The translations under genes and the position numbers were made by a program. Shown in pieces: positions 1 through 32,000 of a DNA stretch of 32,000 nt; the first letter of the stretch is position 1; each line of letters opens with the position of its first letter. Origin of the DNA: an uncultured Ruminococcus sp. (GTDB lineage: Bacteria > Bacillota > Clostridia > CAKSNL01 > HGM11501); NCBI GenBank assembly GCA_964466295.1, contig CAYXRC010000004.1:56677-88676 (forward strand), in the 5' to 3' direction. The notes below the pieces were generated by a model. The model was not told where the DNA came from. It saw nothing but the letters and a program-made list of their open reading frames with translations, and did not search any database.

Positions 1-711
1 ATCCATATCTAAAGGGTACTGCATCGGAACGAAAAGCGGATAAATTTCGTATTTTTCAACCATATAGTCGCATAAAGACGCCATGACGGAGGAAAAATTA
101 TCTGCTGAATTTTTCCACGATCTTATAGATACCGCACACACCTTTGTCCCTTCGCCGACGCCTGCCCTATTCATAAAATACTTGCCGGTAAGAGTTTCCT
201 TTACGTTTATCGTAAACGCCGGGTCTGCGGTTATTATTATCTTCGGCTTTGTCACGTTAAGCTTTTTTAGCTCCTCGTCCGACTTATCGTCCCTTAAGGT
301 TATTAAATCAACCTTATTTAATATTTTTGCGGTCAGCGCCCGGTCGTACCTTCCGTTTATAGGTCCTATTCCGTTAGCGTAAAGCATGGTCTTTAATCCG
401 CATTTTTCCGCCAGAGCTATTATCATGAGATAATACTTAAGCGATTTGCTGCTTGTTACATCCTGAAGCAGGCTTCCTCCGCCGAAAATAAGCATTTTAG
501 CGCTTTTCATTTCTTTTTTTATTTTAAAGTAATTATAGCGGCTGACTGATTTTACCCCGTAATCACGGGCGGTTTCCTCAGGCGTTTTGGAAAGCACCGT
601 AAAAGAAGTGTCGGGTGACAGCTTTTTTATGGTGTTAAGAATTGCCCATAGCAATGCCTCGTCACCGCTGTTGGCAAAGCCGTGGTAACCGGAAATCACA
701 ATATCAGACAT
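1..711 (-). CDS. csaB: Polysaccharide pyruvyl transferase CsaB (N-terminal 237 aa; 3' end lies beyond the window start)
   Basis: Minus-strand frame is open from the ATG at 709-711 to position 1. It is absent from the ORF track because it has no stop in the window. My translation, MSDIVISGYHGFANSGDEALLWAILNTIKK...MLIFGGGSLLQDVTSSKSLKYY...LYANGIGP, carries the GY.GF.N.GDEA and GGGSLLQD.TS motifs typical of CsaB/PS_pyruv_trans enzymes. The start overlaps the upstream stop as TAATG. Confidence 0.75.
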   Translation of the reverse strand, partial: MSDIVISGYHGFANSGDEALLWAILNTIKKLSPDTSFTVLSKTPEETARDYGVKSVSRYNYFKIKKEMKSAKMLIFGGGSLLQDVTSSKSLKYYLMIIALAEKCGLKTMLYANGIGPINGRYDRALTAKILNKVDLITLRDDKSDEELKKLNVTKPKIIITADPAFTINVKETLTGKYFMNRAGVGEGTKVCAVSIRSWKNSADNFSSVMASLCDYMVEKYEIYPLFVPMQYPLDMD

Positions 712-2771
712 TATTTCATCTCCGAATCTGAGTTTTTAACTTTAGGCGCAATTGTCTTTATTATCCTTACCAACGCAAGATTTGCCACAAAAGCAAATAC
801 CGACATAACCGCTCCTATTAAAATTCCGTTCAACACCCTTGAATAAATTACCGTTAAATCCGTAAACACATGACAGAAGCTGTTCATGACAGACGCCGAT
901 AGTATTGACGAGCCTATTGCGAAAAACCATTGCACAAGCTTTATATTGGTGTTTCTCATATAATACACGAAAAGCACCAGCGACGGATAGCCTATTAAAA
1001 ATTCCTTCGTTCTCGGGCGTGCCGGGAAGGCGTTTGTTATAGCCGTTCTCATTGTCTGTTCAAGAGAGCTTATCTTATTTACGTTTCCGCTTCTTATTAT
1101 ATAGTACATACCGATTATTCCGATAAAGCCTCCGATAATAACCCAGTACACCTTTATATCCGCCTTAAGAACCTTGTTTAAGGCTACTCCCAGATGCTGT
1201 CTTTCATTCTTTTCGGTAGCCGCAAAGTAAAAGGCGCATGCGGTAAATAAAAGTGGTATAATTAACGAAAGCTTAATTCCGCGGAATATATAGTTATTAA
1301 CATAATAATCAACTCCCGAAAGCATCGCTCCCATTCCAAGCGCTCCCACGCACAAAATAGCAAGCATAACCGCCGTTACAAAAAGAGTTTCCGGAACGGT
1401 TTTTATGGATTTTTTAAGGCTTGAAGTCATCTTCATAACCGCAGTCACGGCAAAGCATGAAATCAAAAGACAGTAAACCGTGGGGTACAAAAGCACAAGC
1501 TTTAACGGCATTATAAACGTTGCGCCAAAGGCGAGAGCCGACACAACCAAAGCGGCAACGGTAAGCTTTTTATTTTTTATGTCGAAAATCATTTCAAGCA
1601 TCTTAAGGGCAAGCAAAATCATGATAACGGCGCAGCATGCCGACGGGAAGCTCACCTTCGTTTTGTAATCGAAGGCTTCAGGCTCCTCGCCGAATACAAA
1701 GCCGCACTTTTTCGCACGGTCAATATATTCCGATACCGCCTTTACCGTATAATCCGCACACTCATCATAGGTTACTCCGTCCGGGGCAATCTGAGTGATA
1801 GTTATAAACCTTATATTTCTGTCAACAGAGGAATTAAAGTACTGGCTTACCCTGTACTCATAGTGCGTATCCTCGTCCTGGGAATCGTCATAGGTTTCGT
1901 ATGACCTCAAAACCTTGTTGCTTCCGCCTTCGTCCATAACGGTATTAAATATATCGCTGTAGCCCAGGCACTTCTGATTTGAAAGCTGGTCGGTATTTTC
2001 CGTTACGACCAAGGTCATGTCGTTTTCGTTTATCATCCTGCCTATCCAGGTATAATTTGCCTTTATTATATCTTCCTTGTCATATTCCCTTACATAGCTT
2101 TTTATGTTAAAGTATTTAACGTTGTATTCCTTTACTATATCCTCTATATATTTAATATAATCCTGCTTTGAGTAATTCTTTACCTTGTATACAAGCGCAA
2201 TATCAAACCCCTTATCCTTAAGAGCTTTGATAACGTCCTTGTCGTAGCCCAAGGTAAAATTCCATAGCTTTTCCCTGCCGTCAAAAAATGCGTATACATC
2301 TATGCCGTCTACTCCGTCTATTTTGACATACTCGTTTTCCGAATACTTAAGTGGAATCATTTCGGCAAGCTTTTTCTTAGTTCTCTCGTTTTTCGTCATC
2401 AAAAGGTAAGAGTCATAGGAAACCATGGGATAATTTTCCCTTATATGCTCCGCTATCTTTATGCTTTCGTCCTCGTATTTGTGTCTTAAGACATTATATT
2501 TGATACAAGTAACCTCTCCCCTTGCTACAATACTGTTGATGTCTTCCTCCATAACCGATATGGTATTGACGCCGATTTTTTTGTAATAAGAGAGCATTTC
2601 GTCAAGCTTTACGGACGAAACCTTATTTTTTATGTCGTTATATAAAAGCGACATAACCACCTTATTATTTTTTTGTTCATTTTCCACACGCCGCACAACG
2701 GAAGGGATAAGCGCTAAAAACATCGCGGCAATTATTATCCATATTCCGAACTTTTCAGCTATTTTTTTCAT
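711..2771 (-). CDS. Large polytopic membrane protein of unknown function (DUF5693-like). It has one N-terminal TM, a soluble domain of roughly 345 aa, then about 9-10 TM helices.
   Basis: 686-aa ORF. It has an N-terminal hydrophobic helix (GIWIIIAAMFLALIPSVV), a hydrophilic block to about residue 370, and then a hydrophobic C-terminal half. It overlaps the murJ-like stop by 17 nt and is coupled to csaB by TAATG. The family name is from memory of csaB neighbourhoods and is not verified. Confidence 0.55.
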   Translation of the reverse strand: MKKIAEKFGIWIIIAAMFLALIPSVVRRVENEQKNNKVVMSLLYNDIKNKVSSVKLDEMLSYYKKIGVNTISVMEEDINSIVARGEVTCIKYNVLRHKYEDESIKIAEHIRENYPMVSYDSYLLMTKNERTKKKLAEMIPLKYSENEYVKIDGVDGIDVYAFFDGREKLWNFTLGYDKDVIKALKDKGFDIALVYKVKNYSKQDYIKYIEDIVKEYNVKYFNIKSYVREYDKEDIIKANYTWIGRMINENDMTLVVTENTDQLSNQKCLGYSDIFNTVMDEGGSNKVLRSYETYDDSQDEDTHYEYRVSQYFNSSVDRNIRFITITQIAPDGVTYDECADYTVKAVSEYIDRAKKCGFVFGEEPEAFDYKTKVSFPSACCAVIMILLALKMLEMIFDIKNKKLTVAALVVSALAFGATFIMPLKLVLLYPTVYCLLISCFAVTAVMKMTSSLKKSIKTVPETLFVTAVMLAILCVGALGMGAMLSGVDYYVNNYIFRGIKLSLIIPLLFTACAFYFAATEKNERQHLGVALNKVLKADIKVYWVIIGGFIGIIGMYYIIRSGNVNKISSLEQTMRTAITNAFPARPRTKEFLIGYPSLVLFVYYMRNTNIKLVQWFFAIGSSILSASVMNSFCHVFTDLTVIYSRVLNGILIGAVMSVFAFVANLALVRIIKTIAPKVKNSDSEMK

Positions 2772-4296
2772 TTTCAGCTTGTCCGCCTTTCTTTTCTCTT
2801 TTAATTATGTGCCCAAGCACGCCTGTTATGCATAAAAATACCGCATATACCGCTCCGCATGTCAAAAGCGGCGCAATAAACGATATATATCCGTGGGTAA
2901 ATTCAGGCACGGCAAAATTAAACACAATATAGCAAGCTACCGCCGCTATCCCGGATAAAGCAATCTTGGCCATGTCAGAAAGCGTTTCTTTATTAAGATA
3001 AGCGCCTATAACCTTTTTCATTTTCACTGCGATAAATATCCCGTAAGCCGTTAAAAGCAGTGCGGTAAATGCCGCAATTAAAACGGCGCTCAAGGAAACC
3101 GTGCCCACTTTACAAGGCGGTACAAAGCGCTTTATAAGTAAGTCGCCCACCGCATTTAATATAACCACCGCCAAGGTTCCCGAAACGGTATACTTATATT
3201 TACCGTCAAGGTACAAAACCTTATTGAAAAGCTCCTGTGCGGTATAGCCTAAAATCGCAAGGCAGTACATAAAAAATATCAGCGACACCGCAGCCGTGGA
3301 CTCTGATGTAAAAGCCCCTCTTTCATAAACCAAACGTATAACGTCGCCGCCGAAAAACGCCGCAACCAATAAAAACGGCAGGAAAATCGCAGTCATGACG
3401 GTCATAATATATCCTACAAGATCCTTTACATAGCAGATATTCCCCTCCTCGTAATTTTTTGAAACGGAGGGAAACACAACAGTAGACATGGCTACTATAA
3501 ACACGCTCGAAATCGTTATAAAGAGATTTGAAGCATAATTGAAGGTTGCCGCCATACCCGTGCTTGAGCTGACAAAAGCTCTGTCTATATAAATGCAAAG
3601 CTGGAACATCATATTCGATATGAATATCCACAAAATTTCGGGGTTTTTGTTTTTTTCAGACTTAAGCGCACCGCTTTTTTCTATGAAGGAATAGCCGTGT
3701 TTGTAAAACGAAGGAAGCTGTATGGCTATATGTAAAAACCAGCCCAAGGTAGTAACCGCCGCAACCGTAAGTATCGACACGTTTTCAAAAAACAGCGAAG
3801 CGATAATCGCCGCATTAAACGGAAGACTCATTACAGATGTGATAAAATAGACCTTTTTGTTCTGCAAAAGTCCGGAAATTATATAGGCTATTACCACAAA
3901 TACCAAGGACGGCGCCATAATATACATCATTTTTACGGCAAGAAAAAAATCATCGCCGGATATTTCGGGAAGTATCACATGCACGATAGGTCTTGCAAAT
4001 AGTGCCATAAGACCGGCGGCAAGAGTTAAATAAACCGTGCTTTTCCTTAAAAAATAAGCCGCATAGCTTCGCTCTGACCCGGCATTTTCGGCTTTGTTAA
4101 GATTTTTTATAACAAGAGTGGAAAGTGCCACTCCGATACCGGTAAAAATCAGATTTACAAGTCCGAATACCTGAAAATATATATCCGCCTCAACGCCGGT
4201 TCCGAAAACTCCGGCAAAGACCATATCCCTGTAAAATCCCAGTCCTTTTGCAAGAAGTATACCGATAACTACCATTATATAAGCGCTTCCGATCAT
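2755..4296 (-). CDS. murJ: MurJ/MviN-family (MOP superfamily) flippase
   Basis: 513-aa multi-TM ORF. The N-terminus, AKGLGFYRDMVFAGVFGTGVEADIYFQVF, resembles the MurJ signature (RilGf.Rd...A..FG.....DAf). RBS AAGGAGG lies 6 nt upstream of the ATG. Confidence 0.7.
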   Translation of the reverse strand: MIGSAYIMVVIGILLAKGLGFYRDMVFAGVFGTGVEADIYFQVFGLVNLIFTGIGVALSTLVIKNLNKAENAGSERSYAAYFLRKSTVYLTLAAGLMALFARPIVHVILPEISGDDFFLAVKMMYIMAPSLVFVVIAYIISGLLQNKKVYFITSVMSLPFNAAIIASLFFENVSILTVAAVTTLGWFLHIAIQLPSFYKHGYSFIEKSGALKSEKNKNPEILWIFISNMMFQLCIYIDRAFVSSSTGMAATFNYASNLFITISSVFIVAMSTVVFPSVSKNYEEGNICYVKDLVGYIMTVMTAIFLPFLLVAAFFGGDVIRLVYERGAFTSESTAAVSLIFFMYCLAILGYTAQELFNKVLYLDGKYKYTVSGTLAVVILNAVGDLLIKRFVPPCKVGTVSLSAVLIAAFTALLLTAYGIFIAVKMKKVIGAYLNKETLSDMAKIALSGIAAVACYIVFNFAVPEFTHGYISFIAPLLTCGAVYAVFLCITGVLGHIIKREKKGGQAENEKNS

Positions 4297-4357
4297 ATAA
4301 TTCCTCCTTAAAGAAAGCGTCCCTTATTTAAAAGGCACACCAAATGCCATTATACAT

Positions 4358-4386
4358 ATTTTATACCATATTAATTTATTAGTCAA
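4358..4386 (-). promoter_or_regulatory. Putative sigmaA promoter for the murJ-DUF5693-csaB operon
   Basis: The minus strand reads TTGACT (4381-4386), a 17-nt spacer, then TAAAAT (4358-4363). This sits about 60 nt upstream of the murJ ATG. Confidence 0.5.
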
Positions 4387-4406
4387 TCATTTCCTTAATT
4401 TTTTTA

Positions 4407-4435
4407 TTGCAAATTGCTCTTTATTGTATTAAAAT
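4407..4435 (+). promoter_or_regulatory. Putative sigmaA promoter for the phosphodiester glycosidase gene
   Basis: TTGCAA (4407-4412), a 17-nt spacer, then TAAAAT (4430-4435). This sits about 40 nt upstream of the start codon. Confidence 0.5.
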
Positions 4436-4476
4436 AAATTTAGAGAATAGAGAATAAAGAAAGGACAGTATATTTG

Positions 4477-7194
4477 ATGAAAAAAATTACAGCATTATTA
4501 TCCGCAGTCTTTCTCCTTTGCATGAATATATATGCTTCCGAGATATTTACCACAACAGAAACCTTTACTATTGCGGACGGCATCACCTTAACAAACGTAA
4601 AAAGCTTTTATTCCGACCATAATCTTACCTACTCGTATATAAAAGCCGACCTTTCAAACGAAAACGTAGGTCTTAGACTTTTAACGCCTCAGTCAGGCTT
4701 TGATACCTTAGACACGGTAGGAAACATTGCTGCGGCTAATCCCGATACCGTCGCCGCAATGAACGCCGACTTTTTTTCCACCGTTTCCGGCGGCAAGGCG
4801 CTTTCTTTAGGCATAGAGATTAAAAACGGCGAGCTTATTCAGTCACCCATAAATCCGGACACTATGGCGACAATTTACGAAAAAGACTCAGTCGTTGACA
4901 TGACCTATCTTGGCTTTAATATAATGGTTGTCGCTCCCAACTGGGAATACGCTCCCATAGCCCACCTAAACAAGCATACCACATATTACGGAAGTATCTT
5001 AATGTATACTAAAGAATTTAACGGCGGCTATTCTCCGGCTCCCGGCGGCGAGGTGGTTGAGGTTGTAGTGGAGGACGGTGTTGTCACGGAATTTCGCCGC
5101 AACATGCCTCCCTGCAAAATTCCCGAAAACGGCTGTGTTCTCGTGGTATCCGAGGGCTCGAGTATGTTTTTCGCAAATAACTTCTCCGTAGGGGATCCGA
5201 TAAAATTCGATTACTATGTTACTCCCGATATTCTTTCTTCGGATACCGCCTTCGGAGGTGGCGCCATGTTAGTATCCGAGGGCAAGGCTTTAACAAATTT
5301 CTCCCACGTTATATCCGGCTACAATCCGAGAAGCGCCATCGGCATAGATAAGAGCGGCAAAACCGTATATCTTGTAGCGGTAAACGGCAGATCCTCCGAA
5401 AGCCGTGGCATGACCATGAGCGAGCTTGCTCATCTTATGGCGGATCTGGGCTGCTATAAGGCGGTCAATTTAGACGGCGGCGGCTCTACCAATATGGTCG
5501 CCTCCACAATCTGGCAGGAGAAGCTTCACACGGTGAATAATCCCAGCGAAAACCGAAAGGTTGTAAACGCAGTAGGATTTTCATACACTGCCGAGCCGTC
5601 GGAGCCTTACGGAATCGAGTTAAAATCGGAACGTGATTCTGTTTTCATCGGTCAGTCTCTTAATGTATCCGCCGCTGTATATGATAAAAACAAACGTCCG
5701 ATAAGCGGCGAGGTTTCCTGGTCTTGCGACGGCGGAAGCATAACGAACGGAGTATTCACCGGCACTCGGGGCGGCACGGCGACCGTATACGCCTCCTGCG
5801 AAAACGCCTCGGGCTCCCTTGAGATTTGTGTCATAGACCGTATTGCCGGCATCAAGGCGCCCTCCTCCTTCGTTATGAGCGTAGGCGAATCGCAGAAATT
5901 AGAGCTTACTGTCTTTGACTCTTACGGTCATACCGACACGGTTTCAAACTATGCTCCTTTTACAATTTCATCTGCCGCCCCGGACGTAGCGTATGTTAAG
6001 GACGGGATTTTATACGCCGTAGGAAACGGTAGTACGGTTTTAAGTATAGCTAAGGATAACGCCGTAGCCTATATCGCCGTAGCTGTCGGAAGCGAGACTT
6101 ACGACTATTATGACGATTTTGAGTCTTTGACGGGAGAGTTCTCCTCCTACCCGGCTTACGTGGGGGGAGATTACTCCTCCTCCGACGAATATTACCGTTC
6201 GGGAAGCGCCTCGGGCAGACTTTACTATGATTTTACCGCCCAGACGAACGATACCAAAGCGGCATATTACACCCTCTCAGAGCCCGTAACGCTTGATAAT
6301 TCGGAAAACAAAATTTCTTTATATATCAAAACCGATGATAGCTTTTCGCACTCACTTAAAGTGCAGTTTAAGGACAAAAACGGCTCGGCATTAAGATTAA
6401 CTCTTAAACCTTCTGAAAACGGCGAAGAGTTTTCCCTTTACACAGCAGATATTCCGGACAGTGCTGAAAGACCTTTAACCCTCACAAAAATATATGTGGC
6501 CTCCCTTGCCGGAGAAATATGCGACGAAGGCTATGTCTACTTCGACGACCTTAAGTTTAAGGCTGTAAAAACGCCCTCTCTTCCCTATGCGCCCCAAAAT
6601 TTATATGACGATCCCATTTGCTCTTCTTCCGGAAGCGCCGTATTCAGAGTGGGAGCCGCCGAAACCTCGGGAACGCTTTTGTCAAAGCTTTCAAGGGAGA
6701 ATATGATAAATGCCTTAAAGGGCGCAGATAAGTTTGCCGTTTTCGGAGTAAACGATTCCTCCGCCGTAAACAGGCGCTCTGAATTTTATAAGCATGAGGA
6801 TGAAAACGCTCTTTACCTTAGCGTGAACGCCGGAACGGAGGGCATAAGAAAGGCCTCGTCCTCGCAATGGGATTTGATTATGAATGCGATAAATAATACC
6901 GATAAGAAAAATATATTTATACTTTCAGAAAATCCCATATTCTCATCGGACAGCTTTGAAAACGAAACTATAAAAAATATTTTCTCCTCCCTTCATGAAA
7001 ATGCCGGCAAAAATATTTTCGTTATCTTAAAGGGCAGTGAAAATTCTCTTTATATTATGGACAATGTAAGATATTTCACTCTCCGGGATATAGGAAAAAA
7101 TATGCCTCTGTCCGAAAAAATACAAAACTACTCGTATCTTGAGTTCTCCTTTGACGGCGAGGTTTCATACCGCTGGAAAACTCTTTGGCAGTAA
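4477..7194 (+). CDS. Secreted phosphodiester glycosidase (NAGPA/DUF2233-type) multidomain protein with Ig-like (Big_2-like) repeats and a CBM-like beta-sandwich region
   Basis: Signal peptide MKKITALLSAVFLLCMNIYASE. NAGPA-like motifs: AAMNADFF...G..LGIEIKNGE and AIGIDKSGKTVYLVAVNGRSSESRGMTMSELAHLMADLGCYKAVNLDGGGSTNMV. Two Ig-like segments follow (residues about 385-540), then a Tyr/Asp-rich jelly-roll-like segment. The ATG at 4477 is preferred over the track's TTG at 4474. Confidence 0.7.
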   Translation: MKKITALLSAVFLLCMNIYASEIFTTTETFTIADGITLTNVKSFYSDHNLTYSYIKADLSNENVGLRLLTPQSGFDTLDTVGNIAAANPDTVAAMNADFFSTVSGGKALSLGIEIKNGELIQSPINPDTMATIYEKDSVVDMTYLGFNIMVVAPNWEYAPIAHLNKHTTYYGSILMYTKEFNGGYSPAPGGEVVEVVVEDGVVTEFRRNMPPCKIPENGCVLVVSEGSSMFFANNFSVGDPIKFDYYVTPDILSSDTAFGGGAMLVSEGKALTNFSHVISGYNPRSAIGIDKSGKTVYLVAVNGRSSESRGMTMSELAHLMADLGCYKAVNLDGGGSTNMVASTIWQEKLHTVNNPSENRKVVNAVGFSYTAEPSEPYGIELKSERDSVFIGQSLNVSAAVYDKNKRPISGEVSWSCDGGSITNGVFTGTRGGTATVYASCENASGSLEICVIDRIAGIKAPSSFVMSVGESQKLELTVFDSYGHTDTVSNYAPFTISSAAPDVAYVKDGILYAVGNGSTVLSIAKDNAVAYIAVAVGSETYDYYDDFESLTGEFSSYPAYVGGDYSSSDEYYRSGSASGRLYYDFTAQTNDTKAAYYTLSEPVTLDNSENKISLYIKTDDSFSHSLKVQFKDKNGSALRLTLKPSENGEEFSLYTADIPDSAERPLTLTKIYVASLAGEICDEGYVYFDDLKFKAVKTPSLPYAPQNLYDDPICSSSGSAVFRVGAAETSGTLLSKLSRENMINALKGADKFAVFGVNDSSAVNRRSEFYKHEDENALYLSVNAGTEGIRKASSSQWDLIMNAINNTDKKNIFILSENPIFSSDSFENETIKNIFSSLHENAGKNIFVILKGSENSLYIMDNVRYFTLRDIGKNMPLSEKIQNYSYLEFSFDGEVSYRWKTLWQ

Positions 7195-7221
7195 ATTAAA
7201 GAAATAAATTTTAAAAAACTA

Positions 7222-7250
7222 TTGACAAAACAAATGTTCGCATTTATAAT
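7222..7250 (+). promoter_or_regulatory. recA sigmaA promoter (consensus)
   Basis: TTGACA (7222-7227), an exactly 17-nt spacer, then TATAAT (7245-7250). Confidence 0.75.
7228..7240 (+). promoter_or_regulatory. LexA/DinR (Cheo) box-like site 1, inside the promoter spacer
   Basis: AAACAAATGTTCG compared with the Firmicutes consensus CGAAC-N4-GTTCG gives one mismatch in the left half-site. Confidence 0.55.
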
Positions 7251-7260
7251 ATAAGAAAAG

Positions 7261-7274
7261 CGAATATTTGTTCC
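7261..7274 (+). promoter_or_regulatory. LexA/DinR (Cheo) box-like site 2, just downstream of the -10
   Basis: CGAATATTTGTTCC compared with CGAAC-N4-GTTCG gives one mismatch in each half-site. Confidence 0.55.
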
Positions 7275-7330
7275 CATTTAAATTCAGAGCTTAAATACTT
7301 TTAAGCCTTATTATGAAAGGATGTTTACTC

Positions 7331-8428
7331 ATGAAAAAAACAAGCACTGCCGCAAAGCCTGCCAATCAGACAAAGGAGGAAGCGCTTAAAAGCACTCTTG
7401 CACAGATAGAGAAAGAATACGGCAAAGGAACGATAATGAAGCTGGGCTCTACCGCAAACATGGAGGTTGAAGCGCTCTCTACCGGCATATTAAGCCTTGA
7501 TATTGCTCTCGGTATCGGCGGTCTGCCAAAGGGAAGAATTGTAGAGGTTTACGGTCCGGAATCCTCCGGTAAAACAACTCTGACTCTTTTAGTTGCCGCA
7601 CAATGCCAGAGAAATAAGGGCGTAGTGGCCTTTGTTGACGCCGAGCATGCCCTTGATCCCGAATACGCAAAGACCTTAGGCGTTGATATTGACGAGCTTT
7701 TGGTTTCACAGCCTGACACAGGCGAACAGGCTCTCGCCATAGTAGAAGCTCTTGTAAGGAGCAGTGCTGTGGATTTAATTATAGTAGACTCTGTTGCGGC
7801 ATTAGTTCCGAAAGCTGAAATTGACGGAGAAATGAGTGATCAGCAGGTGGGGCTTCAGGCAAGGCTTATGTCCAAGGCTCTCCGTAAGCTTGCCGGTATA
7901 ATCAATAAGACAAATACCATCGTTGTTTTTATAAATCAGCTTCGTGAGAAGGTAGGCGTTATGTTCGGAAATCCCGAAACTACCACGGGCGGTATGGCGC
8001 TTAAATTCTATTCCTCCGTAAGGCTTGATATAAGAAAGGGCGACGCTATTAAGGAAAGCGGCGCAATAATCGGCTCAAAGACTAAGGTTAAGGTTGTAAA
8101 AAATAAGGTTGCGCCTCCCTTTAAGAAGGCGGAATACGATATGATTTACGGTAAGGGCTTTGCTCCCGAGGGCGTTGTACTCGATATGGCGGTGGACGCC
8201 GATATTATAAATAAGTCCGGCGCATGGATTTCCTATAACGGCGATAAGATTGCACAGGGAAGAGAAAACGCAAAGCAGTACCTTATAGAGCATCCTGACG
8301 TATTTGCCGATGTAAAGGAAAAGGTGCTCCAGTACTATAAAACCTCCCCAACGGCATCGGCAGAAGAGGATATAATGGAGGCGGATTCAGAAGACTTAGG
8401 AGAAAATTCCGCTGAATTTGAAGAATAA
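7331..8428 (+). CDS. recA: Recombinase RecA
   Basis: Walker [10 protein letters not shown], plus [19 protein letters not shown] and [22 protein letters not shown]. The start is set at the second ATG (MKKTSTAAK), 9 nt after RBS AAAGGA. The track ORF starts at 7313. Confidence 0.97.
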
Positions 8429-8432
8429 TCAA

Positions 8433-8473
8433 AATACATGCTATTTTGTTCCAACAGCAAAACAGCATGTATT
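8433..8473. other. Long imperfect hairpin immediately after the recA stop
   Basis: AATACATGCTATTTTG (8433-8448), a 9-nt loop, then CAAAACAGCATGTATT (8458-8473). 15 of 16 positions pair. Confidence 0.6.
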
Positions 8474-8476
8474 CCG

Positions 8477-8508
8477 AAAAAAAACACCCGTAGATACGGG
8501 TGTTTTTA
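8477..8508. terminator. Bidirectional rho-independent terminator between convergent recA and ftsZ
   Basis: The stem is AAACACCCGTA GA TACGGGTGTTT. It is preceded by an A8 run (which reads as a T-run for the minus-strand ftsZ transcript) and followed by T5 (for recA). Confidence 0.8.
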
Positions 8509-8512
8509 TGTA

Positions 8513-9571
8513 TCAGTCTAAATTTGGCCTTTTAAGAAAGCCGGGAATCTGAGGATAACCGTCGTCGTCACTGTCAAGTCCGAATATGGAATCAGTCTTT
8601 TTCTTCTTTTCCTTACCCTCAAAGCCTGTTGCAATAACGGTTATGGAAATATCGTCGCCCATGGATTCGTCGGTTATCATGCCCATCTTAAAGAACACAT
8701 TGGGATCGGCATAGCTCTGAACAAGCTCGGCCGCCTCGTTAACCTCGAACAGAGAAAGGTCGCTGTTACCGCTTATGCACATAAGTATGCCTGTGGCACC
8801 CTCGATATTTGTTTCAAGCAAGGGCGTTTCGATAGCCGCCTTGGCGGCAAGCTCTGCTCTGTTCTCGCCGGAAGCCCGTCCGATTCCGAAATGAGCACAG
8901 CCTGCGTCCTTCATTACGCTTGTAACATCGGCAAAGTCCGCATTCATGAAGCCGACATTTCCGATAAGCTCGGTTATACCCTGAACGCCCTGACGAAGTG
9001 CTTCATCAGCCATAACAAAAGCGTCTCTTAAGCTTGTCTTGGCACTTCCGATCGTCAAAAGCTTATCGTTGGGAATAACAACTATCGTATCAACATTAGC
9101 CTTCAAATTCTCAATTCCATCAAGAGCCTTGTCCATTCTTCTCTTACCTTCAAACTGGAAAGGCTTAGTAACTATTCCTACCGTTAAAATGCCCTTCTGC
9201 TTTGCAATTCCTGCAATAACAGGAGCCGCTCCGGTACCTGTTCCGCCGCCCATTCCGGCAGCAATGAACACCATATCCGCTTTTTCAATAATCTTTTCAA
9301 TTTCTGCAGCAGACTCCTCAGCAGCTTTTTTACCAACCTCAGGATCCGAGCCGGCACCCTGTCCCTTTGTCACCTTTTCGCCTATCTGAAGCGTTATATC
9401 AGCCTTTGAGCATTTAAGCGACTGAGCGTCGGTATTTACGGCGATAAACTCAACATGCTTAACTCCGGCGTCAATCATTCTGTTTACGGCGTTATTTCCG
9501 CCGCCGCCTACTCCGATTACTTTTATAACCTGTGTTTCTTCCGAATTATTCATTTTATTATCTTCCGGCAT
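8513..9571 (-). CDS. ftsZ: Cell division GTPase FtsZ
   Basis: [13 protein letters not shown], the tubulin signature [11 protein letters not shown], and the C-terminal peptide IPGFLKR. The start is set at MPEDNK, 8 nt after AAGGAGG. The track ORF extends 7 codons further, to 9592. Confidence 0.97.
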
Positions 9572-9606
9572 ATTTTTTGCCTCCTTATGCAATTTTACTA
9601 TTATAT

Positions 9607-9633
9607 ATTATAACATTTTTTCAATTTTGTCAA
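9607..9633 (-). promoter_or_regulatory. Putative ftsZ-proximal promoter with an extended -10
   Basis: The minus strand reads TTGACA (9628-9633), a 15-nt spacer, then TGTTATAAT (-10 TATAAT at 9607-9612). It lies in the 78-bp ftsQ-ftsZ gap. Confidence 0.5.
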
Positions 9634-9649
9634 TGACAAATAAGTTTTT

Positions 9650-10630
9650 TTACAAATTTTCCTGTTCCTCTTCACCGGTTTTTTCCGGACTCTCCGGTAC
9701 CGATTCCTTATTTTCCCCTCCTTCGCTTAAAGGTTTTTCTTCATTCTCGGGCTCGGAAGCCTCGGACGTTCTGTATGAAACGCCCGAATCCGGATTGGTC
9801 GCATCGATGACTCCCGAAACATTTTCCGGAAGCTTTTGCAAAACTTCCTTTATATATGCCATTTTATATGAAAGCTCATCCTCCGAGCCGAGAGATCCTA
9901 CTCTGATTTTAAGCGCACCGTTTAACTTAAAGCTTATATTGTACTCGTCGGTTAAGTCAATTTCAGTTACTCCCTTAAAGCCATAATCCTCCATACACTT
10001 TATCATTCGGTAAAAGGTTTGAGTTTCATCCTCGGTAAGAGCCGACGTCATACTTCCTATCTTAAATCCGCCGTCGCTTAAGCCAATTACGGCAGGAAAT
10101 GCATTTATCTCCTCCCCCTCGGCCTCCTTTATGCTTTTTCCGTTTTTGTCTGTTAAAATATTTCTTTCATCAAGCTTAAGCACATAGGCGGCTCCAAGCT
10201 CCGAAACAGTTATTTTTACCTTTGACGGGTAGCTTTTTTTCACGGTAACCTCGCTTATATAAGGAAGCGACAAAATTTCCTTCCTTGCGGAGGATGCCGT
10301 TTTAGCGAATATACTGTTTCCCGTATCAAGTCCGCTAAAACGTGCTATCTCTTCATCGGAAACAAGCTCGTTTCCCTCAATCTCCAGTGATTTTACCTCA
10401 AAAAGCGGAGTTTTCATGATGATTATAATAAAGCATAAAATTAAAAGCATGAGGAAAAATATTCCGAATATTTTTCTTTTAAGCCTTGCCCTCTTCCTAC
10501 GTTTTTTTATACGCTCACGCTTCTGCTTTTCACGTTTTTCATACTCCGCATGCCTTTTTTTCATTTCGTCATCGGAGTATTTTCTTTTATCGCTCAAAAA
10601 ATCATCACTTCCTTTGTATATCCGCCCCAA
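9650..10630 (-). CDS. ftsQ: Cell division protein FtsQ/DivIB (POTRA domain)
   Basis: Basic cytoplasmic N-terminus, one TM (IFGIFFLMLLILCFIIIIM), then a POTRA-like segment FEVKSLEIEGNELVSDEEIARFSGL..GNSIF......ARKEILSLPYISEVTVKKSYPSKVKITVSE. The start is uncertain: the TTG at 10630 overlaps murA by 26 nt and has a poorly spaced SD, and an in-frame ATG at 10564 is an alternative. Confidence 0.8.
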   Translation of the reverse strand: MGRIYKGSDDFLSDKRKYSDDEMKKRHAEYEKREKQKRERIKKRRKRARLKRKIFGIFFLMLLILCFIIIIMKTPLFEVKSLEIEGNELVSDEEIARFSGLDTGNSIFAKTASSARKEILSLPYISEVTVKKSYPSKVKITVSELGAAYVLKLDERNILTDKNGKSIKEAEGEEINAFPAVIGLSDGGFKIGSMTSALTEDETQTFYRMIKCMEDYGFKGVTEIDLTDEYNISFKLNGALKIRVGSLGSEDELSYKMAYIKEVLQKLPENVSGVIDATNPDSGVSYRTSEASEPENEEKPLSEGGENKESVPESPEKTGEEEQENL

Positions 10631-11855
10631 GACTCCTTAAATTCAAATCAAATTGCTCGTAGCCTCTTTCAATATAGCAGATTTTATCTATTTCGCTTAT
10701 ACCGTCTGCCGCAAGCGCCGCTATGGTCAAGGCGGCTCCGCCCCTTAGGTCGTTTGCCGCAGTATGCGCTCCGTTTAAGTGTCCGACGCCTCTTATGATT
10801 GCGACGCTTCCGTCAGTTACAATGTCGGCGCCCATTCTCAAAAGTCCGTCCACATGCCGAAATCTGTCCCGGAAAATATTCTCGGTTATAACCGACGTGC
10901 CCTTTGCCGTAGTCATCAGGCTCATAAAAACCGACTGCATATCAGTCGGAAAGCCCGGATAAGGATAAGTCCGTATCCTTTTTGCCGCCGAAAGCCTTTT
11001 TGCACCTTTGACATAAACTGTGTTATTATCTATTGTTATATCGGCGCCTGTTTCAGAAACAGCCGACCAGAAAGCCTCCATATGATTGGGCTCGACGTTA
11101 TCTATTTTTACATTGCCGCCTGTCATAAGAGCCGCACATATGTAGGTTGCCGCCTCTATCCTGTCGGGAATGATTTTATGGACGCAGCTTTTCCTCTCAC
11201 CCCGACCGAAAATATATATCTTATCTGTTCCGGCTCCGTATATTTTTACGCCGGTTTTTATAAGGTAATCCTGAAGGTCTTTTATTTCAGGCTCCTTTGC
11301 GGCGTTTGAAATAACCGTCATACCGTCGACTCCGGCAGACGCAAGCATTATATTTTCAGTTGCGCCCACACTGGGAAAATCAAGGTGAATATTGGCACTG
11401 TGCATATTTTTTGCGTCGCAGGAGATTATTCCGCCCGACTCCTCGATTTTTATTCCCATCTCCCGAAACGCTTTAAGATGAAGGTCTATCGGCCTCGGTC
11501 CGATTTCGCAGCCGCCCGGAAGCGTAATCTTACCGCTTCTGTGACGGGCAATAAGCGCTCCCAAGAAAATAACGGAGGATCTCATTTTAAGCATAAGATG
11601 CTCCGGTATTTCATCGGTTAAAAGATTTTCCGAGTTCACCGTTATTACGCCGCCCTCATGTTTAACGCTGCAGCCTAAATATCTTAATATTTTTACCGAT
11701 TCTCTCACATCGCTTAAATCGGGACAGTCTGTAATCACGCTTTCTCTGCCGCTTATAACCGATGCCGCCAAAATAGGAAGGACTGAATTTTTGGCACCGT
11801 GTACGCGCGTTTCGCCCGAAAGCGCCCTTCCTCCGTTTATTATGTACTTACTCAA
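10605..11855 (-). CDS. murA: UDP-N-acetylglucosamine 1-carboxyvinyltransferase MurA
   Basis: HGAKNSVLPILAAS and the catalytic-Cys motif LPGGCEIGPRPIDLH. The start is probably the TTG at 11855 (M/LSKYIINGG), downstream of a GGGGG SD-like run. The track ATG is at 11879. Confidence 0.93.
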   Translation of the reverse strand: MSKYIINGGRALSGETRVHGAKNSVLPILAASVISGRESVITDCPDLSDVRESVKILRYLGCSVKHEGGVITVNSENLLTDEIPEHLMLKMRSSVIFLGALIARHRSGKITLPGGCEIGPRPIDLHLKAFREMGIKIEESGGIISCDAKNMHSANIHLDFPSVGATENIMLASAGVDGMTVISNAAKEPEIKDLQDYLIKTGVKIYGAGTDKIYIFGRGERKSCVHKIIPDRIEAATYICAALMTGGNVKIDNVEPNHMEAFWSAVSETGADITIDNNTVYVKGAKRLSAAKRIRTYPYPGFPTDMQSVFMSLMTTAKGTSVITENIFRDRFRHVDGLLRMGADIVTDGSVAIIRGVGHLNGAHTAANDLRGGAALTIAALAADGISEIDKICYIERGYEQFDLNLRSLGADIQRK

Positions 11856-11903
11856 GATTAAGGCACCCCCTACGCACATTCTATGCAGGAGAGCCTAAAA
11901 TTG

Positions 11904-13004
11904 TTAAATTTTTAAAAGTTTTTTTGCCGTCGTGTAAATTTTGTCTGTTGAGTCGTAAATTGCAGCCGTCTTTGCCTTGGCACTCATTTCCGATAAAAGC
12001 TCCCTGTCGTTTATAAGGGTTTTTATCTGTGCGTCAAGCTTCACTCCGGTAAGCTCGCTATCTGACATTAAAACAGCGGCTCCCTTGTCCGAAAGATATT
12101 TTGCGTTGTATTCCTGATGGTTGTGAGCCACATTGGGACTCGGCACTACTATCGACGGCTTTCCGGAAGCGGCAAGCTCGCTTACGGTAACTGCCCCCGT
12201 ACGGCACACTATAAGGTCGGAGGCCGCAAACGCAAAGTCGGTGTTATATATATAAGGCATTATCATAATGTTTTTAGGAACGCTGATATTTGCCTCCTTT
12301 ATTTTCTCCATAACCTCACTGTAATTTTTCTCTCCCGTAGACGCAATTATATTATAGCCGTCGGCAAGATTTTTTATAACTATTTCGCAAAGAGCGTCGT
12401 TTATGCTCCTTGCGCCGAGGCTTCCGCCCATTATAAGCACCGTGGGCTTTTCGTCTAAGTCAAACTTAAGTCTTGCCTCGTATCTTGTAACCTTAAGGAG
12501 GTCTGCTCTTACGGGATTACCCGTAAGAACTATTTTTTTATGCTTTTTCAAATAATTTTTTGTTGTGTCGAAGCTTGTGGCAACAGCGGAAACCTTATCT
12601 GCCAAAAGCTTTACGGTAAGTCCGGGAAAAACATTCTGTTCGTGAATAATCGTCGGTATCCCCATTTTTACTGCGGCGTAAAGAAGCGGTCCGCAAACAT
12701 ATCCGCCGGTGCCTATTACTATTTCGGGCTTAAACTCCTCTAAAAGCTTTTTCCCCTCTTTTATGCCCCGAATAGCCTTATATGCGTACAAAATATTTTT
12801 CGGCGAAAGCGACCTTTTAAAGCCGTAAACGTCTATATATTTTATTTCGATATTCTGAGCCGGCACAAGCTTTTTCTCAAGCCCGTGCTCTGTGCCCACA
12901 TAAAGAATTTCAGAGTCCGGCTCTTTCTCTTTTATATACTTTGCGATGGCAATAGCGGGATTAATGTGTCCTCCCGTTCCGCCTCCGGAAACTATAACTC
13001 TCAT
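11904..13004 (-). CDS. murG: Undecaprenyldiphospho-muramoylpentapeptide beta-N-acetylglucosaminyltransferase MurG
   Basis: MRVIVSGGGTGGHINPAIAIA G-loop, 366 aa, dcw context. Confidence 0.93.
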   Translation of the reverse strand: MRVIVSGGGTGGHINPAIAIAKYIKEKEPDSEILYVGTEHGLEKKLVPAQNIEIKYIDVYGFKRSLSPKNILYAYKAIRGIKEGKKLLEEFKPEIVIGTGGYVCGPLLYAAVKMGIPTIIHEQNVFPGLTVKLLADKVSAVATSFDTTKNYLKKHKKIVLTGNPVRADLLKVTRYEARLKFDLDEKPTVLIMGGSLGARSINDALCEIVIKNLADGYNIIASTGEKNYSEVMEKIKEANISVPKNIMIMPYIYNTDFAFAASDLIVCRTGAVTVSELAASGKPSIVVPSPNVAHNHQEYNAKYLSDKGAAVLMSDSELTGVKLDAQIKTLINDRELLSEMSAKAKTAAIYDSTDKIYTTAKKLLKI

Positions 13005-13020
13005 AAACTCTCCTGCCTTT

Positions 13021-14208
13021 CTATTTTACACTGTGAATAACCCCGGCGCCGATTTTCTGATAGCGTGATATATTAAGCACTATTCCTGTAGCTATCAGCA
13101 TGAAAAGCAGCGACGTTCCGCCCGATGAAAAGAACGGAAGCTGCATACCTGTCGACGGCACGGCGTTAGTCACAACCGCTATATTTATGACCACCTGAAG
13201 TCCTATCATCGCCGAAACTCCGAACGCAATAAGACATCCGAACATATCCCTTGAATTTAATGCGATTTTAATGCCCCTCCAAACAAAAAAGGCAAAAAGG
13301 AGCATTACCAAAAGTCCGCCTATAATACCCATTTCTTCACAGATTACGGCGAAAATATAGTCATTTGACGCCATGGGAAGCCAGCTGTATTTTTGCCTTG
13401 ACTGACCGAAGCCCACGCCGAAAAGTCCGCCGGAGCATATGGCGTAGAGCGAATTTAATATCTGCCACCCGTAGCCTAACGGCTCTTCTTCGGGATGCAT
13501 ATAGCCCAAAAGTCTTTTTATTCTGAAGGGCTCTTTTATTATTAATAAGAGTCCTGCCGCAATAACTATAACGGCTATAACCGTTATATGACTTTTTTTC
13601 ATTCCGTGAGCAAAAAGCATAACAAAGCCGATGGCGCATATTATTAAAGCTCCCGAAAGATGCTTCTGAAGTGCGGCTCCTGCGGCAGGAATTAAAATTA
13701 TAATTTCCGCCCTCCACTCATACAAAAGCCGCTGAAATAAGGACATCCTCTTTGTGTTTCTCTTTTTTTCTTCTGTCAATATATCCGCAAGATATATAAT
13801 AAGGGCTATTTTCATAATTTCGGTAGGCTGTACGGATATAGGTCCTATAAAAATCCATCTTGTAGCGCCCAAGCGCTCCTGTCCGATAAACGGGGTAAGG
13901 TATACCAATATAACCGAGCACCAGTAAATTAATCCCGCCCATTTTTTTAAAATTATATAATCACGCCAGTTTGCCACTATAAGCATTACCCCGAAGCTTC
14001 CTGCCGCTATTATGCAGTTTTTAATTATTCCCTTATATGGATTTTCCGCACTGACAGATTCCGGAGTGCCTGCGCTAATCAGCATTAAAAGTCCTGCACA
14101 GGTAAGCGCGCAAAGCAAAATGAGATATATTCCGTCTACTTCGCCTTTTTTCCGGATTTTTTTATTCATTTTCCCATTTTCTTTCGTTAAAGCCTGTGCC
14201 TTACTCAT
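13021..14208 (-). CDS. ftsW: SEDS-family peptidoglycan polymerase FtsW/SpoVE
   Basis: Roughly 10-TM protein with the C-terminal PFFSSGGTSLL motif, positioned between mraY and murG. Confidence 0.88.
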   Translation of the reverse strand: MSKAQALTKENGKMNKKIRKKGEVDGIYLILLCALTCAGLLMLISAGTPESVSAENPYKGIIKNCIIAAGSFGVMLIVANWRDYIILKKWAGLIYWCSVILVYLTPFIGQERLGATRWIFIGPISVQPTEIMKIALIIYLADILTEEKKRNTKRMSLFQRLLYEWRAEIIILIPAAGAALQKHLSGALIICAIGFVMLFAHGMKKSHITVIAVIVIAAGLLLIIKEPFRIKRLLGYMHPEEEPLGYGWQILNSLYAICSGGLFGVGFGQSRQKYSWLPMASNDYIFAVICEEMGIIGGLLVMLLFAFFVWRGIKIALNSRDMFGCLIAFGVSAMIGLQVVINIAVVTNAVPSTGMQLPFFSSGGTSLLFMLIATGIVLNISRYQKIGAGVIHSVK

Positions 14209-14226
14209 GAGTTCCAGCCTTTCTTT

Positions 14227-15201
14227 TTATATAACAGCCGCAATATAGACTGCGCTTAAAATTCCGAAAAATACCGTTATTGCCGAAGCAACGGCGACAA
14301 TTTTCACCTCAGACCACCCTTTTTTCTCAAAGTGATGATGTATCGGCGTCATCAAAAATATTCTTTTTCCTCCCGTGGCCTTAAAATATGCCACTTGAAT
14401 TATAACCGAGAGCGTTTCTACAAAAAATACAATACCGACAAATATAAGGGTAAGCTGTATACCCATGGCGCATGCCGCCGCGCCGATTAGTCCGCCCAGA
14501 AAAAGCGAGCCTGTATCGCCCATAAACACCTTAGCCGGATACCTGTTATAAAATAAAAATCCGAAAATGCCACCGATTGCCGCCATTAAAACAATCATTA
14601 TCATGTCACATTCCATTTTATATGCCGCAAAGGCAAAAAACGCCGCCGCAAAGGCAGTGGTATTTCCGGCAAGCCCGTCGATTCCGTCGGTAAGATTTAC
14701 CGCATTCACCGTAGCGAGCATTACGAAGGTGTTAAATATCACCGCAAAATACGAAAGATTTATCCAGCTTTTTCCAAAAAGAACGGCTCCGCCCTCAAAT
14801 TCAAAAAGGCATATGGCAAACGCCGCACTGACAAGCGCCTGAGCGGCAAACTTTTTTCCTGCCGTAAGGCCTAAATTTCTCTTTTTTATTACCTTGATAT
14901 AATCATCTGCGAAGCCTATCGCTCCGAAAAGGAGCGCAGACGCCAAAACCAATACGCCGATTTTATCGAAAATTCCTGAAAGGACCAAAATAAATATAAC
15001 GGCAGGAATCATTCCGGCGGCAAATATAAAAGCGCCCATAGTGGGAGTGCCGCTTTTTTTCTTATGCCAGGACGGCCCCTCCTCCCTTATACTTTGACCG
15101 AAGCTTGCTTTCTTAAGCTTCTCTATAATCGCTCCCCCGGACAGCAGAGCAATTATAAGCGCCATAAAAAGCGCTATTATTCCCCAAATAACAGAGTTCA
15201 T
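14227..15201 (-). CDS. mraY: Phospho-N-acetylmuramoyl-pentapeptide transferase MraY
   Basis: GFADDYIKV, NAVNLTDGIDGLA and the HHHFE motif; 324 aa polytopic protein. Confidence 0.95.
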   Translation of the reverse strand: MNSVIWGIIALFMALIIALLSGGAIIEKLKKASFGQSIREEGPSWHKKKSGTPTMGAFIFAAGMIPAVIFILVLSGIFDKIGVLVLASALLFGAIGFADDYIKVIKKRNLGLTAGKKFAAQALVSAAFAICLFEFEGGAVLFGKSWINLSYFAVIFNTFVMLATVNAVNLTDGIDGLAGNTTAFAAAFFAFAAYKMECDMIMIVLMAAIGGIFGFLFYNRYPAKVFMGDTGSLFLGGLIGAAACAMGIQLTLIFVGIVFFVETLSVIIQVAYFKATGGKRIFLMTPIHHHFEKKGWSEVKIVAVASAITVFFGILSAVYIAAVI

Positions 15202-15211
15202 GTTAAAGCAC

Positions 15212-16651
15212 CTAATCCTTCAGTATATCTTTTATAACTTCTCTTTCATCATAATGGATTTTTTTGCCGCCTATATCCTGATAGGTTTCGTGTCCCTTGC
15301 CGGCAAGCACCACTACGTCCCCGGGCTCGGCTATGGAAAGAGCATATCTTATTGCCTCGGTTCTGTCCACTATTGCCTTATATTTTTTCTCCATGCCCTT
15401 CATACCACAAAGTATCTGCCTTACAATTTCTTCGGGATCCTCCGTTCTCGGATTATCGCTTGTAACAACAGAAAAATCAGCTATTTTGCCGGCAATTTCG
15501 CCCATAATCGGGCGTTTTTTCGCATCTCTGTCCCCTCCGCAGCCGAAAACGGCAATGACTCTTTTTTCCGCAAAGCCGGAAACGGTCTTTAAAATATTTT
15601 CAAGCCCGTCGGGCGTGTGAGCATAATCTATCATAACGGTATAATCTGTGCCGGTAGGTACAACCTCTGCTCTTCCCTTTACTCCCCGTACTATCAAAAG
15701 TCCCTTGGCAATCTCCATATCAGAAAGACCTATCATCGCCGCGGCGCCTATGCCTGCCAGAGCGTTATATACCGAAAATTCTCCCGGAATTGCCATTTTC
15801 ATAGGTACCTCAGAGGTTCCGTATATCCATGTAAAGCTTATACCTCTTTGAGAATAAACTATATTTTCGGCTTTCATATCGGCATGCTTTTTGATTGCGT
15901 AGGTTACAACCTTACCGGCCGCAGCCTTTTTCATGACCTTATAATAAGGATCGTCCTCGTTTATAACAGAATACTTACTCATGGAAAAGAGTTTTGCTTT
16001 TGCCGCCGCATAATCGTCCATATCCTTATGGTAATTTAAGTGATCCTCGGTGAGATTTGTAAATACGCCCACCTCAAAATTTAATCCCTCGCATCTGTGA
16101 AGAGCTAAGGCGTGGCTTGAAACCTCCATAACAACGTACTTACAGCCTGCGTCCGCCATCTTTTTAAATATACCGTGAAGCTCTTCGGCCTCGGGGGTAG
16201 TTCCGCTTGAGGGAAGCTCGCTGTCGCCTATAAGATAGTGATTTGTTCCTATAAGTCCGGTTTTCTCGCCCTTTAAATCAAGTATCTGCTTTATTATGTG
16301 CGTTACCGTCGTTTTTCCATTGGTACCCGTAACGCCAATAAGCTTAAGCTTTTTATGGCACTCTCCGTAATAATTTGCCGCTGCATATGCTGCAAGAATT
16401 CTTGAATTATAAGTGACGATTAAGGCGGCTCCGAAAGAGTTGCACTCATGCTCAGCAACAACCGCCGCCGCACCTGCCTTAACGGCGCTTTCGATATAGT
16501 TATGCCCGTCGGCTCCTATTCCGGTAAGAGCAATAAAAAGATCACCCTTCCCGATTTTTCTCGAATCGGTTTCTATTTTCCCTATTTCTATATCTTCGCT
16601 TCCGTTTATTATTTTGTAATCTGTTCCCTTTAATATTTCCCTAAGCTTCAT
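15212..16651 (-). CDS. murE: UDP-MurNAc-L-Ala-D-Glu:2,6-diaminopimelate (or Lys) ligase MurE
   Basis: TDSRKIGKGDLFIALTG..ADGHNYI, P-loop GVTGTNGKTT, the MurE-type TSDNPRTEDPEEI, and GKGHETYQ. RBS AGGAGG lies 5 nt upstream. Confidence 0.9.
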   Translation of the reverse strand: MKLREILKGTDYKIINGSEDIEIGKIETDSRKIGKGDLFIALTGIGADGHNYIESAVKAGAAAVVAEHECNSFGAALIVTYNSRILAAYAAANYYGECHKKLKLIGVTGTNGKTTVTHIIKQILDLKGEKTGLIGTNHYLIGDSELPSSGTTPEAEELHGIFKKMADAGCKYVVMEVSSHALALHRCEGLNFEVGVFTNLTEDHLNYHKDMDDYAAAKAKLFSMSKYSVINEDDPYYKVMKKAAAGKVVTYAIKKHADMKAENIVYSQRGISFTWIYGTSEVPMKMAIPGEFSVYNALAGIGAAAMIGLSDMEIAKGLLIVRGVKGRAEVVPTGTDYTVMIDYAHTPDGLENILKTVSGFAEKRVIAVFGCGGDRDAKKRPIMGEIAGKIADFSVVTSDNPRTEDPEEIVRQILCGMKGMEKKYKAIVDRTEAIRYALSIAEPGDVVVLAGKGHETYQDIGGKKIHYDEREVIKDILKD

Positions 16652-16663
16652 ATTGTCCTCCTG

Positions 16664-18856
16664 TCAATCAACGTCCTGGAACATAAACTTGACGTAAACC
16701 ACAGTGCCTCTTGACACCACAGCGCCTGCCTTGGGGCTTTGATCGATGGCAATTGCTCCGGTATTTACGCTGTTTCCAACGTCCGATGTTCTGAAATTCA
16801 AATTAGCGTTTTTAACTGTCGCTTCCGCATTGACCCTGCTCATATTAATAACATCCGGAACGGTAACAAGCTCCGAATCCGAATCTCCCTCGGTATAAGC
16901 CGCTATTTCAGAGCCCTCGGAAAGCATGATTCCGCTCTTGGGCTGTTGGTCGGTTATCTTGTTTCCACTTCCTATTATATTTATCTTAAAGCCGCTTTTT
17001 TCAGCGGATTCTTTTGCTTTTTCCACCGTCATACCCGTAAGGTCGGGAATATAGCTTCCGGTTGTAAGTATTTCGCTTTCGCTGTACTGAGCCTCAATTC
17101 CCATATATCTTAAAATGTCGTCAAGCACAAGTCCTGCCGTGGGAGCGGCAATCTGTCCGCCGCCGGCATTGATATTTCCCTCACCTACGCCGGGAGTCGG
17201 CTCATCTAACATAATAAGCACGATAACCTCGGGGTCGTTTGCCGGAGCAAAGCCGCAGAACGAAGCTATCTTTCTGCCGTCTCTGGGCTGTTTTTCGCTG
17301 GTGCCGGTTTTTCCGCCGACTCTCTGACCGGATATTCTTGCTCCGCCGCCGGTGCCGTTTTTAACAACGCCCTCAAGATAAGTCCTCATAAGCTCGCTGG
17401 TATGCTCGGAAATCACACGTCTTACTAAAGTTCTTTCCGTGGTTTTTGTAACCTTGCCGTTTTCGTCACGATATTCCTTAACGATTCTCGGCTTTAAAAG
17501 CTCCCCTCCGTTTATAACGCAGGAAGCCGCAGTTATCATCTGTATCGGCGTAACGTTAATATTCTGTCCGAAAGACGCCGTCGCCAAGTCAACATCAGTG
17601 TAGCTTTCCCTTACAATGGGCTCGGACTCGCCGGGAAGCTCTATGCCGGTCTTTTCCCCAAACCCGAATGCCTTAACGTATTTTCTGAAGGTTTCGCCGC
17701 CCATTTTAAGCCCTATGTTCATAAATACACAGTTACATGAATTTGCAAGTCCCAGCTCCAAATTCTGAATTCCGTGGGGATTATAATATCTCCAGCATTT
17801 TATGTCCCATCCCCCTACCCTAAGTGAGCCGGGACAATTAAAGGTATCGGTTTCTGTGACAATGCCCTCCTCAAGGCTTGCCGCGGCAGTTATCATTTTA
17901 AATACCGACCCCGGCTCGTATGTATCGGAAATTGCCTTGTTTCTCCATTGTCTGTTCTGCGCCTTGCTTTTCTCTTCTGCTCTCTCCTCTTCGGGAAGAG
18001 CTTCTATTCTCGCCTTTTCCTCTTCGTCATATATTTCAAAGGGATTATTGGGGTCATAGCCCGGAGTCGCCGCCATCGCTAAAATTTCTGCGGTATTAGG
18101 ATCCATAACTATGATACAGCCTTCCTCCTTGACGCCGTACTTTTCCACCGCCTCGGTCAGTCTGCTTTCGGCAATATGCTGTATGGTTTCGTCAATGGTA
18201 AGAACTATGCTCTCTCCGTTTACGGGGTCAATATATTGCTCGTAGGCATAGGGAAGCTCCGAACCGCCCGAAGATACGGCAACGCTTTTTTTGCCGTCCT
18301 TACCGGAAAGCACGCTGTCATAGCTTACCTCAATACCGTTTAACCCCTGATTGTCATAGCCGGTGAAGCCCAGTATATTTGACGCCAAGGAGCCGTAAAC
18401 ATAGCTTCTTTTCGTGTCCTCTTCAAGCACAATTCCACGGGTGTCCTCCATATTCCTTATTGCGGCCGACTGCTCTCTTGAAATTCTTTTTTTAAGTATT
18501 TCATAACTGCTTTTCTTCTGTGTCACGGCGTAAACTGCGTCGTAATCCATTTCCAAAATTTCAGAAAGCTCTTTGGAAATTTTTTCTTCAGTCTTATTTT
18601 TTCTGATTGTGGCAGGGTCTAATATTACGGTATCCGCCGAAACGCTTACCGCAAGCTGTTTCCCGTTTCTGTCGTATATGGTGCCGCGCTTTGCTGAAAC
18701 GGTGATGTCCTTTGTCTGTTGTTCGGTTGCAGCCTTAGAATACTCTTCACCGTGAGCGATGTTTAAATATATAAGCCAGATAACCAGCATTACAAGAAGT
18801 ACGGTGAACACTATCGCCATATTCTTCATTCTTTTTTTTACCGAAAGAACTGTCAT
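16664..18856 (-). CDS. Class B penicillin-binding protein (FtsI/PBP2B/SpoVD type) with two C-terminal PASTA domains
   Basis: N-terminal TM. Transpeptidase motifs SVFK (SxxK), SCN (SxN) and KTGTS (KTG). Two PASTA-like repeats: IPDLTGMTVEKAKE... and VPDVINMSRVNAEA.... Confidence 0.92.
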   Translation of the reverse strand: MTVLSVKKRMKNMAIVFTVLLVMLVIWLIYLNIAHGEEYSKAATEQQTKDITVSAKRGTIYDRNGKQLAVSVSADTVILDPATIRKNKTEEKISKELSEILEMDYDAVYAVTQKKSSYEILKKRISREQSAAIRNMEDTRGIVLEEDTKRSYVYGSLASNILGFTGYDNQGLNGIEVSYDSVLSGKDGKKSVAVSSGGSELPYAYEQYIDPVNGESIVLTIDETIQHIAESRLTEAVEKYGVKEEGCIIVMDPNTAEILAMAATPGYDPNNPFEIYDEEEKARIEALPEEERAEEKSKAQNRQWRNKAISDTYEPGSVFKMITAAASLEEGIVTETDTFNCPGSLRVGGWDIKCWRYYNPHGIQNLELGLANSCNCVFMNIGLKMGGETFRKYVKAFGFGEKTGIELPGESEPIVRESYTDVDLATASFGQNINVTPIQMITAASCVINGGELLKPRIVKEYRDENGKVTKTTERTLVRRVISEHTSELMRTYLEGVVKNGTGGGARISGQRVGGKTGTSEKQPRDGRKIASFCGFAPANDPEVIVLIMLDEPTPGVGEGNINAGGGQIAAPTAGLVLDDILRYMGIEAQYSESEILTTGSYIPDLTGMTVEKAKESAEKSGFKINIIGSGNKITDQQPKSGIMLSEGSEIAAYTEGDSDSELVTVPDVINMSRVNAEATVKNANLNFRTSDVGNSVNTGAIAIDQSPKAGAVVSRGTVVYVKFMFQDVD

Positions 18857-18997
18857 AAAAACTCCTTTTCATACAAAATACGACTGTTTCAATTAAACGG
18901 AAAAATGCCGCAACGGTAAAACGAACAAAAAGCAGTCATTTTATCATTATGCAGCATATCTTTTATTATGATTCATGTATAAGACTTTGATGTTTTT

Positions 18998-19420
18998 CTA
19001 AAAAAGCTTTCCCAAAAATGACCTGTTTTCCAGCTTTACGCTATCCTCTCTTGAAACCGTTATGTAAACTATCTGATCCTTGGTCGGTGCGGACATGCCG
19101 TATTCATTTACGGCTATATTTTCTACATTTGCCAGGTCAATAATTCTGTCCCTCTCTATTTCCAGATTAGTCTTTTCGGCAACTGCGTTGCTCAGCTCCT
19201 TTTTTGCTGCCTGAAGCTCGTTATTTAAAACCGAAATCCTTGCGTACCTGAGAACGCCGACAAGCGCCACCGCCATTAGCAAAAGAATTGTGCCTATTAT
19301 CTTTTTCTTTTTCGCCTTAACGAAGCTTTCATACCTCGGATTGTCACGTCTTTGAAGTCTTTCTTCTTCCCGCTCTTTGATTTTAATGCGATAGGCGTTA
19401 TTTCCGTTGTATCCGTTCAT
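18998..19420 (-). CDS. ftsL: Cell division protein FtsL (bitopic, coiled-coil)
   Basis: Position between rsmH and the PBP gene. Single TM (IIGTILLLMAVALVGVL) followed by the coiled-coil ISVLNNELQAAKKELSNAVAEKTNLEIERD and ...IENIAVNEYGM. The ATG at 19420 (MNGYNGNN) is preferred because it follows GAGAGGAA. The track starts at the GTG at 19441. Confidence 0.8.
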   Translation of the reverse strand: MNGYNGNNAYRIKIKEREEERLQRRDNPRYESFVKAKKKKIIGTILLLMAVALVGVLRYARISVLNNELQAAKKELSNAVAEKTNLEIERDRIIDLANVENIAVNEYGMSAPTKDQIVYITVSREDSVKLENRSFLGKLF

Positions 19421-19447
19421 TAGGTACCGTTCCTCTCTCACAGGAAT

Positions 19448-20383
19448 TTATTCCTGCATTAATTTTTCCGCAACTCGTAATTTTGCGCTTTTCGCCCTTG
19501 AATTTTCCCTTACCTCTTCATCCTTGGGAAGCAGAGGTTTTTTAGTAATTATTTTTATTTCGGGCTTTTTGCCGCAGACGCACACCGGAAAATCCGGAGG
19601 GCAGGTGCAGCCCTTTGCCAATTTCTTAAATTCTTCCTTTACAATTCTGTCCTCTAAGCTGTGGAAGGTAATAATTCCTATCCTTCCTCCCGGCTTTAAA
19701 AGCCCCACCGCTTTGCCGATTGCTTCCGAAACGGCGTCAAGCTCTCCGTTAACCTCAATTCTTATTGCCTGAAAGGTTCTTTTTGCCGGGTGGCTTCCTT
19801 TTTCTCTTGCACCCTCCGGTACTGCCGCCATAATCGCCGCCGATAATTCCATGGTCGTTTTTATCGGACGTCTTTTAACTATAAACTCGGCAATTCTTTT
19901 TGCCCATCTTTCCTCGCCGTAAAGTCCGATTATTCTTACAAGCTCCCTTTCCGAATACCCGTTTACCACGTCGTAAGCGGAAAATGAGGCGGTTTTATCC
20001 ATACGCATATCAAGAGGTGCGTCCTTCATATAGGAAAAGCCGCGCTCCGCATCGTCTATCTGAGGACTCGATACCCCCAGGTCTGCCATAATTCCGTCAA
20101 AGGATGAAATATTATTTTTTTCTGCCAAAAGGTCAATATCCTTAAAATTTCCGTGCTCGAGTATAACTCTGTTCCCGTAGGGCAAAAGCCTTTCCTTTGC
20201 CGCAGAGAGCGCCGTTTGATCCCTGTCAATACCTAAAAGCACGGCTTTATCGGTCATATCTAAAAGTCTTTCGCTGTGACCTGCTCCGCCTAAGGTCATA
20301 TCGCAGTATACTCCGTCTTTATCGCCTATTACAGCGTCGGTAAGCTCATTTTTTAAAACGGAAATGTGAAAAAAATCACTCAT
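19448..20383 (-). CDS. rsmH: 16S rRNA (cytosine1402-N4)-methyltransferase RsmH/MraW
   Basis: HISVL..E, DMTLGGAGHS, DLGVSSPQID and ITFHSLEDRIVK. Confidence 0.95.
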   Translation of the reverse strand: MSDFFHISVLKNELTDAVIGDKDGVYCDMTLGGAGHSERLLDMTDKAVLLGIDRDQTALSAAKERLLPYGNRVILEHGNFKDIDLLAEKNNISSFDGIMADLGVSSPQIDDAERGFSYMKDAPLDMRMDKTASFSAYDVVNGYSERELVRIIGLYGEERWAKRIAEFIVKRRPIKTTMELSAAIMAAVPEGAREKGSHPAKRTFQAIRIEVNGELDAVSEAIGKAVGLLKPGGRIGIITFHSLEDRIVKEEFKKLAKGCTCPPDFPVCVCGKKPEIKIITKKPLLPKDEEVRENSRAKSAKLRVAEKLMQE

Positions 20384-20828
20384 TTCTGATTTTCTCCACC
20401 TCTTCGGCGGCGTCCTCTAAGGTATTTTCGGGATCGTTAATATAGCTCTGCCACTTAGCCTTATCCCAAATTTCAATTTTGTCAAGAGCACCGATAATGC
20501 TTACCTCTTTATCTATGCCGGCATAGCTTCTTAATATGGGCGGAATAAGCATTCTTCCCTGCTTATCTATATTAAGATCCACTCCTCCGGCGGAAAGGCT
20601 TCTGTTAAGCCTTCTGTGGCTTTTGTCGGTTTCATGCTCTAAATTTTCAAGCATCTTTTCAAGACATTTGTTCCATCCCTCATCGTCGTAAACGGTAAGG
20701 CATCCGTCGTATCCTCTGGTAATATGGCAACGGTCGCCCAAAAGCTCTCTGAATTTGGCAGGCAGTATAACTCTCCCTTTTTCATCCAGTGAATGTTCAT
20801 ATTCTCCGTAAAAAATCGGTCCCGGCAT
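20376..20828 (-). CDS. mraZ: Transcriptional regulator MraZ
   Basis: Two SpoVT/AbrB-like halves carrying DxxxR motifs (LDEKGRVILPAKFRE and IDKQGRMLIPPILR). RBS AAAGGAGG lies 8 nt upstream. Confidence 0.95.
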   Translation of the reverse strand: MPGPIFYGEYEHSLDEKGRVILPAKFRELLGDRCHITRGYDGCLTVYDDEGWNKCLEKMLENLEHETDKSHRRLNRSLSAGGVDLNIDKQGRMLIPPILRSYAGIDKEVSIIGALDKIEIWDKAKWQSYINDPENTLEDAAEEVEKIRNE

Positions 20829-20848
20829 ACCGTCCGCCTCCTTTCGTT

Positions 20849-20873
20849 TCCATTTTACTCCACTTTATTCCAC
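20849..20873 (-). promoter_or_regulatory. Three direct pentamer repeats at 10-bp phasing in the mraZ leader (candidate MraZ boxes)
   Basis: The minus strand reads GTGGA-ataaa-GTGGA-gtaaa-ATGGA, ending 4 nt upstream of the RBS. A fourth GTGGT lies inside the promoter spacer (plus strand ACCAC, 20912-20916). Confidence 0.6.
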
Positions 20874-20904
20874 TAACATACCATTGATACACTACGTTAA
20901 TGCT

Positions 20905-20933
20905 ATTATAAACCACTTTTTACAAAATAGCAA
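20905..20933 (-). promoter_or_regulatory. Putative dcw (Pmra) sigmaA promoter
   Basis: The minus strand reads TTGCTA (20928-20933), a 17-nt spacer, then TATAAT (20905-20910). Confidence 0.55.
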
Positions 20934-20966
20934 TAGTTTTTTTAACTTTTTTAAAATAAAATTAAG

Positions 20967-20995
20967 TTGACAAACGCATATGATAGATTTATAAT
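20967..20995 (+). promoter_or_regulatory. Consensus sigmaA promoter for the VanZ-like gene
   Basis: TTGACA (20967-20972), a 17-nt spacer, then TATAAT (20990-20995). Confidence 0.7.
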
Positions 20996-21028
20996 TATAA
21001 ACAATTCATAATTTTAAGGAAGTATTTT

Positions 21029-21526
21029 ATGAAAAAAAATCTTTTAATCAAAGTTACCATTTTGATTTTAATCGCAATCTGGATTTGTGTTATATCAGGT
21101 TTTTCCGGCGAGGACAGCAAAAGCTCTGATAACACAAGCTCACAAGTGACCGAAATCATTTTAGACAAAACGGTATCCGACTTTTCGGATATGCCCGAGC
21201 ACGATCAAAAGCAATTGGTAAAAAAGACAAACCCGATTGTAAGAAAGGCCGCGCACTTTACCGAGTATGCCCTTTTAGGTTTTCTTATCTCGATGTTTTT
21301 TGTTTTTTCCGGAACGAGGGGCTTAAAGCTTATAATATACACCGCCGCCTTCTGTCTTATATTCTCTTCGGCGGACGAAATTCACCAGTACTTTGTGCCG
21401 GGAAGGTCCTGCCAATTTTCTGATATTTTAATAGATACTTCAGGAGGAGCTCTCGGTGCATTTTTAGTTTTCCTATTTTTAAAGGTAAAACGCCGCTTAT
21501 CCTGTACCACAAAAAATAAAGGATGA
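21029..21526 (+). CDS. VanZ-family membrane protein
   Basis: 165 aa with about 4 TM helices. Motifs: KAAHFTEYALLGFL and DEIHQYFVPGRSCQFSDILIDTSGGALG. Confidence 0.75.
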   Translation: MKKNLLIKVTILILIAIWICVISGFSGEDSKSSDNTSSQVTEIILDKTVSDFSDMPEHDQKQLVKKTNPIVRKAAHFTEYALLGFLISMFFVFSGTRGLKLIIYTAAFCLIFSSADEIHQYFVPGRSCQFSDILIDTSGGALGAFLVFLFLKVKRRLSCTTKNKG

Positions 21527-21549
21527 CTTAAAGTTATCCTTTATTTTTG
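21514..21549 (+). terminator. Rho-independent terminator overlapping the VanZ-like stop codon
   Basis: ATAAAGGAT, an 11-nt loop, ATCCTTTAT, then TTTT. Confidence 0.6.
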
Positions 21550-21674
21550 CCCCCTTCCCTTTTATTAAAATTTTTTTATTTTTTTTGCAACCTTTTTGCC
21601 TTATCAAATGTATTATAAGTGAAAATAAGCTTTAACGCTTATTAATAAACAAAAAAAAGAAAGGAATTACTACT

Positions 21675-22814
21675 ATGAAAAAAAGAGCAATAACAATTTT
21701 AATCTCGGCTTCAATGCTTTTAACAACGGCGGCTTTCGCTAACGAGGCTCCGGAGCCTGAGGTGATATCGGCAAACAGCGGAATTTCATCATACGTTCCC
21801 TCATCTTTAAGGAGCATGATAACAGTAAGCGAAAAGGGCGAAGGCTACATAATCGGAAAAACCGACGAAGGAACAGAATTAAGACTTAATTTATCTGAAA
21901 ATACGGTAATAATCGACAGCGTAACGGCGCTTCCCTTATCCGCTCTCGACATTAAAGAGGGCGACGTGATTTTCGCAGAATATTCCGAGGCTATGACAAG
22001 AAGCCTTCCTCCACAGTCAAGCGCATACTTTATTGCGGCAAACACCGATAAGGGCGGAGGGGTAAATCTTATAAACGTATCGGAAATGAAGAAAAACGAG
22101 GACGGAAGCGTGGCTGTAACGGACTTATCCAAGCAGATAATCGTTACAATATCAAAGGACGCTTTAGTTTCTCCCTATAAAACAAAAAACATCGTTACCC
22201 TTGACGATATAAAAGTGGGCTCTTCCCTTCTTGCCTGGTACGACGTTGTGGCATTAAGTTTGCCCGGTCAGTCGCACACAGACAAGATTGTACTTCTTCC
22301 CGCAAGCGAAACCTCTAATGTTAAGGACGAGGCAGAAAAGCTTGGACTTTTGGGCGACATAGTAATAGCAAACGAAAACTGCTTAAGCCGCAGTGAATTT
22401 TCTTCACTTGTATATAACCTTTTAAATTCCGACGGCTCTCTTTTAGACAAAGACTCGGAGGAGAATTTTAACGATGTTACGGATAAAAGAATTAATCTTC
22501 TCGCTTCCTGCGGTATTGTTTCCGGCAGAGGCGACAAAACCTTTGCTCCCGATGATAAAATAACAAAGGAAGAGGCTTATGTAATGGCCTGCCGTGCGGC
22601 AAAGCACATGGGTATTGAAATCCCTGAAGTTAAGGAACGCACAACTCCCGGCATTGAAAACATATCCGACTGGGCGGTTTCCTCGGTTTTAGGCTTAAAC
22701 AGCTTAAAGGGCATTTCATCTGACGGTGCCTCCTTTAATCCTAAGGGAGATGTTACGGTAAGCGAAGCTGTAGATATTCTTTTGGGAATTAACTCTCTTA
22801 AAGCTTCTGAATAA
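21675..22814 (+). CDS. Secreted protein with C-terminal S-layer homology (SLH) repeats and an N-terminal domain of unknown function
   Basis: Signal peptide MKKRAITILISASMLLTTAAFA. SLH-like repeats: FNDVTDKRINLLASCGIVSGRGDKTFAPDDKITKEEAYVM and ISDWAVSSVLGLNSLKGISSDGASFNPKGDVTVSEAVDIL. Confidence 0.6.
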   Translation: MKKRAITILISASMLLTTAAFANEAPEPEVISANSGISSYVPSSLRSMITVSEKGEGYIIGKTDEGTELRLNLSENTVIIDSVTALPLSALDIKEGDVIFAEYSEAMTRSLPPQSSAYFIAANTDKGGGVNLINVSEMKKNEDGSVAVTDLSKQIIVTISKDALVSPYKTKNIVTLDDIKVGSSLLAWYDVVALSLPGQSHTDKIVLLPASETSNVKDEAEKLGLLGDIVIANENCLSRSEFSSLVYNLLNSDGSLLDKDSEENFNDVTDKRINLLASCGIVSGRGDKTFAPDDKITKEEAYVMACRAAKHMGIEIPEVKERTTPGIENISDWAVSSVLGLNSLKGISSDGASFNPKGDVTVSEAVDILLGINSLKASE

Positions 22815-22825
22815 TGCTCCCCCAT

Positions 22826-22867
22826 AAAAAATACCGCAAAGCACTTTAAAGCTTTGCGGTATTTTTT
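22826..22867 (+). terminator. Rho-independent terminator
   Basis: AAAAAATACCGCAAAGC, a loop, then GCTTTGCGGTATTTTTT. Confidence 0.85.
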
Positions 22868-22928
22868 CTATATTGTTTTTTATTTACTTTTGTGTTATAA
22901 TTTTAAAAAAACTTATGGGAGTATTTTT

Positions 22929-23873
22929 ATGAAAAAGATTAAAAAGGTTACTCTGTGCGGTCTTGGCGCTATCGGCGCTTTTTTTGCCGACAGACTAAGA
23001 GAAGATTCGGATATAGTTTTTAATGTTTTAGCCGGCGGCGAACGTGCAGACCGCCTTAGGGAAAAAGGTCTTATAATAAACGGGCGTCAGAAATACTTTA
23101 ATATTGTATCACCGGAGGAAAAGACTTCTTTTTCAGACCTTATCATTATCTCGACAAAATTTTCCGGCCTTAAAACCGCCTTGGAGGATATAAAAAATCA
23201 AGTCGGACCGGACACCTTAATTATGGCGCCTTTAAACGGAGTGGAAAGCGAGGATGCGGTTGCATCGGTCTACGGATTTGAGCGTACAATTTATTCATTG
23301 GTGCGTGTCAGCAGTGTTAAGAACTCAAATAAAGTAAGCTTTGACCCCGAAACCTCCTTTGTGGAATTCGGTGAAAGAATAAACGACCCGTCAAATCCCT
23401 CGGAAAATGTTTCCGCCATAAAGGCTCTTTTTGATCATGCCAAAATAAAGTCGGTCATACAGCCCGATATGCAAAAGGCAATATGGGAAAAATTTGTCTG
23501 CAACGTAAGCGAAAATCAAGTGTCCGCAGTTTTGGATATACCCTTTGGCGCCTGGGGCTCGTCAAAAAGCGCCGATCAATTAAGACTTATGGTTGCGGAC
23601 GAGGTTATTTCGGTTGCAGAAAAAAAGGGAATATCAATAGACCGTGACTATCCAAGAAGGCATCTTGAATTTCTTAAAAAGGTGCCCGTCGAAAATAAAT
23701 CCTCCACCCTTCAGGATATATTGGCCGGGCGGAAAACAGAAAAGGATATTTTTTCAGGCGCAATGATAAGGCTTGGCAGAGAAACGGGAGTGCCGACTCC
23801 GTTAAACGAATTTTTATACCACGCCTTAACCGTACTTGAGGAAAAAAACGACGGAAAAATAATGGGAATATAG
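22929..23873 (+). CDS. 2-dehydropantoate 2-reductase family oxidoreductase (PanE/ApbA-like)
   Basis: N-terminal Rossmann motif VTLCGLGAIGAFFADRL, followed by ApbA-like organisation (..STKF..L...L...., K.SMLQD-type STLQDILAGRKTE). The start is set at MKKIKKV, after GGGAG. The track start at 22854 lies inside the upstream terminator. Confidence 0.65.
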   Translation: MKKIKKVTLCGLGAIGAFFADRLREDSDIVFNVLAGGERADRLREKGLIINGRQKYFNIVSPEEKTSFSDLIIISTKFSGLKTALEDIKNQVGPDTLIMAPLNGVESEDAVASVYGFERTIYSLVRVSSVKNSNKVSFDPETSFVEFGERINDPSNPSENVSAIKALFDHAKIKSVIQPDMQKAIWEKFVCNVSENQVSAVLDIPFGAWGSSKSADQLRLMVADEVISVAEKKGISIDRDYPRRHLEFLKKVPVENKSSTLQDILAGRKTEKDIFSGAMIRLGRETGVPTPLNEFLYHALTVLEEKNDGKIMGI

Positions 23874-23897
23874 CTCTCCTAATAAAATTGAAAATGG

Positions 23898-23952
23898 GGT
23901 ACAGACATATTTTGACTATCCTTTTAAACCAGGTTGAAAAATATGTCCGTAC
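23898..23952. repeat. 16-bp inverted repeat with a 23-nt loop (possible shared terminator)
   Basis: GGTACAGACATATTTT (23898-23913) pairs with AAAATATGTCCGTACC (23937-23952) with one mismatch. On the plus strand it is followed by TCATATTTTT. Confidence 0.45.
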
Positions 23953-23961
23953 CTCATATTT

Positions 23962-24189
23962 TTATGCTAGCCTGACGATACCAATTTTGGGCACCGATTT
24001 TGCAAGGCGCAGCCGTCTTATGTAGTTTGACGGAGTAGTTCCCGTTCTCTCCTCAAACAGCTTAGAGGCGTACCACGGCGAATAATGAGAAACCTCTGAA
24101 AGCTTTGCCGGCGTAATAGCTTCAAAAAGATTTTTCTCTATGTAATTTTGCATTTCCTGTACTGCCCTCGTACGCTGCGAAATAAAAGC
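23962..24189 (-). pseudogene. AraC/XylS-family regulator remnant (first HTH only)
   Basis: The open frame AFISQRTRAVQEMQNYIEKNLFEAITPAKLSEVSHYSPWYASKLFEERTGTTPSNYIRRLRLAKS is a typical AraC HTH-1. It begins directly after a TGA, so there is no ligand-binding domain. It ends prematurely. A ..WYRQ.. C-terminal-like string appears in another frame. Confidence 0.6.
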
Positions 24190-24252
24190 TCACCCCTTAC
24201 AAAATACATTATAACGCTTAAGGAGAATGAATTTCTCGACTTTTTTGCTCTA

Positions 24253-24291
24253 TTAAAAAAGGCGGAAAGCTCGCTATAAAGCTTTCCGTCC
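24253..24291 (-). terminator. Rho-independent terminator ending the redox/fumarase operon
   Basis: The minus strand reads GGACGGAAAGC, a loop, GCTTTCCGCC, then TTTTTT. It starts 5 nt after the fumarase beta stop. Confidence 0.8.
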
Positions 24292-24295
24292 TTTC

Positions 24296-24859
24296 TTATT
24301 TATTTTTTACGCTTTCGAGATAATTTTTTCTGCCCTCTTCATAAAGGTTATTGCCCTCGCTGTCAATGATAACTACCAGAGGCATATCCTCAACATAAAG
24401 ACGTCTTAACGCTTCGGATTGAAGATCCTCGTACGCCACAAGCTCACACTTTTTAACGCATTTTGCCAAAAGTGCGCCGGCGCCGCCGATAGCTCCGAAG
24501 TATACGCCCGAATACTTTTTCATAGCCTCAACAACCTCGGGAAGGCGTGCTCCCTTGCCTATCATACCCCTTGCGCCCACACTCATCATAGTGGGAGCGT
24601 AAGCGTCCATACGTCCGCTGGTAGTAGGTCCGGCAGAGCCGATTACATGCCCGGGCTTTGCCGGCGTGGGACCGACATAATAGATAGTAGCGTCAGTGGG
24701 GTCAAAGGGGAGCTTTTCACCCCGTGCGAGCGCCTCGCACATTCTTTTGTGTCCTGCATCTCTTGAGGTGTATATTGTACCGGTTAAGAGCACCTTATCT
24801 CCTGCGTGGAGAGTCCTTGCAAGCTCCTCGGTAAGAGGAAGAGTTATGCGCTTTTCCAT
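24296..24859 (-). CDS. Class I Fe-S hydro-lyase beta subunit (fumarate hydratase FumB-type; tartrate dehydratase not excluded)
   Basis: 187 aa. Motifs: LLTGTIYTSRDAGHKR and GPTTSGRMD. TAATG overlap with the alpha subunit, and RBS GGAGGTGA. Confidence 0.8.
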   Translation of the reverse strand: MEKRITLPLTEELARTLHAGDKVLLTGTIYTSRDAGHKRMCEALARGEKLPFDPTDATIYYVGPTPAKPGHVIGSAGPTTSGRMDAYAPTMMSVGARGMIGKGARLPEVVEAMKKYSGVYFGAIGGAGALLAKCVKKCELVAYEDLQSEALRRLYVEDMPLVVIIDSEGNNLYEEGRKNYLESVKNK

Positions 24860-25701
24860 TATATCACCTCCGTTTTATGACGTGTAACGTGGCAGTTTAT
24901 ATTTACCGCACAGGGCATTCCGGCAATATGGGTGGGCATTGTTTCTATATTAAGAGCAATTGCCGTAGTCTTACCTCCGAAGCCCTGAGGTCCGATTCCA
25001 AGCTGGTTTACCTTTTCGAGCATTTCTTTTTCAAGGTCAGCGTAATAGGGATCGGGATTAGAAGAGCCTAAATCACGCATCAATGCCTTTTTAGCCAAAA
25101 GAGCGCATTTATCAAAGGTACCGCCTATGCCTACTCCGACTACCATGGGAGGACAGGGGTTGGGACCTGCGGTTTCCACCGCCTCTAAAATAAAGTTTTT
25201 AATACCTTCAAGTCCGGCAGAGGGCTTGAACATACGGATAGCGCTCATATTTTCACTTCCGAAGCCCTTGGGACCCACGGTGATTTTAATATTTTCGCCC
25301 GGCACTATCTCGGTATAAAGCATTGCCGGAGTATTGTCGCCGGTGTTGCCTCTTCTTATGGGGTCGGCTACAACGGACTTTCTTAAATATCCGTTGGTAT
25401 AGCCTCTTCTTACTCCCTCGTTAACCGCCTCGGTAAGGTCGCCGCCTATAAGGTGAACATCCTGTCCGATTTCGAGAAATACGCACGCAACGCCCGTATC
25501 CTGACAAATCGGCACGTTTTCCGAGTCTGCAATTTCATAATTTTTTATTATGTTATCCAAAACGCCCTTTGCGATTTCTCCGTCCTCTTCCTTTCGGCAG
25601 GCAGTGATAGCGCACTTTACGTCTTCGGGAAGATGGGTATTTGCCTCAATGCAAAGTCTTTCGATAACGTCCGTAAGCTGACTTACGTTTATCTCACGCA
25701 T
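24859..25701 (-). CDS. Class I Fe-S hydro-lyase alpha subunit (fumarate hydratase FumA-type)
   Basis: 280 aa. Motifs: PICQDTGVACVFLEIGQDV, PPMVVGVGIGGTFD and GPQGFGGKTTA. Confidence 0.8.
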   Translation of the reverse strand: MREINVSQLTDVIERLCIEANTHLPEDVKCAITACRKEEDGEIAKGVLDNIIKNYEIADSENVPICQDTGVACVFLEIGQDVHLIGGDLTEAVNEGVRRGYTNGYLRKSVVADPIRRGNTGDNTPAMLYTEIVPGENIKITVGPKGFGSENMSAIRMFKPSAGLEGIKNFILEAVETAGPNPCPPMVVGVGIGGTFDKCALLAKKALMRDLGSSNPDPYYADLEKEMLEKVNQLGIGPQGFGGKTTAIALNIETMPTHIAGMPCAVNINCHVTRHKTEVI

Positions 25702-25726
25702 AATCTTTATTCCTTTCTTTAAGGTT

Positions 25727-26911
25727 TTACAATAACAATCCTATAAACTGGCACGAAAGTACCACGCACACAAGTGCAATCGGGTAGGTTGCCGCATAAG
25801 CAGAGGCAACGTCGTCCGTTCCGGTAACGCTTATAAGTGTGCCGAGAGCCGGAGTGCTTGTCATTCCGCCGCAGATAGAGCCTAATGTGTTAAATATTCT
25901 AAGCTTTAATACCTTAGATGCAACGATATATCCTAAAATCATGGGAACTAAGGTTATAAGCGCTCCGTATAAGAAGAGCACCGCTCCCTGTTCTTTTAAA
26001 ATCCGGACAAAATCTGCGCCTGCGCCTGTTCCTGCGCCAAGCAGGAACATACAAAGACCGAATTCTCTCATACATTCAAGAACATTTTTTTCAACCTTTA
26101 AGCTGAGCTTTCCGATATGTCCGAAATGTCCGAGTATAAGTCCGGCGATTAAGGGGCCGCCCGATGTGCCGAGGGAAAATTCCGCTCCGCCCGGAAGCGG
26201 AATTTTAATCTTCGCCAAAACTATGCCCAAAACTATGGCAAGAGCGAGGGGCAAAAATCCCATAGGCTCCGCACGGAAAAGCTTTTTTTCTTCCTTTTTT
26301 ACGGATACGCTTGATGCGGCTTCAAATTCAGCTCTTTCCTTTGCCATATCAAGCTTTAAGAACTTAGGTATAAGCTGAACGAAAAGCACAACTCCGATAA
26401 CTCCGAAAGGATAGGCTATACCGTAGCCCACAGAAGCTAAGCTCTGCGCCGTTTCGGCATTTCCTGCCGTTGCAGCAGCGGCCGCCGCCTCCTGAGCCGC
26501 CGCAAGACCGGGAGTACTTGTAAGAGCCCCTGCCATCATTCCGACTCCGATTTCTTTAGGGATTGAGCCGAGCTTTATTACAGCTACGGTAGTCAGCGCC
26601 CCTACAAGAATAATTATAAAGCCCAAAAGAATATAGTTTTTCGCATTAACCTTAAAGTTTCTGAAAAATTTAGGTCCGGCTATAAATCCTACCGAGGTAA
26701 CAAATAAAATAAGTCCGAGATCGCCGATTTCCTTAGGAACACTGAAGCCGAAATGCCCGAAAACAAGCGCTGCAAGCAAAACTCCGGCAGTACCTATTTC
26801 AATGCCCTTTATCTTTATGCTTCCTACAAGATATCCGACCGCCGCAATAAGGAAAACGACCATAAAGGTGTTGCCCATTACGCTCTCGGTAAACCAATTT
26901 AAAAGTCCCAT
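25727..26911 (-). CDS. AAEx (aspartate:alanine exchanger / YidE-YbjL) family transporter, short form without central RCK_C domains
   Basis: 394 aa made of two homologous hydrophobic halves (MVVFLIAAVGYLVGSIKIKGIEIGTAGVLLAALVFGH... and LPLALAIVLGIVLAKIKIPLPGGAEFSLGTSGGPLIAGLILGH...). The halves are joined by a charged linker of roughly 30 aa. Confidence 0.65.
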   Translation of the reverse strand: MGLLNWFTESVMGNTFMVVFLIAAVGYLVGSIKIKGIEIGTAGVLLAALVFGHFGFSVPKEIGDLGLILFVTSVGFIAGPKFFRNFKVNAKNYILLGFIIILVGALTTVAVIKLGSIPKEIGVGMMAGALTSTPGLAAAQEAAAAAATAGNAETAQSLASVGYGIAYPFGVIGVVLFVQLIPKFLKLDMAKERAEFEAASSVSVKKEEKKLFRAEPMGFLPLALAIVLGIVLAKIKIPLPGGAEFSLGTSGGPLIAGLILGHFGHIGKLSLKVEKNVLECMREFGLCMFLLGAGTGAGADFVRILKEQGAVLFLYGALITLVPMILGYIVASKVLKLRIFNTLGSICGGMTSTPALGTLISVTGTDDVASAYAATYPIALVCVVLSCQFIGLLL

Positions 26912-26930
26912 TTTCCTTGTCTACGCCTCC

Positions 26931-28529
26931 TTATCTTGCGTGTCTTGCATATTTAGGAAGAAGCAAGGGAGAGGTTTCGCCCGTTTCAATGCCCGCGTTT
27001 TCAAGCTCTTCGGCATATTTTTCAACATGTGACAGAGTAAGCTTTCCGAGGCTTATATCTTTAGCTCTCTTCGCCGCCGCCTTGCCTGCGTTTCTTCCGA
27101 ATACGATTATATCAAGCAGTGAATTTCCCATAAGACGGTTACGTCCGTGAATACCGCCTACCGCCTCGCCGGCAACAAGGAGGTTATCTATAACCTTAGT
27201 AAAGCCATCTCCGCCGATTTCAAGACCGCCGTTCTGATAATGAAGTGTGGGATATACCAAAATCGGCACTTTTCTCATATCTATATCATAGTTAAGATAC
27301 ATTCTCATCATTGCGGGAATTCTCTTTTCAATCGTGCCCTCCCCATGAAGAATTTCAATCATAGGAGTATCAAGCCATACGCCCGAGCCTAAAGGTGTTT
27401 CAACGCCTCTTCCGTTGGCACATTCACGGATAATTGCAGATGCAGAAACATCACGGGTTTCCAAGGGGTGAGCATAGGCTTCACCATCTTTATTTACAAG
27501 CATTGCTCCCAACGACCTTACCTTTTCCGTAACAAGCGCTCCGAAAATCTGTGCCGGGTAAGCTACGCCTGTGGGATGATACTGAATTGTATCCTGATAA
27601 AGTAAGGGTGCGCCGGCACGATAGCCCATTATAAGTCCGTCAGCCGTCGCCCCGTAGTGATTTGATGTGGGGAAATTATTGTAGTGAAGTCTTCCCGCTC
27701 CGCCGGTGGCGATAATTACGGTCTTTGCTCTTGCAACGAGATACTCGTCGGTTTCCATGTTAAGAAGCACGGCTCCGGCAACGTGACCCTCCTCGTCCTT
27801 TATAAGCTCCACAGCCGCAGTAAAGTCGGCTACGGGAATCTTTCTGTTTAACACCTCGTCACGAAGTGTTCTCATTATCTCGGCGCCGGAATAGTCCTTG
27901 CACGCATGCATTCTCTTTCTCGAGGTGCCGCCGCCGTGAGTAGTTACCATTTCGCCGTCCTTGGTTTTATCGAACATTACGCCCAGATTGCTAAGCCATG
28001 CTATTGCGTCGGGCGCTTCCATTACAAGACGTCTTAAAAGCTCGGGACGGGCGGCAAAATGTCCGCCTCCGAAAGCGTCAAGATAGTGTCTTTCGGGAGA
28101 ATCATTGGGCTTATCCGCCGCCTGAATTCCGCCCTCCGCCATCATGGTATTGGCGTCGCCTATACGGAGCTTTGTGACAATCATAACATTTGCTCCGGCT
28201 TCGGAGGCTTCTATTGCGGCAGAACAGCCTGCTCCGCCTCCGCCTATTACCAAAACGTCAACGTCGTAGTCAATTTTATTTAAGTCAATATCCACGCCCA
28301 AAATACGACTGTTTGACGATAAAAGCCTGCAAAGCTCCAAGGGAGCCTTTTCGCCCTTATTGGGTCCTATTTTGATTTCGCCGAAGCCCTCCGGTCTGTA
28401 ATCGGGATGATATGCTTTTAAGAGCTCGTCTTTCTCTTCTGCCGTCATACGTCTTGGCTCTGTCTTCATTCTTTCGCTTCTTGTCGCTTCAACTTTTTTA
28501 ATGGATTCAAGCATTTTTTCTGTAAACAT
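26931..28529 (-). CDS. FrdA/SdhA-like FAD flavoprotein (atypical: N-terminal extension, no covalent-FAD His, short C-terminus)
   Basis: VLVIGGGGAGCSAA dinucleotide fold, IIATGGAGR, IQYHPTG, PTLHYQNGGLEI and GEAVGGIHGRNRLMGNSLLD. RBS AAGGAGGG lies 5 nt upstream. Confidence 0.8.
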   Translation of the reverse strand: MFTEKMLESIKKVEATRSERMKTEPRRMTAEEKDELLKAYHPDYRPEGFGEIKIGPNKGEKAPLELCRLLSSNSRILGVDIDLNKIDYDVDVLVIGGGGAGCSAAIEASEAGANVMIVTKLRIGDANTMMAEGGIQAADKPNDSPERHYLDAFGGGHFAARPELLRRLVMEAPDAIAWLSNLGVMFDKTKDGEMVTTHGGGTSRKRMHACKDYSGAEIMRTLRDEVLNRKIPVADFTAAVELIKDEEGHVAGAVLLNMETDEYLVARAKTVIIATGGAGRLHYNNFPTSNHYGATADGLIMGYRAGAPLLYQDTIQYHPTGVAYPAQIFGALVTEKVRSLGAMLVNKDGEAYAHPLETRDVSASAIIRECANGRGVETPLGSGVWLDTPMIEILHGEGTIEKRIPAMMRMYLNYDIDMRKVPILVYPTLHYQNGGLEIGGDGFTKVIDNLLVAGEAVGGIHGRNRLMGNSLLDIIVFGRNAGKAAAKRAKDISLGKLTLSHVEKYAEELENAGIETGETSPLLLPKYARHAR

Positions 28530-28540
28530 ATTATCCCTCC

Positions 28541-29218
28541 TTATTTCTCTATATCACGGTTATTGTAAAGCTCCTGCATCTCTTCGATAGGTTTCTGCAT
28601 AATCTTTTCAATAAGCTCGTCAAATTTTCCGTGATTGATTTCGTCAACTCTCTCTTCAAGATGCTTGCACTCGGGAGCAATATATTTTCCGGTCAGTCTT
28701 CTTGCCAAAAGTCCTACCATGGGGTGGCTTATTCCGGCGGGACATCTTACCGAACAACAGCCGCAGCCTACGCAGTCAAAGGACTCCTCGGCGCATTTTT
28801 CAAACTCGCCTCTTTGCGCATAGGCGATATACTGCATTACGTTAAGGTTCTGTGTACACGCCTTTGTGCAGGCATTGCATCCGATACAGGAATATATCTC
28901 GGGATAAAGCTCCATCATAACCTTGGTTTCCGGTCTTATCTCTTCTATATCGTAGGTTCTTTTATCTATCGGGAAGAAAGGTATGCTTGCGATATACATT
29001 CCCTCCTCAACCTGGGTCTGACAGGCAAGGCAGGTCTTAAGCTCGTTCTTGCCCTTTATGCGGTATATGGTCGCACAGGCTCCGCAGAAGCCGTGACGGC
29101 AGCCGCAGCCTCTTTTTAAGGTGTAGCCGGCGTATTCCATAGCAGTCATTATAGTAAGGTCGGCAGGCACTTCATACTTCTTGCCGAATAAATATATATT
29201 TACCATATCTTTTTCCAT
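28541..29218 (-). CDS. SdhB/FrdB-like iron-sulfur subunit ([2Fe-2S] N-terminal domain plus two Cys4 cluster motifs)
   Basis: GCGCRHGFCGACATIY...CLAC, then CIGCNACTKAC and CVGCGCCSVRCP. The start is set at the ATG at 29218 (MEKDMVNIY), 9 nt after AAGGAG. The track's TTG at 29239 overlaps the upstream gene. Confidence 0.75.
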   Translation of the reverse strand: MEKDMVNIYLFGKKYEVPADLTIMTAMEYAGYTLKRGCGCRHGFCGACATIYRIKGKNELKTCLACQTQVEEGMYIASIPFFPIDKRTYDIEEIRPETKVMMELYPEIYSCIGCNACTKACTQNLNVMQYIAYAQRGEFEKCAEESFDCVGCGCCSVRCPAGISHPMVGLLARRLTGKYIAPECKHLEERVDEINHGKFDELIEKIMQKPIEEMQELYNNRDIEK

Positions 29219-29235
29219 AAAAGCATTCTCCTTTA

Positions 29236-30090
29236 TCAATATTCGTCCGGAAGCTCATCCACTTCGTCACAGCGGAATACCGGTCCGTCCTTGCATACGT
29301 ATTTGGAGCCTATATTGCATCTTCCGCACTTACCTACTCCGCATTTCATGCGAAGCTCAAGGGTAGTATATACCTGTTCCTTTGAAAAGCCCATTTCGGT
29401 AAGCCCCTGGAGCACGAACTTAATCATAATCGGGGGACCGCATATAAGCGCCGTTTTATCGGTTGAAAAGCCTATCTCCTTAAGATATGACGGTACGAAG
29501 CCCACATGACCGTCCCAGCCCTCCTGCTCTCTGTCTATGGTAAGGTATACGTTGGTATCCTTCTGCTTTGTCCACACTTCTTGTATCTCCTTAAGCTGAA
29601 CAAGGTCGTCCTTTGACCTGGAGCCGTACAATATATCAACCTTTCCGTAATCCTCGCGGTTATCGAAAACGTAGTTTATTACCGACCTTAAGGGAGCAAG
29701 ACCGATACCGCCGGCGATAAAGAGCAAATCCTTGCCCTTAAGCTTATCCTCTACGGGGAAGTGATTGCCGTACGGTCCTCTTACTGCGATTTCATCGCCC
29801 ACCGAAAGGCTGTGAAGGTATTCTGTGAGCATACCGCACTTTTTGATTGAAAACTCCTGATACTCCTTATTTGTGGGAGAAGAGGTGATTGAAAACATAC
29901 CCTCGCTTACGCCGGGTGCACAGAGCATTGCACACTGACCGGGCATATGCTCGAAAAGCTTTCCGCCCTCCGGAGCGTTTACCCTGAAGGTCTTAACGTC
30001 GGGAGTTTCTTCTCTTATATCAGTAATTATTCCCACCTTGGGAATGAGTACATCCTCTACATAATTTTTATGACAGGTACATTCACTCAT
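29236..30090 (-). CDS. FAD/NAD(P)-binding oxidoreductase with C-terminal [2Fe-2S] (AsrB / sulfhydrogenase gamma / PyrK-like)
   Basis: FNR-like fold: MFSITSSP (FAD), RGPYGNHF and LLFIAGGIGLAPLRS (NAD(P)). C-terminal CGVGKCGRCNIG...C cluster motif. Confidence 0.8.
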   Translation of the reverse strand: MSECTCHKNYVEDVLIPKVGIITDIREETPDVKTFRVNAPEGGKLFEHMPGQCAMLCAPGVSEGMFSITSSPTNKEYQEFSIKKCGMLTEYLHSLSVGDEIAVRGPYGNHFPVEDKLKGKDLLFIAGGIGLAPLRSVINYVFDNREDYGKVDILYGSRSKDDLVQLKEIQEVWTKQKDTNVYLTIDREQEGWDGHVGFVPSYLKEIGFSTDKTALICGPPIMIKFVLQGLTEMGFSKEQVYTTLELRMKCGVGKCGRCNIGSKYVCKDGPVFRCDEVDELPDEY

Positions 30091-31120
30091 TTTGTCCGCC
30101 CTCCTTGGAAAATGCTTTTATTACCTTGACAATATTAAGCGACGACGGGCAGCTGTCCACACACCGTCCGCATCCCACACAGGAGAACACTCCGCCGTTA
30201 TTGACGGGGAAATACTGAAGCTTGTGCATAAATCTCTGGCGGAAGCGCTGCATCTGGCTCGTTCTGTTATTGCCGTGCGCCATCATGGTAAAATCGGAAT
30301 ACATGCAAGAGTCCCAGCAACGGTAACGCTCTATCTTACTGCCCGTATTATAGTCCTTTATATCGTAGCACTGACAGGTGGGGCATGAAAAGGTGCATGT
30401 ACCGCAGCCTAAGCAGGGAGAGTAAAGCTTTTCCCACAAGGGGGAATTAAAAATCTCCTCCGTCTTTTCGTTATGTCCCCACATATCAAGAGAAAGGTCT
30501 GCATAAGGAAGCTTTTTAAGCGTTTCTTCCGTAGCCTTCTTCTGAGCTTCAACCGCCGCAGAGTCAGACTCCTCCAAAAGAGAGGATATGCTTTCCAAAA
30601 ACGCCTTTCCCTTTTCGGTCGCCGCCTCAAAGTAAACGTTTTCGTCGTCTATCCACATTGCAGCGTCCGCCGACGGCTCTCCGGGCTTTATGCCGAAAAC
30701 CGTGCAGAAGCACGAGGCCTCCGGATAGCGGCAGGCAAGAGAAACGATTGTTCCGTGCTCTCGTCTTGCCTCATAGAAGGTATCCTTAGGCTCGGACAAA
30801 AACACCTTGTCCAAAACCTCAATACCTGCCACGTCGCAGGGCTTAATTCCCATAAGGACGAACTCCCTGTCCTTAAGCTTTTCAGGCTCGATTTTTATTT
30901 TTCCGCCGTTTTCAAGGCAGGTATATAAAGTTTCGCTCTGAGGGAAGAATACGTCCTTTGCGGACTTTACGGTTTTTAAGGTTTCAAAATCAACTTCCGA
31001 ATCGGCGGTGTATAAGGCGAAATTTGTCTTATCCGCTTCTCTTACGGGAAGATAAAGCTCCTCTTTCTCGGAAATAAGGGCAAAGAGCTTATAAAGATTT
31101 TCTTTTTTCATTTTTTTCAT
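30083..31120 (-). CDS. 4Fe-4S dicluster protein (AsrA / sulfhydrogenase beta-like)
   Basis: IKPCDVAGI, CRYPEASCFC, CLGCGTCTFSCPTCQC, RCWDSC and CVGCGRCVDSCP. 8-nt overlap with the downstream gene. Confidence 0.75.
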   Translation of the reverse strand: MKKMKKENLYKLFALISEKEELYLPVREADKTNFALYTADSEVDFETLKTVKSAKDVFFPQSETLYTCLENGGKIKIEPEKLKDREFVLMGIKPCDVAGIEVLDKVFLSEPKDTFYEARREHGTIVSLACRYPEASCFCTVFGIKPGEPSADAAMWIDDENVYFEAATEKGKAFLESISSLLEESDSAAVEAQKKATEETLKKLPYADLSLDMWGHNEKTEEIFNSPLWEKLYSPCLGCGTCTFSCPTCQCYDIKDYNTGSKIERYRCWDSCMYSDFTMMAHGNNRTSQMQRFRQRFMHKLQYFPVNNGGVFSCVGCGRCVDSCPSSLNIVKVIKAFSKEGGQNE

Positions 31121-31128
31121 CTCTGCTC

Positions 31129-32000
31129 TTACCTCCTTTCTCCGGGCTCTAAATCTTCAAACTGATAGCTTGTCAAGGGTCCTTTATCCTCTGCGTTTTC
31201 GCCTGCAACATATTCTCCGTAATACGAGTCTATATCCTTTATAAACTTTTTGTTGAAAAGGTGAAGAGGTATTCCCTGTGGACATACTCTTGAACATTCT
31301 CCGCAGTCGGTGCATCTTCCGGCAACGTGGAAGGACCTTATAATGTGGAACATTTTCTCCTCAAAGGAATCGGTATTTGCCTTCTGAGAGCTGTCAAACT
31401 GATTGCCGTCAAACACGCATTTGCGGCAGCTGCACGCAGGACATACGTTACGGCATGCGTTACACCTTATGCACTTTGAAAGCTCGCTCTTAAAGAAAGC
31501 GAAGCGCTCCTCGGGAGTCATTTTTTCAATTTTTTCTACCTCGTCAAACCGTCCCTCTTTAGCTGTATCCTTGCTTTCTCCGATTATTTCGTCGTAAACC
31601 TTATGCTCCTTGCCCTTGCACATACGGCATCTTGACAATATAGCGTCGGAATACTTCATTTCGCCGGAGCCGTATAAGGTTTCGACGGTAAGATCAGAGT
31701 CGGAAAACTCTTCGGCGCCGCCTACGGCGGTAATGCCCTTAAATCCGTTTTCCTTTATTTTATTCATATCTATTTTGCCCCGACATCCTACGCCGATTAT
31801 ATAAGCCTTATCACGATCCACCCTATGCTCTTTTATAAGCTGATTAAAGCTATAGGTATCGCAGGGCTTTAAGAATACCAAGGTCTTACCCTCTTTTTTG
31901 GAGGCTTCTATCATGAATTTGCTAAGGTTAGCGCCGCAAAAGCCGTTATAAACGAAGGACTCCAAATCCTTTTCGTTTTCAAAATAGGCAGGCTCCGGAT
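31129..32000 (-). CDS. Second Cys-rich Fe-S protein, related in layout to the AsrA/HydB-like subunit (5' end beyond the window)
   Basis: The frame stays open upstream of the track's TTG at 31965 (..PEPAYFENEKDLESFVYNG..). Motifs: LKPCDTYS, CRMCKGKEH, CIRCNACRNVCPACSCRKC and CTDCGECSRVCP. Confidence 0.6.
   Translation of the reverse strand, partial: PEPAYFENEKDLESFVYNGFCGANLSKFMIEASKKEGKTLVFLKPCDTYSFNQLIKEHRVDRDKAYIIGVGCRGKIDMNKIKENGFKGITAVGGAEEFSDSDLTVETLYGSGEMKYSDAILSRCRMCKGKEHKVYDEIIGESKDTAKEGRFDEVEKIEKMTPEERFAFFKSELSKCIRCNACRNVCPACSCRKCVFDGNQFDSSQKANTDSFEEKMFHIIRSFHVAGRCTDCGECSRVCPQGIPLHLFNKKFIKDIDSYYGEYVAGENAEDKGPLTSYQFEDLEPGERR

Follow-up and report, generated by a model that had tools for sequence, protein, structure and literature searches.

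The association of a fumarate reductase with an Hdr-Flx module has been described and interpreted previously (PMC7282089 and its cited preprint; PMC6315080). In the succinate producer Pseudoclostridium thermosuccinogenes, a "succinate operon" is highly expressed (Koendjbiharie and van Kranenburg, preprint 2019; BMC Microbiol 2020, PMC7282089). The authors read it as a Flx-Hdr-linked, ferredoxin-reducing fumarate reductase, which is a hypothesis backed by transcriptomics and not by enzymology. The rTCA gene clusters of tubeworm symbionts and Thioflavicoccus mobilis contain tfrAB intermingled with flxABCD-hdrABC, and direct electron delivery from the Flx-Hdr complex to the fumarate reductase was proposed (Rubin-Blum et al., 2019, PMC6315080). 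Flx-Hdr is also proposed to bifurcate electrons from NADH in Desulfovibrio (PMC10084766). No biochemical characterization of any member of the Hdr-Flx-FrdAB arrangement was found in the literature searched. An earlier note on the present DNA, which knew of no characterized enzyme with such a composition, still appears to be right on that point, although the arrangement itself had been reported.

Gene content and conservation of the operon

The locus lies in a window of 32,000 nucleotides (the whole stretch of DNA analysed) from a gut Clostridia bacterium. The window contains the last eight genes, the 3´ two-thirds, of a 13-gene "succinate operon" with the order mdh, hdrB, hdrC, hdrA, mvhD(flxD), flxC, flxB, flxA, frdB, frdA, AAE transporter, fumA and fumB. 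All eight are located on the minus strand with spacings of at most 25 nt or overlaps of 1–8 nt. Their positions and domains are as the earlier note claimed, and every Pfam match that it foretold was obtained:

24263..24288, minus strand: terminator-like hairpin (10-bp stem, 5 GC pairs, then CCTTTTTTAA) with a T-run, likely the operon end
24296-24859, minus strand: fumB, class I (Fe-S) fumarate hydratase beta subunit (FumB/TtdB family), 187 aa; Fumerase_C, NCBIfam PRK06842
24859-25701, minus strand: fumA, class I (Fe-S) fumarate hydratase alpha subunit, 280 aa; Fumerase, NCBIfam PRK06246
25727-26911, minus strand: short AAE-family membrane transporter (Asp-Al_Ex x2), 394 aa; Asp-Al_Ex, YidE_YbjL duplication domain
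26931-28529, minus strand: FrdA/TfrA-like flavoprotein, 532 aa, predicted catalytic fumarate-reducing subunit; FAD_binding_2
28541-29218 (or to 29239), minus strand: FrdB/TfrB-N-terminal-like Fe-S subunit, 225 aa (232 aa from TTG at 29239); Fer2_4, Fer2, Fer2_3, Fer4_7/8
29236-30090, minus strand: FlxA (HydG/AsrB-like) FAD, NAD(P)H, [2Fe-2S] subunit, 284 aa; FAD_binding_6, NAD_binding_1, DHODB_Fe-S_bind
30083-31120, minus strand: FlxB (HydB/AsrA-like) Fe-S subunit, 345 aa; Fer4_22
31129 to beyond 32000, minus strand: FlxC-like Cys-rich Fe-S subunit, partial; Fer4_8 (2.7e-9)

The hairpin begins 8 nt past the fumB stop codon. Two contigs, L001 (100% identical) and L002 (98.9% identical over 15 kb), are colinear with the window and extend it upstream. 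They complete the FlxC-like protein (320 aa; the first ~30 codons are outside the window) and carry five more genes, which encode MvhD/FlxD (146 aa), HdrA (668 aa), HdrC (127 aa), HdrB (264 aa) and an LDH-family malate dehydrogenase (Mdh). A strong promoter-like site precedes mdh. HdrA and MvhD are indeed found past position 32000, as had been guessed; the proposed five-subunit composition is wrong, because these upstream genes continue the operon and the linkage is kept in 59/59 loci.

The nine-gene core (HdrABC, FlxABCD and FrdAB) is complete and colinear in all 59 related loci. These species-level genome loci, all with sufficient flanking sequence, represent Oscillospiraceae, Acutalibacteraceae, Lachnospiraceae, Christensenellaceae and others. 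Linkage across relatives, which the earlier note had left to be checked, is thus strictly conserved. In a distant environmental clade, 39 of 49 loci combine the same FrdBA module with a NuoF-like FMN/NADH subunit instead.

The flavoprotein and its neighbours

The flavoprotein matches FAD_binding_2 over residues 91–471 (Pfam, 1.9e-70) and PDB chains of the FrdABCD/SdhABCD fold family with E values of 1e-50 to 1e-65. It misses all NCBIfam equivalog cut-offs; the best match is TfrA (341 bits against a cut-off of 718), and the NadB models reach 250 bits. The protein has an 88-aa N-terminal extension and lacks the Succ_DH_flav_C domain. In the alignment, H318, T334, E335, R359, H430 and R465 correspond to H232, T244, E245, R287, H355 and R390 of E. 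coli FrdA, and N127 occupies the position of the covalent-FAD His44. T334 is kept among close relatives, and the other five residues and N127 are invariant across the family. Judged by this alignment, the flavoprotein retains every fumarate-binding and catalytic residue, and its FAD is predicted to be non-covalent (Asn127). In complex II, covalent FAD is required for succinate oxidation and not for fumarate reduction. The family-invariant Asn127 in place of the histidine therefore points to fumarate reduction as the operating direction. Fumarate as the substrate is suggested by the conserved dicarboxylate-binding and catalytic residues, by a fumarase in 39 of 40 related loci with complete flanks (21 encode the class I enzyme FumAB, 18 its non-homologous class II counterpart FumC) and by Mdh, which is present in most related loci.

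The FrdB-like subunit contains one plant-type [2Fe-2S] motif and two complete CxxCxxCxxxC motifs. Its matches are remote: TfrB (residues 19–91) and dhsB among the NCBIfam models, and SDHB/FrdB chains with E values of 1e-5 to 4e-4. The gene is immediately upstream of the flavoprotein gene in 79/79 Clostridia loci and 55/60 distant loci, and a natural FrdB-FrdA fusion (P0124) was found; fusion and adjacency together indicate that FrdB and FrdA are likely to interact.

Both fumarase subunits exceed the NCBIfam equivalog cut-offs. FumA matches Fumerase (Pfam, 1.2e-119) and PRK06246 "fumarate hydratase" (423 bits, cut-off 276), and FumB matches Fumerase_C (1.3e-56) and PRK06842 (294 bits, cut-off 238). 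Mdh carries Arg at the LDH Q102 specificity position. The transporter matches Asp-Al_Ex in two stretches (1.1e-76) and has eight transmembrane-like segments; from its gene context, it is predicted to be a C4-dicarboxylate (succinate) exporter or exchanger.

The Flx-Hdr module and the proposed route of electrons

FlxA matches the gamma subunit of Pyrococcus sulfhydrogenase I (9nez_C, 3e-58) and is the predicted entry point of NADH. FlxB matches Fer4_22 (2.6e-30), 9nez_B (1.4e-42) and the ShyB, AsrA and HydB models (1e-47 to 2e-52, all under cut-off). The alignment of HdrA with its methanogen counterpart (5odc_A, 2e-202, residues 9–666 with 5–649) runs from end to end, and HdrC and MvhD/VhuD models match the respective upstream genes. 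HdrB, four genes past the window end, can be aligned along its entire length with catalytic HdrB structures (1e-35) and has both CCG Cys motifs intact. No transmembrane-like segments were seen in the redox subunits. These data support an anchor-less soluble fumarate-reductase module and an NAD(P)H-oxidizing AsrAB/sulfhydrogenase/Flx-like module that share one operon with fumarase and AAE-family transporter genes. The earlier statement that both an anchor and a CCG subunit are missing is true within the window; the CCG-domain HdrB lies just beyond it in the same operon, which the earlier note itself had listed as grounds against its reading, and the exclusion of a CCG/thiol-type subunit as electron source does not stand.

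We consider it reasonably probable that the 13 genes form the oxaloacetate-to-succinate reductive branch, with an Hdr-Flx-linked, NADH-driven, ferredoxin-reducing bifurcating fumarate reductase. By synteny and analogy, the enzyme is probably a nine-subunit HdrABC–FlxABCD–FrdAB assembly, because the operon continues upstream with MvhD/FlxD, HdrA, HdrC and HdrB. A single-chain structure model was of low confidence (pLDDT 56). In the favoured scheme, Mdh and the Fe-S fumarase would convert oxaloacetate to fumarate, and NADH would be oxidized by FlxA. The Fe-S clusters of FlxB, FlxC and FlxD would relay the electrons to HdrA, whose FAD would be the site of bifurcation. The low-potential electron would reach ferredoxin via the ferredoxin domains of HdrA, and the high-potential electron would arrive at FrdB by way of HdrC and the pair of non-cubane clusters in HdrB. 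The FrdB chain ([4Fe-4S], [4Fe-4S], [2Fe-2S]) would feed the non-covalent FAD of FrdA, where fumarate is reduced, and succinate would exit via the AAE transporter. NADH is favoured over NADPH as the donor because FrdBA is accompanied in the distant clade by the NuoF-like FMN/NADH subunit, a pairing in which the module can presumably work without bifurcation. The net reaction, 2 NADH + fumarate + 2 Fd(ox) → 2 NAD+ + succinate + 2 Fd(red), would be exergonic, with about -33 to -49 kJ/mol calculated from standard potentials. If Rnf, Ech or a hydrogenase re-oxidized the ferredoxin, a quinone-free fermenter could conserve energy from fumarate reduction. Bifurcation, which we infer from the full Hdr-Flx module, has moved from a speculative possibility to the leading hypothesis.

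The step from HdrB to FrdB is proposed from synteny and analogy. FrdB beside a CCG domain has precedents: the TfrB model matches FrdB with its N-terminus and HdrB with its C-terminus, and for the operon HdrB, the SdhE model (type-E fumarate reductase) and the HdrB model share the top rank. HdrB retains a complete heterodisulfide-reductase-type active site, and therefore a thiol/disulfide intermediate is possible. Flx-Hdr would then bifurcate electrons from NADH, with ferredoxin as one acceptor and a putative disulfide at HdrB, either of low molecular weight or a protein, as the other, and the resulting thiol would be re-oxidized at the same CCG site to supply FrdB and FrdA, as a split version of the methanogen thiol:fumarate reductase. 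The net chemistry would equal that of the direct route, with a thiol cofactor as obligatory intermediate. The intact CCG motifs, the two-part TfrB match and TfrA as the top model for the flavoprotein are consistent with this two-step route, and both earlier papers name the donor as thiols or Tfr (PMC7282089, PMC6315080). However, neither a thiol carrier candidate (DsrC, TusA) nor a thiol biosynthesis gene is present in the operon or its conserved neighbourhood, and FrdB has no CCG domain. CoM and CoB are not known to occur in Clostridia. We regard the thiol-mediated route as unlikely.

Quite unlikely is a non-bifurcating soluble NAD(P)H:fumarate oxidoreductase, in which Hdr and Flx are a mere electron wire to FrdAB and ferredoxin is not reduced; this simple reading, given in the earlier note, is now less likely than the ferredoxin-coupled one. 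Plain NADH:fumarate reduction on FrdBA is plausible because the distant clade has only the NuoF-like partner, and Miura and colleagues reportedly purified, in 2008, a soluble NADH-dependent multi-subunit fumarate reductase from Hydrogenobacter thermophilus. However, full-length HdrA with all ferredoxin domains occurs with MvhD in 59/59 loci, the only known role of HdrA is flavin-based bifurcation or confurcation, and seven additional subunits would be superfluous where three suffice. In addition, H2 inhibits succinate formation in P. thermosuccinogenes, which was read as ferredoxin coupling (PMC7282089).

It is very improbable that the substrate is L-aspartate (NadB-like) or another enoate, or that succinate is oxidized in reverse (confurcation), even though no equivalog cut-off is reached, NadB is not far under TfrA and the AAE family includes aspartate:alanine exchangers. 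NadB has the same catalytic residues, but the flavoprotein always occurs with an FrdB-like Fe-S partner, which NadB lacks, its gene linkage is with Mdh and with fumarases of two unrelated classes rather than with nadA or nadC, and Asn127 speaks against succinate oxidation. The homologous operon is, moreover, strongly expressed in a succinate producer (PMC7282089).

Comparison with known systems

The bifurcating fumarate reductase proposed here resembles the P. thermosuccinogenes system in its nine-gene order and near-equal gene lengths, the two features compared. The genes of that operon (hdrB 784 nt, hdrC 325 nt, five genes in 5348 nt, Fe-S 676 nt and flavoprotein 1603 nt) have counterparts of 264, 127, 668+146+320+345+284, 225 and 532 aa. 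Both operons include a fumarase, which is class II fumC and upstream in P. thermosuccinogenes and class I fumAB and downstream here; the fumC form is also that of 18 of the 40 related loci with complete flanks. A 250-nt hypothetical gene takes the position of the 394-aa AAE transporter, and mdh, which is part of the present operon, is not named there.

E. coli FrdABCD/SdhABCD share the flavoprotein fold family, the fumarate-binding and catalytic residues and the N-terminal [2Fe-2S] domain of the Fe-S subunit. In contrast, the present module lacks a membrane anchor, the covalent-FAD histidine and Succ_DH_flav_C, and the eight Cys of its FrdB suit two [4Fe-4S] clusters rather than one [4Fe-4S] and one [3Fe-4S] cluster. 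Unlike for membrane-bound quinol:fumarate reductase, no quinone role is predicted.

Methanothermobacter TfrAB (Heim et al., 1998) is likewise anchor-less and cytoplasmic, with [2Fe-2S] and [4Fe-4S] rather than [3Fe-4S] motifs in the Fe-S partner and a CCG-domain module in the system. Compared with TfrA, its top curated model, the flavoprotein scores far under the cut-off and lacks ~120 C-terminal residues, in addition to its N-terminal extension. The Fe-S subunit of TfrAB itself carries the CCG domains, which reside on a separate HdrB here, and the donor is CoM-SH + CoB-SH in TfrAB and predicted to be NADH via Flx-Hdr here.

By the published description, the tubeworm symbionts also tie a Tfr-like fumarate reductase genetically to Flx-Hdr and mdh (PMC6315080). 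These symbionts and T. mobilis are autotrophic Gammaproteobacteria with a reverse TCA context (acl, korABCD), whereas the present operon would represent a fermentative succinate branch.

Desulfovibrio vulgaris FlxABCD-HdrABC (Ramos et al., 2015; summarized in PMC10084766) is soluble and has the same seven subunit types: NAD(P)H/FAD/[2Fe-2S] FlxA, Fe-S FlxB and FlxC, MvhD-like FlxD, HdrA, HdrB and HdrC. An alcohol dehydrogenase gene precedes that cluster, and the DsrC disulfide has been proposed to accept the high-potential electrons. In the present operon, the module is followed by frdBA among mdh, fumarase and transporter genes, and the proposed acceptor is fumarate.

Operon structure inside and beyond the window

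Eight genes lie in a row on the minus strand between positions 22000 and 32000. All are present as consecutive ORFs, so the gene cluster proposed in the earlier note is real, and the domains that the note had forecast are exactly those identified by Pfam and NCBIfam. Neighboring genes are separated by 8–25 nt or overlap by 1–8 nt, and a terminator-like hairpin followed by a T-run is located just 3′ of fumB, at 24288–24263.

Operon genes in the window
24296–24859, minus strand: fumB, class I fumarase; Pfam Fumerase_C, above the NCBIfam equivalog cut-off for the two-subunit Fe-S fumarate hydratase
24859–25701, minus strand: fumA, class I fumarase; Pfam Fumerase, likewise above the equivalog cut-off for that two-subunit enzyme
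25727–26911, minus strand: AAE transporter; two Asp-Al_Ex domains
26931–28529, minus strand: flavoprotein (FrdA), 532 aa; FAD_binding_2
28541–29239, minus strand, in the ORF list (the gene call on a near-identical contig starts at ATG 29218): FrdB-like Fe-S protein; [2Fe-2S] domain and 4Fe-4S dicluster domain
29236–30090, minus strand: FlxA (AsrB/HydG-like), 284 aa; FAD_binding_6, NAD_binding_1 and DHODB_Fe-S_bind
30083–31120, minus strand: FlxB (AsrA/HydB-like), 345 aa; Fer4_22
31129 to the window edge, minus strand: FlxC, Cys-rich, partial; Fer4_8

The TTG at 31965 looks like the flxC start only because the window ends there; the gene actually begins 91 nt past the edge. The rest of the window carries ordinary chromosomal content. 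Positions 711–21526 hold a complete dcw cluster (mraZ, rsmH, PBP, mraY, ftsW, murG, murA-like, ftsQ and ftsZ) together with recA, murJ, a DUF5693 protein and a 906-aa NAGPA (phosphodiester glycosidase) protein. An SLH-domain protein is encoded at 21675–22814, and an ApbA gene is also present. Between the operon terminator and ApbA, a 63-aa ORF (23962–24153, minus strand; 73 aa on the related contig L002) matches only a fragment of the AraC-type HTH_18 domain; it could be what is left of a truncated regulator, or else a small HTH protein in its own right.

The upstream part of the operon was read from related contigs. An exact-sequence lookup of the AsrA-like protein identified a contig (L001) that is 100% identical to 29671–32000 and extends 487 nt past the window edge; it gives a full-length FlxC of 320 aa, preceded by an MvhD/FlpD-type protein whose motifs are CNWCSYAGADLAG...GCHPGDCHY. 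A 60-kb contig (L002) is colinear with 16933–32000 at 98.9% identity, and an 88%-related NCBI assembly (L003) gives the same operon picture. Five further genes precede flxC on both of these contigs.

Operon genes upstream of the window, from L002 and L003
First gene: LDH-family dehydrogenase (mdh), 315 aa
Second gene: HdrB, 264 aa, CCG domain
Third gene: HdrC, 127 aa, matched at 2e-17
Fourth gene: HdrA, 668 aa
Fifth gene: MvhD/FlxD, 146 aa, matching FlpD/VhuD

A near-consensus promoter-like site (TTGACA, 17 nt, TG-TAAAAT) is found before mdh. Although the mdh product scores marginally above the cut-offs of the NCBIfam LDH models, it carries Arg where L-lactate dehydrogenases carry Gln102 ('IARKPGQTR'), the signature of malate dehydrogenases. 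HdrA can be aligned over its full length with 5odc_A, a bifurcating HdrA of known structure (E = 2e-202). HdrB matches HdrB structures with E = 1e-35, and two CCG motifs (CX31-39CCX35-36CXXC) can be read directly in its sequence. Transmembrane-like segments occur in the transporter and in none of the redox subunits, and the operon contains no membrane-anchor gene.

The extended operon changes part of the earlier interpretation, a soluble five-subunit NAD(P)H:fumarate oxidoreductase. The proposed chemistry and the NADH link stand. The subunit count was wrong, as the operon adds hdrABC and mvhD. The statement that no CCG subunit is present holds inside the window and fails for the whole operon, where HdrB carries CCG domains; the argument built on it, that electrons could not come from thiols, falls with the tracing of the operon past the window edge. 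The note had itself named an upstream CCG-domain subunit as evidence against its reading, and HdrB is such a subunit.

The fumarate reductase module

Among curated models, the flavoprotein is matched best by TfrA of the methanogen thiol:fumarate reductase (NCBIfam NF004900), with 340.8 bits over model positions 6–427 of 546 and a cut-off of 718 bits. It scores 284 bits against the SdhA/FrdA models, and 254 bits (cut-off 639) and 252 bits (cut-off 453) against the best NadB models. All of these scores are well below the family cut-offs, which indicates that the flavoprotein represents a distinct subfamily.

The active site was compared residue by residue with E. coli FrdA and SdhA, and across a family alignment that reaches down to 40% identity. 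The flavoprotein residues H318, T334, E335, R359, H430 and R465 correspond to E. coli FrdA H232, T244, E245, R287 (the proton donor), H355 and R390, respectively. The family alignment shows no variation at H318, E335, R359, H430 or R465, and T334 is invariant among close relatives. The position of the covalent-FAD residue His44 is occupied by Asn127, which is also invariant. In complex II, a non-covalent FAD allows fumarate reduction but not succinate oxidation. The usual helical C-terminal domain is missing, with no Pfam match to Succ_DH_flav_C (PF02910) in the flavoprotein. Residues 1–88 (listed as window positions 26931–27194) form a conserved N-terminal extension marked by HPDY and GPNKGE motifs. 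Within it, H41, P42, G55, N57 and G59 vary little or not at all; this extension is not found in TfrA, FrdA, SdhA or NadB. An AlphaFold2 model of the flavoprotein, built on a shallow alignment of 25 sequences at least 85% identical, has a mean pLDDT of 56, too low to place the extension or to support a fold search.

FrdB contains a plant-type [2Fe-2S] motif and two complete CxxCxxCxxxC motifs; the two complete four-Cys motifs point to two [4Fe-4S] clusters rather than [4Fe-4S] plus [3Fe-4S]. Its resemblance to SDHB/FrdB-type PDB chains is remote (E from 1e-5 to 4e-4), it has no CCG match, and TfrB is matched over positions 19–91 only. The frdB gene lies immediately upstream of frdA in all 79 Clostridia loci and in 55 of 60 loci of a more distant clade. 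In one relative (P0124), an FrdB-like Fe-S part (the N-terminal 222 aa) is naturally fused to the flavoprotein in a single protein of 727 aa, which supports a physical interaction between FrdB and FrdA. We reject an identity as NadB, AprA or another non-fumarate flavoprotein, given the order of the HMM scores, the Fe-S partner that always accompanies the flavoprotein, and the linkage to fumarase and mdh.

Conservation of the linkage and the NuoF-linked clade

A profile scan with one genome per species found flavoprotein relatives in at least 597 genomes. The best 80 of these share 70–87% identity and all belong to gut or rumen Clostridia, in the families Oscillospiraceae, Acutalibacteraceae, Lachnospiraceae (including Fusicatenibacter faecihominis, Sporofaciens musculi and Ohessyouella blattaphilus) and Christensenellaceae. 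The 13 operon proteins were mapped onto these 80 loci. Where at least 7.3 kb of upstream sequence is available, the nine-gene core from hdrB to frdA is complete and colinear without exception (59/59 loci), and on this ground we reject a five-subunit enzyme that works without hdrABC and mvhD.

In most loci mdh is present as well, along with an AAE transporter that belongs to one of two types. Of the 40 loci for which both flanks are available, 39 contain a fumarase. Class I fumAB lies downstream in 21 of them, which is the layout of the window, and in 18 a class II fumC sits between mdh and hdrB (for example L062:1388–2779). The exchange of fumC for fumAB is a non-orthologous gene displacement in an otherwise invariant operon. 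That two unrelated fumarases have joined one redox core argues strongly, on comparative grounds, for a core that consumes fumarate. We regard another substrate or the opposite direction as highly improbable.

The distant clade (L084–L158) has 45–48% flavoprotein identity and keeps the N-terminal extension; its members come from environmental metagenomes named Gammaproteobacteria or Thiotrichales at NCBI. Within 9 kb of the retained FrdB-FrdA pair, these loci contain no hdr or flx genes. A NuoF-like protein with Complex1_51K (FMN) and NADH_4Fe-4S domains is encoded directly after FrdB-FrdA in 39 of 49 loci (for example L089:8366–11891), and at one locus (L098, 6226–15157) mdh genes and a 2-oxoacid:ferredoxin oxidoreductase adjoin the module. 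This set looks like a three-subunit soluble NADH:fumarate reductase that possibly serves the reverse TCA cycle. The swap of NADH partners between the clades suggests that FrdBA is a portable fumarate-reducing unit, and its pairing with alternative NADH-oxidising modules supports NADH as the ultimate electron donor. Comparison with the NuoF-linked clade shows that it is the Clostridia version that specifically gained the bifurcation machinery. A 44%-identical flavoprotein with the N-terminal extension (P0134/P0285) is annotated in an unexpected host, Prochlorococcus sp. MIT 1201 (WP_413360575.1).

Proposed electron path and relation to known systems

A fumarate reductase linked to Flx-Hdr and serving succinate formation is a reading in which we have high confidence. 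For its electron path we infer the following route. FlxA would accept a hydride from NAD(P)H, and FlxB, FlxC and FlxD would relay the electrons to the FAD of HdrA. HdrA would then bifurcate, sending one electron to ferredoxin and the second through HdrC, HdrB and FrdB to FrdA, which would reduce fumarate. The TfrB model matches FrdB with its N-terminus, HdrC with its middle and HdrB with its C-terminus, and the model of SdhE, the CCG protein of type-E fumarate reductases, is level with the HdrB model as the top match of HdrB. These matches provide a precedent for FrdB beside HdrB.

The standard potentials are −320 mV for NAD, +33 mV for fumarate and −420 to −500 mV for ferredoxin. Calculated from such values, the reaction of 2 NADH, fumarate and 2 oxidized ferredoxin is exergonic by about 33–49 kJ/mol, an energy yield comparable to that of the crotonyl-CoA system. 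On balance we favor a bifurcating NADH:ferredoxin/fumarate enzyme, which the earlier note had raised as a speculation, and most of this preference belongs to the relay version. More tentatively, we propose that all nine proteins assemble into a single soluble supercomplex. In it, fumarate would be the high-potential acceptor of bifurcation and the two non-cubane [4Fe-4S] clusters of HdrB would act as a pure relay that feeds FrdB, with no thiol involved.

An obligatory thiol intermediate between HdrB and fumarate reduction would agree with the TfrA ranking of the flavoprotein and with the CCG domains of HdrB; we regard it as unlikely. A non-bifurcating NADH:fumarate reductase, of which the NuoF-linked set may be an example, is rather less probable still for the Clostridia operon, which encodes a full-length HdrA of the bifurcating type.

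The locus itself is a very typical case of an arrangement that earlier authors have predicted and that has already been noticed twice. Its interest rests with the class, which may be a fumarate-dependent bifurcating enzyme and is found widely among gut Clostridia. New as far as we found are how broadly the class is distributed, the displacement between class I and class II fumarases, the FrdB-FrdA fusion and the NuoF-linked sister arrangement. Known bifurcating classes use crotonyl-CoA, caffeyl-CoA, heterodisulfide, pyruvate/lactate and other substrates. If the activity is real, a further class of flavin-based bifurcating enzymes would have fumarate as its high-potential acceptor, and an HdrABC-type enzyme would for the first time have been shown to feed a C=C bond with electrons by way of an Frd module. 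Clostridia free of quinones and cytochromes could then make succinate and yet gain energy from the potential drop from NADH to fumarate. As a supercomplex, the enzyme would let hundreds of quinone-free gut Clostridia species, including Oscillospiraceae, Lachnospiraceae and Christensenellaceae, conserve energy by a 'fumarate respiration' that uses Rnf or Ech. Succinate is a key cross-feeding and host-signalling metabolite, and its gut supply would include a route separate from the quinol:fumarate reductase of Bacteroides. Engineered anaerobic succinate production is a further area of relevance.

Literature searches on bifurcating fumarate reductase, on Flx-Hdr with fumarate and on HdrABC with fumarate reductase in Clostridia returned no characterised enzyme, and in the literature searched we found no Flx-Hdr-Frd complex for which biochemistry or a structure is reported. 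For Ruminococcus champanellensis, a 2024 preprint lists a STRING link between HdrA and an Sdh/Frd flavoprotein without interpreting it. In tubeworm symbionts and Thioflavicoccus, tfrAB genes are interspersed with flxABCD-hdrABC in reverse-TCA clusters, an independent observation whose authors suggested direct electron delivery (Rubin-Blum et al., PMC6315080).

In the 'succinate operon' of Pseudoclostridium thermosuccinogenes, seven genes encode an NADH dehydrogenase/heterodisulfide reductase complex and two encode a fumarate reductase; the operon also includes genes for a fumarate hydratase and for a small hypothetical protein (PMC7282089). The same order of hdrB-hdrC-hdrA-mvhD-flxC-flxB-flxA, followed by genes for an Fe-S protein of ~225 aa and a flavoprotein of ~533 aa, is found here (L002, L003 and the 59 loci with the complete core), a likeness judged by gene order and lengths that match the supplement coordinates (PMC7282089). 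Both operons include a fumarase, which is the class II fumC in P. thermosuccinogenes and the class I fumAB in the window.

The subunit set of FlxABCD-HdrABC is present: FlxA with FAD, NAD(P)H and [2Fe-2S] domains, FlxB, which resembles the sulfhydrogenase beta subunit as in that system, FlxC, with Fer4-type matches only, an MvhD-like FlxD, a full-length HdrA, HdrC and a two-CCG HdrB. The genetically characterised Flx-Hdr of Desulfovibrio has DsrC as its presumed acceptor (PMC10084766). Neither adh nor dsrC, which are traits of Flx-Hdr systems, occurs in any operon neighborhood examined; frdBA, fumarase and mdh are found instead. AsrABC and the Pyrococcus sulfhydrogenase share beta- and gamma-like subunits with the operon at scores below the equivalog cut-offs, and a sulfite reductase or sulfhydrogenase is ruled out, as the operon has no AsrC (siroheme) or [NiFe] hydrogenase gene. 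NadB is a stand-alone flavoprotein, whereas the flavoprotein described here scores below the NadB equivalog cut-offs and has an adjoining Fe-S partner, fused to it in P0124. Compared with classical complex II, the catalytic residues of the dicarboxylate site are shared, whereas the covalent-FAD His, Succ_DH_flav_C, the [3Fe-4S] motif and the membrane anchor are absent. In TfrAB, the CCG domains of TfrB are fused to the Fe-S subunit, whereas here they reside on a separate HdrB.
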